From: an uncultured Verrucomicrobiae bacterium
Lineage (GTDB): Bacteria; Verrucomicrobiota; Verrucomicrobiia; Limisphaerales; JAFGQR01
Assembly (NCBI GenBank): GCA_963788655.1
Contig: CAWBHS010000017.1
Span: 1-64,000, forward strand
Direction of reading: 5' to 3'
DNA: 64,000 nt
Shown here: positions 1 through 64,000 of the stretch, one piece after another
Layout of the letters: every line of letters starts with the position of its first letter
How positions within the stretch are numbered: the stretch's first letter is position 1
The notes under the pieces: generated by a model
Told to the model about the DNA's origin: nothing
Databases searched by the model: none
Seen by the model: the letters and a program-made list of their open reading frames with translations, nothing else
Program-made: the position numbers and the translations under genes

Positions 1-2400
1 TTTTGAGAACGTGCCCAAGAACGCCCTCGACGTCGCGTTATGGATGGAGTCCGACCGCATGGGCTATATGCTGGGCGCCATCGACCAGGCCAGGCTCGAT
101 GAGCAACGCGGCGTGGTGCAAAACGAGAAACGCCAGGGCGAGAACCAGCCCTACGGCCTGGTAAACCAGTTGATCACAAAAGGCACCGCCCCGGTCGGGC
201 ATCCGTATTCGTGGACGGTCATCGGTTCCATGGAAGACCTGAACGCCGCTTCGCTGGACGACGTGCATAAATGGTTCAAAACCTATTACGGCGCCGCCAA
301 CGCCATGCTGGTGATTGCCGGCGACATCGAAACCGCGCGACGCCATCGAAGGCCAAGAAGTATTTCGGCGATATTCCCTCCGGCCCGCCGGTCACCAAGT
401 TCGAAGCATGGATTCCCAAGATGACCGGCACCCGGCGCGAGATCACGCAGGACCGCGTTCCCCAGGCGCGGATTTACAAGGTCTGGAACATCCCGCCCTA
501 CGGCGCGGCGGACACGACGTATCTCGATTTGCTCAGCGACGTGCTGGCTTCGGGCAAAACCTCGCGCCTCTACAAACGCCTCGTTTATGACGACCAGATC
601 GCCACCGACGTCTCCGGCCTTCGTCGATCCTCGAGGAAATCGGCGGCCAATTCGGCATCGTCGCCACCGCGCGGCCGGGCGGCGACTTGAAGGCAGTCGA
701 GAAAGCCATCGACGAGGAACTGGCCCGCCTGCTGGAGAAGGGCCCCACGCCGGAAGAAATGCAACGGGTCAAAACGCAATACTTCGCCCGGTTCATCCGC
801 GGCATCGAACGCATCGGCGGCTTCGGTGGCAAGTCCGACATCCTGGCCATGAACCAGACTTACAAGGGCAGTCCCGACTACTACAAAACGATCCTGCACA
901 ACGTCGAAGCCGCCACTGCGACGAACCTCCGCGACGCCGGTCGCAAATGGCTGGGCGATGGCGTTTATATTCTCGAAGTCCATCCGTTCCCCGAATATCA
1001 AACCGCCCAAACCCACGTGGACCGTTCGAAGTTGCCGACGCCCGGATCGACACCGGAAGTGAAATTCCCCGAACTCCAGCGCACCCAACTCGCCAACGGC
1101 CTGAAGATCATCCTGGCCGAACGCCACGCCGTGCCCGTGGTCAATTTCAATCTCCAGGTCAACGCCGGTTATGCCGCCGACCAGTTCGCCCGGCCGGGCA
1201 CCGCGCGGCTCGCCATGGACATGTTGGACGAAGGCACGAAAAGCCGGACGGCCCTCCAAATCAGTGAACAACTTGGATTGCTCGGCGCCGACCTGGGGAC
1301 TGGTTCGGATCTGGATACGTCCACCGTTTCGCTGTCGGCCCTGAAAGCCAACCTCGACCCCGTCCCTCGATATTTTCGCTGATGTCGTTCTTGAACCCAT
1401 CCTTCCCGGAGGCTGAATTCAAACGGCTCCAAACGCAGCGACTGGCCGAAATCCAAGCGTGAAATGACCGAGCCCCGGGCCATGGCCATGCGCGTGTTGC
1501 CCCGTTTGCTCTACGGACCAGACCATGCCTACGCGAGTCCGTTCACCGGCTCGGGCACCGAAGCTGCCGTCGCGACCATGACGCCCGCCGACATGGCGAA
1601 ATTCCACCAAACTTGGTTCAAGCCCAACAACGCCACCCTGATCGTCGTTGGCGATACGACGCTAAAGGAAATCGTGCCGCAGTTGGAACAACGGTTCGCG
1701 GCCTGGAAAGCCGGCGACGTGCCGCACAAAAACATTGGTCCCGCACCGCAACCGGAGAAACCCGCCGTCTATCTCATCGACCGACCCGGCTCCATTCAAT
1801 CGGTGGTCGTTGCCGCCGATCTCGCGCCGCCGACCGGTGGGAAACACGAAGTGGCCATTGAAACGATGAACAGCATTCTCGGCGGCACCTTCACCTCGCG
1901 GCTCAACATGAACCTGCGCGAGGACAAGCATTGGACCTATGGCGCCCGCACGATGCTTTACGATGCCCGCGGACCGCGCCCGTTCATTGCCTACGCTCCA
2001 GTCCAGACGGACAAAACCAAGGAAGCCACCGCCGAAATGGACAAGGAACTCAACGGCATCCTGGGGAAACGTTCGGTCACCGATGACGAATTGAACAAAG
2101 CCAAGAAGAACGAAACCTTGACGCTGCCCGGCCGTTGGGAAACCAGTCGCGTGGTCGCAAGGTCCATCGCGGAAATGGTGCAATTCGATCTGCCCGACAA
2201 TTACTTTGAAACCTATCCCGGCAAAGGTACAGTCGCTGAACCAGGCCGAAGTCGAACAGGCCGCTAAAACTGTCGTTCATCCCCAGCGCCTCGTTTGGCT
2301 GGTGGTCGGCGACCGCTCCAAAATCGAATCCGGACTCCGCGACCTGGGCCTGGGCCAGATGCGCGTGATCGACGCCGCGGGCAAGCCGGTGGGCGACTGA
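1..2400 (+). CDS. M16 family zinc metalloprotease (insulinase/PqqL-like, four-domain), 5'-partial, split by about 5 frameshifts
   Basis: Consecutive ORFs 11-424, 271-690, 687-1382, 1464-2267 and 2206-2400 carry M16 motifs (LWMESDRM, VVQNEKRQ, HPYSW..IG, LANGLKIILAE, LGGTFTSRLNMNLREDKHWTYG). Confidence 0.9.
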
Positions 2401-2570
2401 GCGGGACACTTGGGCAAAATCCATTTTACCACGAACGCCGGCGGTCCCATAAGCCGCCGGCGAGCAATACCGGCAATGGTGCATGCAGACATCGCTTTGG
2501 CCTGGTTGAATCGATTGAATCATATCAATCTGGATAAGATGTTAACGCACCTCGTTTTAACGTCCCTGGC

Positions 2571-2759
2571 ATGAGCCAGCGGTATCGCATTCTGGCGTTG
2601 GTGGCTTTGGCCGGGTTCGGGATTTGGTTTTTTGTCCTGCGTTGGCCCCGGCGCGACTACGCCAATTTTCCACCGACGGTCGCGGGTCCGTGGGTGGCGT
2701 TCGGCGTGCATGCTCGGTGCCCGGCATTGGCGCTGGACAGGCCGCCGGCAATTCGCTAG
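2571..2759 (+). pseudogene. N-terminal fragment of a membrane-anchored GDSL/SGNH arylesterase-like protein
   Basis: N-terminal TM helix followed by YANFPPTVAGPWVAFG. The sequence breaks off where the GDS(L) motif is expected (about 2706). Confidence 0.45.
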
Positions 2760-2789
2760 GAACAGCAGCGTTAGCCGCGTCGAAACGCA

Positions 2790-3500
2790 ATGAACGACAG
2801 CCAACATTGGGAGCGCTTGAAAAGCCTGCTGGCCAGGCAGGCGGCGGGCGAGTTGTACGTGTGTGTGGAAGACCTCGTCCGCAACGGACTCGACTTGACG
2901 CGCTTCGCCGAAAACGAATTCCGACCGTGCCGTCAGGATGTGACGCAGTACCTGGCCGCCTGGGGTCGGCATGCCGGCTTCCCGCAGGAAGCTTGCTGCG
3001 AGTGGCTGACGGATTATTGCCTCGACATGCTGTCGGCCATTTCCAGGTCCAGCGGTTCGAGAATCCGGCACAGCACCAAGTCCAACGTCAAATACATCTA
3101 TGGTTCGGCGGTTCCGTTTTTGTGCGACTGCGAGGAGAATCCCTTCCACGCGCGGTGCCGCAGCGAGTGTCCGTTGCACGCCGAGATGAAAGTCAAATCC
3201 GCCGAACGAAAGGCGCTGGCGCTCCAACCCTACCAAGTCATCGAACGCCCGCCGCCGGTGGTCCTGCCCGAATACGTCCCGATCAAGAAACAGCATCGCG
3301 AGCAATTTGAAAAAGCGTGCCAGGTCATCCGGGAGTTGCTGGCGCAGAAACTCAAACTCAAGGCAATCGTGGACAAGTTGAACGCGGACGGATTCAAGAC
3401 CCGCACCGGCCGGAAATGGACTGGCGCGACCTTGAGTCGGGAAGTACGAGAATTGCCGAAGCAGCCGAAGGAGGACAACGGAGCGCAATCCGGGCAGTGA
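2790..3500 (+). CDS. Hypothetical protein with Cys-rich segment and C-terminal recombinase-type DNA-binding motif
   Basis: 236 aa. CDCEENPFHARCRSEC cluster; C-terminal LKAIVDKLNADGFKTRTGRKWTGATLSRE resembles the serine-recombinase Recombinase domain helix-turn motif. Confidence 0.65.
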   Translation: MNDSQHWERLKSLLARQAAGELYVCVEDLVRNGLDLTRFAENEFRPCRQDVTQYLAAWGRHAGFPQEACCEWLTDYCLDMLSAISRSSGSRIRHSTKSNVKYIYGSAVPFLCDCEENPFHARCRSECPLHAEMKVKSAERKALALQPYQVIERPPPVVLPEYVPIKKQHREQFEKACQVIRELLAQKLKLKAIVDKLNADGFKTRTGRKWTGATLSREVRELPKQPKEDNGAQSGQ

Positions 3501-3635
3501 GGGGCGAGGAGGGCAGGCGGCGGGACAAGTTGCGTCACCTTGTAGAAGATCGCAGACATTTCCGTCCGCCCGCATGTGAACGGGACTCCGAAAGCGAGCA
3601 ACCCCGGTCCAAGCCGGAACGATTCAGTCAAAAAG

Positions 3636-3782
3636 GGGAGCGCGCCCGCCCCGGGCGCCGTGGTTGGCGCCTCGCCAACCACTTTCGAGGATCCCAAGAG
3701 ATTCACTATTTAGTGGCTGCTCAGTCGCGTTGCCAACCGGCGAGAGCGCCGGTTGGCAACGCCCGAAGCGGGCGCGCTCCCC
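3636..3782. repeat. REP/MITE-like long imperfect palindrome
   Basis: GGGAGCGCGCCCGC...GCGGGCGCGCTCCC outer arms, each with an internal hairpin (GGTTGGCG/CGCCAACC, GTTGCCAACCGGCG/CGCCGGTTGGCAAC). Confidence 0.7.
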
Positions 3783-3941
3783 CAAACACAATTGCATCGA
3801 TACGGCTGAGGCCCCGCTTTCGCCGTGCGAGCGGACTGGAATGTCCGCGCTCCGTCAAAACAGGGATGCAGCCTGCAAGAGATCGCTTTTTGTGCGGACC
3901 GGCTTGACACTTGTACAAGCCTGGGCAAGCTCTGCCAGACT

Positions 3942-5201
3942 ATGTTGAGCACGAAATCTGATTTTGTTGTTGTCGCCGCGCACCGTCTCGGTTCGCGTTC
4001 GCTGCTTTGGGGCGCGGGAATGGTTTTATGGTTCAGTTTTCAAATGTCCGTCCAGGGCGATGACTGGCCCCGATGGCGCGGGCCGGACGGCAACGGCATT
4101 TCCCAGGAAACCGGTTGGCAATCCCAATGGCCCGATAACGGTCCCCGGCGAATTTGGGAGGCCAAGGTGGGCGTGGGTTATTCGTCGTATTCGGTGAGCC
4201 AGGGACGACTCTACACCATGGGCAACAACCACGACGTGGATTCGGTTTATTGCCTGGACGCGGAAACCGGCAAGACGATCTGGGAACACCAGTACCCCTG
4301 CATCGCCAAAGACCCCAACGGTTACCACGGCACCCGCGCAACGCCGACGGTGGACGGCAATCGGGTTTATACCGTCAGTCGGGCGGGCAACATGTTCTGC
4401 CTGGATGCCCGGGATGGAAAGGTGGTCTGGTCGAAGAATTTCCCCAAAGACTATGGCGCCAAAGTACCGCACTGGGGCTATGCGGGATCGCCGTTGATCG
4501 AGAAGAATTGGGTGCTGGTGGAAGTGGGGGCGCCCGGAGCAGCCGTGGTGGCCTTCGACAAGGCGACGGGCAAGGAGATTTGGAAGAACGGAGACGACGA
4601 AGCTGGCTATGCATCCTTGGTTGCGTTCGCTCACGCGGGCCAGCGCTGCCTGGTGGAATTTAGCAAGGACAGTCTGATCGGACGGAAGATGGCTGATGGC
4701 GCCGAACTGTGGCGGCACAAATGGAAAACTAGTTACGGTGTGAATGCGGCCACGCCGATTGTGCAGGGCAACAAGGTGTTCATCTCCTCCGGTTACAACA
4801 CCGGCTGCACACTGCTGGAATTGACGTCCTCCGGAGCGAAAGAAGTCTGGCGCAACAAAGAGATGCGCAATCACGTGAACAGTTGCGTGCTCTGGAAGGG
4901 CTACCTTTATGGTTTCGATGAGAGCCAGCTCAAATGCCTGGATTTCAACACCGGGGAAGTCAAATGGAGCGAGCGCAGCTATGGCAAAGGCTCGCTCATG
5001 TTGGCGGACAACAAGCTGATTCTATACAGCGACCGTGGCAAGCTGGGGATTGCCAAGCCCACACCGGAAGGCTTCCGTGAAATCTCGCACGCGCAAATTC
5101 TGGGCGGCAAAGACACCTGGGCGTCGCCCTTGCTGGCCAACGGCCGGATATATTGCCGCAGTCTCGAAAATCTGGTGGCGCTCGATGTGAAAGGGAAGTA
5201 A
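3942..5201 (+). CDS. PQQ-binding-like beta-propeller protein (BamB-like, PVC-type)
   Basis: DDWPRWRGPDGNG start of mature domain, repeated CLDAxTGK/GKVVW blades, WASPLLANGRIYCR end. Start codon uncertain. Confidence 0.9.
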   Translation: MLSTKSDFVVVAAHRLGSRSLLWGAGMVLWFSFQMSVQGDDWPRWRGPDGNGISQETGWQSQWPDNGPRRIWEAKVGVGYSSYSVSQGRLYTMGNNHDVDSVYCLDAETGKTIWEHQYPCIAKDPNGYHGTRATPTVDGNRVYTVSRAGNMFCLDARDGKVVWSKNFPKDYGAKVPHWGYAGSPLIEKNWVLVEVGAPGAAVVAFDKATGKEIWKNGDDEAGYASLVAFAHAGQRCLVEFSKDSLIGRKMADGAELWRHKWKTSYGVNAATPIVQGNKVFISSGYNTGCTLLELTSSGAKEVWRNKEMRNHVNSCVLWKGYLYGFDESQLKCLDFNTGEVKWSERSYGKGSLMLADNKLILYSDRGKLGIAKPTPEGFREISHAQILGGKDTWASPLLANGRIYCRSLENLVALDVKGK

Positions 5202-5227
5202 GCGCCGACGCCATGCGTCTGCCGTTC

Positions 5228-5346
5228 CAACGTGCTGCCGGCATCCTGCCGGCAGATCGAACGGATAAAGCCGCAAGGATTGGGATTAGATGTTCGAACG
5301 TGACCAGCGTACCCGGTTCTGCCGGCGGGACGCCGGCAGCACGTTG
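5228..5346. repeat. REP-like inverted repeat between convergent genes
   Basis: CAACGTGCTGCCGGCATCCTGCCGGCAGA ... TCTGCCGGCGGGACGCCGGCAGCACGTTG. The left arm recurs at 18101-18135. Confidence 0.8.
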
Positions 5347-5412
5347 CCGGCAGATCTGAGTGGGCGGCCGCTTTGTTGAGTATCGAAGCGGTGACTTCGA
5401 CGCCGACTCGTT

Positions 5413-6153
5413 TCATTGCAAGCCGGAGGGCTGCTCCAGTTTGGCCGGAATGCGGATGTTCGTGTATTTGCATCGCTCAAACATGACGAGGTTGACCGGG
5501 GCGCCCGTGCGCTTGGATTGGAGTTGCTGGTGGATTTCCAATTGCCGCTTGGCGGCGTCATTCCGCCCGGTGCGATTGAATAACTGGCTGAGCAAATAGT
5601 GCGCTAAGGGATGTTCCGGCTCGACCCGGACCACTTCTTCCAGCAGGGCGATCGCCGCGTCGAACTGCCCGAGTTCCTGTTGCGCCAGGGCCAGTTGAAA
5701 GGTCACCGCGCCAACCGTTGGATCGATGTCTTGGGCCTGTTGCAGGGATTTCACCGCGGCTTCATCCTGGCGCTCCCGCAAGTCAGCGCAGCCAATAACA
5801 TAGTGCGCCGCGGCCGCATTGGGGTTCTGCGCCAACACTTCCTGGGCGAGCTGGATGGCGTTCGCGGGGTCATTGGCCAGCAGGTAGGCATTGGCGAGAT
5901 TCATGAGCGCATCCGGATTGGCGGGACTCAACTTCAGGGCCTGTTGAAACAGCTCAATGGCCTGGGCGGTCTCGCCTCGATCGTAATGGAATTTGCCACG
6001 ATTGGTTAGCTGGATGAGGTCATGGCCGCCGGTGCGCATTTTGCCGAGAAGCGGGAATAGCACCAGAGCCATGACGACCAGAGACGCCGCCAGGATCATT
6101 TGCAGCAGCATCGGTCGCCGGGGGGCGGAGCGCTTGGACTCGCGGTGTTGCAT
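5413..6153 (-). CDS. Membrane-anchored tetratricopeptide repeat protein (possibly truncated)
   Basis: N-terminal TM helix, about 5 TPR units (AIELFQQALKLSPANPDALMNLANAY etc.). Confidence 0.8.
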   Translation of the reverse strand: MQHRESKRSAPRRPMLLQMILAASLVVMALVLFPLLGKMRTGGHDLIQLTNRGKFHYDRGETAQAIELFQQALKLSPANPDALMNLANAYLLANDPANAIQLAQEVLAQNPNAAAAHYVIGCADLRERQDEAAVKSLQQAQDIDPTVGAVTFQLALAQQELGQFDAAIALLEEVVRVEPEHPLAHYLLSQLFNRTGRNDAAKRQLEIHQQLQSKRTGAPVNLVMFERCKYTNIRIPAKLEQPSGLQ

Positions 6154-6200
6154 GGGAGTATCATCGAAAGCGATGCCGCGATGTCAACGCTGAGGATGGT

Positions 6201-6390
6201 ATGCTGGATGCTGGATGCTGGATGCTGGATGCTGGATGCTGGATGCTGGATGCTGGATGCTGGATGCGGATGCCTGGATGCTGGATGCTGGATGCTGGAT
6301 GCTGGATGCTGGATGCTGGATGCTGGATGCTGGATGCTGGATGCCGGATGCCGGATGCCGGATGCCGGATGCCAGATACTGGATGCCGGA
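6201..6390. repeat. Heptanucleotide tandem repeat (GATGCTG)n drifting to GATGCCG, about 27 units
   Basis: Directly visible. It produces spurious MLDAGCW / HPASSIQ ORFs. Confidence 0.97.
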
Positions 6391-6458
6391 GAGCAATCTT
6401 GGAATGCCGGCGCTTCGGTAGATTGCCGCAATCCTTCGTTGCCCCAATCTGCGGCGCT

Positions 6459-7157
6459 CTACCGAGGCGCCGCTACGGTTGGGGTGGTTTCAGCCTGGGA
6501 AGCCAGGCGGACGGTGCCGTCGGGCAGCAGCACCAACGGGGCATGGGGGTCCAGTTTTTCATCCGGTTTGGCTTTGACGGCTTGGGACCGCAACTTTTCA
6601 AGTTCTTTGGCTTTGACCGTCTGCAGCTTCAAGAATTCCACGTCGTTCAGCTTGTTGGAAAGGTCGTGGTATTCGACGCGCAGACCACCCAGTTCTTCAA
6701 GCACCCGACTGAGCCGCCGCTGCGTTGCCAGGAGATCCTGTTTGGTTTCCTTGAGTTCTTGGCGCACCGGTTTAAGCGTTTCCAGTTGATGGTTCACCGC
6801 GTTCGCTTCATTCCGCAACCCTTCAAGTTGTCCGTTCAAGGTGGCCACCTCGCCGTGCGTGTCCGCCAGGGTTTTTCTCGTCGAGGCCAACTGACTGACG
6901 GTATGGGATAATCGATTCGAGGCGGTGGCCAACTGCCGCACGCACACCTCAAGATTACTGGCTTGGAGGCTGTTGGTGTAGTGGAGGTCACCGATGGTTT
7001 TGAAGGACTCGGTTTCGGCCTTCCGGATTTGGTTGGTGAGGCTTTCGAGTTGTTGGGCCGTTTCGGCCTCCTGCTTTTGCGCACTGTTGTGGTTCAAATA
7101 CAACATGCCCACCAGCACAACGCACACGATGCCAAGAACAATAACGGAAGGTTTCAT
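6459..7157 (-). CDS. Membrane-anchored coiled-coil hypothetical protein
   Basis: N-terminal hydrophobic helix, then heptad-rich E/K/L/Q sequence. Start overlaps the stop of the upstream lipoprotein gene. Confidence 0.75.
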   Translation of the reverse strand: MKPSVIVLGIVCVVLVGMLYLNHNSAQKQEAETAQQLESLTNQIRKAETESFKTIGDLHYTNSLQASNLEVCVRQLATASNRLSHTVSQLASTRKTLADTHGEVATLNGQLEGLRNEANAVNHQLETLKPVRQELKETKQDLLATQRRLSRVLEELGGLRVEYHDLSNKLNDVEFLKLQTVKAKELEKLRSQAVKAKPDEKLDPHAPLVLLPDGTVRLASQAETTPTVAAPR

Positions 7158-8287
7158 AGAAAAGTTCGATTCAATGGTTGATTGCTTAAGAGCGCAACGT
7201 TTGTGCGCCGACTGAGGTCGCGGCGTGCGCTCGGGAGCGGGCTCGATGCTTGGGTGGCACGAGGTGATTTCAATGGTTCTGTGGTGAGTTTAGATTTGGG
7301 TTCCGCGGTGACTGGACGAAAGTATTTCAACAGGTATTTTTTGAAGCTCTTGATGCTTCGGCCGTTCATGTCTTTTTCAATCGCCGTGGTGGTGCCGCGC
7401 ACCCGCACCTTGACTTCCCGGGCATTGGCAATGGCCACGAGCACCTCGGGCGACGCAGGGTAGAGCGTGGACGTAAATCCTTTGCGACCGAGGAACAGGC
7501 TTGAGTTGGTGGCGGAGAATCCGTACCGGACGCCGTCCACCAGCAGGATCAGCGTTTCGCCGTTGGCCAGGGTGAAGTCCGGTGGGGGAATCAATTCGGT
7601 GTACAGGAAGTAATCGTGTACCGGCAGGTTGGTGGGCGCGATGGTCACGTTGGTAATGGCCGAGATAACGTAATTCGTGACGTAGTTGACCGCCAAATTG
7701 GTTTCGGCGGTGATCACCTGGTTAGTCATCGTGGAAATACTCACATTGTTTGAGATGGTGGTGAGCTGGTTATTGTAATTGCGGATAACCTGCGTGTTGG
7801 CGGAGGTTTGGTTGGGAGCCACGGTGGCGGTCTGGTTCGTGGAGAGCGTGACCGTGGTGTTCGAAGAAACCGTGGGGCTGGCCGCCACCACGACTGGGGT
7901 TGCGTCGCTCTTCGGGGCCGTCCCGTTGCCGGAAGCTGCTTCGGTTGCCGCAGTGTCTTCCTCGGCCACGGGACTGGGCGTGGCGTTGGTCATCCGGGTG
8001 ACAGTATAATTGGTGGACAGCGACACGATTTGGTTGGTGGTGGCCACGACCACCGGATTGGTCACGTTCACCACGTTCACGTTCGTCAACGCGGTTAGGA
8101 GTCGCGTTTCGCGCCGCGCGTTCAAGCCAAGCACGGTTTTGGCCAGGATCGTCTCGTGAACATAATTGCCCACCATTTGGTCCACTTTCACCGAGTCGTA
8201 GGGATCGACATGGGACACCCCTTTTCGCCGCGGCAACGCGCAGCCGGCCAGACCTAGTGCCAACCCAATCAGCAGAAATCTTTGCAT
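7154..8287 (-). CDS. Lipoprotein with long Thr/Asn/Val-rich repeat insert
   Basis: Lipobox MQRFLLIGLALGLAG-C; TN motifs at 8-residue spacing; globular C-terminal domain. Confidence 0.8.
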   Translation of the reverse strand: MQRFLLIGLALGLAGCALPRRKGVSHVDPYDSVKVDQMVGNYVHETILAKTVLGLNARRETRLLTALTNVNVVNVTNPVVVATTNQIVSLSTNYTVTRMTNATPSPVAEEDTAATEAASGNGTAPKSDATPVVVAASPTVSSNTTVTLSTNQTATVAPNQTSANTQVIRNYNNQLTTISNNVSISTMTNQVITAETNLAVNYVTNYVISAITNVTIAPTNLPVHDYFLYTELIPPPDFTLANGETLILLVDGVRYGFSATNSSLFLGRKGFTSTLYPASPEVLVAIANAREVKVRVRGTTTAIEKDMNGRSIKSFKKYLLKYFRPVTAEPKSKLTTEPLKSPRATQASSPLPSARRDLSRRTNVALLSNQPLNRTFL

Positions 8288-8615
8288 GCCGATCCTATTC
8301 CACAAGCCGGGCGAGGATGTCAAAAAGGGATTGCGTTCCCGGCACAACTTTTACAGTTCCGTAACGCTTTCCGCACCACTCTGTAACAAAGTTTAGCGAT
8401 TGACGCGCACGCGTTCCGGAGCGACACATAGAAACCCAGTGCGACCGAGCGGTGATGGAAGTGGGTCGTGGAAGCGTGGAAACGTGGCGAGTTGAGGGGG
8501 AACGAGGATGACTTGGCTTGCGTGCAAAAACGCAGCGGAAAGCAGCAGAGAATGAACCGCGCGCGGGGCCGGGTGGATTCAGACCAAATCAGATGAGCAA
8601 TCAAATTCAACCGAG

Positions 8616-10265
8616 GTGATGATCATGAAAAGACTATTGATGTGGCTGGTGCTTGGCAGCGTCGTCTGGCGACTGGACGCAGAACAGGTATCCCTGACCG
8701 TGGACACGGGCGCGTCTTCGTTCCAATTCGAATTGTGCGTCGCCGGGACGTGTGACACCGAAACCCAAAGCCTGCAAGGCAGCGTTGCAGTCAATTTGGA
8801 CAGCGACACGCCGACGCAAATCGCCCTCCAAGACTTCGACGTCCAGGCTATGGGCGACTACAATTTCCTGCTGAACTACGGGCTGTTGGGTCGCATCAAT
8901 GCGGCGCTGACCGGGCTGCGAGTTTACCACGCCGAACCTGAAGCGGTGCAACCGTTCTTTCCCATCACCGGGGATGCCTTCTCCATTACCAACGTGCCGT
9001 TCCTGACCACCGGGGACGGCACCTACACGGCCTCGGGCGCCATTTGCAGCATCCTGCAAGGCCAGGGCCAACCGTGCAGCACCAATTTCAGTCTGGCTTC
9101 ATTGGGCACCAACTATGCCGATACGGTGGACGGCACGGTGCAAGTCTCCAATAACATCGTATCCGTCCACATTTCCTTCGGATTCAGCGGTCCACTGGAT
9201 CCGAACAATCCGGATCTCGCAACCATCACGGGGACGGCCGACATTTATGCCTCCGGAAAGTTGTTGCCCGGGTTGGTGCCGCTCGGCTCGGAGTGGAAGT
9301 ATCTCGATGACGGCTCGGAGCGCGGCACGATTTGGCGGGTGGTGGGCTACAATGATGGCAACTGGTCCACCGGAACGGCGGAACTGGGTTACGGCGATGG
9401 CGACGAAACAACAGTCATCAATAGCGGGCCGGCCAACAATCACTACATCACCACCTACTTTCGCCGGGCATTAGACGTGCTGGATCCGTCGGTTTACACC
9501 AACCTCTTTTTGCGGATTCGGCGCGATGACGGAGCCATCGTTTACCTGAACAATGTCGAAATCTTTCGCAGCAACATGCCGACCGGCACGGTGAACAGCA
9601 CGACCCTGGCATCGTACCCAGTTACCGACGCGGCGGAAACTGCCTTCTTCGGTACCGCCGTGGATCCGGCCCGCTTGCGATCAGGGGGCAATGTGCTGGC
9701 GGTGGAAGTTCACCAGGTGGCGGCGTCCAGTTCGGACATCAGTTTCGACTTGGAACTGCTGGGCAACACCACCGTAACCAATACGCCGCCCGAAGTGTCC
9801 ATCGCGGACCCGGCCGACGGCGCGCTGGTTTCCGCGGGCCAGATTCCCATCACCATCGACGCCACCGATCCGGATGGACTGGTCGCGCTGGTGGAGTTGT
9901 TCGCCAACGGGAACAAGGTGGCCGAAGCCGGCGTGGCGCCGTTTGGTGTGGTGTGGACCAACACCCAACCTGGCACGTTCACCCTTACGGCGCGGGTCAC
10001 TGACAATTATTCGCTCATGACCACGTCCGCTCCAGTCACCATCACGGTAGCGTTGCCGGCGTTGAGCGTCGGCTGGGCCGGCAGCCAACTTCAACTCGCC
10101 TGGCCGGCGTGGGCTTCGAGCTACACGTTGTACTCGGCTACCAACCTGTCACCGCCGATCATGTGGGAGCCCGCATCGGTTGACCGGGAATCGACCAACG
10201 ACCAGGTGACCGCCACGTTGGAAGTGACCGACGGCGCGAAATTCTTCCGGCTGGAAGCTCCCTGA
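8616..10265 (+). CDS. Secreted multidomain protein (carbohydrate-binding-like jelly-roll, Ig-like domain, C-terminal FFRL motif)
   Basis: Signal peptide; GSEWKYLDDGS...TTYFRR..RRDDGAIVYLN..NVLAVEVHQ domain; NTPPEVSI..DPDG Ig domain; C-terminal LYSATNL...KFFRL. Confidence 0.8.
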   Translation: MMIMKRLLMWLVLGSVVWRLDAEQVSLTVDTGASSFQFELCVAGTCDTETQSLQGSVAVNLDSDTPTQIALQDFDVQAMGDYNFLLNYGLLGRINAALTGLRVYHAEPEAVQPFFPITGDAFSITNVPFLTTGDGTYTASGAICSILQGQGQPCSTNFSLASLGTNYADTVDGTVQVSNNIVSVHISFGFSGPLDPNNPDLATITGTADIYASGKLLPGLVPLGSEWKYLDDGSERGTIWRVVGYNDGNWSTGTAELGYGDGDETTVINSGPANNHYITTYFRRALDVLDPSVYTNLFLRIRRDDGAIVYLNNVEIFRSNMPTGTVNSTTLASYPVTDAAETAFFGTAVDPARLRSGGNVLAVEVHQVAASSSDISFDLELLGNTTVTNTPPEVSIADPADGALVSAGQIPITIDATDPDGLVALVELFANGNKVAEAGVAPFGVVWTNTQPGTFTLTARVTDNYSLMTTSAPVTITVALPALSVGWAGSQLQLAWPAWASSYTLYSATNLSPPIMWEPASVDRESTNDQVTATLEVTDGAKFFRLEAP

Positions 10266-10277
10266 TCAGCATGTTTC

Positions 10278-10378
10278 GCAGGACAGGCGTCCCGCCTGTC
10301 TCGGATTTCTAAACGACGTCCGATAGCCCGGCGGGGGCGGTCAGGGGACGTTCGGGACAGCCGAGACGGCTGTCCTAC
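10278..10378. repeat. REP-like element
   Basis: GCAGGACAGGCGTCCCGCCTGTC ... GACAGCCGAGACGGCTGTCCTAC arms. Confidence 0.75.
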
Positions 10379-10509
10379 AGGGCTTGCGTGCCCGCAGTCC
10401 ACTGCCGAAGCAGGGCGTTTCGAAAAACCTTGTTTCTGATGGAAGAAAGACTGAGCAATTAGCGCTGTTGGGGAATTCAAAATGAAGATTCACAAATGAA
10501 GGCAATGTA

Positions 10510-11487
10510 ATGGCTACCGAAATGAATCGTCGTTCCTTCGTCAAGAGCACCCTCCTTACCTCCGCCGGCTTGGCGATGTCCGTGGAGTCGCGCGGTCAGA
10601 ATGCTACGGCGCCCACCGCCAATCCGCCCTCCGCGCAACCGGGGCTGGCCAAAGGAAAAATTGGCAAACTGGAAATCAGCCGGATTATTCTCGGCGGCAA
10701 TTTACTGACGCACTACACCTACAGCCGCGACATGCAATATCTCTATAATCTTGTGTCTCATTACAACATGGACGAGAAGATCATGGAAACCCTGGCGCTG
10801 GCCGAGACGACCGGCATCAATACGCTTTCCATGCCTAACCCGCGGCACGTGATTTCCGCGATCCGCCGCTACCGTAGAGAACGCGGCGGCAAGATTCAGT
10901 GGATCATCTGCCCAACCGCACCGGTGACGCCGGACATGGGCGAGTATCGGCGACGGGTGGAAGAATTGCTGAAGGATGGCTGCGAAGCATTTTATCTGTG
11001 GGGCGTTCATGCGGATTCGCTGGTGGCCCAAGGCAAATACGACCTGGTGGCCCAAGCGGTCGCGCTGCCCAAGGAATACGGCGTGCCTTCCGGGGTCGGC
11101 GCACATGCATTGGATGTGGTGAAAGCCTGTGAAAAGCACGGGATTGAGGCCGATTTCTACAACATGCCATTCCCCCATTGCCGTTTCCCGACCGGCCCGA
11201 AGCCCGATGAAGTAACCACGCCTTACAATGAGTTCCCGGGGTATTGGTGCCGCGAACCGGAGGAAACCATTGAAGTGATGAAAGCCGTCAAGAAACCGTG
11301 GATAGCCTTCAAAACAATGGCGTCGGAAGCCATTCCGCCCAAGCAGCCTTTCCACTATGAGTTTTCCAGCGGTGCGGACTTCGTACTCGCGGCAGGCCTG
11401 ATCGATTTTGAAATCGCTGAAGACGTGAAGACCGCGATGGAAACGCTGGTGTTAAACCAGGAGCGTCCGCGGCCCTGGATGGCGTGA
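10510..11487 (+). CDS. Tat-exported aldo/keto-reductase-like TIM-barrel protein
   Basis: Twin-arginine NRRSFVK; GKIGKLEISRIILGGN, GVGAH, KPWIAFK, GADF motifs. Confidence 0.75.
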   Translation: MATEMNRRSFVKSTLLTSAGLAMSVESRGQNATAPTANPPSAQPGLAKGKIGKLEISRIILGGNLLTHYTYSRDMQYLYNLVSHYNMDEKIMETLALAETTGINTLSMPNPRHVISAIRRYRRERGGKIQWIICPTAPVTPDMGEYRRRVEELLKDGCEAFYLWGVHADSLVAQGKYDLVAQAVALPKEYGVPSGVGAHALDVVKACEKHGIEADFYNMPFPHCRFPTGPKPDEVTTPYNEFPGYWCREPEETIEVMKAVKKPWIAFKTMASEAIPPKQPFHYEFSSGADFVLAAGLIDFEIAEDVKTAMETLVLNQERPRPWMA

Positions 11488-11602
11488 GCTACGGGTGAAT
11501 CCGTTGCCCGCTGATTCCACTGCCCCTGGGCGGACCAGGCGAATGTTCTATCCGGCATCCCGCATCCGGCATCCCCCCCCATCACGCCTATGAGTTCCCA
11601 GT

Positions 11603-13645
11603 TCACTCGGCTTCCTCCACTACGTCTTTGAACTGGCAGAGCGAATGGTTCCAGATCACGTCGTGTACAAACGCCGGAAAGAGTCGGCGAAACAACCACC
11701 AAAACGGTCGGGTCGCCCAACTTCGACCGCGCTTGAAATTGAACGCGACGTAAATGGATAGGGCGCACAGGTTGTCAAAGAGCTTCTCAATTTCGAAGAT
11801 GAGCACACCGCCCCGCGCAAACCCGTCCTGCACCCGATAGACGGCCAAGTGTTCTCCCACGATGCGTTCGAGTACCAGGTGGAAGCAAAACGGGCGGCTC
11901 CCGACCACGTACTCGATTACGCAACCTGGCTCATGAGGTTGGCCGGCTATGCGGTGAATCCGCACCCAGCGGGGATGCATAAAGCGCCGGTCCGGTTCTC
12001 CGAATTCCTCCAGTTGCTCCAGGACTTGGGCTCGACGGGCGCGAATCTTGATCGTGTACATTCGCTCGAACTCCGGTTGCTCCAGCATGGTCAGGCTGCC
12101 TTCCGCCATCGCGCGTCCCAACAAGGTCCGTTTGGCTTCGAACCGTTCAATGGCCACGCCGGTCGGGAACCGGCCGAATCCTTCCCAGGGCAGTCCGAAC
12201 AGGAGCTCGGTAAAGTAATTGCGCGCCGTGATCAAGATCCCACCGGTGAAGATCGACCAGACCACCGCCAGTTGGCGCATCGATCGGTAGATGTCTTCAT
12301 ACTGGTCGTCACCACTGGCGATGCGCCAGAGAATCCGGTCCAGGCGGCGCTGCGGCCCGGGCATGGCCTTGCGCTCGCTGATGACCGCCTGGTAAAAAAT
12401 TCGGCTCAGCACGGACGAGCCGAACACCAGGCGATGAACCAGAAACACCCGGGCGGCAAACTGATTGTCCCGCTCCAAACGCTGGATGGCGGGCAGGTAA
12501 CCGGTTCTCAGGCTTCCCGCGTCGAGGCCCTGTTCCAATAATGTGGTGGCCAGCGCCTGCGCGGTCTGGTGGGCGGTAAAAATGCCGTCTTTGTAAAGCC
12601 GGGAGGTAACCAGGTCGCCAATCGCGGCCACGCGTTCGCCAAAAGGATGGCGGGCCGAGCCGACCACCATATTGGGATTGCAAACACACGTGGCGCGCAA
12701 CGAAATGGTGCGCGGCACCAATTTCCGCACGTGAGGCAACGCCAGAAACTCCTGGACGATTTCCCGGTGCTCCGAAACGGTCGCCGCCGTATCCACGCTG
12801 CCCCCGAGCAGCACCACCGTAATGAAGCCGCGTTTGGGCACCAACGAGCACATCTCCAAGTGCAACCGATGGGAGCCGTATTCCACGAAATACAATTCTC
12901 CTTCCAAGTGGGGCGGGAGACCCGCCCGCGCCTCCAGTTCCAGGATCAAAGCCCGACGCAATCGCGGCGGTTCGTAGTCGGGGATCAACTGCCGCAACAA
13001 CGTGCCTACGCCGCGCCCGTTGACCTGGCCATCGGGCACCTCGTTGACCCCGGCGGCAAAGACCACGAAATCGGCTTCAATTTCTGTGTCCGAGCCCTTG
13101 GCACGATAGACCACGGTGGGCCGGCCGCGAGGCGAATAGGCGGTCTGATGGACCTCCCCGCTGATCAATTCCGCTCCTCGCGCGAGCGCCGCATCCAAGA
13201 GGTACGCATCAAAACTGCGACCCGAATCCTGCCGGCGCGCCGGACGCGCTCCCCGAAAGACGGACAGCATTTCCCGTCCGGCAGGCACCTCCAGTTCGAT
13301 GTTCTTCCAGTAGCCTTGAATGGTGATTTGGTGGATGCGATTCTGGATCACGTCCGGCGGAATGGTGAGGTCCAGACTGTTCAAGGTGTCGCTCAGCTTG
13401 GGGGAAATACCGCCCGCGCAATAGTTGCAACCTTTCCAGCCTTCCGCCGGGCAGCACGGGCCGGGAGGACAACTCCGGCAACGCCGTTCGAGTATGGTGA
13501 CGCGCACGTCGCGGTGCAGCGCCTGGGCTCGGCGCAGGAGGTGAATGGCACAAAAAGCACCGGCTGGTCCGCCGCCAATGATAACAATCCTCCCCCCGTC
13601 CTCCAGGCGGACGCGGCTGGGAATCTGGAAGTTCTGGCTTCCCAT
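11603..13645 (-). CDS. FAD-dependent oxidoreductase (geranylgeranyl reductase-like) with C-terminal SRPBCC-like domain
   Basis: IIGGGPAG Rossmann motif, GCNYCAGG, AIGD..SRLYKDGI; C-terminal about 150 aa ends FVHDVIWNHSLCQFK. Confidence 0.8.
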   Translation of the reverse strand: MGSQNFQIPSRVRLEDGGRIVIIGGGPAGAFCAIHLLRRAQALHRDVRVTILERRCRSCPPGPCCPAEGWKGCNYCAGGISPKLSDTLNSLDLTIPPDVIQNRIHQITIQGYWKNIELEVPAGREMLSVFRGARPARRQDSGRSFDAYLLDAALARGAELISGEVHQTAYSPRGRPTVVYRAKGSDTEIEADFVVFAAGVNEVPDGQVNGRGVGTLLRQLIPDYEPPRLRRALILELEARAGLPPHLEGELYFVEYGSHRLHLEMCSLVPKRGFITVVLLGGSVDTAATVSEHREIVQEFLALPHVRKLVPRTISLRATCVCNPNMVVGSARHPFGERVAAIGDLVTSRLYKDGIFTAHQTAQALATTLLEQGLDAGSLRTGYLPAIQRLERDNQFAARVFLVHRLVFGSSVLSRIFYQAVISERKAMPGPQRRLDRILWRIASGDDQYEDIYRSMRQLAVVWSIFTGGILITARNYFTELLFGLPWEGFGRFPTGVAIERFEAKRTLLGRAMAEGSLTMLEQPEFERMYTIKIRARRAQVLEQLEEFGEPDRRFMHPRWVRIHRIAGQPHEPGCVIEYVVGSRPFCFHLVLERIVGEHLAVYRVQDGFARGGVLIFEIEKLFDNLCALSIYVAFNFKRGRSWATRPFWWLFRRLFPAFVHDVIWNHSLCQFKDVVEEAE

Positions 13646-14091
13646 CGCACATCAGGCGTTGCGGAAGTTGCTTTGGCTGGCCCAGCAGTAGTCGGCCAAG
13701 CCTACAAACGATTTCATCGGATCGGTCGTCGCGTCCACCGCGGTCGGGGTGGATGCTTTGATAATGTGACTTAAAATAATTAATTAGCTAAACCTTATGG
13801 AGTCAAGCTCCAATCTGATGAACCGCGACTTTCGATGCATCCCCAGGTTGTCGGTGGCTCTACCTCATCCGCGGCGTGGGGGCACGGGCCTTACAAGGAG
13901 AACGTCGTTTGTCGGTAGTCCCGGTGCCCTCACTGGGCGTCCGCCCGCGCCGCCAACTTTGGGATGTACTGGGTGACTTCAAGCGGCACGGTTGCGGCCT
14001 TTCAGGTCCCCTGGCCGGGGCCGCCTTATTGGCAGCTATCGGGGAAATCATCTGCCGGGACTTGGCCCAAGACCGGGCGGTGAGCGCAAAC

Positions 14092-14105
14092 TTGATCCAG
14101 GTCAA
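14092..14105. promoter_or_regulatory. FNR/CRP-family box candidate
   Basis: TTGAT-CCAG-GTCAA (consensus TTGAT-N4-ATCAA, one mismatch), about 120 bp upstream of the cytochrome operon. Confidence 0.45.
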
Positions 14106-14225
14106 GATTTGCTCACTTTGAGTCCCAGGAAGGGCGAATATTTCCTTGTCGGGCTCCGTCAATTCAACTAGCAAAAAGAAATTCTGGTTGCATTGATCAG
14201 ACATAATTTAGTAGTAAAAGAAAAT

Positions 14226-14582
14226 ATGAAAATAAAAGTGCTTCTCGTTTCGCTCAGCTTCACCACCCTCGTCACGCTCGCCCTTCCGGCGCAGGGCGCC
14301 GAAATCACTGACCAGGTCAAAGCCACTTGGAAAAAGGAATGCGCCAAATGCCATAACGAAAATGGTGACGGGCACACCAAGATGGGGCGGATTCTCAAGA
14401 TCATCGATTACACGGATCCGCAAGTGCAGGCCAAGCTGAAGGAGGACGAAATGCACAAAGCCATCAAAGACGGGGTAGTCAAGAACGGTAAGAAGAAGAT
14501 GAAGGCCTACGGCGACCAGCTTAGTGATGATGAAATCAAAGGCCTGATCGCCTACATTCACACGTTCAGCAAATCGAAGTAG
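14226..14582 (+). CDS. Class I monoheme cytochrome c
   Basis: Signal peptide, CAKCH, distal Met in KMKAYG, LSDDEIKGLIAYI. Confidence 0.92.
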   Translation: MKIKVLLVSLSFTTLVTLALPAQGAEITDQVKATWKKECAKCHNENGDGHTKMGRILKIIDYTDPQVQAKLKEDEMHKAIKDGVVKNGKKKMKAYGDQLSDDEIKGLIAYIHTFSKSK

Positions 14583-14604
14583 GCCCCGAACCCAGGGCAA
14601 TCAG

Positions 14605-15105
14605 TTGAGCCAACCCGAGGCATCTGCCGGGAATTCCGCCGCGCCTCACGTTGCCGGCAAAGCGACGCGGCGGAGCTTCCTGGATTTTATTCTGGGCCTG
14701 ACGGTGGTGGCTTGGCTGGGAAGCATTATTTACCCGGTAGTGCGTTACCTCAAACCGCTCCCGCAGGCCGGTCCCACCGGCCCCCGGGAACTCACGGCGG
14801 ATGAACTCACCAAGCTGAATCAAAAGCAGTTCGTCATTCTGTTGGTGGGCGGCAAACGGGTGATCGTGCTGCAGGATCCTCAGCGTGAAATTCTGGCCTT
14901 CAGCGCCAAATGCACCCACGAAGGCTGCACCGTCCAATACCTGCCCAACGAATCCATCATTTGGTGCCCTTGCCACAACGGAAAATTCGGCATCAACGGA
15001 CACGTCTTGTCGGGACCGCCTCCGCGTCCCTTGCCCCAATACGCCGTGCAGCGCCAGGAGGACGGGGGCATCATGATCAGCCCGGAAAGTCAGGCGAATG
15101 CATAA
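14605..15105 (+). CDS. qcrA: Rieske iron-sulfur subunit of Rieske/cytochrome b complex
   Basis: Tat-like TRRSFL plus TM helix; CTHEGC and CPCHNG boxes; GPPPRPL. Confidence 0.92.
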   Translation: MSQPEASAGNSAAPHVAGKATRRSFLDFILGLTVVAWLGSIIYPVVRYLKPLPQAGPTGPRELTADELTKLNQKQFVILLVGGKRVIVLQDPQREILAFSAKCTHEGCTVQYLPNESIIWCPCHNGKFGINGHVLSGPPPRPLPQYAVQRQEDGGIMISPESQANA

Positions 15106-16486
15106 AACCGACCACGCCGAGGGATGGCGGGGATGGCTGGATCGCCGTTACCAGATCACGCCGCTGATCGATTTTCTGCGGCACAAGGAAGTGCCGCTGG
15201 GCCACCATTCCCTGGTGTGGTACTACCTGGGCGGGGCGACGATGTTCTTCTTCATGGTGCAAATCGTCACCGGAGCGCTGCTGCTGATGTATTATCAACC
15301 CGGGGAAGCGACCGCCCATGAAAGCATCCGTTACCTGACCACCAAAGTGCCGTTCGGCTGGCTGATGCGGTCGGTGCATTGCTGGAGCGCCCACCTCATG
15401 ATCGTTTCGCTGGTCACCCACATGTTCAGCACCATGATGCTGAAAGCCTATCGTCCGCCGCGGGAACTCACGTGGGTTTCCGGTTATCTGTTGTTCGCGC
15501 TCACCCTGGGTTTTGGTTTCTCCGGATACTTGCTGCCGTGGAACAAACTGGCATTCTTCGCCACCGCCGTTGGAACGGACCTGGTCAAATCGGTGCCTGG
15601 CATCGGCAATTGGCTGTTGCAAGTCTTGCGCGGCGGGGAAAACGTGACGATCAACACCCTCTACCGTTTTTTTGCGATTCACGTGGTCATTCTTCCGCTG
15701 GCCTTTGTCGCGATCATCGGCACGCACCTGCTGTTCATTCAACGCCAGGGCATGGCGCCTCCCTTGGGTGCCAAAGCCGCGCCGCGGGGCATGAAGTTCT
15801 TCCCCAATTTCGCCGGACGCGATGTGTTGCTGTGGCTGGGCTGTTTGATGGTGTTGCTCATCCTCGCCGTGTTCGTGCCGTACGGGCCGGGGGTTCCGGG
15901 CATGGATTGGGAATTGGGCGACAAGGCCGATCCCACCGCACCGGCCTATCCGGGGATCAAACCCGAGTGGTATTTCCTGTGGACCTACCAGTTGCTCAAG
16001 GAATTTCCCCCGCACCTGTTTGGCTTGGAAGGTCCCCAAGTTTGCCTTCTGATTGTCAGTCTTCTGCTGGCCATTTGGGCGATCATTCCCTGGCTCGACC
16101 GGCGGGCCTACCGGGATCAACCGTCGCCGGCCTTCAGTGATTTCGGCTGGGCGGCGATTTTATTCCTCACCTTTCTTACTCTGAAGGCGTGGGACATTGG
16201 CACGCCGGGAACCGCGGAGGAAACCGCCGCCATCCGGGCGGTGGCCTGGACCTGTGCCTGGTGGACGCTGGGCGCGGGCGCACTAATTCTCGGCGTTCGG
16301 TTGGCGCAAGGGGACCGGTGGTTTTTCCTGACTGCCGCCGCGTTACTACATGTGTGCTTGCACGGAGTGTTTGGGCTTTCGTACCTTTTGGCGGGCGCCA
16401 TCGCAGCAGCCGCCGGAGCGGTCGCGATAACGTTTGTTTGCGTCAAGTCCAAGCGATCCGAAACCGGTACGGAGGGGGCCGCATGA
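15098..16486 (+). CDS. qcrB: Cytochrome b (fused b6-like and subunit IV-like domains with extra C-terminal helices)
   Basis: GWLMRSVHCWSAHLM..HMF, RELTWVSG, GFSGYLLPW, RFFAIHV..H, IKPEWYF. Confidence 0.93.
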   Translation: MHKTDHAEGWRGWLDRRYQITPLIDFLRHKEVPLGHHSLVWYYLGGATMFFFMVQIVTGALLLMYYQPGEATAHESIRYLTTKVPFGWLMRSVHCWSAHLMIVSLVTHMFSTMMLKAYRPPRELTWVSGYLLFALTLGFGFSGYLLPWNKLAFFATAVGTDLVKSVPGIGNWLLQVLRGGENVTINTLYRFFAIHVVILPLAFVAIIGTHLLFIQRQGMAPPLGAKAAPRGMKFFPNFAGRDVLLWLGCLMVLLILAVFVPYGPGVPGMDWELGDKADPTAPAYPGIKPEWYFLWTYQLLKEFPPHLFGLEGPQVCLLIVSLLLAIWAIIPWLDRRAYRDQPSPAFSDFGWAAILFLTFLTLKAWDIGTPGTAEETAAIRAVAWTCAWWTLGAGALILGVRLAQGDRWFFLTAAALLHVCLHGVFGLSYLLAGAIAAAAGAVAITFVCVKSKRSETGTEGAA

Positions 16487-18042
16487 AACCGCTTTTAAAG
16501 AATCTCCGCCGAATGCTACTGGCCATCGGCGCTGTGCTGACGGTGGCCGGCCACGCGGCATCGTTGCCCCCCGAAGTTCTCACGCTGCTTTCCGCTCAAA
16601 CCGAAGCGGGCCAGCCAGTCGTCAGTCCGGAACAGCGGACTTACGTGGATGGCCTGAATGATCACCTCAAGGGCCTGCTGGCCGCGGTCGTGACGAACCA
16701 ATTGGTCACCAAGCCAAGTCACTTGAGCCACTTGCTGGCGTTGAAGCTGCGACCGCAAAAGCTGGAGCTGTTGTTGCAGGATCATTGCCTCCTGTGCCAC
16801 ACCGATCCGGAGGTTCAAACCGCGGCCACCCTGTTTACGTTGACCCCCGGATCAAACGCTTCGCCGGCCCATTTGAACCTGAAGGATTTGGTCGAGGACA
16901 CGCATTTTCGCCGGGGCCTGTCCTGCGCCGGTTGCCACGGCGGTGATCCTACGGCCGATTTCGGTCATGATTTTGTAAAGCAGTGGCCGGAGAGTGGCCG
17001 CCGCGAGTCCCGCGCCTGGATCCTGGACTTCTGTGCGCGGTGCCATTCCGATCCCACGTTCATGAACCGGTTCAACCCCTCGTTGCCCACCGATCAATTG
17101 GCGAAGTTCAGAGAAAGTCCGCACGGCCGGACGCTGCTGGAACAGAAAGACAACCGGGCACCCACCTGCATCAGTTGCCACGGAGTCCACGGCATTCGCG
17201 ATGCCAAGAATCCGGACTCCAAGGTGTATGCCCGCAACGTCCCCGCCACCTGCGGCGCCTGCCACGCCAATCCCAAAACCATGGCGGGATTCAAGCTGCC
17301 CGATGGTTCGCCGTTGCCCACCAGCCAGTACGAACAATACCGGAGCAGCGTCCATGGTCTGGCCTTGTTGCAACGCGGTGACCTGGGAGCGCCGGCGTGC
17401 AACGACTGCCATGGCAACCACGCCGCCATGCCGGTGGGGGTGTCCAGTGTGAGCCAAAGTTGCAGTCTGTGTCATGCCAATAACGCCAGCCTCTTTGACG
17501 GCAGCAAACACAAAGTGGCCTTCGAGCAGCACAACTGGCCCCAGTGCGCCCAATGCCACGGCAAGCATGCCATCGCCAAAACTCATGATTCCATGCTGGG
17601 CACCGGGGAGAAGTCGGTTTGCGTGCAATGCCACGGGGAATACGCCAAAGACAACCCGAAGTGCAACGCCACGGCGGACTATTTCTATAACACGGTCACC
17701 CAGTTGCAGGACGGCTTGGTCCACTATCAAACCGTCGCTGAGCAATTAGCCGTTAAGGGACTGGACATTGACCCGATCGACAGCCAATTGAACAAGCTTG
17801 AAGACGATCTGCGCAAGTCCCGGTCGTATATCCATTCATTCAGTAGCAACAGTTTTCAACAAGCCGCTGCGCCCGGAGAAGCCGCCATTACCACCATGGC
17901 CGGCGTGGTCAAACAGGCGAAGTCGGAATACCGGTATCGACAGGCCGGTTTGCTCGCCAGCATTACGCTGATGGGTCTGATGATGATCGCCTTTTACCTG
18001 AAGCTCCGCAAAATGGAACGACCGTCCGGCGAACCGAAGTAG
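16483..18042 (+). CDS. Nonaheme c-type cytochrome with C-terminal membrane anchor
   Basis: Nine CxxCH motifs (CLLCH, CAGCH, CARCH, CISCH, CGACH, CNDCH, CSLCH, CAQCH, CVQCH), signal peptide, C-terminal TM helix; ATGA overlap with cytochrome b. Confidence 0.92.
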   Translation: MKPLLKNLRRMLLAIGAVLTVAGHAASLPPEVLTLLSAQTEAGQPVVSPEQRTYVDGLNDHLKGLLAAVVTNQLVTKPSHLSHLLALKLRPQKLELLLQDHCLLCHTDPEVQTAATLFTLTPGSNASPAHLNLKDLVEDTHFRRGLSCAGCHGGDPTADFGHDFVKQWPESGRRESRAWILDFCARCHSDPTFMNRFNPSLPTDQLAKFRESPHGRTLLEQKDNRAPTCISCHGVHGIRDAKNPDSKVYARNVPATCGACHANPKTMAGFKLPDGSPLPTSQYEQYRSSVHGLALLQRGDLGAPACNDCHGNHAAMPVGVSSVSQSCSLCHANNASLFDGSKHKVAFEQHNWPQCAQCHGKHAIAKTHDSMLGTGEKSVCVQCHGEYAKDNPKCNATADYFYNTVTQLQDGLVHYQTVAEQLAVKGLDIDPIDSQLNKLEDDLRKSRSYIHSFSSNSFQQAAAPGEAAITTMAGVVKQAKSEYRYRQAGLLASITLMGLMMIAFYLKLRKMERPSGEPK

Positions 18043-18243
18043 TCCGAAGCACGCTTGGGGTGTGCTTGTTACGTGGTGGTGGTAATCACAATGACGAACC
18101 CAACGTGCTGCCGGCATCCTGCCGGCAGATCGAACGGGGAAATGCGCTCGGAATGGAGAGTGTCAGACAAGCGCGACCCGCACGAGCCTTGCTGCCGACG
18201 GAACGCTCCAGCCCGTATTGGTGCTTGCGGACCTTTGCTGTCT

Positions 18244-18965
18244 TCAATTCATCACGGTAGGTGAACTTTGCTTCCCGCACTTTGCGATGTAATCGAACAG
18301 ATCCCCAAACGCCGGGGGAATCGTGCCCTCCTTGAGATAGCTGGCCCAGTTCAGATCGTGATCCGTTTTGGGGTACGTTCGCACGGAGAGATTGATCTTC
18401 CCAGATTCCCGAAAGGCTCGCTGCGCTGCGAGGGCGCCTTCGACGCGGCAGGCTCCGTCATTCTCGTCGTGGAAAATTGCCAGGGGCACATTCAGTTTGA
18501 GCAGGGTTTCATGGGGCGGTGGACTCTCCCATTCCTCGAGCAAATACGCCGAAGAAAGATTCAGCACGTTGTCCCACAGATAGTCGTCATCGCGGTTCTG
18601 CACGGCTTTCAAAATCTCCTCCGCATGCGGCCCGTGGTTCATTTCTGTGGGCGTAACGATGCGGTCCTGGTTGCGGTCAAGTTGATCGAAGGGCAGAAGG
18701 TCCGAAACAATTCTGCCTTTGCGCTTGAGAACCTCGTCGTATTCGGCGCGGGTCACTGTGCGGTCATTGTCCGCGTCAAAAATTTTGGCAATGTTCCGCC
18801 AGGGGCCAACGGTGTTCTGCCACACGATGGTGTCCTTCATCCCGTCCTCGGAGTAACCAAACATCGCGATGGCAATGATGCCGTCCGGTTCGGCCAAGGC
18901 GAGCCGCGGCGCCCAGCGGGTGCCGGCGCTGGCGCCGAGCAGGATGATGCGGTTGGGGTACACCA
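18244..18965 (-). pseudogene. C-terminal half of an alpha/beta hydrolase with EF-hand-like loops
   Basis: PNRIILLGASAGT nucleophile elbow, DADNDRTVT and DRNQDRIVT EF-hand-like loops, HDENDG and TDHDL catalytic candidates; no normal N-terminus. Confidence 0.6.
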
Positions 18966-19247
18966 TGTTTTCAGCACGTTGGAATCCCGCCAGAAATTGG
19001 TCGGCGTGCGAACGTCGCGGTCTTGCTGTTGCAGCACGATTTCGTAGGAAAACGCGGGCGGCTGCGGCTCGAGCCACCCTGCGTTCGTGGCATAAAAGCG
19101 GTCCCAGAACGCCAGGATGTGTGCTGGTGGCTTTTCCGTTACCGACCATGGATTCTTGTTCTTTAGAACCAGCCACAGGCTGATCACGACCAGCAGCACG
19201 GTGAAACTGGTCCGCGTAACGGTTCGTTTTAATCGGAACATGGTCAC
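18960..19247 (-). pseudogene. N-terminal fragment of a membrane-anchored hypothetical protein
   Basis: TM helix plus about 70 aa, then runs out of frame into the hydrolase fragment. Confidence 0.45.
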
Positions 19248-19316
19248 GGTAAAGGTTTGTTTCTTGAACTGATTGTACGCCGCTACGCTTTCTCGTTGAT
19301 TAGAAGGCGGTGTTTT

Positions 19317-19450
19317 CCCCTCACCCTAACCCTCTCCCCAAGGAGAGGGAACAGCAGGGAAAGCGCTACAAATTCCCGGAATGTGAGATTTGAATTCCAC
19401 GCGGCGAACTTTTCTCCCTCTCCCTGGGGAGAGGGCCGGGGTGCAGGGAA
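19317..19450. repeat. REP-like element (CCCTCACCCTAACCCTCTCCC family)
   Basis: CCCCTCACCCTAACCCTCTCCCCAAGGAGAGGG ... CCCTCTCCCTGGGGAGAGGGCCGGGGTGCAGGG. Confidence 0.8.
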
Positions 19451-19489
19451 ACGGATCTTGGACGGCTTTTAACATGGTTGCCCGCGCGT

Positions 19490-22400
19490 TCAGGCCAGTA
19501 AGAGTTCCATTACATCGCCTTCCTGCATCGCGATCCCGTCACTCAGGTTGATTGTTGCTCGTCCGTCTTTTACGGCCAACGTCGCGGTTACTGGCTTACC
19601 GGCCGCAGTCACCGTTACTTGTGTTGGCCGGAAATTCCGCGGGAGTCCGAGTGCTAATGTCCGCAGACGCAACTTGCCCCACTTCAGGGCGATTTGAGCT
19701 TTGAGCTTTGCGGTTTCAAATTGCTGCGCAAACGTCCCCCAGCTCTCGGCGGTGGTGAAGGCGGCTCGGAAGTGCTCCGGCGTCAGGCGAGGCGCAAAAC
19801 CCAGATGCCCTTTCGGACCGTGATGCTCGTAACCGCACGCTGCCAGGTAAACCCCGTAGGCCGCCATCGAACGCGCGTAATGATCGCCGCATTCGACTTC
19901 GTTCCACGGATTGCGGCGGGCCGCATGATACCGGTCGTGGATCGCGCGTGTTACGGCCAATCCCTCTTTCACCAAGCCCTCCCAGATCATGTGTCCGGCG
20001 GCCTGATACTCGAAGCCGTTCATACACTCGTTGAAATAACCGGCCGCCCAATTCGGACCTTTGCCGGCGGCCTTCGCGTAATCCCAGTCGGTGCGCGGGA
20101 ACGTACACATCAGCAGTCCGGCCTCGCCCGCCATGGCATACCAGCGGCCTGGTTTATTGACGTTGCGATACGGGCCCACGTCCGGGGTAAAGTTGTAACG
20201 CCACAACGATTGCAGGGCTGAACGCGTTTCCTTTTCCGGCAGCACCCGGCCAAGGCCGACCTGGAAAGCCCAACTCTGCGCATGAGCTTGGTCGATTTCA
20301 CAACCGGTGCCGGAGTTGATGGCGTCGAGATGCTGAGGGTTGATCTGGTTGACGAAGTATTCGCCATCGAACAATTGCTCGACCAGGAGCCGCCGGCCCT
20401 TTTCCAGGATCGACGCGCACTGCCGGGCAAACGCTTCATCACCGACCTCATGCGCCATTTCCTCACCGGCGCGCAGGGCCGATAAGTAAAGCCCGCTCAA
20501 CCACGCGATGTGCCCCCACCAATCGGCATCCAACGTGTTGTGCTGCGGGCCATCCAGCAGGCCGTCGTTTCCAGTGTCTTTAACCATGAGAAACTCGATG
20601 GACTTCTTTACGCGCGGCCAAAGTCGGCGCAGAAAAGCGTCGTCGCCGCTCATCTGGTGTTCACGGTAGGTGCGCAAAATGCAACCGGACTGGCCGTCCG
20701 CCGCCCAATGATTGTTGTGCTCGGCGCGGAACCGAATGCGGCCCGTGTCAGCATCGAAGCCCACGCCGTAATCGACCACCTCGCGCAGGCTACGTTCCAG
20801 TGGCGGGAAAAGCCGGGCGACGGCGTGCGCATAATGCCAGACGTGCGTGCAGGTGCCGGCGCAGCAACCCACGCCTTCCCATGCGTAGAAGCGGCCATTG
20901 CCGAACCAGTAGCATGTGTTGGTAGCCAGATGCGAAGTCGGCGCCATCGTGCGGTCGAGGAACCAGTAAGGCAGGGTGGAGTCGTACCAGGTGTCGTGCC
21001 ACCGGCGCGTTTGCGAGGTCAGCCGGTCAAATTGTTGCGTCACGTAATCCGCCACCGCCAGCGCATTGGGGAACCGTTGGCCATAGCTGCGACCGTCGTA
21101 ATCACCGAGACCGCTAAGTTTGATGTTGAGAAAGTGCCACGTGATCGCGAACGTGACCGTGGCGGATTGGCCGGCGGCGAGCGACAGTTTTCGGCTGAGC
21201 GCGCCTACGAGTTTTTCACCGAAGGATTTGGCGGCGGGCGTGTCGTTGGCGGCGGGCGTGGAGAAATAGTCGGCGGGGGTCTGCGGATTGGAAAGCGCGG
21301 AAGCCACGATAGTTTGGGATTTCAAATCTGAGCGTTGAGATCCCTCTTCCAGCAACGCCAAACCCATCGTGCCGAAATCCGATTGCTCGTTCAGCACCAC
21401 GCTGGGCGCGCGTGATTCATCGCTGAACACGATGTCGTCCAGGCCGATGTTGCCCCAGCCGCCCGAATCATCATCGACCACTTGCAGCCGGGCCGTTTGG
21501 CCAGCCCAGCGCCGGACATCCAGACTATGCGGCTGCATTCGGTTGTCATTCTTGCCGGTGGCACTGAGCACGACTTTATCATCGATCCGCAAGTTGACGC
21601 AGGTCTTGCCCTGGTGCGCGCCGCCGCCGATCAGGAAGGTGATGAAGTTGCGTTCGATGACGAATGGCTTGCTGGTCAGCGTGCCGGTGGCCGAATCCTT
21701 GGCGCCCACGTCGCCACCGGGAGCGGTGGCATGTGAGTTGACCGTGCGTTTGCCGTGGGCGCCCACGTCGCCCTGGTAACCGGGGATCTTCCCGGTTTCA
21801 ATCGGACCGGCCCCAAACGCCGTTCCGGTGGTGGTCCAACGGTCGTAAGTCGCGCGTTCAAAATCGTCGAAAACAATGTCCGGCCGTTTCGCCGGAGCCG
21901 GCGGCGTGGGCAAAGCTTCGGCACTGCAATCGAGGAAGGCATAGCCGTTGCGCCGCACAATTCGGTTGCGCCGCTGGCCGGCGGTCACATGTGCCGTGTG
22001 CAGGCAAACGGCGTTTTCCAGCCAGCCGGCCAGTTCGGTTTCAACCGGTTGATTGCTGGTATTGTGGATCGTGAACCGCATGACCGTGGCGGGCAACGCA
22101 GAGTCTTCGGGATTCAACGGAATGAACGGGGAGAAGGCTTCGAGCGATACCTGAACAGGCGCGCCCGGATCACGATATTCCACGAAACCAATCGGGTATT
22201 CGCCGTTGAACGTGATTTCCTTCCAGCCGGTGTGATCCAGCGGGCGGACCTGCGGTTGGCCGCCAATGGTAGTCTTCAAAGCAAAGCCTTGATCGAGCGG
22301 CGAAGCGGGCAGCGGAGGGCTGGCGTAATGTCCGTCACCGGTACCGACGACGTGATTGAAGATGTCCCAATGCCACAGCTTCCCATCGCCGCCGAGATAC

Positions 22401-22702
22401 AATTGCCCGGCGCAGATTCCGCCAATCGGCATGCCGATTTTTTGCGATTCCGGCCAGCGATAGACCGTGCGCGTGCCCCGGGCAAAGAGCGACTTCACCC
22501 AGTCGGGATGCAGCTTCTTGTCGGCGGGAACCAGCTTCTCGAAATCGGCTCGCGTGAATGGTCCAGCCATCGCGGGCAGGTTCGACAGCGCCAGGCCGGT
22601 GGCGGCAAGGCCGGTCAATTTGAGAAAGTCGCGGCGAGCCATTTCGGCATGGCAGTCACTGGACGTGCAACCGCAGGCGGACTTAGAGGCAGGCTTTTGC
22701 AT
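19490..22702 (-). CDS. Tat-exported GH116 (non-lysosomal glucosylceramidase-like) glycoside hydrolase with inserted beta-sandwich module
   Basis: RRDFLK; GMPIGGICAG, LEAFSPFIP, FYAWEG, QHNTLD, NPWNEVECGDHYARSMA. Confidence 0.9.
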   Translation of the reverse strand: MQKPASKSACGCTSSDCHAEMARRDFLKLTGLAATGLALSNLPAMAGPFTRADFEKLVPADKKLHPDWVKSLFARGTRTVYRWPESQKIGMPIGGICAGQLYLGGDGKLWHWDIFNHVVGTGDGHYASPPLPASPLDQGFALKTTIGGQPQVRPLDHTGWKEITFNGEYPIGFVEYRDPGAPVQVSLEAFSPFIPLNPEDSALPATVMRFTIHNTSNQPVETELAGWLENAVCLHTAHVTAGQRRNRIVRRNGYAFLDCSAEALPTPPAPAKRPDIVFDDFERATYDRWTTTGTAFGAGPIETGKIPGYQGDVGAHGKRTVNSHATAPGGDVGAKDSATGTLTSKPFVIERNFITFLIGGGAHQGKTCVNLRIDDKVVLSATGKNDNRMQPHSLDVRRWAGQTARLQVVDDDSGGWGNIGLDDIVFSDESRAPSVVLNEQSDFGTMGLALLEEGSQRSDLKSQTIVASALSNPQTPADYFSTPAANDTPAAKSFGEKLVGALSRKLSLAAGQSATVTFAITWHFLNIKLSGLGDYDGRSYGQRFPNALAVADYVTQQFDRLTSQTRRWHDTWYDSTLPYWFLDRTMAPTSHLATNTCYWFGNGRFYAWEGVGCCAGTCTHVWHYAHAVARLFPPLERSLREVVDYGVGFDADTGRIRFRAEHNNHWAADGQSGCILRTYREHQMSGDDAFLRRLWPRVKKSIEFLMVKDTGNDGLLDGPQHNTLDADWWGHIAWLSGLYLSALRAGEEMAHEVGDEAFARQCASILEKGRRLLVEQLFDGEYFVNQINPQHLDAINSGTGCEIDQAHAQSWAFQVGLGRVLPEKETRSALQSLWRYNFTPDVGPYRNVNKPGRWYAMAGEAGLLMCTFPRTDWDYAKAAGKGPNWAAGYFNECMNGFEYQAAGHMIWEGLVKEGLAVTRAIHDRYHAARRNPWNEVECGDHYARSMAAYGVYLAACGYEHHGPKGHLGFAPRLTPEHFRAAFTTAESWGTFAQQFETAKLKAQIALKWGKLRLRTLALGLPRNFRPTQVTVTAAGKPVTATLAVKDGRATINLSDGIAMQEGDVMELLLA

Positions 22703-23067
22703 GGAAATTTTCTAACCGGCAAACGGGCGAATTCCAAGCCTGGAAACAGATCTCACGCAGGGGTCATTCGGGACTGACCCCTACTCGTCGCGTCAAAAAG
22801 AATTTTTTGGCGATAGAATAATTGTGTCTCTTGGCACGAACCTGTAATGGATGACCCCTTCTCAACCTACATTCCAAAATACATTCCACAGGAGTAAACG
22901 GAAGAAACAGAGGTAGAGCAGCTTCCGTCGATCCAAGCGGGGACAAGAATCTTTCCCGACCAATCGCCGCAAGTACCTCAGTCTCTGTTCCCTCTGTTTC
23001 CACATGTAAACCGAATTCGGTCTTCGGGATCAATGGCCAAGCGGTTCGAGGAGGCGTAGATTTCTCC

Positions 23068-24198
23068 ATGAAAATTACCTCATTCCTCTTTGATGCATTT
23101 CTGAAATGCCCGACCAAATGCTGGCTCCGCGCCAATAACGAAACGTCCAGCGGCAACCCGTACGCCGAATGGGTTCAGTCGCAAAACGAATCCTTCCGCG
23201 CCGCCCAAACCGAGCGATTGCTCGCGGAAATCCCGCCGGACGAGGTGGTCCGCGCAACCGGTAGCAGCCGAGGTGACGAGGCTCATTATTCAGCGGAACA
23301 TCTGAAGACTGCCAAATGGCGAATGGCGGTGGACCTCGTCGCGCAAACGCCGGAAACGCCTCGTAGCAGCCGACGTAAGGAGGCGCGAATTGAAGGCCGA
23401 AGCAAGAATGCAAAAGGCGGAAGTGAAGACCAGAGTCTCGTGACCTCGGCGGCTACGATTTCTCAATCCGCAATCCGCAATCCACAATCCGAAATTGAAT
23501 CCCGCCTCCACGCCGTCGAGCGCGTGCCCGCTGAAGGCCGGGGTAAGGCGGCGCAGTTCATTCCCATCCGGTTCAGCTTCTTCAACAAGCTCACCAAGGA
23601 TGACAAGCTGCTGCTGGACATCGATGCCTTCGTGCTCGCGCAAGCGCTGGGACGCGACATCGCCGCCGGCAAGATCATCCACGGCGACGGAAGCTGCGCT
23701 CGCGAGAGCGTGGCTGAATCCAATGATCACCCGACGGGGCTAACAGTAGATGAGAAATCAGCCGCGCTTTCACCAGCGCAGCTACGCCCCACGGTGACCA
23801 AGGTGAAAACCGCGGCTCTGGTGGGCGAAGTGCGCAAACGAAAAGCGAAAACCGTCGAGTTACTCTCCAACGATGCGCCACCCGATCTCGTGCTGAACCG
23901 GCATTGCGGCGAGTGCGAATTCCAGGAGCGCTGCCGCAAGATCGCCATCGAGAAGGACGACCTCAGCCTGCTGGCCGGCATAAGCGCGAAGGAGCGCCAG
24001 AAACTCCGGAGCAAAGGCATCTTCACCGTCACGCAACTCTCGTACACGTTCCGTCCCCGCCGCCGTCCCAAGCGGATGCGCGACAAACGAGAGAAATATC
24101 ACCACTCGCTCAAGGCGCTGGCGATTCGGGAGCAGAAGATTGCCGCAAACAAAAGAAGCCGAACGGTTTCAAGCCAGCCGGGCGCGCGGCGGCTGTAG
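23068..24198 (+). pseudogene. Truncated N-terminus of a TM0106-like RecB-family nuclease / IS66-associated protein with in-frame REP insertions
   Basis: MKITSFLFDAFLKCPTKCWL, PDLVLNRHCGECEF, DDLSLL, GIFTVTQLSYTFRPRR, LKALAIREQKI, then an abrupt end. Confidence 0.7.
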
Positions 24199-24205
24199 TT
24201 TAGAT

Positions 24206-24415
24206 TTGGGCGGCGCGGAAGCGCCACCCTACCAACGTGCGGTAGGGACGCGCTGCCGCGCGTCCCCATCTTCCCGTCACGCGCGTCGAGCGCGGGACGA
24301 AAGAAATTGTGCCGGCGAGAGAGAGCGTTCTGTCGTCCCTGACGGGACTCGTTCCTTTCTACGATTAATTCCAGCGTTGAAACACTGGGCTATTGTGGTC
24401 GCCCTGACGGGCTGG
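24206..24415. repeat. Cluster of REP-like palindromes
   Basis: GGGCGGCGCGGAAGCGCCACCCTACC / GGTAGGGACGCGCTGCCGCGCGTCCC, plus a GTCCCTGACGGGAC...CCAGCGTTGAAACACTGGGCTATT unit of the same family as 34355-34557. Confidence 0.7.
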
Positions 24416-24470
24416 AAGAATGAGCCTCAATCCGATTCAAGCACAGTCGCCGGGTGTATTGCCCATCTTT

Positions 24471-24911
24471 TCAAACTGGGAACAACGAGAAACTTAGCCG
24501 TCTGGCCGCCTCGCGCATCCGCTTGTCGGTGGACACAACTTCCGTTTCTCCGGCCACGCGAGCGGTGGCCAGGTGGAGCGCATCGAGAGTGCGGAGCGGA
24601 ACTGGCTGGGGTGGCTGATAGCATGCAACCAGCACCTGCCCATATTCCCTTTCCAAATCGGCTCCCAATTCCACCAACCGCAACTCGCCGGCGTTTACGT
24701 CCTGTAGCAACTGGGCGTAAAGCATTTGAGCTGTCCCCGCCTGGAGGATGGCTTCCATTTCCTTGCGCTGGAACGTGGCCCGGGCTTCGTAAAGTGCGAT
24801 TCTGGAGGTAACGGGCTTGGCGGAAGCGTTCAGGGCGTAGTGTTCAAAGGCGATCGAGTCCGCCTCCTGCGCGTAGAGCTTCACCAAAGTGGACGTGTCC
24901 CAGTAGCTCAT
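24471..24911 (-). CDS. vapC: PIN-domain VapC toxin
   Basis: YWDTSTLVKLY, YE, LRTLDALHLATA, STDKR. Confidence 0.92.
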   Translation of the reverse strand: MSYWDTSTLVKLYAQEADSIAFEHYALNASAKPVTSRIALYEARATFQRKEMEAILQAGTAQMLYAQLLQDVNAGELRLVELGADLEREYGQVLVACYQPPQPVPLRTLDALHLATARVAGETEVVSTDKRMREAARRLSFSLFPV

Positions 24912-25166
24912 TTAGCAACGATCCGACCGGAGGTCCTCCAGTATCTCCTCGGTCGTGGGCGAAGTCTTGCCGGTGGCGGTGCTTTCGCGCAACTGTCGTA
25001 GCCGCGCCAGCCAAGCCTGTCGATTGGGCATTGGCTCCGGTGGCGGCACCGCGCTAAGTTTGGCCACGGCGCGGCCCTGGCTGGTGATGACCACTTCTTC
25101 GCCTTGCTGCACCAAGTTGACCAGCTTCAACAGGTCAGCCTGGGTTTGTTCTAACGTCGCCGTCAT
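24912..25166 (-). CDS. Phd/YefM family antitoxin
   Basis: LLKLVNLVQQGEEVVITSQGRAVAKL; abuts vapC. Confidence 0.9.
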   Translation of the reverse strand: MTATLEQTQADLLKLVNLVQQGEEVVITSQGRAVAKLSAVPPPEPMPNRQAWLARLRQLRESTATGKTSPTTEEILEDLRSDRC

Positions 25167-25363
25167 AGCAGCATTGAACCATTTTGCTGGGCATAGTCAA
25201 TTTCAACCACGCAGGAACCGTTCACCCATTCAACGAGACTGCCAATGTTCTTGAGCCGTTTGTGCCTCTTTGGTGGCCAGCTCAACTGCGGAATCCAGCG
25301 GTGCTCTGACGAGCCACCGCCACAACCGGTTTGGGTTTTGACGGGGACATGAAGTATGCGGGA

Positions 25364-28164
25364 CTAACGCTGCGCGCGCACGGTTTTGGTTTCACCATTA
25401 ACGACGATTGTTACCGGGCGTGGCTGGGTCGAGGTGATGCGGTAGTCCGTCACCGTGCCGTCCTGCCACTGGAAGTCCACGGTGAAGTTGCCGCGCGCGC
25501 GCAGGCCCTGGACGGAACCCGTCGCCCACGCCTTCGGCAGGGCCGGGAGCAGGCGGAGGATGGGCTGGCCGTCGGGGGTGAGTTCGTGGCTTTGAATCAA
25601 CATTTCAGCCACGGCCGCACAGCCGCCGAAGTTGCCGTCAATCTGAAACGGCGCGTGCAGGCAGAACAGGTTCGGCGCGCCGCGGCCAATCAGCATCGTC
25701 AGCAATTTGTTGGCATGGTCGCCATCCTGCAGGCGAGCCCAGAAGTTAGCCTTCCAGGCCATGGACCAGCCGGTGGAGGCATCGCCGCGACGTTCCAGCG
25801 AAAGTCGCGCGCCTTGGAACAATTCGGGAGCCTGAGGATTGATTTCCGTTCCTGGGTAAAGACCCCACAGGTGCGAACAATGGCGGTGATGAATTTCAGC
25901 TTCCTCGAAATCTTCCTGCCATTCCATGATCCGACCGGCTTGGTTCACGCGGGTGGGCATGAGCCGGGCCCGGGTGGCGTCCAGGCTTCGGGCAAAGTCT
26001 TCGTCGGTTCCGAGGATGCGTGCGGCTTTGGCAGTGCGGGCCAGCAAGTCGCGGATGATTTGCAGGTCAAAGGTTGAGCCCACGCAGAAGGACGTGGTGT
26101 GACTCTTTCCGTCGCGATCTTGGTAGCGGTAGGAATTCTCCGGGGAGTTGGAGGGGGCGGTCACCAGCAAATGGGTCTTGGGATCCTCCACCAATACAGC
26201 CTGACAGAACTCGCTCGCCCCTCGCATCAGCGGATAATACTTCCGCAGAAATTCCTTATCCAACGTGAAAGCATAATGCGTCGCGATGTGCTGGGCCAAC
26301 CAGGCGCCGCAGGTGGGGCCAACGCAAGCCCCCAGGTTGCTCGGCGAAGTGTCATACCAGGGATTCTGCGTGTGGTTCGCCATCCAGCCGGGGGCGTTGT
26401 AATAGGCCTTGGCGGTCTTGGCGCCTTCCCGGGCCACGCCCTCGATAAACCGCATCAGCGGCAGATGGCACTCCGAAAGATTCGCCACCTCGGCCGGCCA
26501 ATAATTCATCTGCAAATTGATATTGCTATGAAAATCGCCGCGCCAGGGGGTGTCGTATTCCTCGGCCCATATCCCTTGCAGATTGGTCGGGAGTTGCGAG
26601 TCTGGCCGCGAGCCGGAAACCATCAGGTGGCGACCGAACTGGAAGTAGAGCGCCGCCAGCGCTGGATCGGGAACGGCTTCCGCTTGGCGGACACGTTCCG
26701 GCGTGGGTAACTTCGAATTGGCGCCCTCGGGCAGCGAGATCCGGCAACGGTTCATGAACGACGAATGGTCGGTTGCTGCCGCGTTTCGAATGGCCGCAAA
26801 CGGTTTCGCCAGGGCCCGGGTTAACCGCTGTCGCACTCCAGACGCATATTCCTTGTCAAACAGGTCCGTGCCGGCGGACACGATGAGCGTTACCTCATCC
26901 GCTCCCGCGATGGACAGGCCGGATTCTGTAGCCGTGACGGTGCCGCCTTGGGTGGTCGCGCCGAGAAGGGCCAGGTAACGCACGCCTTCCCCGGTGGCGC
27001 CTTTGGGCTTGTGGAAAGGAAGCTGGCCTTCCATCCGCTGAAACTCGCCCTCGGTCGCGGTGCTTGCGTTCTCCCGGCGGGACAGGGCCGCAGTCAACGA
27101 GAGGGCACCCGGCTGGCTGGCCTTGAGGTGCAGCGCGATTACTTCATCCGGTTTGGAAACCACCAGTTCGCGCGTGAAACCAACTCCCTCGCGCGTGTAC
27201 CGCGTGGTGGCCACGCCGGTCATCAGATTGAGATCACGCCGGTAATCGTCCGGCACGGAACCCGGGGCGGTGGTCATATCAATGCCCGTCAAGACGATCT
27301 CCGCTACCTGGAAGTAAGCTTCCTGCGGCGTGAACGTGAAACGATAGAACCGGCAGGCGGCTGGCTTGGCGATGTCAAAGGTCTTAGTCTGGTGACGTTG
27401 TTCAAATGGTTTGCCGGGGCGGCGGCGGTCCAGTTCAGTCCAGGTTTTGCCATCCACCGATCCCTCGAGTGCCCACACTTGAGGATCACGATTGGGCATG
27501 TCGTCTCCACTGGTCAAAGTATAAGAGGAGGCGGTCTGCTCCTTGACCAACTCGATCTGCCAAACCACGGCTTGGCCGCCTTATCCACACACCACTTCGT
27601 GCCAGGATCGCCATCCACGCAATTGGCAATCGTTTTCCCGTCCCCGTGCTCGTGTCCGCTGGGCGAGATAACTTTGTTCTCCGTCGCTTTGCCGCCAAAA
27701 TTCAAAGTCAAATCACCCAGCGTTTGATACGATCCGAATTGATCTCGATCATTCCAACCGCGGACACCATCGGCATAACCGAAGTTCCGGGAGAGCTCAC
27801 GCTGCGCTGCGCCGAGGTTGCCGGCAAACAGGTTGCTGCGCACCTCCGGCAGGCATTGATAGGCCCCATAGCGATTGCCGTCGTAGGGACCCCCGGTCCA
27901 GACGGACGACTCGTTGAGCACAATTCGCTGCTGGCTGATCCCACCGAGATCCATGGCTCCCAGCCGGCCATTGCCCAGCACCGAAGATTCATGGAAAGTG
28001 CGAGCGGGCTTCACAAACCACACGCTCATCGGCTCGACCGGAACCCACGCCGCATCGGCCGGTTTCGGATTTTGGCCCGCATCCATTGGCTGGGCCAAAA
28101 GCGGACCCGCGATCCAGGTCAGCAGCGCTGCCTTGCCAATAATCAGCTTCAGGAACTTCTTCAT
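25364..28164 (-). CDS. GH95 alpha-L-fucosidase with inserted F5/8 (CBM32-like) domain; one frameshift near 27570
   Basis: [55 protein letters not shown]. Confidence 0.92.
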
Positions 28165-28320
28165 AAGGCTATCCAGACTTTGGTTTATTTCAGACGGTGT
28201 GGTTCAGGATAGAAGAATCCGTACTGCACGGGAAGCATCAAAAGAGACTGGTTCTTGTTGAATGGATGCCGCTCAGCAAATCGGCTCGCATAATCCGGCG
28301 CCGAGACAGATGCTTCGCGC

Positions 28321-31300
28321 ATGACATTCACCTTAGTAATGCCCTGCGTGCGCTTCGCTCGACGCACGACTTCTCATCCGCTTCAATGCTTCAACTTTTT
28401 GATCCTTCAACCACTTCGTCTTCGGTTCTGCCGCGCTCTATCACTGGCAGCGCTGCTGGCGCTTGTTATTAACGGACGTACTGCCCAAAACGCGGCGAGC
28501 ACCGCGACCGGAATACGCCCGAGTCTCGACCTGGACGGCGTTTGGGAATTTGCCACCGACCCGGAGCGGAGCGGGGAAAAGGAGAAATGGTTCGAGCCGC
28601 AATCCACGTGGCCCGCCATGCCACGGACGGGTTATGCGCCAACCGCCAATGGCACCATTCGCGTTCCCGGGATTTGGGACAATCAAGGGTACGGGACCGA
28701 AACGCCTAAAGTGCGCCACAACTTTGTGGGCTTGGGTTGGTATCGGCGAACAGTCCGGATCCCGTCAGACTGGACGGGCCGGCGGGTGTTTCTTTGGATC
28801 GGTGGCGCGCACCGTTATGCAAAGGCTTGGGTCAACGGCCACTATTTGGGCGAGCACATCGGGTATCTGTCGGCGTTCGAGTTCGAAGTGACGGACCAGG
28901 TGCGAACAGGTCAACCGGCGACGTTGGTCATTCAAGTGGACTCCCAACAACGTTGGGAAGTGGACACGATGTTTGGAGCGTCGGATCTGGCCGATTACAT
29001 GGACGTGGCTTGGGGCGGAATTTGGGGTCACGTGCGGTTGGAGGCGCGGGCTCATGTCTGGCTGAGTGAACTGTTCTTGCAACCTCACGTGAAGACCTCC
29101 AGTTGCACCGCCAGCGCAAGAGTGCATGGCGACGCGGGTCAGGCCGAAGCAATCAGGTTGGAAGTATGGGACAGCAACGGCCAAAAGGTGACGCAGAAAG
29201 AACGTCGCCTCGAAGCTCCGCTGGTTGCCGGTGCCAACGTGCAAATCACCGCGACGATTCCTGAGGCCAGGTTGTGGTCGCCGGATCAGCCGGTGCGGTA
29301 TCGCGCCCGGCTGACTTTGCTCCAGGCTGGCAAACCACTGGATGTGATCGACGATGGCTTTGGAATGCGCGAACTACGTCTCGACGGACCGTTCATCATT
29401 TTGAATGGCAAACGATTGTTCCTGCGCGGTTACGGCGACGATCATATTTATCCGGAGCAAATGGCGATGCCCACGGACAAGGAGCTGTTCCGGCAACGGC
29501 TGCGGCTCATCAAGAGTTACGGATTCAACCACGTTCGCCATCACAGCACCATCATGCCGCCGGAGTATTACGACGCTTGCGACGAGATCGGCATCATGCC
29601 CACGGCGGAGTTTCCCATCGCCTACGCCTCCTACTTGCCGGGCGCGGAGCAATGGAAGCAGCACGTGCCGCCGGGCACCGATCCGGGGCCGGCGTGGGAA
29701 ACCTACCAGCGCGAATGGGCCGCCGCCATCAAACGCCATCGGAATCATCCCTCGATTTTCGCCTGGGTGATGGGCAACGAGTTGTGGAACGGCATTCCGT
29801 TGCGTCACGAATTTCAACGCCTCGCCCGCGAATTGGATCCGCGCCGGCCCTTTGCCGACACCGACGGCGTCACCGAAATGTGGCAGCACATTCTCGATCC
29901 GAAGAACGACCGCGAAACGCTGGACGTTTATTTCCTGATGTTCGACGTGGGCCGCAATCCGTTGGACCTGCCGGACAAATTCAAAACGCCTCGACCGATC
30001 AAACCGATTATCTCGCATGAGACGGGCAACTACGTGACGTTCACCCGGCCCGATTCGGCGGCAGCCTTCCGCGCCAACATCAAACCGTTTTGGATGACGG
30101 AAGGCCGGACCAAACTCGAGCGCTTGGGTTTGCTGGATGAAGCGCCGCAGTGGGCGGAAGCATCCGAACGGCTCTATGGTCTGCTGCACAAGACCAACCT
30201 GGAGGCGCTGCGGAAGAATCCCTTCATCTCCGGTTATCACTGGTGGTTGTTTCAAGACTATTGGACCACGGCCAACGGTTTGGTGGATCATTGCTTTCGT
30301 CCCAAGTCCATTACGGCGGACACGGTACGCCGGTTCAACAATGAGGTGGTCTTGCTCCAGGATGGTTTGGAACTGACCTACCGAGGCGAGGAACTGATGA
30401 CGGTGAAATTGCTCGTGTCCAACTATTCTCCCGGATTGCTGACTGACGGCCGGTGCGCATGGTCGTTGCGAGCGAATGACCAGGCGATTGCGGGTGACCA
30501 ATTACCGGGCGCGCACGTGGGGCAGGGGGACGTGGCACAAGTGGGGCATTTGGAATTAACCTTGCCGGACGTCAAAGAGCCGACGCGGTTACACCTTGAA
30601 GTGGAATGGCTGGACAACTCTCTGAAGACATCCGCTGCCTCCCAAAAGCGCTGGCAGAATGATTGGACCACTTGGCTGTATCCGCAGTCCATCGCGAAGC
30701 CGGCGATACCGGTTCCGCTATATGGCAGTGCGGCACAATTGAAGCGGTGGCCGGAATTGGGTCTGGCGCCAATTCCCCAAACGGGCGAATTGCCCAAGCG
30801 CGCGGTTTACGTGATGGGCCATCTCAACCGGCGGGTGCTGTCCACGGTGGAACAGGGCGCCTGCCTGGTGTTGCTCCAGGGCGGGCGAGTGTTCAATTCG
30901 CGGCCGTTGACGTTCCGCAGCTCGTGGTGGAAAGCCGGCGACGACTTGAACGCCAACCTGTGCGGAACGCGAGTGTATGATTATCCCATCACCCGCGCCA
31001 TGGCGCCGGACGGTTGGTGCGATGCGGGTTGGTTCCACTTGCTCGAAGGCGGAAGGAAAATCATCCTCGAGCAATTTCCCCAGCGTCCGCAAGTGATCAT
31101 TCGCGCGCTGCCCAGCCTGCGAGCGGTGGAGGACGACGCGATCCTGTTCGAGGTGGGACTGGGTCAGGGTGCGTTGCTGGTGAGTGGCCTGAACCATGAA
31201 CAAAGTCGCGGCCGGCCGGAGAACGATTGGCTCCTTGCGCAAATGATGAAGCATGCCGCTACCTTGCCAAGCCCCAAGGTCAAGTGGCCCCTGGCGGCCT

Positions 31301-31824
31301 TGCCGCTGGCGGAGCGTTGGCACTGGACGGGGCGCTTTCCGGCTTTGCGAAGCTGGTGCGCAATGACGGCGAAGAAGGCGTCTGGTATTCCTTTCGCGAA
31401 GACAATGTGAAGATGCCCATCTGCCGTCAGACCCAGCTCGGCCACCTGGTCGAATGGGAAACGGCACCGGTGCCGACCGATGGGAAGGAAGATCGGGTGA
31501 CGTTCGTTTTTGCCGGCGGACTGGGTTATCGCTCGGAGCCCAAGACTGACGGATTTGTGTTCCTCGTGAACGGTTCGGAGCAAGTCCGCTTCGACCTGCC
31601 CGAGCAGACCAACCAGTGGCAATCCGCCGACGGACGAGTAACCATGCGCTTTCGTGACATTGCGCCAGTTGCCCCACGATCAACTGGGATTGTTCCAGAT
31701 AACGTTGGCCAGCACCTTCTGCCAGCCAGGGAAACCTTGCCGGTTCGGCGTGCGCTCACTGGGACAGGGCAGCCGGCGCTGGTTTGGTCTGAACCTCTAT
31801 ACCGACGCGAACGAAGCGGAATAG
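28321..31824 (+). CDS. GH2 family glycoside hydrolase; frameshifts near 31310 and 31660
   Basis: LDLDGVWEF, GWYRR, FGMREL, GFNHVRHHS, CDEIG, RNHPSIFAWVMGNE, HETG. Start uncertain. Confidence 0.88.
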
Positions 31825-32033
31825 GATAAGGACAAGGGGTTCCAATCCGTTGACCCAAAAAGGGCGCCAGTTGTCGGCCAAACCGCCATGAGTGGCTTCA
31901 GCGCGCCCAGGCACCCCTTCGTCGCCGCAATTTCTCCCGCGTGGTTGCGGGCCGGCAGAATTGCTGGCAACCTTGAGCGCGAAATTAATACTGTCGGACA
32001 AATGTCAACCATCAGTGCCCGAACGCAGATCGC

Positions 32034-33409
32034 ATGAAACGCCCCCGTATCCTCCACCGCTTCGTTAGCCCGGTTGCGATGGGTAGCTTGGCCAGGTTGG
32101 TCCTGCTGCTGAGCTTTCGCGCGCTTATGGCGGCTGAACCAACGATGACCGGCCCGGCTCAGCCGTCGCTGATTGCTTCGCCCGAGCCAGGTTGGCCGCA
32201 ATGGCGGGGACCGCGACGCGACGGCATCTGCGACGAAACCGGTCTGCTCCCAAGCTGGCCGGATGGCGGACCAATGTTGCTCTGGAAAACAAACGGACTG
32301 GGCCGTGGCTACTCGTGCCCAATCATCACCGGTGGCCGGATTTATCTCACCGGCGACTTCCCCGGCGGATTGCGTTTGTTCGCGCTCGACCTAAAGGGCC
32401 AACGCGTGTGGGAAGCCACCAACGGCCTGCCCTGGAAAGGACCGTATCCCGGATCGCGCGCTTGTGTGGCCGTTCGCGATGGGCGGGTTTTTCACATGAA
32501 CGCGCACGGTCGCGTCGCCTGCTTCGACGCGGTAACGGGCCGGGAACTGTGGGCGGTAAACATGCTGAAGCGTTTTGAGGGGCGGAACCTCACTTGGGCG
32601 GTGAGCGAGTGCCTGCTGGTCGATGGACCGCGCGTCATCGTGACCGCCGGCGGTCGGCAGGCGCTGATGGCTGCGTTGGACGTTCGCAACGGCCAGACCG
32701 TGTGGACGACCGAACCGCTGATCGCCAACCGCTCGGATAGCTCGGCGCAAACAGGCGGCGACGAAGCCGTCGGAGAAATCGAATCCACCAGTTACGCGTC
32801 GCCAATCCTAGTCCAGCTTGGTGGGCGCCGGCAAATCGTGGGCTGCTCCTTGCGACATCTCTTCGGGGTGGACGCCGACACTGGCCATTTGCTCTGGACG
32901 CGTCCATTGCGCACGCGGTTCGAGGTCATTGCCGCTACCCCGGTGCTGATCGGCGACGCCGTCTTCGGCACCGCGCCGGACACGGACGACGCCAAGCTCT
33001 ATCGGATTCGCCCGGCTCTGTCGGGCGTCGCGCTAGAAGAACTCTGGACAACCCGTCTCGACACTTGTCACGGCGGGTTGGTGTTCGTGGACGGCTCGCT
33101 ATATGGTTCGTGGTACCGGCGCCACAAAGGCTGGGCCTGTGTCGATGCGCGGACTGGCGCCGTGCGCTACGAAACCAATGCCCTGGCCAAAGGCTCAGTG
33201 TTGTATGCCGATGGCCGGCTATACTGCTTGAGCGAGGAAGGCGAAATGGCCTTCATCAAACCCGGTCTGACTGGCTTCGAGTTCGTGGGCCGCTTCCGCC
33301 TGGTCGCGGAAAAAAGAGCGATGTCTGGACCCATCCGGTGATCCTCAATGGCAAACTCTACCTCCGCTATCACGACACGCTGTTCTGCTACGATATTCGC
33401 GCGAAGTGA
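32034..33409 (+). CDS. PQQ-binding-like beta-propeller protein; frameshift in A-run near 33315
   Basis: WPQWRGPRRDG, GYSCPII, YASPI, GSVLYADGRLY; C-terminus WTHPVILNGKLYLRY in the next frame. Confidence 0.88.
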
Positions 33410-33535
33410 GCCTCTGACGGCGCTTGTTCACGACTATGAAGGCCAACCGTTGATCAAATTCGATTTGTCTCGGAGAGAATCGGCTAGTTCTCGCGGTACC
33501 GGTCAAATGAAAACGTCACCGTGACTTCCTGAAGG

Positions 33536-34234
33536 CTACTGGATTCTTTGCTCACCTCCTGTGCGGGAGGCCGGGAGGGTGCTTTCGTGCTTCGGCAGAG
33601 GCGGTGCCTTTAAAATGGCAATCACGTTGGTGTGGTGATTCTCCTGCGCCAATTGGAGAGGAGTATTGTGCAGCAGGTCCATCGCATTCACATTGGCACC
33701 GTAATTCAATAGCACCTTTGCTTCGTCGGCATAACCTCTATCCGCCGCCACGTGCAGGGGCGTGTCATGGTGTCTGAATCCAGCCGCATTTACATTCGCC
33801 CCCCATTTCAACAAAGTTTCTGTCACGGATACGTTCCCATTACACGCGGCCAAGTGCAAAGGAGTCACGTCGGACCAGTCCTTTGCGTTAACGTCGCCCC
33901 CGGCTTTGAGAAGCAACACCACAACCTGATTGTCACCTTTTTCCACCGCTGCATGAAGAAGGGTTTCGCTCCAAAATGTGCGGGCTCGAACAAGTGCGGG
34001 CGTCCGATGCAACAATCGCTGTATCGCTCCAAGGTTCCCCGCCTCCACTGCGCCGAAAATTGGACGTGTGCGAAGGATGCTTGTTATCAGAAAACCGCCG
34101 CTCACTGCCCAAACCGAGAGAACAAGTAGCCACACACTCTTACGAAGTGCTCGTCTTTCGATCAATCGGCTGCCTATGACAACAAAGGCCGTCCCAATGA
34201 CGAGATAAACTAAGAATAGACGTTCATTCAACAT
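33536..34234 (-). CDS. Ankyrin repeat protein with two N-terminal TM helices
   Basis: TLLHAAV, TPLHLAA, TPLHVAA, TPLQLA repeats with GANVNA. Confidence 0.9.
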   Translation of the reverse strand: MLNERLFLVYLVIGTAFVVIGSRLIERRALRKSVWLLVLSVWAVSGGFLITSILRTRPIFGAVEAGNLGAIQRLLHRTPALVRARTFWSETLLHAAVEKGDNQVVVLLLKAGGDVNAKDWSDVTPLHLAACNGNVSVTETLLKWGANVNAAGFRHHDTPLHVAADRGYADEAKVLLNYGANVNAMDLLHNTPLQLAQENHHTNVIAILKAPPLPKHESTLPASRTGGEQRIQ

Positions 34235-34354
34235 AATGGAGTTGACTGACTCCAAGCTTATGGAAATGGATTTGCGAATTTCCCGCAAGAAACTTTCGCT
34301 GGCACCAATAAGGGGGCACCAATCAGGGTTTGGGCATTGTGAATACCGCCAGGT

Positions 34355-34557
34355 TTCAGCCCGGCAGGGCGATAGAGAATAGCCCACCGATTTATGGGTG
34401 GGAACGAAAGTTCAGCCCGTTGAGTCCCGTCAGGGACGATAGAGTGCATTGCCGAGCACTTCAATGCTCTGCCGTCCCTCCGGGACTTGATACCCTTTGG
34501 CCTACTTACCCATGGTTGAAACCGTGGGCTATTCTCGAAGGTCCTTGCAGGACTGAA
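34355..34557. repeat. Long palindromic REP/MITE element
   Basis: TTCAGCCCGGCAGGGCGA..GAATAGCCCACCG..AGTCCCGTCAGGGACGA / GCCGTCCCTCCGGGACTT..CCGTGGGCTATTC..CCTTGCAGGACTGAA. Confidence 0.8.
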
Positions 34558-34623
34558 GTGGCAAGCTATTCAAATCTTGATGAAAATCTGAGCAACGCCT
34601 TTGGGCAGCACCGCGAGAGCGGT

Positions 34624-35499
34624 TCACGTCGCCGGCACGAATTGCTGGAGCACCAAGGTCAGGCCGAACAATCCCAGGAACGCCAGCGCGGTGGCCGCAT
34701 TACCGCCACATACCGCCAGTAAATCCACGAGCACGATGCCGGCCAGCAAGCCGGACACACCCCGGCCGATGTTGCGCTGCACCGTCCAGAACGCGTAGCG
34801 CAGACAATACAGCATCCAAATCACCAACGCGCCGCTCAACGCCGCGCCCTGGATCAAGTACGGCCCGCGGTCCACAACCAGCGCCAATAGGATAGGGACG
34901 CCCAACAGCACACACGGCCAGTAGCGAACCGGCGTTTGGATGCTCTCCTTGCTCGCCAGGTAACTCAGACCGGCAATGTAGGAACCCAGCGCTAGCGCCG
35001 ACCAAACACTCAAACCCGTGATGCCATCGTTCCCGATGGAAGCCGCCATCAACACCAGTAAGGTCCGGCACGCGGCCATAAACACCGGCGAAAAGGCAAA
35101 AATCTTGTGGATGGCATCATAGACCAGCAGAGCCAGCGCGAGCAGCACGGCGATAATGACTGTGCTCTTGTTGAACATCGCCAGGCAGATCAATCCGATG
35201 GCCAGCATGCTTAGGCCCATTTTCCAAACCGTGGTGACGTGAACTTGGCCCGAGGGAATGGGCCGTTCGCGACGATGCTGCTGGTCGAATTGCACATCGA
35301 ACGCGTCGTTGAGGAAAACTCCACCTAGGTACAGCCACGTGGCGCCAAGCGTGAGCCACAGGAACTGTTCGATTTCGCCACCACCACCCAACAGCCATCC
35401 CGCCAGGCAATTCGACCAAACCGTGGGCAGGTTCGACACGCGTCCCAAGACAAGCCAGGTGCGCAGATTAGTGACTGGAGCAGAGGTTGCCATGGTCAT
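34624..35499 (-). CDS. eboC: UbiA family prenyltransferase (EboC-like)
   Basis: GRVSNLPTVWSN, FLNDAFDVQFD, RPIPSG, VYD..HK; next to eboE. Confidence 0.85.
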   Translation of the reverse strand: MTMATSAPVTNLRTWLVLGRVSNLPTVWSNCLAGWLLGGGGEIEQFLWLTLGATWLYLGGVFLNDAFDVQFDQQHRRERPIPSGQVHVTTVWKMGLSMLAIGLICLAMFNKSTVIIAVLLALALLVYDAIHKIFAFSPVFMAACRTLLVLMAASIGNDGITGLSVWSALALGSYIAGLSYLASKESIQTPVRYWPCVLLGVPILLALVVDRGPYLIQGAALSGALVIWMLYCLRYAFWTVQRNIGRGVSGLLAGIVLVDLLAVCGGNAATALAFLGLFGLTLVLQQFVPAT

Positions 35500-35531
35500 G
35501 CCTTAGCTTAGCCGTTACTCCTTACGAATCT

Positions 35532-35602
35532 CGTAGCAGCCGACGTGAGGAGGCTCATGCTTTCCACGACGGAAATCAGAGCCTCCTCACGTCGGCTGCT
35601 AC
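35532..35602. repeat. REP element (GTAGCAGCCGACGTGAGGAGGC family)
   Basis: Perfect arms GTAGCAGCCGACGTGAGGAGGCTC / GAGCCTCCTCACGTCGGCTGCTAC. Relatives at 23261, 23362-23457, 37039 and 51898. Confidence 0.88.
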
Positions 35603-35698
35603 CGTTCAAACTCTGATAGTTGGCTTGCCGATTTCGTCCTGCCTTTGCGCCGCCGTCATCCATGCCGTTTCCAATCTCCAAATCCATCGTTCCGCAAT

Positions 35699-36878
35699 TC
35701 AAATGGCCCCCAGTCCCCGCTCCGCCATTCGCTGCAAGGTCCAATCGTATTCGGCGGCCAGTTGGTCGATCACGCTGCGGTTCTTCATTTCCGGCGGCAT
35801 GACTTCCCACGTGTAGGTTTCCATTTCCAAGTGCCGACATAATGCCGGCTCCTGTGCCAGCAAGTCCAGCAAACCCAGCAGATGATCGGCCGTGTTTTGG
35901 AACCGCGCGGTCGGCTGGCTGTGCAGCGGAATGTGAAAATGGATGCGCCACTCGATGGAAGAATCATCTTCGCCGGCAGCTTGCTCGGCTGGCAAGCGCC
36001 ACGTCCAGGTCGCGATACCGCACCAGCTGGCCGTCCGCCTGACGTTCGATGACCTGGTGAAAATAGACTTCGTCGGCAAACGCCCGGAGCGCCGACTGCA
36101 CTTCGGGGGTCGGTTGCACTTTGAGTGCGGAGCTGAGGTGGAGCTTGCTGATCTTGATGCCGTGTTCGCGAAAACGGTTTACCACCGCGGCCGGTTCTTC
36201 AAACTCGACCGCCAGATGGCAGGTGTCGTAATTCACGCCGAGATGCTCGTTCAACCGGTCATCGCCCGGACGATCGGCCCGCATCCGCTCGAAGAACTCG
36301 GCCGTTTCCGCGCTGGTTTCGAGCGTACACAACGGTTCCGGCTCCAATCCGAGGTGAAGCCGTTTGCCGGATTGCTGACTGAGCTTGGCGATATGTTCCA
36401 CGCACTGCCACAGGTTGTCGCGCATCGCTCGCACCTGGTCTTCGCTGGTGATGAATTCCTTGAACGAGCCGGGCACCGTGCTGACGCTGCCTTCGACGCC
36501 CTCCGGCACGAGTTGCGCCAACAGATCAAAGAGCCGATTCGTAAACGCCAAACGCTCCGGAGCCGTCCAGTCGGGACGATAGACCTGTTCCTTGACGCGG
36601 GTGCCGTGAAACGTGCCGTAGGGAAAGCCGTTAATCGTGAACACGTAGCATTGGTGTTCCTCCAGCCAGCGTTGGAAGGCGGTGAGCGTTGTCGGGACGC
36701 TCAGTTCGCGCGACGCCTGATCGCTCAAGCGCAGGCCAATGGCGTACGGTTTGCCGGGGCATACCCGTTCCCGCACCGCCAGCGTGTAGCGTTGGAGCGC
36801 GTCAAAGGTCTCCGCCCAGGTTTCGCCGCGATGGATGTTCGTGCAATAGGCGAGGTGCAACCCATGCTTCAGTTTCAT
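35699..36878 (-). CDS. eboE: Metabolite traffic protein EboE (xylose-isomerase-like TIM barrel); frameshift near 35985
   Basis: AYCTNIH, IGLRLS, FTINGFPYG.FH..VKEQVY.PDW, LEPEP, DTCHLAVEFE, EWRIHFHIP, HLEMETYTW. Confidence 0.92.
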
Positions 36879-37038
36879 CGCCCCCACGTTTACCAGTCAT
36901 GCCGGAAACAGGCGAGTGTGAATCTGAAAATGCCGGCCGCCGCTCCTCTCCGTCGCGGTGGATGGGATGGATAGGGTGCCGGTTCGGACGCTGCTAACCT
37001 GAATAATTGTCACCCCAGGCTTAGCACGCCGACAGCCT

Positions 37039-37100
37039 GTAGCCGCCGACGTGAGGAGGCGACGCGCTGGAAGTGGCCCCGGTTCCGCCTCCTGAGTTCG
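37039..37100. repeat. REP element (degenerate right arm)
   Basis: GTAGCCGCCGACGTGAGGAGGCG ... CCGCCTCCT. Confidence 0.65.
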
Positions 37101-37189
37101 CTCCTTTTTTGGTGCCGAAAGTGTAGCTTATGCCGAGGACTAATCAGTAGGATCAGTGTGGTCGTATTCATAGGCGTTTGGCTGCCGCT

Positions 37190-37429
37190 GCACCGGGTAG
37201 GGGTGAGCGGTCGCCCGCTTTGCTCCTGCAAATCCCACCACTTCCAATGGCCGTCTGCGTTAAGCTCCCAAACAAGCTTCCGCTCGCGGCAATGCCACGT
37301 GCCAGCCATCGACGCCATCGAATTCGCCGAGGATGGAGAAATGGCGAGGGCGGCTGGCTCCTCTGTCGTGTGAGGCGTGGCACAACCGCACAGAAGCACT
37401 GCAAGGAAATACGATGCGATGCATTTCAT
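37190..37429 (-). pseudogene. Last (apparently truncated) cassette gene: small lipoprotein
   Basis: Lipobox MKCIASYFLAVLLCG-C; MAGTWHC..LVWELNADGHWKW lipocalin-like start. ATG lies 18 nt after the intron 3' end. No downstream attC found; breakpoint approximate. Confidence 0.55.
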
Positions 37430-37446
37430 GGCGCGTGCAAAGTGGG

Positions 37447-38263
37447 ACCGGGTAGGCGTAGGCGGTCACCCGCCCACGCCCCCCTAAGAACCGGACTTGA
37501 AAGTTTCCCTTCATCACGGCTCAAGCCTCTCCAAGGCCACCCCGGATGCGGGGGACCCGCGTAACCAGGAGGCCGGTGACACCCAAAGGCGTCATGGACC
37601 TTCCCAATCCCACTTGGCAATACCGGTCGGCGGCCATATCGCGCCCGGCTCCTTTGGGCCGCAGCACCGAGAGGCACCAAGCGACGGGCGTCGCTCGTCC
37701 TATGCTTCTCTCGCTTGAAGGGGTTCCGCTGATTTTCTTGCCAGGAGACACCAGATCGACGTGGGCATATCCGGTCCATTACCGACCGGCCTTGGCTTGT
37801 TCGATCCTCTTCATGCTGCCTCCCCTGGGCCTGCCTTGCGGTCGGCTTGCCTGGATACTCTCCAGGCGGGAACTGGCAGCTTTTCCATGTTCCGCATTCT
37901 CCACAGGATGGGTTAGGTCCACTCTGTACACCGGCGGTGCGCCATTCGCGTCGGGCTACGTTAGACAGCCCGAACTTGACCGCTGGCCTTCTTTTGGCCG
38001 GAGCCTTAAAACAGCCTCGTATGGCTCGTTCCTCTGACGATGCTTGCGAGTGTTCACGTGGGTTGACCCTACCATCCAATTCTAGCGCCGCACCCGGATT
38101 GAGGCTCCCAGGCTGGCTACATTGTCGGGAAGGCTTCACACCCTGGACAGTAGCCTTACGGCCGCCCGCCCAACGCATGCTTCCCTGGAATACCTGCCGC
38201 GAAAGGCAGGACTGAGTCAGGTTGCCCATGCTCAGCAGTGATGAATGCGACTTCATGTCACAA
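37447..38263 (-). mobile_element. ORF-less group II intron (817 nt) inserted in attC core site
   Basis: 5' end TTGTGACATG; domain V GAGCCGTGATGAAGGGAAACTTTCAAGTCCGGTTC (37522-37488) with AGC triad and GAAA loop; domain VI with bulged A at -7 ending CCTACCCGGT; EBS1 hairpin at 37973-37951; no RT ORF. Confidence 0.9.
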
Positions 38264-38384
38264 CCAACGCCGAGGTGAGCGAGGGCTGCCGGCAGCGCCC
38301 GCTCGACTGTGAAGAAAACGGTGGAAGAACCCGGTGCTCCCGCTGCCAGACGGGGCAGCCCTTCGCTCTACCGACTGGTTGGGC
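38264..38384 (-). mobile_element. attC site 1 (R' box interrupted by the intron)
   Basis: Top strand GCCCAAC...GTTGG. Bottom-strand hairpin GGT/ACC, GAGCGA/TCGCTC, GGGCTGCC/GGCAGCCC with two extrahelical T. Confidence 0.85.
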
Positions 38385-38394
38385 ATTCTCGGTT

Positions 38395-38986
38395 TCATTT
38401 TGGTGCTGCGCTGGCTTCCCTCGCGAGGCGTTTGCGAATCGCCGCCAAGCTCTTCTCGTTCTCCTCGTCGGGCCACAACTCGTAAGCGCGAAGGAACTGC
38501 CTCTCCGCATTTGTAACGTCGCCCAATCCCAGATAGATGCTCCCGAGGTAGGCGTGTCCGTAATAGTAGTTGGGCTGCTTGGCGACCAACTGTTGCGCGA
38601 GGGACAGCGCAGTCTGGTAATCCAGACGGTCCATCGCGGCGCTTACCTCGCGCCAGGGACGCGCCGGCGACTGTTGCGGCGTTGTGCGCGACTCATCGTA
38701 GCGGTCTCGGTCGTGGCGAAGTATGGCCATGTAAACAACTGCCCCAGTCAAAAAAACTGCGAGGAACCATGTCTGAAGCTGTCCGATCTTCCTGAACTTC
38801 TGTAGCTCAGTCAATATGCCCGCATTGATGTTGTCGCTCCTGGCAGGTGGTGGGGACCGGAAATGCGTCCTGCTCGGGCTATCGATAGGGGGCACCCTCA
38901 GCAGCAGGCTCGAAACACGTTCCACATTCCGAGCAATGCAAGGACTCCTCTGGGTTCTCACGTCCGCAGTAGTCACACCGTTTCAT
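38395..38986 (-). CDS. Cassette gene: zinc-ribbon + TM + TPR protein; frameshift in C-run near 38890
   Basis: ATG 38986 gives MKRCDYCGRENPEESLHCSECGT; the next frame gives a TM helix and TPR (YYGHAYLGSIYLGLGD..AERQFLRAYELWP). Stop lies just before attC1. Confidence 0.75.
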
Positions 38987-39006
38987 ATTTGCCCCTGAAT
39001 GATGTT

Positions 39007-39102
39007 GCCCAACGCCGAGATCACCCATGAGCGGCATCCCAATACCGCTCAAATTCTAAACCGACGTGCTTGCCGCTCATTGGGTGAATCGATTGGTTCG
39101 GA
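39007..39102 (-). mobile_element. attC site 2
   Basis: R'' TCCGAAC, R' GTTGGGC (complement of attC1 R''); stem TCACCCA/TGGGTGA and TGAGCGGCA/TGCCGCTCA with extrahelical A and T. Confidence 0.88.
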
Positions 39103-39103
39103 T

Positions 39104-39409
39104 TCATTTCGTCTCTTTCAGGTCAGGCTGATACTGGGTGTCGATCAAATCATAATCCCTGCGGATGCGAGACAATGGATCCTGGTCTGGGAGGATCCGT
39201 CTCGAATTGGGCAACATCTTCGCTGGGTCAGCAGGGGGCAGCGTGAGATGGAATCTCTGCGTCTGAACCTGAGTGAAGGTGAAGACTGGTCCAATTGGGG
39301 CACGCCTACTCGAAGTGGTCTGAGAAGGTACAAGCAGGCAAAAGCAAAGCACGAATCCCCCACAAAATCCGGCTAGTCCCCAAAGTATATGTTTTGATCT
39401 GGCATTCAT
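39104..39409 (-). CDS. Cassette gene: small membrane-anchored hypothetical protein
   Basis: 101 aa with one N-terminal TM helix; fills the space between attC3 and attC2, with its stop abutting R''. Confidence 0.7.
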   Translation of the reverse strand: MNARSKHILWGLAGFCGGFVLCFCLLVPSQTTSSRRAPIGPVFTFTQVQTQRFHLTLPPADPAKMLPNSRRILPDQDPLSRIRRDYDLIDTQYQPDLKETK

Positions 39410-39436
39410 AAAATGCGGGCGACGGATGCTTTTGTT

Positions 39437-39563
39437 TCCGAACAACCAAGCTCACCGATCCGCGCCGGGCGGGACGGTCGAGCGTGAAAGAAACGATGGA
39501 AAAACCAACTGAGCAACGAGCGGAGGATCGGGGCGCGGATTCGTGTGCAGCGCTTGGTTCGGC
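39437..39563 (-). mobile_element. attC site 3
   Basis: R'' GCCGAAC, R' GTTCGGA (complement of attC2 R''); stem GCT/AGC, CACCGA/TCG(T)GTG, TCCGCGCC/GGCGCGGA. Confidence 0.85.
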
Positions 39564-39834
39564 GTTTGATGAGATAGCTGTGGACGCTGCTCTAAGACGG
39601 ATAAGGGCAACCCAAAACGTCGAAGACCAGACCGGTCGCTACAAATACCCAGACTGCGCAGATGTGCTGGCCGCAGAAGTCGAACGCCTGCGATCTGTCT
39701 CCGAAAAGCAGCAGTGGCGGATAACCAGCCTACAACAAGACATGCGCACGATAATGGACGTTACTCGATGGGAACACCAAGCGCACCAGATCGCCAAGCG
39801 CGCTCTGACGCCGAACAACCAAGCTGAGCGATGA
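39496..39834 (+). CDS. Reverse-oriented cassette gene: phage-like hypothetical protein
   Basis: Starts inside attC3 (ATG 39496 or GTG 39484); LAAEVERLR coiled-coil motif; stops inside attC4, overlapping the next ATG. Confidence 0.65.
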   Translation: MEKPTEQRAEDRGADSCAALGSAFDEIAVDAALRRIRATQNVEDQTGRYKYPDCADVLAAEVERLRSVSEKQQWRITSLQQDMRTIMDVTRWEHQAHQIAKRALTPNNQAER

Positions 39835-39907
39835 GTGCCCCATCCCAAACTCCCGAACTGCCAATCAGCGTGGCGGGGCACTCATTCGCTCCAGCGCCTG
39901 GTTCGGC
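39810..39907 (-). mobile_element. attC site 4
   Basis: R'' GCCGAAC, R' GTTCGGC; stem GCTG/CAGC, AGCGA/TCGCT, TGAGTGCCCC/GGGGCACTCA with extrahelical C and T. Confidence 0.9.
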
Positions 39908-40493
39908 GTTCAGGTGTGTGATGGCCGACCCGCCGTGGCAACTGACGATGCGCGGCAAACGCAAGCGCGCCAAAGAGCCAAACCTGCCGGAATCGCTACC
40001 GTATACGACGATGACTCTGGACGAAATCTGCGCTCTGCCAGTCGGTGAACTCTGTGCTGATGACTGCCACTTGTGGCTGTGGACTACCAACCAACACCTG
40101 AGAGACGGCTTTCGGGTAATGGAGGCGTGGGGCTTCCGGTATCTCGCGCCCGTCCACTGGATAAAACCGAGCGGCGTCGGCAACTGGTTCGTCCACCGCA
40201 CGCAGACAATACTGATGGGATACAAGACCCGATGCCGCTTCGAGCGCGCCCGCTACCGGCCAAACATCGTGACGACTGGCGACCCGAAGCGGCACAGCGA
40301 GAAGCCGGAGGAAACATACGCGCTCATCGAATCTGTGAGCAGCGAGCCACGGCTGGAAATGTTCGCACGCCGGAAGCGTCCCGGCTGGCAGTCCTGGGGC
40401 AACGAAGTCACCAGCGACGTGATACTGACGCCGAACGTGGAGGTCACCGACCGGCAGAAAACCAGAAAGGAAACGGATGCCAAACAAACATGA
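39831..40493 (+). CDS. Reverse-oriented cassette gene: MT-A70 family N6-adenine methyltransferase
   Basis: MADPPW catalytic motif, YTTMTLDEICALPV, CHLWLWTTN, HSEKPE, LEMFARRKRPGWQSWGNE. Confidence 0.92.
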   Translation: MSAPSQTPELPISVAGHSFAPAPGSAFRCVMADPPWQLTMRGKRKRAKEPNLPESLPYTTMTLDEICALPVGELCADDCHLWLWTTNQHLRDGFRVMEAWGFRYLAPVHWIKPSGVGNWFVHRTQTILMGYKTRCRFERARYRPNIVTTGDPKRHSEKPEETYALIESVSSEPRLEMFARRKRPGWQSWGNEVTSDVILTPNVEVTDRQKTRKETDAKQT

Positions 40494-40538
40494 AACTGAC
40501 ACGCAGGCAGCCGGTTCGCGTGAACCGATTGGTTCGGT
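40430..40538 (-). mobile_element. attC site 5
   Basis: R'' ACCGAAC, R' GTTCGGC; stem GG/CC, TCACCGA/TCG(C)GTGA, CCGGC/GCCGG. Confidence 0.82.
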
Positions 40539-40845
40539 GATCCCGGCCCCGTGGGGTGGCATGGAATGGAAACATGCCTTGATGGCTCGAAACCTAATGT
40601 CATCCCGAAAATGGATATGCCGGACCGAGTGGGGGCGTGAATTTGTTATTGCGTTCAAAGAACCGGGTCCAATTGCGCTACTCTGCATTGAGGATCGGCT
40701 GTGGCCAGTTAAGCCGTATTCACCGAACGTCCCGGATCACCGACCGCCGCCGGAAACGGGCGCTGGCAGCGAATCCAGCGTCCAAAGTATGCGGTGCGTC
40801 CTAACCGAAGTGCGGGGCGGCGGTTCGAGTGAATCCGATTGTTAG
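40477..40845 (+). CDS. Reverse-oriented cassette gene: hypothetical protein
   Basis: RBS AGAAAGGAAAC and ATG inside the attC5 loop; stop TAG within GTTAGCC of attC6. Confidence 0.55.
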   Translation: MPNKHETDTQAAGSREPIGSVIPAPWGGMEWKHALMARNLMSSRKWICRTEWGREFVIAFKEPGPIALLCIEDRLWPVKPYSPNVPDHRPPPETGAGSESSVQSMRCVLTEVRGGGSSESDC

Positions 40846-40847
40846 CC
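40722..40847 (-). mobile_element. attC site 6
   Basis: R'' GGCTAAC, R' GTTCGGT (complement of attC5 R''); stem GGA/TCC, TCACCGA/TCG(A)GTGA, CCGCCGCC/GGCGGCGG-like. Confidence 0.85.
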
Positions 40848-40848
40848 G

Positions 40849-41313
40849 TCATCGTTCTAAAAGTGGTAAATCCTTCCGCGCATCTCTAACGTAATCCTCC
40901 AACGTGGTCACTCGCTTGATGTAGTCAGGATCACTAAGCATACCCTTCAAAGATGCCAGCATCCGCAAGGACCAATCACATCGAACCAACTCCTCTCGGT
41001 GTGACTCTGAATACTTGATAATTACGCGAGCAAGAACAGACATCCTCTCAAGGTCCTGTTTGTCTGCTGTCTCGTTGAGCTTCCGCAATTCCGTCAGGCT
41101 CGACTCAAGACTCATGATGCCGTGGGCGCGCAATTCGTCTGGGGTGTCCTTGTAACCGGGCTTGTCCATGACCTTATCCGCCGCTTTCATAGTAGTCACA
41201 GCGTCCACCGCAGAAGCGTAATAGCTCTGATAAAGTGCTCGACGACACTGGGAATGTCTCTGGCACCCTTGGCAAAGCAGCAACAGCGTAAGAAATGTGA
41301 CTGATAATCTCAT
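40849..41313 (-). CDS. First cassette gene: predicted lipoprotein, all-helical hypothetical
   Basis: MRLSVTFLTLLLLCQG-C lipobox; lower GC; stop abuts attC6 R''. Confidence 0.75.
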   Translation of the reverse strand: MRLSVTFLTLLLLCQGCQRHSQCRRALYQSYYASAVDAVTTMKAADKVMDKPGYKDTPDELRAHGIMSLESSLTELRKLNETADKQDLERMSVLARVIIKYSESHREELVRCDWSLRMLASLKGMLSDPDYIKRVTTLEDYVRDARKDLPLLER

Positions 41314-41322
41314 GGCGGCCAC

Positions 41323-41372
41323 GGCTAACTATAATTATGCGGAACTGAGTTCCGCATATCATGGGTTACACC
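41323..41372 (-). mobile_element. attI-like (or minimal attC-like) site heading the array
   Basis: Top strand GTGTAACCCATGATATGCGGAACTCAGTTCCGCATAATTATAGTTAGCC; the core GTTAGCC is complementary to attC6 R''. Confidence 0.6.
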
Positions 41373-41475
41373 CAGGCAGAATGACCGGATTTGTGGCCTC
41401 GGAGTTCCGCTTTTCATGGAGCCATTCCCAAGCCTCTCCGCCGGTCCTAATGGTGGTTTCCGCCACATATCGGCC

Positions 41476-41503
41476 ATGTTAATCCCCTCACCTCCAATGT
41501 CAA
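41476..41503 (-). promoter_or_regulatory. Candidate Pc promoter firing into the cassette array
   Basis: TTGACA-N16-TAACAT on the minus strand, about 150 bp upstream of the first crossover site. Confidence 0.55.
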
Positions 41504-42002
41504 GCAAAACCTAATAGTGCCTTGATTTGCAGGACTTTTGAACCATCCTCCGTGCTGACCCGAGCGCTGATCTCCGGGGGATGAGTCGGTGAATGCTCCC
41601 CGCCAGCGGCCATACTTGGGGCTCGACTCCTGGCGACCCGGGCCGGTAATATGCCGAACCCAGATGAGGCCACCAAAAGCCGAACTGCCCCGACGCTGGT
41701 GGGCACGCTTCGCCTGCAAGTCAGAACCATCAATTCTTCCTGGCCGAACAGCTTAAAGGAAGTTGGGGCGAAATCGGTGGGAGGGTTTATAGCTGACCGC
41801 GAGCAGTGACCCACCGGAAAATGGAAATTACAGCCCAAGGCAACGAAATCGCCGGGCGGTGAGAAATTTGAACATACCGGTCGTTCAATAGCCTCGATGG
41901 GGGGCAGAACGGAGTCTGAATTTTTCCTTGGAAAGTGTGGGCTTACGGAGCCTCCTGGCGTTGGCTAACGTGCAATCACGCTGCCAAAGCAACCCAATCG
42001 TC

Positions 42003-44291
42003 ATGAAGTTTTCGCCGTTTGCTGGCTGCCTGGTTGGAAGTCTGGCCGTGCTGGCAGGCTCCGCCGGCGCTGCCCAAGGCCCGGGCTCAACTATCTGGGG
42101 CCAAGTCGTCCTCAAACAGCCCTTTGACAAAGCACCGTTCCGCCCGGTGGCGATTCCGGATTGGGTTGGGGATACCGTGGGGGTCGGTTACACGCTCTCC
42201 GGGCAAAGCACCGAACAACGCGCCCGGGCGGCGGCGGCGGGAGTGTCGATCAGCGAATTGATCTTTGTGGATCCGTTGTTCGTGTATTACGACAGTGACT
42301 TGTTGCACCAGCGCAGTCCGCACGTGCCGCCGGACCGGTTAACCAACGATATTGCTGAATACAAACGGCTCGGCATCCGCATTTTGGCGGTATATCCGCC
42401 GTGTTTGCAGGGCGAGGTTTATGCCCAGCATCCCGATTGGCGACGGATTCCCACGAACACACGGGACATCCCGCAAGTGGATCTGGCTCGTTATCCCCAC
42501 GGTGGCATGCTGTGTGTGCTCGGGCCGTACGGGGATTTCTTCATCGAGGTACTGGCCGAGATTGCCAATCGGTTTCCGGTCGTTGACGCCTTCAGTTTCG
42601 ACGGTCTGCACTACGGCGGGGTGTGTTATTGCGCGCATTGCCGCGACGCGTTCCGCCAGGAAACGGGCGGGGAAATTCCGGACGTCAACCTGGATGATCC
42701 GAAATTCCGCCGGTATCAGCATTGGGCCGACCGGAGGATGGAGAATCTCGTGCAACGGATGCAGACGCGACTGAAAGGTATCAAGCCGACTCTGGCGCTG
42801 GTGACCTGGAGCACGAATGCCGGGCGCTTTGGTCATTTGCGCGACATCCCCCGGAACATGCCGGCGCGGATGAACCTGTTGCTCGACGCGCCCGATCAGG
42901 AGTTCTGGCTCGACGAGAGCAACCGCGGCACCACGATCCTGCCCGCCTTCGCCAACGCGTATATCTGGGCGGTGAGCAATCATCGGGTGGCCTTCAGCGA
43001 ACCCTACCTGATGTCGCACGGCAATCCGTACGGCAAGGACAGCTTTCCCGCGCACGAAATCGAGCGGCGCATGCTCCTGGCCATTACGCATGGAGCCGGC
43101 TGCAGCATCGCGGTCGGGCAACCGCCGAATCTCCAACCGGCGATCGATCATTGCCTGGCCGAAGTGCAGCGGCGCAAACCCTGGTTGACGCACAAGTCAC
43201 CCGAGCCCTGGGCGGCGCTGGTGATGAGCGACAACACGCGCAACTTCTACGGCCGCAGCCCGGGACAGGTCGAGGAACGTTACCTGGCTAATGTGCTGGG
43301 CTTCTTTCGGGCGGCGTTGGAAGCGCACTTGCCATTGACCATCATCAATGATTGGAACCTGACCACGAATGACCTGGCTCCCTTCAAAGTGCTGGTGTTG
43401 CCCAACACCGCCTGTTTGGACGAAGCGCAGGTGGCGGCGATTGAGAATTTCGTGGCGCGCGGCGGCGGATTGGTGGGGAGTGTCGATGTATCGTTGGCCG
43501 ATGAGTTTGGCGATCCGCGGTCGGTGCCGGCATTGGCCCGCGTCTTTGGCGTGAAGGTATTGGGCGCGCCGCGCACGGGGCCGGCGAACCGCCAACTCGA
43601 CGTCAATTTTGCGAAGGCCCTTGACGCGAGCTATTGGGAAAAGCGCCAAGGGATCTGGGATTTTCAACGGGCGCCCGGCAGCTTTCTCGATTCGCCGCGG
43701 ATGGAGGAATACTTGGGCAACGATCCGGTCACGTTCAAAGGCCAGGCGATCCACGTGGCGCCCCTCGGTTCGGAAGCCTCGGCGATTGGCCGGTTGCGTC
43801 CCAAGCCGGGCATTGCCGGGGAAACCATTCCCGCGATTGTCACGAACACCTACGGGCGGGGGCGGACTGTTTTCCTGGCTGCCGGTTTTGATTCGGCGTA
43901 CTACCTCTACCCGTATCCGTATCAACGGCTGATTCTCGAACAAGCCGTCACCTGGGCTGCCGCCACGCCGCCGCCGGTGGTGGTTACGGCACCAATGTGC
44001 GTGCAGGCGGTCACGATGCGCCAGCGCTGGCGGGGCGAACGTTTGGTGGTGCATTTGTTCAACGATGTGAATACCACCGCCAACCATGCGTTCCCGGTCG
44101 ATGATGTGCCGTTGCGCGAGGAAACTTTGCCGATTTATGACATCAAGGTGACGTTCCACGGGTATGATCTGTCCCGCGTCCACCTTGAGCCGGAAGGCCT
44201 GGAATTGGTTCTCCACCGAACCGCGAACGCGGTGGAAGTGGTGGTTCCCCGCCTGGATATTCACAGCATGGTCGTGGCCGAGTTGCGATAA
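42003..44291 (+). CDS. Secreted GHL6/GH42-like glycoside hydrolase with beta-galactosidase trimerisation domain
   Basis: Signal peptide; QHPDWR, DAFSFDG..CYCAHCRDAF, FKVLVLPNTACL..FVARGGGLV. Confidence 0.75.
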   Translation: MKFSPFAGCLVGSLAVLAGSAGAAQGPGSTIWGQVVLKQPFDKAPFRPVAIPDWVGDTVGVGYTLSGQSTEQRARAAAAGVSISELIFVDPLFVYYDSDLLHQRSPHVPPDRLTNDIAEYKRLGIRILAVYPPCLQGEVYAQHPDWRRIPTNTRDIPQVDLARYPHGGMLCVLGPYGDFFIEVLAEIANRFPVVDAFSFDGLHYGGVCYCAHCRDAFRQETGGEIPDVNLDDPKFRRYQHWADRRMENLVQRMQTRLKGIKPTLALVTWSTNAGRFGHLRDIPRNMPARMNLLLDAPDQEFWLDESNRGTTILPAFANAYIWAVSNHRVAFSEPYLMSHGNPYGKDSFPAHEIERRMLLAITHGAGCSIAVGQPPNLQPAIDHCLAEVQRRKPWLTHKSPEPWAALVMSDNTRNFYGRSPGQVEERYLANVLGFFRAALEAHLPLTIINDWNLTTNDLAPFKVLVLPNTACLDEAQVAAIENFVARGGGLVGSVDVSLADEFGDPRSVPALARVFGVKVLGAPRTGPANRQLDVNFAKALDASYWEKRQGIWDFQRAPGSFLDSPRMEEYLGNDPVTFKGQAIHVAPLGSEASAIGRLRPKPGIAGETIPAIVTNTYGRGRTVFLAAGFDSAYYLYPYPYQRLILEQAVTWAAATPPPVVVTAPMCVQAVTMRQRWRGERLVVHLFNDVNTTANHAFPVDDVPLREETLPIYDIKVTFHGYDLSRVHLEPEGLELVLHRTANAVEVVVPRLDIHSMVVAELR

Positions 44292-44735
44292 TCGTGTCCG
44301 CCGCTTCCGGAACGACTCCGGAGGCGCAGGTGGCGATTCCAGAACTTTCTTTGAAAGGATTCCTCCGATTTTCTTAATTATAGGATAGAGGCATCCAAGC
44401 CTCCCCGTGAATGCGGGATGACCGCCCGATAACGGAGGTCAGGCCTCGGGCCGCGCGAAATTGTGGGTCGTGCGGCCCGCCTGATGCGCTCTTGCACACA
44501 AGAGCGGGTGGTTGCGAGTCACCGTGCCCCGGGATAAGTCCCCGGGGCCGGTGCCGCCCTCGCTGGCGCCGATCAGGCAACGCAAAATGAAAAGGAGAAC
44601 CACCCCATTCAGAATCACAAAGTCATTACTGATGAGCCGGCAGCGCCGAGAGGAAAGCACGGCAAGCGCGAAGGGATCAGGCCCAAAGAAAGTTGGTGCG
44701 AAATTGGAGGGAAGGTTTAAGCTGACCGCGAGCTT

Positions 44736-45179
44736 ATGGAAATACAAGTTGCCGTTTTGTGCGATGCCGCCACCGATTATGGTGGGAAACTGAATTTGCT
44801 GGGCGCGTTTGACACCATCCACGCGGCCCGGATGCCCGCGGTGCATCCGCAATGCTCGATTGCCTTGCGGATGAGCTTCAACAAGATCGAGGAAGGCAAT
44901 CACCGGATTCGCATCAATTTCGTCGATGAAGATGGCAAGTCGGTGCTCAAGGCCCGCGACGCGGAAGGCCAACCAGTGTTCAAGCCCATCGAGTTGACTC
45001 TGCCGGTCACGGTTCCCGACGACACCATCTTTGTCTCGCGCAATTTGGTGGTGAACATGCAGAACATCCAGTTTGAAAAACCGGGTTTGTACGCAGTGGA
45101 CCTTGCCATGGACGGCCGACAGGAAGGCAGCATTCCGCTGCTGGTCAAGCACGTCGAACCCAAACAAGCGCCGGCTTAA
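44736..45179 (+). CDS. Conserved hypothetical protein (DUF6941-like)
   Basis: LCDAATDYGGKLNLLGAFDTI ... FEKPGLY. Confidence 0.8.
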   Translation: MEIQVAVLCDAATDYGGKLNLLGAFDTIHAARMPAVHPQCSIALRMSFNKIEEGNHRIRINFVDEDGKSVLKARDAEGQPVFKPIELTLPVTVPDDTIFVSRNLVVNMQNIQFEKPGLYAVDLAMDGRQEGSIPLLVKHVEPKQAPA

Positions 45180-45193
45180 TTATCGTTGGCCCT

Positions 45194-46228
45194 ATGGCGT
45201 TCAGCGAGTTTCCCCAACAACAGGACGTCGTGCAACTGTTGCAGCGCAGCCTCGAACGCGGGCGGTTGGGCCACGCTTATTTATTCAACGGCGCCGACCC
45301 GACCGAATTGGAAGGCATGGCCCGCACGCTGGCCAAGACATTGAATTGCGAGCGGCCGCCCCGGCGCACGGCGAGCGGCTTGGCGCTGGATTGCTGCGAT
45401 GAATGCCTGAACTGCCGCAAGATCAACGGCGCCAACCATCCGGATGTGATCTGGGTGCGGCCGGAATCCAAGCTACGGGTGATCCTCATCGGCCAGATTC
45501 GTGAGCTGTTGCAGGCGGTCAATCTGAAGCCTACGCAGGCGCGGTTCAAAATCGCCATCATCGTGGACGCCGACCGGCTGCAAATCCAGGCGGCCAACGC
45601 CTTTCTGAAAACGCTCGAGGAGCCGCCGGCGGATTCGATTCTCATTCTGCTCACCACTGATCCGCAACGGATTTTGGAAACCATTCTCTCGCGCTGTCTG
45701 CGGCTGAATTTTTCCGGCGAAGGCACCCATTTGCAGGATCCCGCCACGGTGCAATGGCTGGGGCAGTTTGCCACGATGGCCGGCGCGCCGCAGAAAAGCC
45801 TGTTGGTGCGTTATAAGTTGCTGGCGGTGTTACTGGCGAAGCTCAACGAATTGAAATCCGGCATCAGCGACTGGCTCACCAAACAATCGCCGCTCGAGCA
45901 ATACGAGGACGTGGAATCGGACCTCAAGGATAAATGGGAACACGAGTTGTCCGCCGCCATCGAGTCCGAATACCGGCGGCAGCGCGCCGACGTGCTCAAG
46001 GGCGTGGAATGGTGGCTGCGCGATGTCTGGCTGGAAACGCAGCAACTCGGGCAGGACTTGTTGATGTACCCGCAACTGGCGGATCGTTCGCAGGCCGTCG
46101 CGCAACGGATCGACGCCCGGGCTGCCATGGAAAACCTGCACTTGCTGGAACGACTGCAACGGTTGCTCACCTCGAATATTCAGGAAGCGCTGGCGCTCGA
46201 AGTGGCGCTGCTGAAACTCAAGTTGTAA
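45194..46228 (+). CDS. holB: DNA polymerase III subunit delta'
   Basis: HAYLF, Cys zinc module, HPDV, AANAFLKTLEEPP, ETILSRC. Confidence 0.92.
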   Translation: MAFSEFPQQQDVVQLLQRSLERGRLGHAYLFNGADPTELEGMARTLAKTLNCERPPRRTASGLALDCCDECLNCRKINGANHPDVIWVRPESKLRVILIGQIRELLQAVNLKPTQARFKIAIIVDADRLQIQAANAFLKTLEEPPADSILILLTTDPQRILETILSRCLRLNFSGEGTHLQDPATVQWLGQFATMAGAPQKSLLVRYKLLAVLLAKLNELKSGISDWLTKQSPLEQYEDVESDLKDKWEHELSAAIESEYRRQRADVLKGVEWWLRDVWLETQQLGQDLLMYPQLADRSQAVAQRIDARAAMENLHLLERLQRLLTSNIQEALALEVALLKLKL

Positions 46229-46238
46229 AACCAGCCAC

Positions 46239-47741
46239 GTGAAACTCAAAGGGCCAAGCGGATCACCGGAATCAGGGCCTCCGAAGCGATCCAAGTCCGC
46301 CAAGGCCAGCGCCAAGACGCAGGGTGAAAAGTCATCCGAACAGGGAGGCGCTGGGTTTGGAGTCCCGTCTTCAGACGGTACCGCGCCCCGACCGCCTAAA
46401 GGCGGAACTCTGCGCCGGAGTGCCCAACCAAGTTCTGGCCCAATCCCATCCGCATCCAGACCTGCTCTCGGGGAGATTCTGTTCGTCGGCGGCGTGGGTT
46501 TGTGGCTGGCGCTGACGCTGATCAAATTCGGCAATCCGGTCATCCTCGAAGGCAAGATCGAAGCGCCCACCAATTGGGCCGAACTTGTGGTATCCACCTG
46601 GCCGCCGGACTGGGGCTATTGGCTACTGGGCGGCGTCGTGCTGGGGGGCATCGGCTTCTGGCGCTGGCGCACCATGGCGCCCAAGTGGTTGGTCGTCCTG
46701 CCGCTGGTCTGGTTCATTTGGGAAGTGTTCGCCGGCATCCAAACCGTCAATCCTACCTTGACCAAGCCGGTCCTGACCCATTTTGCCTCGTGTGCGGTCG
46801 TCTTTTATCTCGGCCTGTTCGCGCTAAGTTCGGTGAACCGGCTGCGTTTGCTTTGGATCGGGCTCCTGGGTGGATTCCTCGTGGTGCTGATTGTGGGTTG
46901 GAACCAGCACTTTGGCGGTCTGGAGGAAACACGACGCTATTTTTACGAACTGCCCAATTGGCAGGAGTTCCCACCCGAGTTCATCAAGAAACTCAGCAGC
47001 AATCGAATCTATGCCACACTGTTTTACCCCAACACCCTGGCCGGGGTGATCATTCTGTTGCTGCCCATTTTTCTAACGGCAGTCTGGCAGGTTCCCGAGA
47101 CGCGCTGGGGCAAGGGGATCGCAGCGGGCGCGCTGGCGGTTGGCAGTCTGGCGTGCCTGTATTGGTCCGGTTCGAAAGCGGGTTGGCTGATCATGTTGGG
47201 ACTGGCCGTGGTGGCGTTATTGCATTGGCCGCTGCCCCGGCGACTCAAGCTCGGCATCGCCAGCGTCGTCGTCGTAGCGGGATTGGCCGGCTTCATGGCA
47301 GTGTATGCGGGGTACTTTTCCCGGGGCGCAACCAGCGTTTCGGCCCGGCTCGATTACTGGAAGGCCGGTTGGAGGTTGATGTTGGAAAAGCCGGCGTTGG
47401 GCTGGGGCCCCGGCACGTTCCAGGTCGGTTATGCGCGGCTGAAAGCGCCGGAATCCGAAATGGCGCGTCTGGCCCATAACGATTACCTCGAACAAGGCGC
47501 CGATGCGGGCGTGCCGGGTTTCTTGCTGTATGCGGTGTTCATCGCCGGCGCAATGACTTGGCTTCATCGTGGTTGCCAGAATGATCCCTTGCGGCTGGCG
47601 GTCTGGCTGGGGCTCTTGGGGCTGGCGACTCAAGGCCTGGTGGAGTTTGGCCTCTACATTCCGGCCATCGCCTGGCCGCAATTCCTGCTGACGGGCTGGC
47701 TTATCGGCAGCGCCCGCCCAAAGACTCCGCACTCACCGTAA
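46239..47741 (+). CDS. O-antigen ligase (Wzy_C) family membrane protein
   Basis: Multiple TM helices; RIYATLFYPN, SGSKAG, RLDYW..GWGPGTF, AHNDYLE. Confidence 0.88.
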   Translation: MKLKGPSGSPESGPPKRSKSAKASAKTQGEKSSEQGGAGFGVPSSDGTAPRPPKGGTLRRSAQPSSGPIPSASRPALGEILFVGGVGLWLALTLIKFGNPVILEGKIEAPTNWAELVVSTWPPDWGYWLLGGVVLGGIGFWRWRTMAPKWLVVLPLVWFIWEVFAGIQTVNPTLTKPVLTHFASCAVVFYLGLFALSSVNRLRLLWIGLLGGFLVVLIVGWNQHFGGLEETRRYFYELPNWQEFPPEFIKKLSSNRIYATLFYPNTLAGVIILLLPIFLTAVWQVPETRWGKGIAAGALAVGSLACLYWSGSKAGWLIMLGLAVVALLHWPLPRRLKLGIASVVVVAGLAGFMAVYAGYFSRGATSVSARLDYWKAGWRLMLEKPALGWGPGTFQVGYARLKAPESEMARLAHNDYLEQGADAGVPGFLLYAVFIAGAMTWLHRGCQNDPLRLAVWLGLLGLATQGLVEFGLYIPAIAWPQFLLTGWLIGSARPKTPHSP

Positions 47742-47983
47742 CCACGGAAATTGCGTCGTCGATTCACATCTTTCCAAGATCCATGCGCGTGAAGAATTCC
47801 AACACCATTTGTTGATCGCACCCGTTTGCCGAGGCCGGATCAGCGGTTTTGGAGTGGTCAACTCCATTTTGGCAATGCGGGATTCCGTTAACATTAACGA
47901 CCTAAAATAAGTCTCTGGTTACCGCGGTTTAGCCACTTTTAACAGTGGTTTCCTGATCAAGAGATTGGCCTGTTTTTTACTGC

Positions 47984-48012
47984 TTGACGCTCTGAAACGG
48001 CTTCCTTAACCT
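47984..48012 (+). promoter_or_regulatory. sigma70-type promoter upstream of accB
   Basis: TTGACG-N17-TAACCT in an AT-rich intergenic region. Confidence 0.5.
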
Positions 48013-48124
48013 CACCGCCAATTGAATTTGTGAGCAGTGTCTGTTTCCGGTCACTGCTTTTTTGCTTAATGAACACAATTGATCTAACAACTGGTTTTTC
48101 CGAGTGGATAGCAGGAGGCGTTTC

Positions 48125-48595
48125 GTGGACTTAAAGGATATCCGAGCCATCATCGATTTGATGAAGAAGAACTCGATCTCTGAATTCGAGTTGGAACGTC
48201 AGGATTTCAAAATTCGGCTCAAGCGCGGCGGAGCAACGGTGGGACAAATTGACGAAAACGGCTATTCGCCGGCTATCGTTAGCGTTCCCGTGGCTCAAGT
48301 TGCCCAAAACGCCGCGACGCCGCCCCCTCCAGCGCAACCAGCGCCCACCGGCGAATTGGAGATCAAGTCGCCCATGATCGGCACCTTCTACCGCGCGCCC
48401 TCCCCGGAATCGGCGCCTTACGTTGAGGTGGGCACCGAGGTCAATGCCGAAACCGTGGTCTGCATCATCGAGGCCATGAAGGTGATGAATGAAATCAAGG
48501 CCGAAGCGCGAAGGTGGTCATCACCCAGGTTCTGGTCGAAAACGCCAAGCCGGTCGAGTTCGGCCAGCCGATGTTCAAGATTCGGCCGTCTGTGA
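48125..48595 (+). CDS. accB: Acetyl-CoA carboxylase biotin carboxyl carrier protein; frameshift near 48510
   Basis: [19 protein letters not shown], then [16 protein letters not shown] in the next frame. Confidence 0.93.
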
Positions 48596-48663
48596 CCCCG
48601 CGTCCCGGCTTTGCCAATTGGCCAGAGTTATACTGCTTAATTCGCCCTACGCTCACGCTCAGC

Positions 48664-50059
48664 ATGTTCGAAAAAATTCTAGTCGCCAATCGCGGCGAAA
48701 TCGCCGTCCGCGTCATCCGCGCCTGCAAGGAACTGAACATCCGCACCGTGGCGATCTATTCGGAAGCGGACGCCAATTCGATGCACGTGCAGATGGCCGA
48801 CGAAGCGATCTGCATCGGCAAAGGCCGCCGCCAGCGAAAGCTATCTGCGCATTGATCGCATCGTCAGCGCGGCGGAGATCACCGACGTGGACGCCATCCA
48901 TCCCGGCTACGGGTTCCTGGCGGAGAACGCCCATTTCGCGGACGTGTGCGAAAGCTGCAACATCCGCTTCATCGGCCCCAGTTCCCGCGCGATGAACGCG
49001 CTGGAGGACAAGGCCGTCAGCCGCGCGCTGGCCAAGAAGGCCGGCGTGCCCACGCCCCCCGGCTCCGATGGGGTGGTGGAGAACGAGCAGGACGCGCTGC
49101 GCGGTCGCCAAACGCATCGGCTACCCGGTGATGATCAAGGCCGTCGCCGGCGGCGGCGGCCGGGGCATGCGCGTCGCCCACAACGACATTTCGCTGGTCA
49201 AGGGCTACCACACCGCGCGCACCGAAGCGGAGAAGGCGTTTGGCAATTCGGGCGTTTACATCGAGAAATTCATCGAGAATCCCGCACCACATCGAGTTCC
49301 AGATTCTGGGGGACAACAAGGGCCACATCATTCACTTGGGCGAACGCGATTGCTCCATCCAGCGCCGCAACCAGAAGGTCGTCGAAGAAACGCCCTTCGC
49401 CGCTGTTCGAAACCGAAGTTCAAGAGACTTGCGCGAGAAGATGGGCAGGGCGGCCATCAAGATTGCCGAAGCGGCCCAACTACACCAACGCCGGCACCGT
49501 CGAGTTCATCGTGGATGAACAAGGGCAATTTCTATTTCCTCGAAGTCAACAAGCGCATCCAGGTGGAGCACCCGATCACCGAGGAGGTCACCGGCATGGA
49601 TCTGGTTGCGCTACCAAATCATGCATCGCCATGGGCGAGCCGCTGCAAGCTCTCCGCAAAGCGAATCCGCGTTCAAGGGCCACGCCATCGAATGCCGCAT
49701 CAATGCCGAAGATCCCTTCGACGAGTTTCGTCCCAGCCCGGGCCGCATCGAGATGTATTACCAGCCCGGCGGCCGCGGCGTGCGGGTGGACAGCCATGCC
49801 TATGCCGGCTACACCATCCCGCCCGTCCTACGATTCGATGATCGGCAAGCTCATCACCACCGGCCGAGATCGCCGCGAAGCCATGGACCGGATGAGCCGC
49901 GCGCTGGGCGAATACATGATCACCGGCGTCAAGACCACGATCTCCTTCCAGCAGGCCATCCTGCAGGATCCCAATTTCCGGCGCGGGGTTTATTCGACCA
50001 ACTTTGTCGAGCAACTGCTCTCCGGCGCCCGGCGCGAGCTGATCGAAAAGGATGTTTAG
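48664..50059 (+). CDS. accC: Biotin carboxylase; many frameshifts (probable sequencing errors)
   Basis: [68 protein letters not shown] spread across frames. Confidence 0.93.
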
Positions 50060-50069
50060 AGTGGCGGTA

Positions 50070-50240
50070 AAATCCGAAAACCGAGGGCCGTCAGCCGAGA
50101 GACCTTCGAAAACTGAAGACCGAAAACAGATTCGGTTTCGAACCATTGCCAGGCAAACCTCAAACGGGCTGACATACTTCGGATTTCGGCCTTCGGGCTT
50201 TTCTCGGACCTCGGGTTTCGGGTTTCGGATTTCGGCTTCG
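50070..50240. repeat. Inverted heptamer-repeat element (CCGAAAA / TTTCGGR type)
   Basis: AAATCCGAAAACCGA...CCGAAAAC followed by TTCGGATTTCGGCCTTCGG...GGTTTCGGGTTTCGGATTTC. Confidence 0.65.
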
Positions 50241-50257
50241 CCCTCGTTCTGCCAAGC

Positions 50258-50911
50258 GTGAAGTCTTTATCCGATTGCCTCCTCTACACGTTTGTCGATA
50301 CCGCGTATCTGCACGGACGCGATCCGGTCGAGGTTGCCCGGCAACTCTGCGACGGCGGCGCTGATCTGGTGCAATTGCGCGCGAAAACTTCATCCGAGTC
50401 GGAGATCCGGCAATTGGCCGAAGCCCTCCTGCCGATCACCGACCAAGCCGGCGTCGGCTTGGTCATCAACGATTTTCCCAAGATAGCGCTGCAAATCGGC
50501 GCGCCCGTTTGCCATCTCGGCCAGGAGGATTTCTTTCAAGCGGGCTACCGAATGGCTGCGCAAGTGACCGGTTGCCCGCCCGAAATGCGTTTGGGTTTGA
50601 GTACGCACGCCCCGGAACAAGCTCTGCGCGCGTTGCGGGCGGCACCGGATTACCTGGCCATCGGTCCCGTGTTCGCCACCCCCACCAAACCCACGGCCCA
50701 GCCCGTCACCTTGGACTACGTTCGCTGGGCGGACGCTAACGTAACGCTCCCCTGGTTCGCCATCGGCGGCCTGAACCTCGATAACCTCGATGCAGTGTTG
50801 GCTGCCGGAGCGCGGCGGGTGTGCGCGGTGTCGGCCATTTTGAACGCCCCGGATGTCACTGCGGCTTGTCAGCAGTGGAAGGAACGTTTAATGTCCGCAG
50901 CTCGAAGTTGA
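50258..50911 (+). CDS. thiE: Thiamine-phosphate synthase
   Basis: VQLRAK, VIND, HLGQED, GLSTH, GPVFATPTKP, FAIGG. Confidence 0.92.
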   Translation: MKSLSDCLLYTFVDTAYLHGRDPVEVARQLCDGGADLVQLRAKTSSESEIRQLAEALLPITDQAGVGLVINDFPKIALQIGAPVCHLGQEDFFQAGYRMAAQVTGCPPEMRLGLSTHAPEQALRALRAAPDYLAIGPVFATPTKPTAQPVTLDYVRWADANVTLPWFAIGGLNLDNLDAVLAAGARRVCAVSAILNAPDVTAACQQWKERLMSAARS

Positions 50912-50957
50912 ATACGAAAGCGAACACGAAACCAAACAACCATCCGTCAGAACCTGC

Positions 50958-51857
50958 ATGAGCGTATTGATCGTCGGCTCGACCGCCCTGGATTCCATCA
51001 AAACCCCCGCGTCCGAAAACCCCCGCCTGCTGGGCGGCTCCGCCAGTTACGCGGCGGTGGCGGCCAGCTTCTTTTCCCCGGTGCAAATGGTGGGCGTCGT
51101 CGGGACAGACTTTCCGAAGAAATACCTCCAACTGTATCGGCGGCATCAAATCGACTTGGAAGGGCTCCAGATCAAGGAGGGCCAGACGTTCCATTGGTCG
51201 GGCGAATACGAACTCAACCTGGACCACCGGCGAACGCTGCTGACTGAACTCGGCGTGTTTGAAACCTTTTCGCCCGTGCTGCCGGCCGCCTATACCAAGA
51301 CGCCTTTCGTGCTCCTGGCGAATATCGCACCCTCGCTCCAGATGCACGTGCTGGACCAAGCCACCCGGCCACGGTTGGTGGCGGCCGATACGATGGACCT
51401 CTGGTTGAACATCGCCCTGAAGGAGTTGCTTGCTCTATTGAAACGGATCGATTTGTTTGTGCTGAACGAAAGCGAAGCCCACCAATTGACCGAGCAAACG
51501 AACCTGTTCCGCGCCGCGCGCGCCATTCACAAGCTGGGCCCCAAATATCTCATCATCAAAAAAGGGCAGCATGGTTCACTGCTCTCGGCACCGCATGGTA
51601 TGTTCCTGGCACCAGCCTACCCGTTGGATAAAGTCGTCGATCCCACTGGAGCCGGCGACTCGTTTGTCGGTGGTCTGATGGGGTACCTGTCCCAAACAAA
51701 GGGCGCGATCGAGAAGAACCTGCGCCGCGCAATGATCCACGGCAGCGTGGTGGCCTCGTTCTGTTGCGAAGGATTTGGTCTCACCGGCCTGACGCGCGCC
51801 ACACGGCCTCGCATCAATAAACGAGTAAAGGAATTGGAGCGGCTGACACGATTCTAA
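50958..51857 (+). CDS. PfkB family carbohydrate/nucleoside kinase
   Basis: LGGSASY, LNESEA, KKGQHG, DPTGAGDSFVGG. Confidence 0.92.
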   Translation: MSVLIVGSTALDSIKTPASENPRLLGGSASYAAVAASFFSPVQMVGVVGTDFPKKYLQLYRRHQIDLEGLQIKEGQTFHWSGEYELNLDHRRTLLTELGVFETFSPVLPAAYTKTPFVLLANIAPSLQMHVLDQATRPRLVAADTMDLWLNIALKELLALLKRIDLFVLNESEAHQLTEQTNLFRAARAIHKLGPKYLIIKKGQHGSLLSAPHGMFLAPAYPLDKVVDPTGAGDSFVGGLMGYLSQTKGAIEKNLRRAMIHGSVVASFCCEGFGLTGLTRATRPRINKRVKELERLTRF

Positions 51858-51897
51858 CCGAAAAACCTCTCCCCACCACTTGCAGGGCCAACAGCCA

Positions 51898-51967
51898 GTA
51901 GCCGCCGACGTGAGGAGGCGGACTGTATGTATCTGGCCGTATTTCTCCTCCGCACGTCGTCGGCTAC
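51898..51967. repeat. REP element between convergent genes
   Basis: GTAGCCGCCGACGTGAGGAGG ... CCTCCGCACGTCGTCGGCTAC. Confidence 0.8.
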
Positions 51968-51987
51968 GGCAAGCGTAAACTTCCGGT

Positions 51988-52747
51988 CTAAACCTCGATA
52001 ACGAGCCCCGGTTTGAAGCCGGTGTGCCGTTGCTCCGGATACCCGCGCTGGTTGCTGATCACCCGCGTGCCGTTCAGTTCGTAATGGACCGAACGATGGG
52101 TGTGCCCATGCACCCATAGCGCCGCTTTGTCTTCGCCCATCAACGATTCCAAATTGCTCGCATACGCTGCCGATAGCGGATCGCCGCGAAATAACGGATC
52201 AATTGATTTGAGACACGGTGCGTGGTGCGTCACCACCACCGTCGCGCCGGCAAACGGTTTGGCCAGGGCGCTTTCGAGCCACGCCCGGCTGGCCTCGTGC
52301 AATCCCCGCGTGATGGCCGGCCGCAGTTTTCCATCGGTTCTCGCTGTTGCGAATCACCCGATAATCATTCATCGAAGCCGCCGCCATGAGCGTGGCTTCC
52401 GTTCGCTTTTCTTCGCCAAACAAGGCAAAGTCCGTCCACAAGGTGCAGCCCAGAAAACGGACGCTTGCGAGCACCACTTCCCGGTTGTCCAGGAAATGCA
52501 CCTGGGAACCCTCGGCTTCCTGCTTCAAGGCTTCGGTGAGCTCGGGCAGCGCCTGGCCGTAGTATTCGTGGTTACCGGCAACATACACTACCGGCCGCTC
52601 GGGGAACTTCGATTGGGCGACTTTGAGCCCGGTCAATCCCGGCGCAATATCGCCCGCCAGCACAATCACATCCGCGTCGGTTTCTCCTACGTCGGCCGGA
52701 CCAAATTCAAGGTGCAGGTCGCTCAGGATTTGGAGTTTGACGCCCAC
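51988..52747 (-). CDS. Metallophosphoesterase (calcineurin-like); frameshift near 52325
   Basis: SDLHLE, LAGDI, AGNHEYY, VTHHAP, HGHTH. Confidence 0.9.
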
Positions 52748-52789
52748 GGTGGAAAGCGGTTCAGTGGTTGCGCACGGACAACGAATCGT

Positions 52790-53425
52790 TCAGGGCAATT
52801 CTTCAATCCGCAAATCCTGGTAGGCCGCTTCCGCCGGACCACCCCCGTGGATTTGCAGACCAATCAGTCCATACTGTGGGATCTGTGGGTCGGCTTCGGT
52901 GTAATCGATCATCGGCACGCCGTTGATCGCCGTGCGGATGCGTTGGCCCTCGCATCGGATTTCGTAGGCATTCCAGTCGTTGGGTTTGAGGGCCTTGGTG
53001 ACGGCTTCGTCGCTGGGTTTGGCGAGAATCCGGTTGCGGCGCGACTCATCGTAGAGCGCTCCCCAATAACCGTCGCCCATGTCGCATTGGTAACCGCTCA
53101 TTTCGTTGGGCGGATTCTTCAGTGGTTGACTGCGCACCTGCACGCCGCCATTGATGAAGCCGCCAGTGCCGACCAGCTTGAATTTCAGTCGCAGGATGAA
53201 ATTTGTGTAGCTCCGGCGGGTGCGGAGAAATTCGTTGCGCGGCACCGTGGTTTTGCGAGAGCCGCCCACAAAAGCCCCGTGCTCGAGGCGCCACGTTCGG
53301 TTGGTGTCGCCGGTCCAACCAGCGTAGGTCTTGCCGTCGGACAAAGGAACGGAAGCTGCCTCCAAACAAGCAGGCATCGATAAAGCCGCCATGACCATGA
53401 TGAGCCAAAGATGCGTGAATCTCAT
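52790..53425 (-). CDS. DUF1080 (3-keto-disaccharide hydrolase-like) secreted protein
   Basis: DGKTYAGW, NFILRLKFK, NGGVQVRS, WNAYEIRC, IGLQIH. Confidence 0.88.
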   Translation of the reverse strand: MRFTHLWLIMVMAALSMPACLEAASVPLSDGKTYAGWTGDTNRTWRLEHGAFVGGSRKTTVPRNEFLRTRRSYTNFILRLKFKLVGTGGFINGGVQVRSQPLKNPPNEMSGYQCDMGDGYWGALYDESRRNRILAKPSDEAVTKALKPNDWNAYEIRCEGQRIRTAINGVPMIDYTEADPQIPQYGLIGLQIHGGGPAEAAYQDLRIEELP

Positions 53426-53597
53426 GGACGCAAGGTAGGGCGGCTGCCCGACGAATGTCGAGGAAAAGGAGCGGGAAGATCTGCAAATCTGCGGGTTCCA
53501 GGGCCAATGGTGATGATCATTTTCACCCGACCCATGCCCCCTCGTAGCGGCGTATGGGCAGAACGCCGCAATATTGGCAACGAGGGTTTGTGGCGAT

Positions 53598-54830
53598 CTA
53601 CGGAGACCCCGCTCCGCCCAGAGGAATTCGCAAGAGCCACTCCGTCACGATCACGCCCAACGTCGTGCCAATCACGTAACCCCAGATACCTACCAGCAAC
53701 GCCGGCAACACCAGGCGCCGCCAGCCCGCCGCGATGGCCATCGCAGCAGCCGAAGGCGGTCCCCCAAGCGTAGCGTTCACGCAAAGCAACAGTTCCTCGA
53801 GATTCAGGCGAAGCAGTTTCCCCCCCACCAACGTCACGGCCAGATTGGTGACCGCCATGATGGCGCAGAACCCGAAGAACATCGGAACATTCCGCAACAC
53901 GGCCAGGAGGTCGGCCGGCAAACCAATCACGAACAAAAACAAATACAACAGGTAACTTCCCAGTTCTTCGGGGCCGTTGATGGCGGCGAACGGTCGCTGG
54001 AACAACGTCGCGGCGGCCAGCGACAACGCGGTGATGAGCACAAACGGATTGGTGACCAACACGCGCACCATTTGCAGCGCCAGCCCGGCGTCCGGCCCGA
54101 GTGTAAAACCATGTTCCACCGCCCGCCCGATTCCTTGTGCCGCCGCGACCACCACCAAAGCGATGCCCAATGACTTGGCAATATCCAACAGGGAAATCCC
54201 TTTGCGTTGCCAGTGTTCCGCGGCCAGATTTTGCGCGCCGGCGGTGTCCGCTTCGCGGGTATGCGGATGCGGATAATGGCGGCGGAACCAGGCACTGCCG
54301 GCCAGCGTAAGCAGTACCACAAACATGCCCGCCATGATAAAGTTATCGGCCACCAACAACGGATTCGTCACCAACTCGCTGACGTGATACGACTCCTTGA
54401 CCGCGAAGAAATTGATCGCCCCGCCGGTATAGCTGCCGGTCATGATGCCCGCCGCGTGTTCGACATTCGGCACCCGGCCGTGCAACAGAAACGTGGCCAG
54501 CAAGGCGCCCAGGATTGTCCCCACCGCGCTCAGATGAAACGCCACAAACATCCAGCGGGTTTCCTTCACGATGCGTCGCGCATCCGCTCGGAACAACAGC
54601 AATGGGATGGCCAACGGCACCAAATACTGGCCAACGAAGTCGTACGCCGGCGAAACCGACGGCATGAGGTGCAGATTTGACAAGGTCATGGCCATCAGCA
54701 ACGCCAATACCGGCCCACTGAGTTTGGCGGCCCACCGCCACGTCTGTTCCATCCAAATCGACAACCCGGTGCCGGCCAACATGACGGCCCACAACGTCCA
54801 GTAGTCGTCCGGGTGAATAAATGAACTCAT
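53598..54830 (-). CDS. DUF819 family membrane protein (putative transporter)
   Basis: About 11 TM helices; LVPLAIPLLLF, GSYTGGAINF, NATLGGPPSA, LVGIWGYVIGT. Confidence 0.85.
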   Translation of the reverse strand: MSSFIHPDDYWTLWAVMLAGTGLSIWMEQTWRWAAKLSGPVLALLMAMTLSNLHLMPSVSPAYDFVGQYLVPLAIPLLLFRADARRIVKETRWMFVAFHLSAVGTILGALLATFLLHGRVPNVEHAAGIMTGSYTGGAINFFAVKESYHVSELVTNPLLVADNFIMAGMFVVLLTLAGSAWFRRHYPHPHTREADTAGAQNLAAEHWQRKGISLLDIAKSLGIALVVVAAAQGIGRAVEHGFTLGPDAGLALQMVRVLVTNPFVLITALSLAAATLFQRPFAAINGPEELGSYLLYLFLFVIGLPADLLAVLRNVPMFFGFCAIMAVTNLAVTLVGGKLLRLNLEELLLCVNATLGGPPSAAAMAIAAGWRRLVLPALLVGIWGYVIGTTLGVIVTEWLLRIPLGGAGSP

Positions 54831-54876
54831 GTGCCTAGGTTGAACGGAGCACGGGTGACCTCCGAAAGCCGCGAAC

Positions 54877-55007
54877 CGTTGGGAGTGCGTGGAGCTTGCT
54901 CCCGCTGTCGCGTTTCGCTGGACGCGCAAAGCAAGAAAGCAACGCGTGCAGATTCTGGAGGCCTCGTCCCAGTCGAAAGCGCCGGCAAGCCGGACGCACT
55001 CCCAACG
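54877..55007. repeat. REP-like element
   Basis: CGTTGGGAGTGCGTGGAGCTTGCTCCCGCT ... AGCGCCGGCAAGCCGGACGCACTCCCAACG. Confidence 0.8.
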
Positions 55008-55097
55008 CTGGCGCGACGGTCGAACGGGCACCGGCCCTGGCGAAGCGCATGGAGTTTGCCTAACGTGGAGTTCTCCATAGCTCCCGGCGCCGGAGGG

Positions 55098-56111
55098 TTA
55101 CAATATGCGGATTCCGTTTCCATTCTCCTCCGGGAAGACCGCCCGGCCCCGCTCCAACCGGACTCCGCTGGCGATGTCCTGCGCAATCAACACGGCTCCG
55201 TCCATGTCCACGTAATCGAGCAACGGCAGCAGTTGCGCAATGGCCGAGATGCCGACGCTGGATTCGGTCATGCAACCGACCATCGCCTGGAGGCCGAGTT
55301 GGCGGGCGTGTTGCACCATGCGCCGGGCGGGCGTCATGCCGCCGGCTTTGACCAGCTTCACGTTCACGCCGTGGAAATGGCCGACGCACCGCGCCACGTC
55401 TTCTTCGACCAGGCAGCTTTCATCCGCGATGATCGGCAACGCCGAGTTGGCCAACACGCGTTTCAATCCATCCCAGTCCCCGGCCGGCAGCGGTTGTTCG
55501 ATAAACTCGACGCCCAGCGTTTTCAACTCGCGCGCATTGCTAACGGTTTGGTCCGCGGTCCAGGCACAATTGGCGTCCACGCGGAACGTTGCCGTCGTGT
55601 GCCGCCGCAACTCACGCACAATTGCCAAATCGTCCGGTGTGCCGAGCTTGATCTTGTAGATGGGCCAGCCGTCGAATTCCTTCATTTTGGCGACCATTTT
55701 GTCCACCGTATCCATGCCGATCGTGTAATCGCTGAGCGGCAGGTTTTCGAGGGACAGCCCCCACAGCCGATGCACGGGTTGGCCCAGGCGTTTGCCCCAC
55801 AAATCATGTGCGGCCTCGTCCAACGCACACAACGCAAAGCGATCGTGTCCGAGCACGGGCAACATCCGTTCCCAAAACGCTCCGGGTTCATCAAGGGTTT
55901 CCGCCTCAATCCGACTACGGGCGGCCTCGAAGGATTGGCGCATCGAGGCCACCGTGATTCCATAGTAAGTGGCGGAGGTGCCTTCGCCGTAACCGCTCCA
56001 ATCGCCGTCGCGGAGTTCGACCAATAGGTTTTCCTGAACCGCCGTCGAACCGTGGGCAATGGTAAAGACGTGCCGCAGCGGCAGGGGAATATCGCGGAGA
56101 ATCAATTGCAT
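55098..56111 (-). CDS. Dipeptide epimerase (L-Ala-D/L-Glu epimerase, enolase superfamily)
   Basis: FTIAHG, YKIKLG, VDAN, EQP, ADES, NVKLVKAGG, GCMTES, DMDG. Confidence 0.9.
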   Translation of the reverse strand: MQLILRDIPLPLRHVFTIAHGSTAVQENLLVELRDGDWSGYGEGTSATYYGITVASMRQSFEAARSRIEAETLDEPGAFWERMLPVLGHDRFALCALDEAAHDLWGKRLGQPVHRLWGLSLENLPLSDYTIGMDTVDKMVAKMKEFDGWPIYKIKLGTPDDLAIVRELRRHTTATFRVDANCAWTADQTVSNARELKTLGVEFIEQPLPAGDWDGLKRVLANSALPIIADESCLVEEDVARCVGHFHGVNVKLVKAGGMTPARRMVQHARQLGLQAMVGCMTESSVGISAIAQLLPLLDYVDMDGAVLIAQDIASGVRLERGRAVFPEENGNGIRIL

Positions 56112-56124
56112 GGTTCGGAAAAGC

Positions 56125-57819
56125 TTAGCGGCGCTTGAGGATCATGTTGGCAAAATTGATGGCCAGCGGTTTGCCGCGGACATTGGTCAGGAACACCAAT
56201 TCCTCGTCCGCATACATGCCTTCCGGCAGGGCAAATACATTCCGATTCACCGGCGTGAGACGATAATCGACCATGTTCTCGGTCATCGCGTAGAGATGGC
56301 CATGCCGGACGCTGATGACGACGGGGATGATGGAATTCCCATAACTGCCGCAAAAAGCCTTCCAGGCTTCGGGGACTTCGGCAACATGAGCGGCCACGCG
56401 CGTGAACTTCTGTCCCATCGTGAAACTGCGGATGCGCCCATCGGAATCACGTTCGAAGCTGACCGGCGTGTCGTCCTCCAATCGTCCATTGGCGACAAAA
56501 TTAGTAGTCCCCACCGCAACGAGGCGCACCGGTTGACCGGAGACATTGGCGCGCAGTTCTCCATCGGCGACCTCAAGATGTGCCCAAAAACTTTCCGATT
56601 CATAGTCACCGGTGAACGCGGCCAACTCGTTCGCCGACACGGTGAAGGGCGCCAGCTCAGCCGGCGGTTTCTCACCGAGCTTGGTTTCCAACAGCAGCGA
56701 CATGGCTTCGAGTGTCAGTTTGCGCACCGGCCCAGTCACAATGTCTTCGTTGGCCAATACCACTACGCCGAGTTTTGATTCCGGCAGGAAGAGAACCATC
56801 GAGGTAAATCCAAAGACGGCCCCCAGATGTTGAATGGTTTTGTGCGCGCGAAATTTGCCGGCGAAAAAGCCCATGCCAAACCCAGTGTCCGTGTTCACCA
56901 ATTGCGGAGTGAACATCTGCGCGAATGAGGCCGCGGAAACAATCTGCCGTTCACCGGCGCGCCCGTTCGCCGCCAGCATGGAAAGAAAACGCGCGAGATC
57001 TTCCGCCGTAGTGAACAGGTTGCCGGCGGGAATGGTACCCAATTCGAACAGCGGCGTTTGGCGATTCACAAAACCGCCGTGTCCATCGGTCACCCGCATG
57101 TAACTGTCCATCACGCGCCCCCGCGGCACACCCTTCAGACGATACGACGAACTGGTCATGCCGATTGGTCCCAGGACGTTCGCTTGCTGATAGGCGTCAT
57201 AATCCAGCCCGGCCACCGTGCTCACCGCCAAGCCGGCGAGACTGGCCCCAACGTTTGAATACCGCGTTTTCGTGTTGGGCGGATTGACCAGCACACAAGA
57301 CTGCAAGCTGGCAATGGTGTCCGCGAGACTGGGCGCGGAGACATCCATGTAGCCGCCAACGGGCGCCTCGCGAACCATCCCCGAACGGTGGCACAGCAGT
57401 TCGCGCAAGGTGATGGGCGGGGCGCCCGGAAACGGGTTCACAATTGAGAACGTTGGGACATAACGTTGCACCGGCGCATCCAGGTCAAGCTGGCCGGCCT
57501 CGACCAATTGCATCACGGCCACGGCGTTGAACAGTTTCGAGATCGAACCACAGCGGAAGATCGAATCCTTTTTCGCCGTGCCGAAGCCAGTGGCATAGAC
57601 GGTCTGCTGATCGTCCACCAAAGCCACGGCAATTCCCTGAATATGGTGCAGGTCCATTTGCGCGCGCACGGCTTGTTCCAATCGGGGAATGACCGCGGAG
57701 TAATCCAGTTTCGATTTCTCTGCGCCAAGGGAAGCAGACGCCGCTACGCAGCAGGCGCCGATCGTGAGCAGCATTGGAGCGAAGGAGCTGATTGGTTGCA
57801 TGGTGACTTGATGGTTCAT
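56125..57819 (-). CDS. Secreted serine hydrolase (beta-lactamase/penicillin-binding family) with C-terminal beta domains
   Basis: FRCGSISK (SxxK), LLCHRSG, YSN, HLG. Confidence 0.88.
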   Translation of the reverse strand: MNHQVTMQPISSFAPMLLTIGACCVAASASLGAEKSKLDYSAVIPRLEQAVRAQMDLHHIQGIAVALVDDQQTVYATGFGTAKKDSIFRCGSISKLFNAVAVMQLVEAGQLDLDAPVQRYVPTFSIVNPFPGAPPITLRELLCHRSGMVREAPVGGYMDVSAPSLADTIASLQSCVLVNPPNTKTRYSNVGASLAGLAVSTVAGLDYDAYQQANVLGPIGMTSSSYRLKGVPRGRVMDSYMRVTDGHGGFVNRQTPLFELGTIPAGNLFTTAEDLARFLSMLAANGRAGERQIVSAASFAQMFTPQLVNTDTGFGMGFFAGKFRAHKTIQHLGAVFGFTSMVLFLPESKLGVVVLANEDIVTGPVRKLTLEAMSLLLETKLGEKPPAELAPFTVSANELAAFTGDYESESFWAHLEVADGELRANVSGQPVRLVAVGTTNFVANGRLEDDTPVSFERDSDGRIRSFTMGQKFTRVAAHVAEVPEAWKAFCGSYGNSIIPVVISVRHGHLYAMTENMVDYRLTPVNRNVFALPEGMYADEELVFLTNVRGKPLAINFANMILKRR

Positions 57820-57826
57820 CGACGGT

Positions 57827-58949
57827 TTACAAAATCTTTCCTAATTCATTCAACACCCGGTCAATCATCTCCGGTGTGTGCAATGCGCAGACCGCGAAGC
57901 GCAACAGGCCTTCCGGGCCAATGCCGGAATAGGCCGCCACGTAGGGCACGAGAATGCCCCTGGCTTTCAGCTTGGCGTGAATCCGTTGCATGTTCGCCGC
58001 GTTGCCAGACTGCACACCGACGTTCGCGGTCGGCCAATCCTCGACGGCCAGCCCAAGCGCGCGCAATCCGCCGCGGAGTTGCCGGATATTGTCCTGCAAG
58101 CGTCGGCGCAAACCCGGTTCACGCAGGACAAGCTCAATGGCCTTGACGGTTGCGCCGGCAACGGCGGAAGGCGGCGCGCTCGCGCCATCGTAATAGTGCG
58201 ACGCGGAACGAACCCGCCCGATGAACGTTTCGCTGCCGGGAATGATCCCGCCAAAACCGCCCATCGCCTTGGCCAACGTGCCGCCGACAAACAGGCCCAC
58301 GCCGTCGTTATCGGTCTGGGCATTCACCGCGCTCGACCACAGACCCAGGTGCTCTAGCGAGCCCCGTCCGTGCTCACCCAAAACGACCAGGCCATGCGCA
58401 TCGTCAATCATCAAAGTTGCCGAGCGCCCAGTCGGACAGGACACTCAGATAATCCGCGAGGGGAGCGAGGGCGCCAGTTACCGGGAATACGCCGTCCGTC
58501 ATGACCAAGGGCCGCTGGCCGGACTTGAGTTGCGCTTTCAGACGACGCGCCAAGTCCTCCGGATCACGATGCCGGAACCGAGTGATCGGCTGATGGGCCA
58601 AGCAGGCTGCTTCCGTCACGGAGTAGTGCGCCGCTTCGTCCACGAACACCCGGTCACATCGCGACGCAAGCGCCTGCACCATGATATGGTTCGCAACGTA
58701 ACCGGAGTTGAAATAGAACGCCGCCTTCATACCGAAGAAGGCCGCCGCGCGTTGTTCGACTTCCAGCGTGGCCGGATTATTGCCAAACCCGGTTCGCGAC
58801 GTAGCGGTGTGGATGCCGTAGCGGCGGGTGGCTTCGCACGCCGCTTCGATGACCTCCGGATGCGCTGCCAGTCCCAGGTAACCGGTGCCCCCAAAATACA
58901 GGTAGCGTTGCCCATCGATCACCGTCTCCGCGCCGGGCGGACTTTCCAT
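57827..58949 (-). CDS. Class II PLP-dependent alpha-oxoamine synthase (BioF/Kbl-like); frameshift near 58425
   Basis: YLGLAAHPEV, SGYVAN, HYS, FRHRD, TDGVF, DDAHG, TLAKAMGGFGG. Confidence 0.85.
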
Positions 58950-58983
58950 GACGGACGATTGTTTGAACGCGTCTTTCAAAAAG

Positions 58984-60051
58984 TCACTTTTCTCCGCCGG
59001 GTTTGCGACTTTGTTCGACGAGCAGCTTTTGTAACTCACCGAATGACTTTGCCTGCGAAGCGCTCTCGACTGATTTCTCGGCAATCTCCTGGACCTTCTG
59101 GTAAGCCGTCTCAAGCTGGCGGGACAGCTTGGTGTTGTTATCCGACAAGTCTTTCACGGTCTTTTCCAGGGATTCGATGCGCGCCGTCATGACATTCATC
59201 TGGCCTTCGGCTTCTTTCTTCAGCAAGTCTTCGCGGTTCTTGGCTTCGAGTTTGAGCCGGTCGCTAACGTCCTTGACGGCCTTGTCCACGTTGGTTTGGA
59301 GTTCTTTCGGAAATGCCTCGGCCTTGGCGCGCAACTGATTGAACTCGGTTTCCTTTTCGGCTACACGATGTTCCCGCTCGGTCAGTTCTTTTTCAGCGGT
59401 TTCCTTTTTCAGCCGGAGTTCCTTTTCCAACGTGGCCTTCTGGTCGTTGAGTTTGTCCAACGCGGTTTGTTGGTCACGTTTGAAGGCATATTCGAACTGT
59501 TCTTTTTCGCGGTCGCGGGCTTTCTTCTCGGCGGTGTCGCGCTCGCGGACCTCGGCCTCGTGGGCCTTCCGCTCCTTCTCCCATTCATCGTGCGCTTCGT
59601 TGATTTCGCGGATCAACGTCTCGCGCTGTTGAGCCATGTCGGTCTCGAACTCCTGGCGTTTCTGATGTTGCGCTTCGATGAGCGCCGCCAGACTGGACGC
59701 ATTCTTCTCGATGCCGTACAGCTCCTGCAATTCGCTTTGCTTGCTCTCGACGGCCTTTTGGAGGCTCTTGAACTTGTCAGCTTCGACCGCCAGCTTTTCC
59801 GAAACCTCGGCCAGCATCCGCGTGATCTCGGACTTGAGCGTGCCAATCTCGCGGTCAATGCCCTCCGGCGCCACCGAGGCGGCGACCTGCGTGGCTTCAA
59901 CGGCGGCTTTTTCGGCCAGCTTCTTTTGCGGATTCAATTCGGCGGCGCGCTTCTCCTCGAGTTGTTGCACCAGGGTGCCATAGGCCTCGAGGATTTCCTG
60001 CTTGGTGTTCTTGTCGGAAATTTTCTTGGGATGGGTTGGTTTGTCGGGCAT
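58984..60051 (-). CDS. Conserved coiled-coil hypothetical protein
   Basis: KNTKQEILEAY, LQELYGIE, E/K-rich heptads over 355 aa. Confidence 0.8.
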   Translation of the reverse strand: MPDKPTHPKKISDKNTKQEILEAYGTLVQQLEEKRAAELNPQKKLAEKAAVEATQVAASVAPEGIDREIGTLKSEITRMLAEVSEKLAVEADKFKSLQKAVESKQSELQELYGIEKNASSLAALIEAQHQKRQEFETDMAQQRETLIREINEAHDEWEKERKAHEAEVRERDTAEKKARDREKEQFEYAFKRDQQTALDKLNDQKATLEKELRLKKETAEKELTEREHRVAEKETEFNQLRAKAEAFPKELQTNVDKAVKDVSDRLKLEAKNREDLLKKEAEGQMNVMTARIESLEKTVKDLSDNNTKLSRQLETAYQKVQEIAEKSVESASQAKSFGELQKLLVEQSRKPGGEK

Positions 60052-60222
60052 AGGTCAATCCGTTTGTTGTCATCGTTGCGTGGAGGGAACGTTGCCAGCC
60101 GGAACGTGGGAAAGGAAGGCAAAATTGTGGCTGGGGAACGGAGCCCGCGCCAATCCGTGTCCCTGCTTCTGCTGGCACAGCCGGGGGCATGGGGAGCAAC
60201 CACTGGCGAACCGATTGTTCGT

Positions 60223-61389
60223 TCAGCGATGGACGTGGAAACAGTTGTGGTGGGGATTGAGTGCTGATGCTCGGCGCAAGAGCTGTTCACCTTCAGACTG
60301 ACGGCCAGCATGGAGGTAAATGGTCCCGGCTTGATGGAAGAGACGCGCATCGACAACTCCGGAAGCAAGGGCCTGGTCCATCGTGGACAAGGCTTCGTCA
60401 TATTCCCCAGCGCGATCCAATGACCAAGCCAAAGCGGCCAAGGTCGCAAAGTTCTCCCGCAAGGCGAGGTCCTGGCGTGCCCACTTTACGGCCGCCGGGC
60501 CGTCCTGGACCACATCAACGTAATAATCGCAGAGATGATGGTAGTAATGAACCTGCCCCTTCGCAACCGAAGCGAGGTAAACGTTGAGCGCCGCTTCGTA
60601 GCAGGCCTGCGCCTGTTCCGGTTGATTCAGGAGGGTGTAAAGCTCGCCCAGCGCTTGCTGGTATTCGGGTTTGGGAACCTGGGCAATGACCTTCCGGTAA
60701 AGCGCGGCAGCCGCGTCGTATTGGCCCTGGGCGCCGAGCAATTCGGCGTGGTGCTCGTCGATCAACCAGTAGCCGGGGTAAGCTTTCGCGGCGCGGGCGT
60801 AGTGAGCACCAGCCTCGGCAAACCGGCCTCGGCTCAAGTCCATGACCCCGCGCTGGAGTTCGAGCCACGCATAAGACCGCATTTGTTTGGCGGTCAGTTC
60901 GTCTGCGGCTTGGGCATAGAGATCTTCGGCGGCGGCGAGTTCACCCAGCTTGAATTTAAACCAGGCCAGGCGAGCCAGGTCGCCCCACGAGCGTTGTTCA
61001 GCGATGGCCTCTTCGTAGCCCCGAAGCGCGCGCTCATATTGGCCCTTTTGGAAAGCAACATCAGCCAGCAGCGACTTCGCCTCGGGGCGCACGGGTAGCG
61101 TGGGAACCATTTCCAAGTCCTCTTGAGCGGCGGCTAAACGGTGGAACGTCAAATCAAGGTTGGCCTTCAGCAGACAGAGGTCTTCTCGCGGACCAACTCG
61201 GGACAAGGTGTCTTCCAGGGTGGCGACGGCCACTTCGAAGTGCGCCGCTTGCCCCGTCAGCGAGGCGCGGTGATAGAGGCGAAAAGCCAGGCGCGTAGCT
61301 TTCTCGAGGTCGGCGGGACGGTCCGCCTGGCCGCGTTCGAGTTCGACGATATCTTGCTCGGTCCTCTGCAGTTCGGCCTGGTAATCCAT
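60223..61389 (-). CDS. Tetratricopeptide repeat protein
   Basis: Multiple TPR units; directly downstream of the DUF4331-like gene. Confidence 0.85.
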   Translation of the reverse strand: MDYQAELQRTEQDIVELERGQADRPADLEKATRLAFRLYHRASLTGQAAHFEVAVATLEDTLSRVGPREDLCLLKANLDLTFHRLAAAQEDLEMVPTLPVRPEAKSLLADVAFQKGQYERALRGYEEAIAEQRSWGDLARLAWFKFKLGELAAAEDLYAQAADELTAKQMRSYAWLELQRGVMDLSRGRFAEAGAHYARAAKAYPGYWLIDEHHAELLGAQGQYDAAAALYRKVIAQVPKPEYQQALGELYTLLNQPEQAQACYEAALNVYLASVAKGQVHYYHHLCDYYVDVVQDGPAAVKWARQDLALRENFATLAALAWSLDRAGEYDEALSTMDQALASGVVDARLFHQAGTIYLHAGRQSEGEQLLRRASALNPHHNCFHVHR

Positions 61390-61400
61390 GGCGCGGTTTC

Positions 61401-62973
61401 CTACGGGCGCGCATGCGGTTCGGCCAGGTACGGAAAGTCCGCCAGAAAGTCTTTGTCGTTCTTGAGGGGATTGGGAGGCGTTTTGGGGACAATCGGGGCG
61501 TGCGCCCATAAGGACGGATCACTGAGCAGTTCGACGTGGTATTTGTGGCCGTTGAACTCAGCGTCCATGTCGAGGAACAACGCCAGGAACCGCGTGGCGA
61601 CCTGGTCTTCGAGACGACGTCCAAAGGGCCACGTGCCGGTGGTGTCCATGTCAATGGCGCAGACGTTGGGTATGAAAACCTCGAACGGTCGCCGCAGCGG
61701 AATGTCCAGACCCTTCGGATTCCACGAGTCATCGGGCATGCGCAGTTGCTGGAAGATCATCTTTTTGACCCGCGGAAACGCCGTCGCGACCAGCGAGTAA
61801 GTCTTGTGGACCGACACCGGTGAATTGTCGTGGTCGAACGAACTTTGCAGGCCGAGGGCGGTGATGGACGGGCCAAAGCCCCAGCCGAGGTGGGCCAGCC
61901 GCTTGATGAAGTGGGGAGCAAGCCAGAAATTATTGGCGCCGAGCTGGCGACTGTCCTCCCGTTCGCTCAGCGCTGCATCGGCAAACGGTTGGCCATCCGT
62001 ATCGACCAGCTTGTATTTCTTGAGTTCTTCATCGAGCGTAATGGCGTCAATGAGCGACCAAGGGTGCTCGATCCAAAAGGGATCGTCCGGAATGGTTTCA
62101 ATTTTATCGGCCGCCTTGAGCACCCAGCTCTCGCCCCAGACGTTGACGATCCGGTTCTCCGCCGGGGACCGGGTCATGACCGCCAGCGGGATCTCGAGGA
62201 TAATGGCGTTCACGTTTTTTCCGGCCTGCGCGTCCTCGCCACTATAAACAAAACGGTAATTCCCGTTTTCGTCTTTCTTGAAGCGGTCGCCTTTCCAAGT
62301 CCAGGGACCGGGCGGCAGATCCTTCTTTACCCCCCGGCCCAGCAGCGGGTTTTGCGGATCAAAATTGAAAAGATCGTTGCCTTCCAATTCGAGCAGGGTT
62401 TTGGGAATGGGCAGTTCCCGCGCCTCGGTCATGGTGTGCGGGACATGGTAAAACTGGGGCGCATAATTGATGGAGCGGAAGAACCCCGGCAGGTCGTTGA
62501 AGAACGCATCATCCCGGCCGCCCACAAACGCCCGAATCGTCTGGCCATCGGGGGTTTTGATTTCCTGCACCTTGTCGGTTTCCAGCGTGGCGGCAAAGTT
62601 GCCGGCCGGGAAGTTGAGGAACCGGAGCGTGACGCGCTGGGCGGCATCAACGGTAACCCGGACCTCCAACGTCTTAAGCTGGCCGAGGTATTTGTTTTTG
62701 ACCGCCTCCAAATACCGGCAGCAGGGCCGGCAGGTTGAAATCTTCTTTCGGCCACGCCACTCGCTGGTGGGCCGCGATTTGAATCCGGTACAGCATGTCG
62801 GTATCCAGCTCGCCCGCCGCCGGCACCGAGGCGAAGGTCAGGGCGATGACGGCTTTCTCGCCCCCTTGGACATCAGCACTGGGAAAGCCAAACAAATCGT
62901 AGAGGTCGGCGGCGCTATGATCGATGTCAGAGAAGATGGAATTTACCGCGTTGGGGTCATTATGGTCGGCCAT
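61401..62973 (-). CDS. DUF4331-like protein; frameshift near 62715
   Basis: MADHNDP..ADLYDLFGF, FVGGRDDAFFNDL, NVNAIILEIP, GRRLEDQV, NDKDFLADFPYLAEP. Confidence 0.8.
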
Positions 62974-63123
62974 GGAATCCTTTCAAATGTGGCTCCTTAC
63001 GGGGCTGGATAAGTTAGCAGCCAAGTCATGTCACGCATCACGTGTTTGCATTGCCAGGATTATCTCTGGTTAACGACCGAATGTCAAGCGGCCCGGTTCG
63101 GTCAGCCGGTGGATGAGGCATCT

Positions 63124-63831
63124 TTAATCGGTTGATTGCGGAGTGGGAGAATCAACGAGATGACATCGGCTCCTTCGGATGATGGCCACCGCCGCCAACA
63201 TGGCGCCCAGATGCGCTACGTGCGGCAAATCGGGGTTGCTGGGAATGATGACCAGCAGGACCGCGACTCCCAGCATGAGCCACATCCAATACTTTGCGTT
63301 CACCGGGACAATGCGCCCCAGGCGTCCGCTTCGCTCGGAGCGGATGAGGCCAAAGGCCATCAGAATCGCGCTAGGACCGATCGAGGCCCCATCGACCGGA
63401 CCCCCGTAGCGGTAGCGGATGAAACTGGCGACCGACTCGATGGACTCGGGCAGCAGAATGCCCATCAAGGCCACCCCACCTTGCAACAGGGCCCCGGCCA
63501 GCGAGGTGCCGAGGCAAAACCACAGGAAACGCCGGGAACCAAGTTGGGCCTCGACCGCCCGGCCGAGAAACCAAAGACAAGCCAAGTTGACCAACAGGTG
63601 AATCGGGCCGCAGTTCAGAAGCTGGCAGGTGAACAATTCCCAAAGATGCCCCGACTTCATGCCATACCAGCTTAAGGCGAGGTAGGCATCATACGGTTTT
63701 CCCAGGTGAACGATCACCACTTGCTGCGCGGTGAAACACAGCACCAAGATGAGTATCCAGAGGGTGGAAAGGCACCAAAAAGGCAGGCGGGCGCGAGCAT
63801 CCGTTGGGGGCGCGACGAGCATGCCGGGCAA
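63124..63831 (-). CDS. Rhomboid family intramembrane serine protease
   Basis: LWELFT, HLLVN...LG..VE, GAS, HVAHLGAM. Confidence 0.8.
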   Translation of the reverse strand: MPGMLVAPPTDARARLPFWCLSTLWILILVLCFTAQQVVIVHLGKPYDAYLALSWYGMKSGHLWELFTCQLLNCGPIHLLVNLACLWFLGRAVEAQLGSRRFLWFCLGTSLAGALLQGGVALMGILLPESIESVASFIRYRYGGPVDGASIGPSAILMAFGLIRSERSGRLGRIVPVNAKYWMWLMLGVAVLLVIIPSNPDLPHVAHLGAMLAAVAIIRRSRCHLVDSPTPQSTD

Positions 63832-63834
63832 GCC

Positions 63835-64000
63835 CTACGGATTGGTCCGCTTGGTGCGGACCACCACCAGCGCGTTGGCCGAGGGACGTTCCTTGCCGCG
63901 TTGCGACGGACTGTTGACAATGCGGCCGGCCAGCCAGGTGGCGCACGAGCCGCCGCCGTCCAGGTTGAGGGCGTAATCGCAGCCCAGTTCGACGCAGTAA
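63835..64000 (-). CDS. C-terminus of phosphodiester glycosidase (NAGPA/DUF2233) family protein, partial
   Basis: Manual translation: LGCDYALNLDGGGS...IVNSPS...ERPSANAL. Confidence 0.85.
   Translation of the reverse strand, partial: YCVELGCDYALNLDGGGSCATWLAGRIVNSPSQRGKERPSANALVVVRTKRTNP

Follow-up and report, generated by a model that had tools for sequence, protein, structure and literature searches.

Six chromosomal gene cassettes that probably form a CALIN, with a group II intron at the far end of the array

Our analysis of a 64-kb stretch of DNA (the window) points, with a probability of about 0.9, to a CALIN: six chromosomal integron gene cassettes of 292-745 bp, each closed by an attC site, with no adjoining integron integrase. 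The first-pass annotation had described six AAC/GTT-bounded palindromes of 96-127 bp and had called the array CALIN-like, and both descriptions held, since all six imperfect palindromes are present with confirmed coordinates, clustered within 38262-40847 (2.6 kb), and the window gave no intI signal. The array reads from 41329 to 38264, with the minus strand as top strand and the plus strand as the recombining bottom strand.

The last site, A, occupies 38262-38384 (123 nt) and is followed to the right by B (39007-39102, 96 nt), C (39437-39563, 127 nt), D (39810-39907, 98 nt), E (40430-40538, 109 nt) and F (40722-40847, 126 nt), all on the minus strand, with two bulged bases in B and D and three in C, E and F. 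In six of six cases the 7-mer leading a cassette exactly complements the one (R'') that opens the cassette's own palindrome, and every R'/R'' pair listed in the first-pass annotation proved to be present and exact. Six exact matches are obtained in only 2 of 720 pairings of cassette starts with site 7-mers, whereas the end 7-mers within a single site match exactly in just one site of the six. The array opens with the core 7-mer of cassette 1, GTTAGCC on the minus strand (41323-41329; GGCTAAC on the plus strand), which marks the junction with non-cassette DNA and complements the R'' of site F exactly. From the chimeric cores it follows that every unit was once circular and was integrated through cleavage between G and TT. 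All 7-mers fit NNNNAAC/GTTNNNN and the cores here read NCCGAAC/GTTCGGN; the strict form RYYYAAC/GTTRRRY is found only at 39007 and 38378, and at five of the six sites the R'' 7-mer departs from RYYYAAC, which counts against an attC identity.

The six sites share a fold of 23 pairs in which 132 of 138 cells are paired (95.7%), with changes on both sides in 11 of the 23 pairs. None of 500 shuffles reached the pairing or the covariation score, and sliding the partners by 1-3 columns left a pairing of only 26-43%. Sequence and loop length vary among the sites with the structure kept, the mean column identity of the alignment being 62% with invariant blocks, and the unpaired central spacer measures 5 versus 5-6 nt. 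Single-base bulges occur in alignment columns 16, 20 and 24, the third of them (column 20) in half of the sites, and in all six sites they lie on the minus-strand 5' arm (the R''-L'' arm).

Two covariance models were applied: R1 was derived from the array's own six sites, R2 exclusively from seven attC sites of class 1 integrons. R1 scores the six sites at 81-99 bits on the minus strand (A 87.3, B 88.8, C 98.7, D 84.5, E 99 and F 81.4 bits), values that are high because the model was built from those sites; its best score elsewhere in the window is 13.1 bits. It found no attC-like site upstream of the first core 7-mer and no further copy of the palindrome in the window's other 60 kb, and 1.3 Mb of control DNA returned nothing at E<=1. 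On the plus strand R1 gave 9.8-18.9 bits for four sites and only partial matches for E and F. Two tests escape the circularity. R1 recognised the aadA1 attC of plasmid R100 end to end in the coding orientation, with 37.5 bits (E 6.8e-9) compared with 5.7 bits for the opposite strand. R2, our stand-in for the attC model of IntegronFinder, placed A, D, E and B as its top four matches in the window (25.1, 22.2, 19.1 and 16.5 bits; E 1.2e-4, 7.5e-4, 0.0056 and 0.031), all on the minus strand and with exact ends, the next-best match in the window being 10.1 bits. R2 peaked at 17.3 bits in 1.26 Mb of control DNA, which puts the score of site B at background level. It recognised four of the six sites at E<=0.031 and missed C, absent from its list at E<=10, and F, for which there was only a partial 8.2-bit match, likewise unlisted at E<=10. 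Both tests support the view that the sites would behave as attC. Other intergenic palindromic repeats, REP- or MITE-like and similar to attC by chance, would account for 7-mers that deviate from the strict consensus and for the absent integrase, but they would not be expected to carry exact complementary 7-mers that chain between neighbours and not within sites, a pattern specific to cassette integration. True attC sites and the array sites were moreover recognised reciprocally in the two cross-model tests, and neither the rest of the window nor the control DNA holds extra copies, so we find a chance resemblance scarcely credible.

The cassettes, all on the minus strand, contain mainly proteins with no family match, together with one MT-A70 methylase. 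Cassette 1 (40728-41328, 601 bp) holds a sense ORF of 154 aa (40849-41313) with a lipoprotein-like signal peptide, which has no match in Pfam, NCBIfam or PADLOC and only weak leads in the protein atlas (0.89). The sole ORF of cassette 2 (40436-40727, 292 bp) is antisense (40561-40845, plus strand), with about 55 codons inside the cassette and the remainder reading through attC F; it has no family match in Pfam, NCBIfam or PADLOC, and its coding status is doubtful. Cassette 3 (39816-40435, 620 bp) carries the antisense MT-A70 DNA methyltransferase ORF (39831-40493, plus strand), which matches Pfam MT-A70 (E 4.4e-31) and PADLOC MTase_II (E 9.4e-49, residues 25-203 of 220) and has its final 19 codons within attC E. 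Cassette 4 (39443-39815, 373 bp) has an antisense ORF of 116 aa (39484-39834, plus strand) and cassette 5 (39013-39442, 430 bp) a sense ORF of 101 aa with a hydrophobic N-terminus (39104-39409); neither has a family match in Pfam, NCBIfam or PADLOC, and for the former the atlas returned only unnamed clusters at 0.90. Cassette 6 (38268-39012, 745 bp) has a membrane/TPR ORF (38395-38976; TPR_16, E 6.2e-7) in one frame and a zinc-ribbon ORF (38879-38986; Pfam Zn_Ribbon_1, E 6e-4) in another; together they read as one gene, apparently split by a frameshift at a five-C run near 38890. Expression of the cassettes would depend on minus-strand read-through or, for the three antisense genes, on promoters of their own. 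No relative with the same gene neighbourhood was found in which cassette content might be seen to vary.

The claim of one gene per interval is doubtful for the 292-bp cassette 2 and wrong for 37426-38256, which is intron RNA. It had been overlooked that three of the ORFs, out of six in all, are encoded on the opposite strand and span the crossover point. The left part of the annotated interval (37190-38261), previously taken for a cassette gene, consists of a group II intron and a truncated ORF. The intron (37447-38263, 817 nt, on the minus, that is top, strand) has no ORF and UUGUG...GU ends, and it begins inside the 3' core of attC A, which is broken after GTTGG (junction ...GCGTTGG|UUGUGAC; 3' end ...CCCGGU), in sense orientation and 4 nt past the crossover point; outside the intron, site A covers 38264-38384. 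Its group II hallmarks are a D1-D4 core at 38086-38211 (Rfam RF02012, 62 bits against a gathering score of 34), then a D5 helix followed by a D6 that carries a bulged A (D5-D6 at 37447-37524; RF00029, 49.6 bits against a gathering score of 40). The domain V triad is AGC and a candidate EBS1 loop, GUCUAACGU, lies near intron position 298. Plasmid introns that bear ltrA can be aligned with the intron at its 5' end and over D1-D3 (four of them in the case of D1-D3), while a tblastn search of the intron with five ltrA proteins found no reverse transcriptase remnant (best E 0.17) and the Pfam RVT domain is absent from it. Lacking a reading frame and departing from the consensus at its 5' end, the intron could splice or move only with a maturase supplied from another source. 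Our reading is that an intron of IIB type would have invaded the far end of the array later.

Beyond the intron, a small lipoprotein ORF starts 17 nt from its 3' end (37219-37429, minus strand); apart from a signal-peptide-only match, the ORF has no family match in Pfam or NCBIfam. When the intron is removed in silico, the last attC core is followed by 17 nt and then by the lipoprotein ATG. A repeat search found a second copy, 85% identical, of the last 27 nt of the intron (the 3' half of D6) at 37192-37218 on the minus strand, inside the extended lipoprotein ORF, which this intron fragment truncates. The ORF may be a resident gene or else a seventh cassette whose attC is gone.

The minus strand had been named as top strand in the first-pass annotation, and three observations bear this out: the bulges lie on the minus-strand 5' arm, as do the extra bases of the R100 aadA1 attC when read on its coding strand; R1 recognises that attC only in the top orientation; and the matches of R2 are confined to the minus strand. 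The genes themselves would suit the opposite polarity equally, under which the array runs rightwards and has its intron in the bottom strand like a classical IIC-attC intron. The three plus-strand ORFs extend into the neighbouring attC, overrunning the crossover point by 6, 19 and 39 codons, which a plus top strand would fit just as well; each of them begins 14-25 nt after a site and ends inside the next, and the three minus-strand ORFs would likewise remain wholly within cassettes. According to PMC3001079, known IIC-attC introns of integrons are antisense to the cassettes, placed on the bottom strand between a gene and the attC that belongs to it, and our control locus L085 has this geometry. 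The present intron, however, is not IIC-attC-like (RF02012, as opposed to RF02001 plus RF01998 for the L085 intron) and matches UHB.I2, which shares the orientation of its cassettes (PMC7923331). We therefore regard a plus top strand as improbable and retain the minus strand.

With the minus strand on top, an integrase is expected to the right of 41329. There, some 675 bp devoid of protein-family matches are followed by an unrelated glycosidase-like gene whose best matches, at 73% and 72% identity, are in two Verrucomicrobiota MAGs; judged by this one gene, the host would belong to Verrucomicrobiota or Planctomycetota. The earlier statement that the window has no tyrosine recombinase agrees with every search made: no Phage_integrase domain was detected at E<=1e-3 among the window's 71 ORFs of 57 aa or more, none of 12 six-frame pieces of 41234-42187 matched an integrase at E<=5, and tblastn with the IntI1 of R100 had no match in the window at E<=10; no tyrosine recombinase was found in the 37 kb to the left or the 22 kb to the right of the array. 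A complete integron, with intI and attI at the array head (41329), was rejected, given that no integrase signal occurs in the following ~675 bp. An attI is not recognisable by sequence. A promoter-like site, TTGACA-16-TAACAT (41476-41503, minus strand), is directed into the array and is a lead only, such sites not being above chance (3 counted, 1.8 expected from shuffles); a 10-bp hairpin (41336-41358) lies between it and cassette 1.

The cassettes would have been assembled by an IntI, here or in another genome, and their mobility now would need an IntI supplied from elsewhere in the genome or by an incoming element. How the array came to stand alone may be explained in two ways. A complete integron may have decayed or been split, either by deletion of an intI and attI once located right of 41329 or by a rearrangement that moved the array away from an integron surviving elsewhere in the genome. 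This is the standard explanation for CALINs in PMC4889954, and the likeness of the attC arms across all six sites, at the identity given above, fits one integrase lineage. Against it, the window search with IntI1 and the six-frame search left no intI remnant in any frame, and the 71 ORFs include no IS element or transposase; we give this origin an even chance. Alternatively, a resident lipoprotein gene may have had in its 5' leader an ordinary genomic G|TT (attG-type) site into which an IntI acting in trans brought the cassettes; no integrase would then ever have been present here, and the promoter-like site that now points into the array would be the promoter of the lipoprotein gene. Both outer array junctions are G|TT, the stretch between cassette 1 and the next gene is short and holds no integrase remnant, the lipoprotein ATG would follow closely on the last core without the intron, the promoter-like site has the right direction, and IntI-mediated insertion at genomic GWT sites has been published, with small CALINs proposed to arise in this way, in bioRxiv 10.1101/2022.09.11.507474. 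Six cassettes are nevertheless a large number to have been captured one after another at a single secondary site, the promoter match is at chance level, the lipoprotein ORF is itself truncated, and the search turned up no genome in which the site is empty, which makes such a capture a rather unlikely origin.

Compared with class 1 attC sites (aadA1, aacA4, blaVIM-1, blaGES-5 and others), the array sites have the same layout of 7-mer core, 5-nt spacer, a stem of 3+3+3 bp with bulges, variable loop, spacer and core, and the two bulge positions of the aadA1 attC align with array columns 16 and 24; the array differs in the third bulge of three sites, in its core variant and in having no resistance genes. 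Like the IIC-attC introns (S.ma.I2 and relatives), the array intron belongs to an integron array and follows immediately on the 3' side of an attC hairpin. Those introns nevertheless lie in the bottom strand (as in L085), belong to other Rfam D1-D4 families and encode a reverse transcriptase, and we rejected an IIC-attC identity on these three differences. The domain V triad of IIC introns is CGC, unlike AGC. By its predicted features the intron resembles the published IIB1 intron UHB.I2 (PMC7923331), which has the same orientation as its cassettes, directly after the attC top strand, and the same AGC triad. UHB.I2 ends in 5'-UUGCG...GU-3', the pattern UUGYG...GU being common to both, and a by-eye comparison with only the sequence printed in the supplement gives 12 of the first 14 nt as identical and a hairpin at the matching D1 position with loop GUAGAACGU in place of GUCUAACGU. 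UHB.I2 differs in encoding a reverse transcriptase/maturase and in its host and habitat.

As a CALIN (Cury et al. 2016, IntegronFinder), the array has the attC sites, at least two within a few kb, and the absence of a nearby intI that mark the kind, and its six sites compare with a published average of almost six (PMC9024848). PMC4889954 places about half of CALINs in IntI-encoding replicons and reports that 95% have no recognisable intI pseudogene nearby, as is the case here; cassettes mostly lacking database relatives likewise fit the CALIN content it describes. The array differs in nothing essential, its cores being NCCGAAC/GTTCGGN and not RYYYAAC/GTTRRRY. CALINs are a known, common and well-described kind of element, and we judge this array to be genuine but ordinary.

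Six imperfect palindromes, 96-127 nt long, lie between 38262 and 40847, with NNNNAAC and GTTNNNN as their plus-strand borders; all have the minus strand as their top strand. They are attC A (38262-38384), attC B (39007-39102), attC C (39437-39563), attC D (39810-39907), attC E (40430-40538) and attC F (40722-40847), and a lone GGCTAAC (plus reading) at 41323-41329 marks the head of the array. When the minus strand is read, the GTT 7-mer that starts each unit perfectly complements the AAC 7-mer with which that unit's palindrome opens (6/6), an exact chain reached by just 2 of the 720 possible 7-mer pairings; the two ends of one palindrome match exactly in only one of the six sites. This chain is the expected trace of circular cassettes cleaved between G and TT. 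The first-pass annotation had described six AAC/GTT-bounded palindromes of 96-127 bp with complementary R'/R'' 7-mers, and all six are present with those lengths, as is each 7-mer pair that it listed, without a mismatch. Its claim of extrahelical bases on one arm also holds, since in a consensus fold of 23 pairs common to the six sites (minus-strand alignment) single-base bulges occur at columns 16, 20 and 24, every one on the minus-strand 5' arm. The fold is made up of a core helix of 6 bp, a spacer of 5 versus 5-6 nt that stays unpaired, and a 17-bp stem, which the bulges interrupt. Pairing is kept in 95.7% of 138 cells, with both-sided changes in 11 pairs, and none of 500 shuffles paired or covaried as strongly as observed; when the partners are slid by 1-3 columns, pairing falls to 26-43%. 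An Rfam search of the six sites reported no family at E<=5.

Plasmid R100, in which the aadA1 cassette lies beside intI1, was used as a positive control. On its coding strand the aadA1 attC carries its extra bases on the 5' arm, and in the window sites these fall on the 5' arm of the minus strand. A covariance model made from the six window sites (R1) scored them at 81-99 bits on the minus strand, high values that reflect the use of those sites to build it, and on the plus strand it gave four of them merely 9.8-18.9 bits, with partial matches only for E and F; its best score elsewhere in the window was 13.1 bits. The non-circular test of R1 is the R100 aadA1 attC, which it matched end to end on the coding strand with 37.5 bits (E 6.8e-9) versus 5.7 bits on the opposite strand, the two known bulges of that site mapping to R1 columns 16 and 24. 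Searched against 1.3 Mb of other DNA, R1 found nothing at E<=1. A second model (R2) was trained on seven class 1 attC sites in top-strand orientation, those of aadA1, blaVIM-1, aacA4, aph(3')-XV, blaGES-5, blaOXA-1 and qacG2, and scanned over the entire window with filters off. Its four best matches were A (25.1 bits, E 1.2e-4), D (22.2), E (19.1) and B (16.5, E 0.031), every one on the minus strand with exact ends and followed by a next match at 10.1 bits; matches in a 1.26 Mb control reached 17.3 bits, so that site B is unconvincing by itself. In this whole-window scan R2 gave no score to C and F, which are two of the three sites bearing the third bulge. The first-pass annotation had named attC models scoring none of the sites as a refuting outcome, and what was found is that R2 scores four of them and R1 scores the aadA1 attC. 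Taken together, the bulge polarity of the control and the strand preference of both models establish the minus strand as the top strand, as had been proposed.

Numbered from the 41329 side, the six cassettes measure 601, 292, 620, 373, 430 and 745 bp. Three of them (1, 5 and 6) have sense ORFs, the stop codons of which lie 1-10 nt ahead of their own attC. Cassette 1 codes for 154 aa with a lipoprotein-like signal and cassette 5 for 101 aa, while the gene of cassette 6 is split over two minus-strand frames, 38879-38986 (zinc-ribbon) and 38395-38976 (membrane/TPR), by a one-base frame change at a C5 run near 38890 that reflects either a pseudogene or an assembly indel. The ORFs of cassettes 2, 3 and 4 are antisense. 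That of cassette 2 is doubtful, with about 55 codons before it continues through attC F; cassette 3 encodes an MT-A70 methyltransferase (Pfam E 4.4e-31; PADLOC MTase_II E 9.4e-49), and the cassette 4 ORF has 116 aa. These three ORFs overrun the crossover point by 39, 19 and 6 codons, respectively, and this overrun is the chief observation favouring the opposite polarity, with plus as the top strand. The conserved region of the methylase stops within a codon or two of the crossover point, and the overrun is therefore probably incidental read-through. No family match was obtained for the remaining cassette proteins in Pfam, NCBIfam, PADLOC or a protein atlas; for the proteins of cassettes 1 and 4 the atlas returned nothing beyond sub-threshold or unnamed clusters, and PADLOC and NCBIfam, the methylase aside, just signal-peptide or TPR noise. 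Base composition shows no clear island; GC falls to 0.51-0.54 in cassettes 1 and 5, compared with about 0.60 in the flanks.

Taking minus as the top strand puts the head of the array at 41329, and intI would be expected to its right, where about 675 bp separate the head from the signal-peptide ATG of a glycosidase-like gene at 42004. Nothing in Pfam matched twelve six-frame pieces of 41234-42187 at E<=5, a Phage_integrase domain was absent from all 71 ORFs of the 64 kb, and tblastn with IntI1 had no match in the window at E<=10, all in line with the first-pass annotation, which had seen no tyrosine recombinase in the window. Its label of CALIN-like (clustered attC sites that have no integron integrase) agrees with the published definition in PMC4889954. 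CALINs are common, with 2961 in RefSeq and attC sites averaging almost six, according to PMC9024848, and PMC4889954 puts those with no intI pseudogene nearby at 95%. The six-attC array is real, correctly read, and an ordinary member of a well-known class. It is one further CALIN beside several thousand known, a catalogue entry rather than a surprise, from a poorly sampled lineage and its cargo includes an MT-A70 methylase together with several small proteins, secreted or membrane-located, that have no known function.

The array may have lost an integrase or become separated from one, or it may have arisen by cassette capture at an ordinary G|TT genomic site with an integrase acting in trans; the G|TT junctions fit such capture, as does the short upstream region without a protein-family match. 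Capture at a genomic site by a trans-acting integrase has been shown experimentally in E. coli, as described in bioRxiv 10.1101/2022.09.11.507474. Genomes were scanned with the glycosidase-like flank gene as query and 10 kb flanks, and the best 80 of 114 confirmed loci were compared. Only the query gene was common to these 80 loci, which had no other flank gene, no cassette gene, no relative of the intron following attC A and no credible IntI-like match (four weak matches, best E 0.32). The best matches of the glycosidase-like gene were in two Verrucomicrobiota MAGs (73% and 72% identity), and many Planctomycetota came next. A perfect 10-bp hairpin with a loop of 3 (41336-41358, minus) lies immediately upstream of cassette 1, and 150 nt upstream a promoter-like TTGACA-16-TAACAT (41476-41503, minus) is directed into the array; such promoter-like sites are no more numerous than chance predicts.

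Elsewhere in the window, the region 19490-31410 in its left half holds many glycoside hydrolases (GH116, GH95, GH2) and PQQ-type beta-propeller proteins, a richness that fits a polysaccharide-degrading Verrucomicrobiota/Planctomycetota lifestyle. The GH95 glycosidase at 25364-28164 (minus) seems split: a separate overlapping ORF (27514-28164) holds the beginning of its N-terminal domain, which suggests a frameshift or assembly error. At 48104-50059 (plus), three overlapping ORFs divide up a region for biotin carboxyl carrier and biotin carboxylase, and the carboxylase ORF has matches to just the C domain and the final part of the N domain. Frameshifts are indicated here too, which bears on the trust that single-base details elsewhere in the window deserve. 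The ORFs at 271-690 and 1464-2267 (plus) each match an inactive M16 peptidase domain and may represent one split gene or a gene pair. A UbiA-family prenyltransferase at 34624-35499 (minus) has EboC as its best NCBIfam match (115.7 bits, under the 250-bit cut-off), and the neighbouring 343-aa ORF at 35943-36974, earlier called eboE, has no match in Pfam or NCBIfam.

The more useful part of the array, if overall a modest extra, is a top-strand group II intron that directly follows attC A. The first-pass annotation had counted one gene per interval, which is doubtful for cassette 2 and does not hold for the ORF at 37426-38256, where the sequence is group II intron RNA. On the minus strand, Rfam places the D1-D4 core at 38211-38086 (RF02012, 62 bits) and D5-D6 at 37524-37447 (RF00029, 49.6 bits). 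The intron consists of RNA domains alone over about 817 nt; Pfam found no RVT domain in it, and tblastn with five ltrA proteins returned noise only. From D1 to D3 its conserved blocks align throughout with ltrA-bearing plasmid introns of the same Rfam family, which begin GTGCGAC-NNN-GAAGTCGC, and its own junction reads ...GCGTTGG TTGTGAC ATG AAGTCGC. By eye, 12 of its first 14 nt agree with UHB.I2, a published attC-adjacent IIB1 intron (sequence as printed in the supplement of PMC7923331), and on that agreement the 5' end is placed at 38263. The ends are then 5' UUGUG, if two T's are counted in, and 3' GU. The insertion point, placed by the same comparison, would lie 4 nt past the crossover within the last core, predicted to read GTTGG^CC without the intron. 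A minimum-energy fold of the whole intron has z = -6.1, its domains not being interpretable from the fold. A 27-nt copy of the domain VI end, 85% identical, is located 255 bp downstream at 37192-37218 (minus), in the extended lipoprotein ORF that follows the intron, and may be what is left of another intron insertion, for the most part deleted, at an attC that has been lost.

In the pENVA intron one loop is complementary to its own 5' exon at 7/7 positions, and the hairpin of the window intron that aligns with it has the loop GUCUAACGU. Its segment CUAACGU forms 5 Watson-Crick and 2 G-U pairs with the local exon GCGTTGG, and for pairing with this exon the loop ranks second rather than first of about 790 positions. 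The segment also complements ACGTTAG perfectly, a sequence that ends the top strand of three class 1 attC sites in the R2 set. Among the ltrA-bearing plasmid homologues, the aligned loop of one, L083, is complementary to its own exon at 7/7 positions, L087, L088 and L089 did not confirm this pairing at the aligned loop, and for L090 the 5' end was not found. These observations suggest, thinly, that the attC core may be recognised through base pairing with an intron loop. At the corresponding place UHB.I2 has the hairpin GUAGAACGU (by eye), and it encodes a reverse transcriptase, which the window intron does not. In the literature found, UHB.I2 is the sole non-IIC intron located directly behind an attC on the sense strand. 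Tentatively, and with a chance of roughly three in ten, the two could belong to a IIB1 lineage homing into the attC top strand, in which a candidate EBS1 loop would pair with the conserved '(A/G)CGTTRG' end; on this view the domain VI copy would be a scar left by a second invasion, at an attC that has since been deleted. A homing intron in sense orientation could be spliced out of cassette transcripts.

A second independent sense-strand case, with the same unusual ends and a loop matching the attC core, would make it testable whether some introns read attC sequence and not the hairpin. An old proposal holds that introns help join genes to attC sites, and such reading bears on it, as well as on sequence exchange between introns and integrons. 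An assignment to the IIC-attC introns, the classical integron-borne class, was rejected on strand, Rfam family and domain V. Those introns lie antisense on the bottom strand, as described in PMC3001079, whereas the window intron is on the top strand. Locus L085, from the control plasmid pNY4625-IMP, carries a textbook ltrA-bearing group II intron at 3183-5233 of the locus, antisense between blaIMP-26 and the next cassette of a class 1 integron; this intron combines antisense geometry with RF02001 and RF01998, in contrast to RF02012 in the window intron. If a IIB1 lineage does home into the attC top strand, it would represent a second, independent intron route to integrons, unlike the hairpin-guided homing of IIC-attC introns into the bottom strand.

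Follow-up and report, generated by a model that had tools for sequence, protein, structure and literature searches.

Introduction

Bacteria capture genes mainly through integrons. Among intron lineages, only the IIC-attC introns are, to our knowledge, widely known to target integrons; they insert backwards and recognise structure.

Passages in three papers (PMC7923331, PMC4424553, PMC3001079) describe the IIC-attC introns, S.ma.I2 and its relatives, as antisense to the cassettes, lying in the bottom strand of attC at R'' (TTGT/T), with an IBS1 of 3-4 bp, no EBS2 and a compact class C ribozyme carrying a CGC triad. The closest published case to the intron studied here is UHB.I2 (Sonbol and Siam 2021, Mob DNA 12:8, PMC7923331), which is group IIB-type and was placed in CL1 by its authors; our literature search, with subscription journals mostly outside its reach, found only this paper on IIB introns in integrons. 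For ORF-less introns, a cyanobacterial case cited in PMC4424553 provides an example of group II introns on which a related RT acts in trans.

Here we analyse an ORF-less intron in a cassette array of a window of 64,000 nt, by which we mean the whole stretch of DNA that was studied. Our main reading, to which we assign a probability of about 0.8, is that an internal deletion has turned an endonuclease-less intron of IIB type (chloroplast-like in appearance) into this non-autonomous element, and that the intron family homes into the R' core of attC on the sense strand. An earlier note on this DNA had assumed that such an intron was new, and the precedent of UHB.I2 lowers that novelty.

The intron and its boundaries

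The 817-nt minus-strand element with a TTGTG 5' end and domains V and VI that the earlier note had described is present in the window (Table 1) and matches both of the Rfam models that the note had named, at the gathering threshold: group-II-D1D4-7 (RF02012; 62 bits against a cut-off of 34; 38086-38211, minus strand) and Intron_gpII (RF00029, D5/D6; 49.6 bits against a cut-off of 40; 37447-37524, minus strand). The former model was also matched in 18 of the 20 related loci scanned. On the minus strand the 5' junction reads ...cGTTGG/TTGTGACATG..., with the intron starting at 38263, and the 3' junction reads ...CCTACCCGGT/CCCAC, with its end at 37447. Both junctions agree with those proposed before, and the position of the 3' boundary follows from the cassette downstream of another copy, on contig C49, which has a paralogue without the intron.

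Six helices form the top level of the predicted centroid fold, and the folding z-score is -3.9; D1-D3 would span about 510 nt, and the predicted bulged A of Domain VI is A811 of the intron (37453), the 7th nucleotide from the 3' end. Alignment with RT-encoding copies shows that the Domain IV remnant keeps a degenerate stretch of the 5' part of the RT gene. The intron had been called ORF-less, and indeed no RT ORF was found in it, its sole long frame (37426-38256, 276 aa) having no Pfam family. Identity with the IIC-attC introns, already denied by the earlier note, was considered and rejected on account of the insertion in the sense strand after GTTRG of R', the AGC triad, the 6-nt EBS1 and the long D1-D3. 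These features and the likeness to UHB.I2 suggest the label IIB (CL1/IIB1).

Table 1. Positions of the intron, its predicted parts and the neighbouring attC sites in the window
Feature	Position	Strand	Basis
ORF-less group II intron, 817 nt, 5' UUGUG ... GU 3'	37447..38263	-	sequence read and Rfam
Domain I, predicted (intron nt 7-378)	37886..38257	-	centroid fold; Rfam D1D4-7 match inside
Candidate EBS2 loop AGAGGA (intron nt 229-234), role unsupported	38030..38035	-	position homologous to loops that pair with the exon in a few relatives
EBS1 hairpin UCGGGCUG-UCUAACG-UAGCCCGA (intron nt 291-313)	37951..37973	-	sequence read and fold
EBS1, CUAACG (intron nt 300-305)	37959-37964	-	covariation with 5' exon among relatives
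Domain II, predicted (intron nt 384-449)	37815..37880	-	centroid fold
Domain III, predicted (intron nt 457-511)	37753..37807	-	centroid fold
Domain IV remnant (intron nt 512-740), RT gene deleted	37524..37752	-	alignment with RT-encoding copies
Domain V, AGC triad (GAGCCGU...)	37488..37522	-	Rfam Intron_gpII alignment and fold
Domain VI	37450..37484	-	Rfam alignment and fold
IBS1 CGTTGG, last 6 nt of 5' exon	38264..38269	-	pairs with EBS1, one G-U
attC site, 5' exon: R'' (GCCCAAC), L'' (two bulged bases), L' and R' to its fifth nt (GTTGG)	38264..38384	-	constrained fold and attC model
3' exon, downstream cassette, begins CCCAC	37010..37446	-	sequence read
Further attC site of the array	39009-39102	-	attC model match
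Further attC site of the array	39439-39563	-	attC model match; outside training set
Further attC site of the array	39812-39907	-	attC model match; outside training set
Further attC site of the array	40724-40847	-	attC model match

The termini of the intron, UUGUG ... GU, depart from the usual GUGYG ... AY. In 32 relatives the first and the penultimate intron nucleotides are G and A (24 introns), U and G (seven) or C and G (one), with no exceptions, that is, all eight relatives without G1 have a penultimate G and all 24 with G1 have a penultimate A. The match of U1 by a penultimate G in 8/8 non-G1 relatives suggests, at the level of sequence, that these termini are functional.

The downstream cassette contains an ORF of 139 aa (37010-37429) with no Pfam family, whose start looks by eye like a lipoprotein signal (MKCIASYFLAVLLCGC). 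With a local score of 22, there is no homology between this ORF and the one downstream of L029, the closest relative, and the 3' exons of the two introns are alike over only about the first 17 nt.

Contigs of four public runs (X1, DNA; X3, X5 and X6, RNA libraries), which hold at most 0.19 of the sampled words of the 64,000-nt stretch, contain pieces 90-96% alike over the intron only and none over its unique flanks; in these pieces, which cover the intron and not the flanks, neither a spliced joint nor a lariat nor an empty allele of this site was found. One contig of the RNA library X5 joins the 5' end of the intron to a different attC-like flank; neither it nor the other pieces are evidence that the intron is transcribed or spliced or that a site is empty.

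The target and the cassette array

The intron sits on the cassette sense (top) strand, within R', 4 nt past G/TT, just where the earlier note had placed it. The 5' exon folds under constraint as an attC DNA hairpin of -26.9 kcal/mol with 21 arm-to-arm pairs, and all other attC model matches in the arrays lie on the same strand as the intron. This strand reads away from the divergent intI in the arrays of contigs C49 and C59. The interrupted site scores 107.3 bits with the attC model R1, being itself one of its 11 training sites, and four further sites (50.9-75.3 bits) complete an array of five. As no integrase match was found on the window contig (C17), this array is a cluster without integrase; TIGR02249 matches above the cut-off lie beside the C49 array, beside the C59 array and on C69, and two of the three integron integrases of the genome have a premature stop, which leaves the Pc transcript assumed in the earlier note hypothetical for this array.

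Nine of ten 5' flanks of the copies fold as the imperfect palindrome of an attC, RYYYAAC (R'')...GTTRRRY (R'), the 5' arm carrying two bulges of one base each, and 5 nt separate the end of the attC hairpin from the insertion point downstream of it. For a census of such sites we used a covariance model in place of a motif regex, which finds only 32 attC sites, and of fold-based and anchored-alignment detectors, which gave many false positives and missed known sites, respectively. The model yielded 102 attC sites in the genome, strand-consistent within arrays. Ten of them are occupied by introns, all among the 54 sites ending in CGTTRG: nine of 30 sites ending in CGTTAG, one of 24 ending in CGTTGG and none of the 48 others, which include 23 ending in CGTTCG (CGTTRG against the remaining sites, Fisher p = 0.0014); these fractions are rough, because nine of the ten occupied sites were used in building the model and 150 of 9207 candidates were scored. 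Occupancy of attC follows the strength of EBS1 pairing. Two targets depart from this picture: that on C80 is a short hairpin ending in CGTTGG without an AAC partner, and that at C9:105880 is absent from the model matches.

Copies in the genome

Seven full ORF-less copies (contigs C17, C80, C93, C49 and C9, and two on C59) are 98-100% identical and vary at 15 of 817 positions; the C9 copy has its last nucleotide changed. Three RT-encoding copies of about 2209 nt, 89-91% identical to the ORF-less ones in nt 1-568, carry the same EBS1, and in two of the full-length copies a frame of 505 codons with YADD is still open. The domains of the RT protein are RVT_N, RVT_1 and GIIM, with no HNH. The genome also holds one degenerate copy (74% identity) and fragments, among them a truncated copy and small pieces (C27). 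The earlier note had proposed a search for a cognate RT-encoding intron in trans, for which these copies in the same genome are candidates. A trans action of the RT on the ORF-less copies is probable.

There are 13 intron 5' ends in the genome, following CGTTAG (nine), CGTTGG (two), GTTAGG (one) and a contig edge (one). The earlier note had proposed to check whether other copies follow cGTTRG; in all 12 cases with a visible 5' flank, the intron is preceded by GTT(A/G)G(G). The copies are spread over at least ten contigs and occupy the same nucleotide every time, and no two of the 11 intact 3' ends share a flank. Most of the upstream attC sites differ; those of C17 and C49 are 89% identical, and C44 and C46 share a 300-nt upstream flank at 96% identity. 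The first nucleotide of the 3' exon is mostly C in the ORF-less copies and G in 4/4 RT-type copies, and fixed differences between the two types revealed no EBS3 change that would explain it. In a test of insertion on the lagging-strand template, GC skew around the 13 copies was positive for nine and negative for four, with all values at most 0.043 in size.

The C49 copy reads TTAG/intron/CCCGTG..., with the intron within the first nucleotides of the downstream cassette. The same cassette recurs free of the intron at C59:2613-2908 (95-97% identity), directly after the CGTTAG of a different attC, which upholds the earlier view that the intron belongs to the first nucleotides of the downstream cassette.

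Pairing with the 5' exon

The hairpin with the loop UCUAACG, which the earlier note had taken for EBS1, was located in predicted Domain I (Table 1). Its CUAACG is complementary to cGUUAG and pairs also with CGUUGG. Of 48 related introns, 30 have the homologous loop paired at 6/6 positions with the last six exon nucleotides; 1000 permutations gave 2.5 such introns on average and never more than 8. Because the homologous loops covary with the 5' exon across relatives, the loop CUAACG is, on this comparative evidence, EBS1. A relative from the same order (76% identity) reads cgttag/TTGTG and has the loop UCUAACG.

A corresponding signal for EBS2 was not found. Loops at the position of AGAGGA pair with exon nucleotides -13 to -8 in a few relatives; AGAGGA itself pairs over 4-5 nt only and in shifting registers; a search by 6-mer complementarity gave only a handful of consistent cases in relatives and no enrichment in the source genome; and the longest EBS2-IBS2 pairing is no better at occupied attC sites (on average 4.2 nt, ten sites) than at free ones (4.4 nt, 44 sites).

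Relatives were placed in a FastTree phylogeny of 77 RT proteins, taken from the best 80 of 584 matches. Among these, the intron falls into a clade of 20 with support 95, and the members of the surrounding clade come from several phyla. The targets in the clade of 20 are GTT-type (14), unreadable (four) or other (two), and attC-like hairpins were found in 12 of 14 tested flanks. Two members, L026 and L028, lie at unrelated target sequences, which match their own EBS1 loops.

Proposed mechanism and alternatives

Under the main reading, intron RNA would be made when the array is transcribed, and its folding and splicing would be aided in trans by the RT/maturase of the full-length copies of about 90% identity. 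The resulting RNP would reverse-splice into other attC sites at cGTTAG/. Since the RT protein has no endonuclease, cDNA priming should rely on replication or single-stranded DNA. The 6-nt pairing cannot account for the whole specificity, which must also draw on some feature of attC, be it the L' arm, the hairpin or its single-strandedness. As the insertion lies 4 nt into the downstream cassette and leaves GTT intact, recombination by the integrase could still move this cassette together with the intron, as the earlier note had proposed; no instance of such a move was found.

The alternative nearest to homing by base pairing overlaps it in part and differs in the carrier of specificity: in a class-C-like manner, the RNP would recognise folded or single-stranded attC (top strand), and EBS1 would do no more than place the cut exactly. 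The nine insertions after CGTTAG all lie at attC ends, out of 974 such hexamers in the genome; no EBS2-IBS2 signal separates occupied from free sites; the sole non-attC target, that on C80, is still a hairpin; attC-like hairpins recur in most tested flanks of related introns; and the authors of UHB.I2 raised the same idea for their intron (PMC7923331). However, sites ending in CGTTAG, CGTTGG and CGTTCG are all attC hairpins, and their occupancy tracks the pairing; EBS1 and the exon covary across the family as in an ordinary IIB intron; and the two relatives at unrelated sequences match their own loops. We regard recognition by structure as possible, though on balance rather doubtful. A further view, that the ORF-less copies are inert relics which no longer splice or move and owe their near-identity to a single past burst, could appeal to the 5' terminus departing from GUGYG, the lack of EBS2 pairing, the truncated copy and fragments on C27, and a passage in PMC4424553 that describes bacterial ORF-less introns as rare and short-lived. 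It is nevertheless unlikely in view of the few differences among the seven copies, the intact D5 (AGC triad), D6 with bulged A and EBS1, the U1-type termini paired with a penultimate G in all relatives without G1, and the genome's two intact RT genes, whose introns have the same EBS1.

Two other explanations dispense with retrohoming or with the intron itself. Integron or homologous recombination might have duplicated intron-bearing cassettes, the intron being a passive passenger. The similar upstream sequences in the pairs C17/C49 and C44/C46 fit this, and the integrase could in principle carry the intron, as it lies inside the cassette unit. Such a history is nonetheless very improbable given that every intact 3' end has its own downstream flank, that the upstream attC sites mostly differ, that the only cassette found twice has the intron in one place and none in the other, and that the copies on at least ten contigs always sit at the same nucleotide. 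As for the 276-aa frame being a protein-coding cassette gene, one sense frame is stop-free over the whole intron (272 codons), and such an open frame arose in 2/5000 mononucleotide shuffles and 0/5000 Markov simulations; but the frame has no Pfam family, its product looks by eye low in complexity and rich in arginine, the four RT-type copies have this frame closed at codons 28, 83, 154 and 14, and RNA models account for the whole stretch, which makes a coding gene scarcely tenable. The reading of the element as an attC-homing, non-autonomous intron fits these observations best.

A wider reading extends attC homing to the relatives, and we put it forward tentatively, the odds lying slightly against all of its parts holding together. 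These would be cross-phylum, endonuclease-less IIB introns specialised as residents of integron cassette arrays, in which EBS1 would read the R' core of attC and the attC hairpin or single-stranded state would replace EBS2-IBS2. The clade would sit 4-6 nt inside the downstream cassette, a position at which GTT and the crossover would survive and the integrase could carry the intron. The introns would be transcribed in sense with the cassettes and then splice out, and would have spawned short ORF-less derivatives and tandem insertions; the identical repeats of 0.8-2.2 kb could be substrate for homologous rearrangement of arrays. U1 with a penultimate G may be a co-evolved variant of the contact between the first and penultimate nucleotides.

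Significance and comparison with known systems

If the base-pairing reading is true, a second, unrelated intron lineage targets attC, forwards and by base pairing, and attC is a recurrent niche for retroelements. The intron would then be a naturally occurring IIB intron whose target is very short, well defined and portable, which is relevant to targetron design, and would add a repeat family able to reshuffle cassette arrays. The ORF-less multi-copy derivative would be a rare bacterial example of a burst of a non-autonomous group II intron, and the covariation of U1 with the penultimate G offers a clean natural test of a terminal ribozyme contact.

Like the ORF-less cyanobacterial introns discussed in PMC4424553, the seven copies have no RT gene and share the genome with related RT-encoding introns; the target here is the recombination site of a mobile element, whereas the cyanobacterial introns are described there in genes. 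With the IIC-attC introns, as these are portrayed in the passages cited above, the intron has in common the lack of an endonuclease, the specialisation on attC and an attC hairpin upstream of the insertion point. It differs from them in its sense orientation, its position in R', the longer EBS1, the triad (D5 GAGCCG) and the large D1-D3. An Enterobacter cloacae integron intron, cited in PMC7923331, is also sense-oriented and is reported as class C, not IIB.

UHB.I2 is nearest in kind and probably belongs to the same clade. According to the description in PMC7923331, it is likewise IIB-type, lies in cassette orientation directly at the end of attC and has an RT without an endonuclease; its termini are 5'-UUGCG...GU-3', against UUGUG...GU here. 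It was found as one copy, with an RT gene, on one contig of a metagenome, whereas the genome studied here has seven ORF-less and three to four RT-type copies. Its authors reported poor exon conservation, and the sections on its target do not state a complementarity between EBS1 and the R' core (PMC7923331). What the present locus adds to UHB.I2 is a census of attC sites with and without the intron, and the clade-wide target.

Intron structure and boundaries

The earlier note described, from the sequence alone, an 817-nt ORF-less group II intron at an integron attC site. The observation was confirmed and its interpretation is largely supported. On the minus strand the sequence across both junctions (marked here by slashes) reads ...ctcgctcacctcggcGTTGG/TTGTGACATGAAG...CCTACCCGGT/CCCACtttgcacgcgccATG. 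At the gathering threshold, Rfam gave exactly two matches in the 64-kb window, both at the intron and both on the minus strand, and the centroid fold of the isolated 817 nt predicts exactly six top-level helices (see the table). A bulged A in predicted D6 is nt 811, the seventh from the intron 3' end; D5 starts with GAGCCG and carries the AGC triad; the folding z-score is -3.9. The intron contains no reverse transcriptase (RT) gene, the sole long frame (37426-38256, 276 aa) matching no Pfam family, and alignment with longer relatives leaves in domain IV only a degenerate remnant of the start of such a gene. Coordinates, strand, termini and the lack of an ORF had all been read correctly.

A stop-free sense frame of 272 codons, in the frame of an ATG at 38256, runs through the entire intron (37447-38263, minus strand), all 23 stop trinucleotides being confined to the other two frames. 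Two of 5000 mononucleotide shuffles and none of 5000 Markov simulations reproduce such a frame; the actual frame closes early in the four RT-type copies described below, and its product has no Pfam family. It is probably due to chance.

The 3' junction is fixed by an intron-free paralogue. The cassette downstream of the copy on contig C49 of the same genome is found again on contig C59 (C59:2613-2908, 95-97% identity) behind a different attC and without the intron, ...gattCGTTAG/cccgtgcgaacg... at C59 corresponding to ...ctcggCGTTAG/intron/cccgtgcgtgcgaacg... at C49. The same comparison shows the intron to be part of the cassette unit, with 4 nt separating it from the cassette 5' end.

The termini are UUGUG...GU instead of GUGYG...AY. 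In group II introns the first nucleotide contacts the penultimate one. In the 32 relatives for which both ends could be assigned, this pair is G/A 24 times, U/G seven times and C/G once, with no exception, a covariation consistent with the terminal contact. Nucleotides 1-2 vary in the attC-targeting clade (GU, UU, UC, GC, CU).

Coordinates of the features (window positions unless a contig, locus or intron numbering is given)
Feature	Position	Strand	Source or remark
group-II-D1D4-7	38086-38211	minus	Rfam, 62 bits, cut-off 34
Intron_gpII (domains V and VI)	37447-37524	minus	Rfam, 49.6 bits, cut-off 40
D1	intron nt 7-378		centroid fold, predicted
D2	intron nt 384-449		centroid fold, predicted
D3	intron nt 457-511		centroid fold, predicted
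D4	intron nt 512-740		centroid fold, predicted
D5	intron nt 742-776		centroid fold, predicted
D6	intron nt 780-814		centroid fold, predicted
attC	40724-40847	minus	attC model
attC	39812-39907	minus	attC model
attC	39439-39563	minus	attC model
attC	39009-39102	minus	attC model
attC (intron 5' flank)	38264-38384	minus	attC model
Integrase	C49:288364-289293	minus	TIGR02249; premature stop; array on plus
Integrase	C59:66134-67021	plus	TIGR02249; premature stop; array on minus
Integrase	C69:40024-40947		TIGR02249; intact, at contig end
Tandem intron, 3' end	L087:887
Tandem intron, full copy	L087:888-3112
Tandem intron, ORF-less, ~825 nt	L087:3113-3937

Copies in the genome and a possible source of reverse transcriptase

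A DNA search of the assembly (8.96 Mb, 115 contigs, 86% complete, 5.6% contamination; the window lies on C17) identified seven full-length ORF-less copies with 98-100% identity (C17, C80, C93, C49, two on C59, and C9), in which 15 of 817 positions are variable. Three copies of ~2209 nt (C99, C44, C46) are alike at 89-91% over nt 1-568 and at 88% over the last 92 nt; C50 harbors one degenerate copy (74% identity), and C56, C27 and the end of C9 contain fragments. An RT gene is present in domain IV of the long copies. Its protein has the domains RVT_N, RVT_1 and GIIM and no HNH endonuclease; a 505-codon open frame with YADD is retained in C99 and C44 and broken in C46 and C50. The earlier note took the intron to be non-autonomous, and the intact frames in C99 and C44 mean that a cognate RT that could act in trans is present in the same genome.

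Between the ORF-less and RT-type copies there are no fixed differences in nt 1-306, which include EBS1, and 65 in nt 307-600. Such a mosaic suggests that the two forms have undergone recombination or gene conversion with each other. The C27 fragment (C27:23212-23883) is cut off after intron nt 265 and followed by an unrelated ORF; ~380 nt beyond, nt 3-30 of the intron, a 28-nt piece of its 5' end, stand after ...GTTCGTG.

Insertion at attC sites

Other copies also follow the cGTTRG target proposed earlier: the 13 intron 5' ends in the genome are preceded by CGTTAG (nine), CGTTGG (two), GTTAGG (one) or a contig edge (one). The 11 intact 3' ends, in turn, lead into 11 different downstream sequences. 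Nine of ten 5' flanks fold as a canonical attC of 94-124 nt, in which R'' RYYYAAC precedes a 5' arm bearing two bulges of one base each, and the matching 3' arm leads into GTTAG; the C80 flank forms a shorter hairpin with no AAC partner.

A covariance model built from 11 aligned sites (nine intron-bearing and two others from the window; 20-pair structure with two bulges) gave at least 102 matches at E <= 0.01 in the whole genome, 150 of 9207 candidates being scored. The matches are grouped in arrays of uniform strand, and in every array the intron strand is the attC strand, so that the intron lies on the cassette sense (top) strand. This array-wide agreement upholds the earlier placement on the top strand, inside R' and 4 nt past the G/TT crossover. 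An integron integrase (TIGR02249) scored above the cut-off at three places in the genome; those on C49 and C59 adjoin intron-bearing arrays in the divergent layout usual for integrons. No TIGR02249 match was found on C17, and the window array is therefore an attC cluster without an integrase. An ORF for an MT-A70 family methyltransferase (39831-40493, plus strand; Pfam E = 4.4e-31) lies within this array but is encoded opposite to the attC top strand.

In a public RNA-library run (X5), a 420-nt contig ~98% alike aligns with window 38063-38271 and extends from the intron 5' part past the junction to another attC-like flank (...TCGCTCACCTCTGCGTTGG/). An environmental sample thus contains this type of junction; the contig is no evidence of transcription. 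The public runs yielded no usable data on expression or on empty sites.

EBS1 pairing and choice of site

At intron nt 291-313 (37973-37951) a hairpin presents the loop U-CUAACG-U, which had been proposed to pair with the exon CGTTGG and the attC core cGTTAG. We retrieved relatives with the RT protein (best 80 of 584 confirmed matches, giving 79 loci with 48-62% identity) and located intron 5' ends in 52 of the 79. For 45 loci with sufficient upstream sequence and three own copies, we took the strongest hairpin in the homologous position and compared its loop with the last six exon nucleotides. Pairing at six of six positions was observed in 30 of these 48 introns (for example, CGATAA with UUAUCG, GTACGC with GCGUAC, CTGTCC with GGACAG), compared with a mean of 2.5 and a maximum of 8 in 1000 permutations of the exon-intron assignments; several misses are due to automatic choice of the wrong hairpin. 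Covariation above permutation identifies the loop as EBS1, as the earlier note had it. It matches cGUUAG perfectly and forms one G-U pair with cGUUGG.

Occupancy of the attC matches tracks the strength of this pairing: introns occupy nine of 30 sites ending in CGTTAG, one of 24 ending in CGTTGG and none of 48 with other ends (23 of them CGTTCG; CGTTRG sites versus the rest, Fisher p = 0.0014), the fractions being rough as nine of the ten occupied sites were in the training of the model. Six nucleotides cannot carry the whole specificity, since the genome has 974 CGTTAG hexamers but the nine insertions after CGTTAG are without exception at the end of an attC. A classical EBS2-IBS2 interaction was not detected: at the ten occupied sites the longest pairing averaged 4.2 nt, compared with 4.4 nt at 44 free ones. 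In a few relatives, positional homologues of the loop AGAGGA (nt 229-234) pair with exon -13 to -8. The remaining specificity would probably come from a property of attC such as its hairpin, single-strandedness or the L' arm.

The first 3' exon nucleotide is G after all four RT-type copies and C after five or six of the seven ORF-less ones; free CGTTRG sites are followed by G (22), C (18) or A (4), numbers too small for a test. The fixed-difference comparison found no EBS3 difference between ORF-less and RT-type copies.

Distribution of the lineage

In a FastTree phylogeny of 77 RT proteins from the best 80 of 584 matches, the intron falls into a 20-member clade (local support 95), for which further boundaries were anchored with Rfam and by eye. 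GTT-type targets (CGTTAG, CGTTGG, GTTAGG, CGTTCG, GTTCGC, GTTATG, CCGTTA, ACGTTA, CGTTAT, GTTG and one TTTAG) were found in 14 of the 20, in most with matching EBS1 loops (CUAACG, GCGAAC, CGAACG, CAUAAC, UAACGG, UAACGU); in two members the target is unrelated but matches the member's own loop, and four were unreadable, the locus being cut or another intron being the 5' neighbour. attC-like hairpins closed by AAC...GTT (AAA...TTT in locus L051) were found in 12 of 14 flanks tested. By record titles, hosts include Verrucomicrobiota, Thermodesulfobacteriota, Chlorobiota, Acidobacteriota and Bacteroidota.

A Limisphaerales metagenome genome supplies the nearest relative in the tree among these best 80 of 584 matches (62% identity; target gagCGTTAG/TTGTG). 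The first ~17 nt of the window's 3' exon (37430-37446, cccactttgcacgcgccATG) resemble the sequence after the intron at 3153-3170 of L029 (cccactgcgcacgccATG), a Limisphaerales locus with the closest relative among the same matches; the downstream ORFs are unrelated. Five of 60 relatives of the window's genome gave matches, one of them (76% identity) again with cgttag/TTGTG and the loop UCUAACG; the single same-genus genome among the 60 gave none. On a Desulfatiglandales chromosome (L087, ~811-3937), three group II introns stand head to tail, as would be expected if insertion recurs at a target that keeps its 5' half.

Comparison with known introns

The known class C introns at attC (IIC-attC) insert, according to PMC7923331, at R'' TTGT/T of the bottom strand, in antisense orientation to the cassettes. 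The habit of the window intron is the opposite, sense and in R', and identity with IIC-attC was rejected, as the two differ in strand, position, triad, EBS1 length and size. Bacterial group II introns lacking an ORF are described, in PMC4424553, as rare and located beside related RT-encoding introns; the window intron conforms to this description, but its copy number is unusually high.

Among printed cases, UHB.I2 (Sonbol and Siam 2021, PMC7923331) comes closest. It is presented as a IIB1 intron known from one copy, whose CL1-class RT lacks an endonuclease and which is co-oriented with cassettes and 'just downstream' of attC; its authors did not link EBS1 to the R' core. Its termini are similarly odd, UUGCG...GU versus UUGUG...GU in the window intron. 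No other report of IIB introns in integrons was found in the literature searched, whose coverage leaves out most subscription journals. An intron of this kind has been printed once, and the sequence comparisons suggest that the window intron belongs to a broader, barely described IIB lineage that would home to attC.

Follow-up and report, generated by a model that had tools for sequence, protein, structure and literature searches.

An integron attC array with three reverse-oriented reading frames

Between positions 38259 and 40851 of the window, the 64,000-nucleotide stretch of DNA analysed here, there are six integron attC sites, together with three open reading frames (ORF1, ORF2 and ORF3) that run against the array and cassette ORFs of normal orientation (Table 1). 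The sites have R boxes of the RYYYAAC/GTTRRRY type at the ends of an imperfect palindrome (CCGAAC/CCCAAC ... GTTCGG/GTTAGC in the window; GCCTAAC/GCCGAAC/GCCCAAC ... GTTAGGC/GTTCGGC/GTTGGGC genome-wide), and their consensus structure comprises an L-box stem whose 3' arm has three extrahelical bases, with variable loops and with compensatory changes in 7 of 21 pairs. These hairpins are integron attC sites. Elsewhere the same genome carries integron integrases, one of them an intact IntI on contig C69, and its attC sites number at least 97, clustered in arrays, as detected with a search model built from the window's own sites. Within the window there is no integron integrase; a family search placed all integrase-family matches of the genome on other contigs, and Pfam scans revealed no recombinase among the ORFs that flank the array. 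With six attC sites and no integrase in the window, the array is thus a CALIN on a bacterial chromosome. The missing integrase would also suit a different account, in which the hairpins are repeats of some other kind (REP elements or terminators, for example) and an ordinary small operon accounts for the ORFs. This is very improbable given the canonical R boxes, extrahelical bases and compensatory changes, the arrays of this genome that abut intI genes in the expected polarity, and a 292-bp unit that is duplicated exactly between crossover points.

Table 1. Coordinates of the attC sites, cassettes, reading frames and junctions of the array.
Feature	Position	Strand	Remarks
attC f	38259-38388	+	read as bottom strand; R' AACCAAC at 38262-38268; R1 model match, E 1.7e-12
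TPR protein	38395-38976	-	cassette ORF, normal orientation
attC a	39004-39104	+	bottom strand; R' GCCCAAC at 39010-39016
Cassette ORF, 113 aa	39104-39445	-	normal orientation; likelier start ATG 39409; 63% identical paralogue on C4
attC b	39434-39567	+	bottom strand; loop contains ORF1 ATG 39496
Cassette b, 373 bp	39443-39815	+	from C of R' to RYYYAA of next R'
ORF1, 112 aa	39484/39496-39834	+	core SAFDEI...ALTPN; tail NQAER from attC c
attC c	39807-39911	+	bottom strand; ORF2 ATG within 5' arm of perfect 11-bp stem
Cassette c, 620 bp	39816-40435	+	R' boxes 39810-39816 and 40430-40436
ATGA junction	39831-39834	+	ORF1 stop overlaps ORF2 start; AAC+17/+18 of attC c
ORF2, predicted MT-A70 N6-adenine DNA methyltransferase, 220 aa	39831-40493	+	Pfam 4.4e-31; PHROG; PADLOC; homologues
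attC d	40427-40542	+	bottom strand; loop contains SD-like AGAAAGGAAAC (40464-40474) and ATG 40477
Cassette d, 292 bp	40436-40727	+	100% identical copy on C59; identity stops at R' boxes on both sides
ORF3, 122 aa from ATG 40477	40477-40845	+	alternative start GTG 40537, end of R''
17-nt overlap	40477-40493	+	ORF2 end / ORF3 start
attC e	40719-40851	+	bottom strand; genome's commonest attC type
Cassette ORF, 157 aa	40849-41322	-	normal orientation; ends on TAA of attC e top-strand R''

The polarity of the array can be read from arrays elsewhere in the genome that lie beside an integrase gene. On contig C49 intI and all attC matches (290278-299249) share the minus strand; on C59 intI and all attC matches (60048-65483) share the plus strand. 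Of 60 cassettes genome-wide, 45 have their longest ORF on the strand opposite the attC model and 12 on the model strand. Since the model strand is that of intI, the extrahelical bases are on the 3' arm and the ORF count agrees, the + strand of the window is the attC bottom strand and ORF1, ORF2 and ORF3 are reverse-oriented, as the initial annotation of this DNA, made from the sequence alone, had proposed. Cassette limits were inferred from the R' boxes, a boundary rule that was checked on cassette d.

An intron lies beside attC f, on the top strand and directly after R'. Group IIC-attC introns occupy the bottom strand of attC and run counter to the transcription of the cassettes (PMC3001079), an orientation that this intron does not have. 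As same-orientation introns behind attC sites have precedent (PMC7923331), we rejected the intron's orientation as a contradiction of the array polarity.

Gene content of the bottom-strand cassettes

ORF2 matches PF05063 over residues 27-192 (108.5 bits, cut-off 23.9) and carries the DPPW catalytic motif, as ADPPW, at residues 32-36; it is an orphan MT-A70 DNA adenine methyltransferase, with a probable role in protection against restriction. Its first 26 residues are supplied by attC c and its last 19 by attC d. In 1035 homologues the conserved core starts at the position of F27, one codon past R'', with minimal homologues starting with M plus 2-4 residues ahead of FR(C/T)I. Because the core starts here and no in-frame start lies between R'' and F27, the start of ORF2, together with any ribosome-binding site, must on the evidence of these alignments lie inside attC c. 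Furthermore, the core of the gene begins 8 nt past R'', which leaves no room for a promoter outside attC. At the other end of the protein, relatives of ORF2 share an xPN motif followed by unrelated tails.

In the case of ORF1, we found three metagenome relatives with 79-89% identity, in which conservation ends exactly at R'' and R': SAFDE..ALTPN is common to all, and the sequences before and after it differ. All three relatives are called from an ATG inside attC, and ORF1 could start at GTG 39580 instead of ATG 39496. An Atlas search returned only unnamed clusters, and no relative of ORF1 was found in scans of metagenome contigs and viral contigs or among cultured phages. ORF3 has one weak relative (E 7e-6), a 68-aa protein with which its body aligns end to end. 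The ribosome-binding-site-like AGAAAGGAAAC that had been noticed in the attC d loop is present, 2 nt ahead of the ORF3 ATG. As the sole weak relative starts at the R'' position, however, the GTG that closes R'' may instead be the start codon of ORF3. The proposal that all three genes start inside their own attC stands for ORF2, and is left with alternative starts for ORF1 and ORF3. In predicted RNA folds the AUG of ORF2 is paired (P unpaired 0.01) and the AUGs of ORF1 and ORF3 are in loops.

The last 38 residues of ORF3 are attC e read through to a TAG in its R''. The copies of cassette d on C17 and C59 are 100% identical, yet this tail differs between the two contigs. This is a direct observation of a C-terminal tail being swapped by the neighbouring cassette, which, together with the relatives of ORF1 and ORF2, bears out what had been suggested for tail exchange. 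Pfam searches gave nothing for the C59 copy of ORF3 or for five other cassette-spanning bottom-strand ORFs of the genome, one of which resembles antisense noise.

Host-trained codon usage and GC3 were dropped as a test for cassette genes, neither separating real genes from noise; codon scores are non-discriminating here because a minus-strand cassette ORF supported by a paralogue also scores negative. That bears on whether ORF2 might be the only gene of the three, with ORF1 and ORF3 being chance frames, or starting downstream of attC, and no three-gene unit existing. By host-trained codon usage ORF1 and ORF3 score neutral or negative; neither has a Pfam or PHROG match, ORF3 is absent among the called proteins returned for the window, and the GTGs at 39580 and 40537 are in frame. 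As the paralogue-supported ORF shares the failing codon score, the conservation of ORF1 relatives up to the cassette limits, with an ATG inside attC, and the end-to-end alignment of the ORF3 body make it quite unlikely that ORF2 stands alone, as does the fact that cassettes b and d are the only 2 of 60 in the genome with a bottom-strand-only ORF over at least 70% of the body.

Junctions in a shared reading frame

The limits of the three ORFs, with their ATGA and 17-nt overlaps, were confirmed. None of the ORFs has a stop of its own, and each terminates in the next attC, as the initial annotation had it. Both junctions thus join co-oriented genes with overlapping stop and start, the arrangement of a coupled polycistron. 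In attC b, likewise, an AAC-frame stop (TGA 39510-39512) lies 14 nt past the ORF1 ATG. The junction peptides also read as had been claimed, with ..ALGSAF, ..APGSAF and ..PIGSVI at R'' (GSA, GSA and GSV) and ..LTPN, ..LTPN and ..YSPN at R' (TPN, TPN and SPN) for ORF1, ORF2 and ORF3. We found no conserved copy of the ORF1-ORF2-ORF3 order elsewhere.

The further claim, that reading frame is conserved at the R boxes, held at one box and not at the other. A common R'' frame in three ORFs has a chance of about 1 in 9, and in wider samples (16 + 26 ORFs) the R'' frame is roughly uniform. It also varies in the methyltransferase family, where GTT itself is mostly a codon and an ATG lies within R'' in 7 loci, these frames being taken only from loci with a site detected by a strict hairpin finder, which misses most sites (attC d included). 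At R', in contrast, where the longest bottom-strand ORF runs through the box (22 cases), it does so in the AAC frame 19 times, and ten more such ORFs end on the R' TAA.

Starts inside attC were predominantly on the bottom strand. A first ATG within the site followed by an ORF of at least 60 codons was found on the bottom strand of 17 of the 91 sites in this genome and on the top strand of 4; at other loci the counts were 26 and 4 of 47. For ORFs with such an internal ATG, a stop in the AAC frame lay within -3 to +20 nt of the ATG in 10 of 17 (this genome) and 15 of 26 (other loci), compared with 1 and 3 of 17, and 0 and 6 of 26, for the other two frames. AAC-frame NTGA overlaps occurred at 15 of 47 external sites, representing 13 sequence clusters; the other two frames gave 0 and 3, and the control strand gave 8 with all three frames summed. 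Within the genome itself NTGA shows no excess when all start codons are counted (18 on the bottom strand versus 22 on the control strand); for ATG cases only, the AAC frame has 6 versus 0 and 2. Finally, 11 of 15 attC sites that precede methyltransferase homologues have an in-frame start overlapped by their first AAC-frame stop (ATGA or GTGA); the overlap lies between AAC+17 and AAC+125, a separation of 6 to 42 codons.

Such junctions could be a by-product of compaction and descent, in which case the bottom-strand cassettes would be real, the junction pattern unselected and the genes silent cargo here. Trimmed cassettes would lose their own stop and run on to a chance stop, and ATGA would arise from A-starting second codons and from stem motifs like CGATGAG, which recurs in the stems of the genome's attC sites. 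Indeed, bacterial genes frequently have a second codon that starts with A, so the ATGA counts are inflated, and ATGA stands at the first ATG of 70 of 95 methyltransferase loci whether they are cassettes or not, non-cassette operons included. The chance-level R'' frame and the own-genome NTGA count equal to its control agree with this reading, as does the failure to find a promoter upstream of ORF1 or a sign of expression; one metatranscriptome run with 6% of the sampled words yielded only 8 short pieces, over attC-like stretches, and these are uninformative as to expression. A by-product would, however, be expected to place the overlapping TGA in the AAC frame of R' in one third of cases, and the ATG cases show 18 of 23. 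Nor does it account for the spacing from AAC to ATGA, which shifts by whole codons among diverged attC sites, for the preference of read-through ORFs for the AAC frame, or for the roughly four- to six-fold excess of attC-internal starts on the bottom strand over the top strand. We consider an unselected origin unlikely, if a serious contender. The recurrence of the R' frame and of stop/start overlaps in other arrays, phage ones among them, well in excess of the controls in the wider samples, fits a role of attC sites as coupling junctions.

Relatives in phage genomes

Relatives of ORF2 adjoin co-oriented attC sites in IMG/VR phage records. A 46.9-kb phage record with terminal repeats has six co-oriented attC sites and Pfam-supported genes on the + strand. 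Searches for terminase and capsid, the only families used, found both genes in a second record and nothing in two of the three phage records. Where methyltransferase relatives lie beside attC, phage genomes included, they are coded on the bottom strand at 52 of 53 model matches. The suggestion that the cargo is phage-like, with homologues on phage contigs, is thus borne out for ORF2, in the same orientation, but not for ORF1 and ORF3, for which no phage relatives were found.

A model for coupled translation across attC sites

For a gene coded on the attC bottom strand, its own attC lies ahead of it, and would supply its translation start region. Lacking a stop, the gene would read R' at the cassette end as ..Pro-Asn and terminate in the neighbour's attC. 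A ribosome that entered one of these attC sites in the frame in which AAC is a codon would stop on the ATG of the next gene, or 14 nt past it. If the + strand is transcribed, the three genes would form a coupled polycistron through termination-reinitiation, and in the case of ORF2 ribosomes would also open the stem in which its AUG is buried. On balance we think it probable that the array is, in full, a CALIN part with three bottom-strand cassettes whose attC junctions are in register and whose translation would be coupled if they are transcribed. Transcription of the + strand, actual coupling and the phage origin of the cassettes are steps that we infer. A broader proposal is more tentative, with somewhat less than even odds: that bottom-strand cassettes share a junction standard, in which a gene without a stop reads R' as xx-Asn and the next attC provides an ATG with an overlapping or nearby stop in register with that frame. 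Shuffling by the integrase would then automatically rebuild coupled polycistrons, giving a second, Pc-independent mode of expression; this mode would probably have arisen in CALINs of phages, whose transcribed strand would be the bottom one, and be exchanged with bacterial integrons.

Integron cassettes are taught as promoterless genes, each followed by its attC and expressed from Pc. In this array, and in related arrays of phages and metagenomes, there appear to be real genes behind attC on the other strand, started inside attC and joined in a common register. If the register is functional, attC sites would hold signals for translation as well as recombination, cassette order would set expression by coupling and not only by distance from Pc, and the cassette pools of phages and bacteria would be linked. 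Such junctions would also offer a precedent from nature for building recombination sites into coding sequence. The annotation of cassette ORFs is affected too, many N- and C-termini being attC-encoded and context-dependent.

Comparison with known systems

Like integron arrays and CALINs known from bacterial genomes (IntegronFinder paper, PMC4889954), the array has R/L-box hairpins with extrahelical bases, short promoterless cassettes and no integrase, with intI elsewhere in the genome; unlike them, it has three adjacent bottom-strand genes behind attC, each with a start inside attC and a stop in the neighbour's attC. Qi et al. 2023 (PMC9892861) describe CALINs in phage genomes, several of which include genes for DNA methyltransferases; these attC clusters with methyltransferase cargo resemble the present one. 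The portions of that paper that we consulted describe typical cassette arrays, with no mention of bottom-strand coding, attC-internal starts or junction frames. Our array is on a bacterial chromosome. In our literature search we found no paper describing bottom-strand cassettes with attC-internal starts and in-register junctions.

Vibrio chromosomal integrons contain reverse-oriented toxin-antitoxin cassettes that are independent of Pc and have their own promoters within the cassette. They share with our array genes that run against the array direction, but here the space outside attC is too short for a promoter.

Translational coupling in integrons is itself known. In class 1 integrons it operates through ORF-11 in attI1 and short ORFs within attC (reviewed in PMC8876359), and the translation rate of cassettes shapes array expression (PMC11511950). 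The present junctions would parallel these cases in termination-reinitiation where stop and start codons overlap or lie close together, and in attC stem-loop barriers that translating ribosomes relieve; class 1 coupling takes place on the top strand, on the Pc transcript and with short helper ORFs, whereas here it would involve bottom-strand cargo genes in a shared register. ATGA and TGATG overlapping gene pairs are coupled by termination-reinitiation (Huber et al. 2019, PMC6728339). The overlap at ORF1/ORF2 is of this kind, but it is built from two independently mobile units, inside a recombination site.

The array and its polarity

Imperfect palindromes with CCGAAC...GGTTCGG ends lie between and around three plus-strand ORFs (ORF1-3) of the window, which belongs to contig C17 of a 9-Mb genome in 115 contigs. 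A covariance model was built from an alignment of five of these sites and two similar ones found on other contigs. In the consensus fold a 6-bp R box and an L-box stem are set apart by an unpaired spacer; the stem has three unpaired bases on its 3' arm and ends in a variable loop, and 7 of 21 pairs show compensatory changes. The model matches six sites in the window (attC a-f), all on the plus strand, and at least 97 in the genome, a lower bound with 150 of 4203 first-look candidates scored; genome-wide, the ends read RYYYAAC...GTTRRRY. No integrase was found in the window, and a genome search for the integron-integrase family places its matches elsewhere, those above the curated cut-off being on contigs C59, C49 and C69; the array is therefore a CALIN, an attC cluster lacking an integrase. 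Two of these three integrases carry an in-frame stop (C59, 66134-68710; C49, 288364-289293), the sole uninterrupted copy lies at the end of C69, and C59 holds further split integrase pieces. Palindromic repeats of the form GTAGC(A/C)GCCGACGTGAGGAGGC... behind chromosomal genes (35533-35602, a perfect 24-bp inverted repeat, and ~37040-37100) are a family distinct from the attC sites.

Three lines of evidence bear on polarity. First, beside intI on C49 (minus) and C59 (plus) the model strand is the intI strand, with the arrays upstream of intI; in this canonical divergent layout the model strand is the bottom strand. Second, the model strand has the extrahelical bases on its 3' arm, which is the bottom-strand arrangement of attC. 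Third, of the 60 cassettes with a model hit at either end, 45 have their longest ORF on the opposite (top) strand and 12 on the model strand. On these lines we take the plus strand to be the bottom strand of the hairpins, identified from sequence features as attC sites, and ORF1-3 to be encoded against the array, as the initial annotation had proposed. Three minus-strand ORFs have the normal cassette orientation. One of them (40849-41322) terminates on the TAA of the attC e top-strand R'' (40849-40851), the mirror image of bottom-strand ORFs in other arrays that stop on the R' TAA (10 of 47).

Features of the array, in order of position
Feature	Coordinates	Strand	Basis or description
attC f	38259-38388	+	covariance model
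TPR protein	38395-38976	minus	normal-orientation cassette ORF
attC a	39004-39104	+	covariance model
Cassette ORF	39104-39445	minus	normal orientation
attC b	39434-39567	+	covariance model
Cassette b	39443-39815		R'-box rule; carries ORF1
ORF1	39484/39496-39834	+	
attC c	39807-39911	+	covariance model
Cassette c	39816-40435		R'-box rule; carries ORF2
ORF2	39831-40493	+	
attC d	40427-40542	+	covariance model
Cassette d	40436-40727		R'-box rule; carries ORF3
ORF3	40477-40845	+	
attC e	40719-40851	+	covariance model
Cassette ORF	40849-41322	minus	normal orientation

The three ORFs and their starts

Checked against the sequence and the ORF listing over 38800-41500, the coordinates, overlaps and junction peptides are as first described: ORF1 and ORF2 share ATGA at 39831-34, ORF2 and ORF3 overlap by 17 nt at 40477-93, and the ORFs read ..LGSA, ..PGSA and ..IGSV on leaving R'' and ..TPN, ..TPN and ..SPN on entering R' (the core boxes at the attC ends).

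ORF2 is an MT-A70 DNA methyltransferase (Pfam 4.4e-31, residues 27-192; PHROG 'DNA methyltransferase'; PADLOC type II MTase) with 1035 homologues at E <= 1e-3. In an alignment of 43 of these, the conserved core begins at F27 (FRCV-ADPPW), and the homologues are unrelated to each other ahead of it and beyond about residue 200; the shortest have M plus 2-4 residues before the core strand (MKFRTILADPPW, MNGFRCIVADPPW). In the window, R'' supplies codons G24-S25-A26 and there is no in-frame ATG, GTG or TTG between R'' and F27, so the ORF2 start must be within attC c, either ATG 39831 or GTG 39870, and not downstream of the site.

The claim that each ORF begins within its own attC stands for ORF2, whose core directly follows R''; ORF3, the weakest of the three, may not begin in the loop. 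A word-index search with ORF3 found only P0121, a Lar-like restriction-alleviation protein from another metagenome whose similarity is confined to the leader encoded by attC d, MPNKHET.TQAAGSREPIGSV, and which continues into a different domain. An exhaustive search added one 68-aa protein (ORF3 residues 21-83, 35% identity, E 7e-6). Since this relative begins at the R'' position, ORF3 may start at GTG 40537, which closes GGTTCGGTG at the end of R'', rather than at the loop ATG 40477, which is preceded by an AAGGA motif. Similar A-rich, ATG-led leaders (MEKPTEQRA, MPNKHETDTQ, MKKPQHETP, MKKQTQLK, MKNKIMN) occur in several attC loops, for example at 39496-39540 and 40477-40520 in the window and at C100:92170, C47:910, C49:291290 and C59:2918.

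ORF1 received no functional assignment from Pfam, PHROG, PADLOC or Atlas searches. Three relatives, 79-89% identical to it where the sequences align, share with it [G/D]SAFDEI....HQIAKRALTPN. Their leaders, of 21-24 residues and all called from ATG, differ, as do their tails beyond TPN (none, AEVSASAREESKP, DRTELSARVT...); conservation thus ends exactly at the cassette limits.

Cassette limits and mobility

On the bottom strand, a cassette was taken to begin at the C that follows RYYYAA, to comprise its own attC and then its gene, and to end with the RYYYAA of the following site. Cassette d has a second copy on C59, identical (100%) from CGCCGAAC to CACCGAACG between unrelated flanks, and ORF3 ends ..KPYSPN-AKRTDERHPENVRTVN there and ..KPYSPN-VPDHRPPPETG... 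in the window. This is direct evidence that the neighbouring cassette sets the ORF3 C-terminal tail, and it bears out the suggestion that shuffling swaps tails. The C59 cassette ahead of d has a bottom-strand open frame that reads ..AYSPN and then the tail that ORF2 has in the window, VEVTDRQKTRKETDAKQT. An IS110-family (DEDD) transposase gene (Pfam; 12448-13830 of the C59 excerpt L009, in the intI-proximal array) precedes the C59 copy by about 270 bp.

Recurrence in other bacteria and phages

Of 53 attC matches near methyltransferase relatives, 52 are on the same strand as the gene: 7/7 in genome contigs (20 of 42 loci searched), 31/31 in metagenomes (80 loci) and 14/15 in viral records (49 of 80 loci). 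The hosts in genome contigs are Pseudomonadota, Acidobacteriota and Planctomycetota (49-68% identity), a spread over phyla expected of mobile cassettes. Neither ORF1 nor ORF3 was found near these relatives, and the three are independent cassettes brought together here.

The cargo had been described as phage-like, a link upheld for the methyltransferase cassette. A 46.9-kb IMG/VR phage record with direct terminal repeats, rated 100% complete, carries six attC sites, all in one orientation, around the methyltransferase; Pfam identifies PAPS reductase, ASCH, MT-A70 and DUF4326 among its plus-strand ORFs, several of which start within attC matches. A second phage record, with an attC directly upstream of the methyltransferase, encodes terminase and HK97-type capsid proteins. 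Relatives in cultured phages are all distant (<=41% identity).

Reading frame and stop/start register

The shared frame at R'' proved no more than chance: among ORFs of >=60 codons with their first ATG in an attC, the R'' GTT has its G at codon positions 1/2/3 in 7/7/2 cases in this genome and 10/9/7 at other loci. At methyltransferase loci where a strict hairpin finder detected an upstream attC, R'' GTT is mostly itself a codon, and seven loci have an ATG within R'' (GTTATGC). In R'' boxes of the GTTAG type, TAG closes the window's frame.

At R' the frame holds above chance. For 47 attC sites around methyltransferase relatives, the longest bottom-strand ORF ending near R' crosses it with AAC as a codon at 19 and in another frame at 3; a further 10 stop on the R' TAA, 11 have their own stop ahead of R' and 4 sites have no such ORF. 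With the methyltransferase's own downstream junctions left out, the ratio is 13 to 3. These counts indicate a real pattern rather than chance.

In this AAC frame, the first stop at 11 of 15 attC sites upstream of methyltransferase relatives is a TGA overlapping an in-frame ATG/GTG of the methyltransferase, at AAC+17 to AAC+125, with 6-42 codons in between, so that the spacing differs from site to site only by whole codons. At the 47 external sites, the AAC frame has 15 NTGA overlaps that open >=60 codons, the other frames have 0 and 3, and the top-strand control has 8 over its three frames; the 15 make up 13 clusters when grouped at 70% sequence identity, and nine precede non-methyltransferase genes. 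A first ATG inside attC opens >=60 codons on the bottom strand at 17/91 sites in this genome (top strand, 4/91) and 26/47 externally (4/47). The AAC-frame stop lies -3 to +20 nt from that ATG in 10 of the 17 (+1 in six, +14 in three, -2 in one) and 15 of the 26 (+1 in twelve); the counts for the two remaining frames are 1 and 3 in this genome and 0 and 6 externally. Of the window's sites, attC c shows the +1 offset (ATGA), and attC b and d, alike in loop sequence, show the +14 offset. Other counts weigh against this reading. Taken over all start codons, own-genome NTGA showed no bottom-strand excess (18 vs 22 in the control), the matches being mostly GTGA from a conserved L-box motif; with ATG only, the AAC frame has 6 and the others 0 and 2. 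Cruder early frame counts gave no significance, and ATGA at the first ATG occurs in 70/95 methyltransferase loci, many of which are unremarkable phage-type operons whose leaders are short. Sites that belong to homologous cassettes are, moreover, only partly independent of one another.

A proposed model of coupled translation

The RNA fold predicted for attC c (-54 kcal/mol) pairs the ORF2 AUG (P unpaired 0.01), and the ORF1 and ORF3 AUGs, with purine-rich upstream stretches, lie in terminal loops. We moderately favour, as most likely, a four-step scheme of coupled translation. A promoter lying beyond the three cassettes would drive transcription of the strand; a scan for σ70-type promoters found none upstream of ORF1. 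Ribosomes would initiate ORF1 in the open loop of attC b, cross R', unwind the attC c 5' arm, terminate at UGA 39832-34 and begin again at AUG 39831, and those translating ORF2 would stop 14 nt past the ORF3 loop AUG.

The initial observation is confirmed, and its interpretation is partly supported, in the coupling-junction idea, tail swapping and the phage link of the methyltransferase cassette. For attC sites as translation-coupling modules, the R' frame and the stop/start register stand and the R'' frame does not; expression and coupling are themselves predictions.

Comparison with known systems

An ORF-less group II intron of ~815 nt (~37447-38261, minus; Rfam RF02012 and RF00029) lies directly after the R' of attC f (GTTGGTT/GTGAC...). 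Whereas classical group IIC-attC introns occupy the bottom strand (PMC3001079), this one is on the top strand; same-orientation introns behind attC sites are known (PMC7923331). The genome has at least seven copies (97-99% identity; C17, C49, C80, C93, C59 twice, C9), each behind an attC-type arm with unrelated 3' flanks. Longer relatives on C99, C44 and C46, which match over the first ~550 and last ~92 nt and span ~2.1-2.2 kb, may encode the reverse transcriptase by which the short copies move.

Within the accessible literature, which lies outside most subscription journals, we found no description of bottom-strand cassettes starting inside attC or of a shared junction frame. Phage CALINs with methyltransferases are described in PMC9892861, and for top-strand cassettes translational coupling through ORF-11 and short ORFs within attC is covered in a review (PMC8876359).
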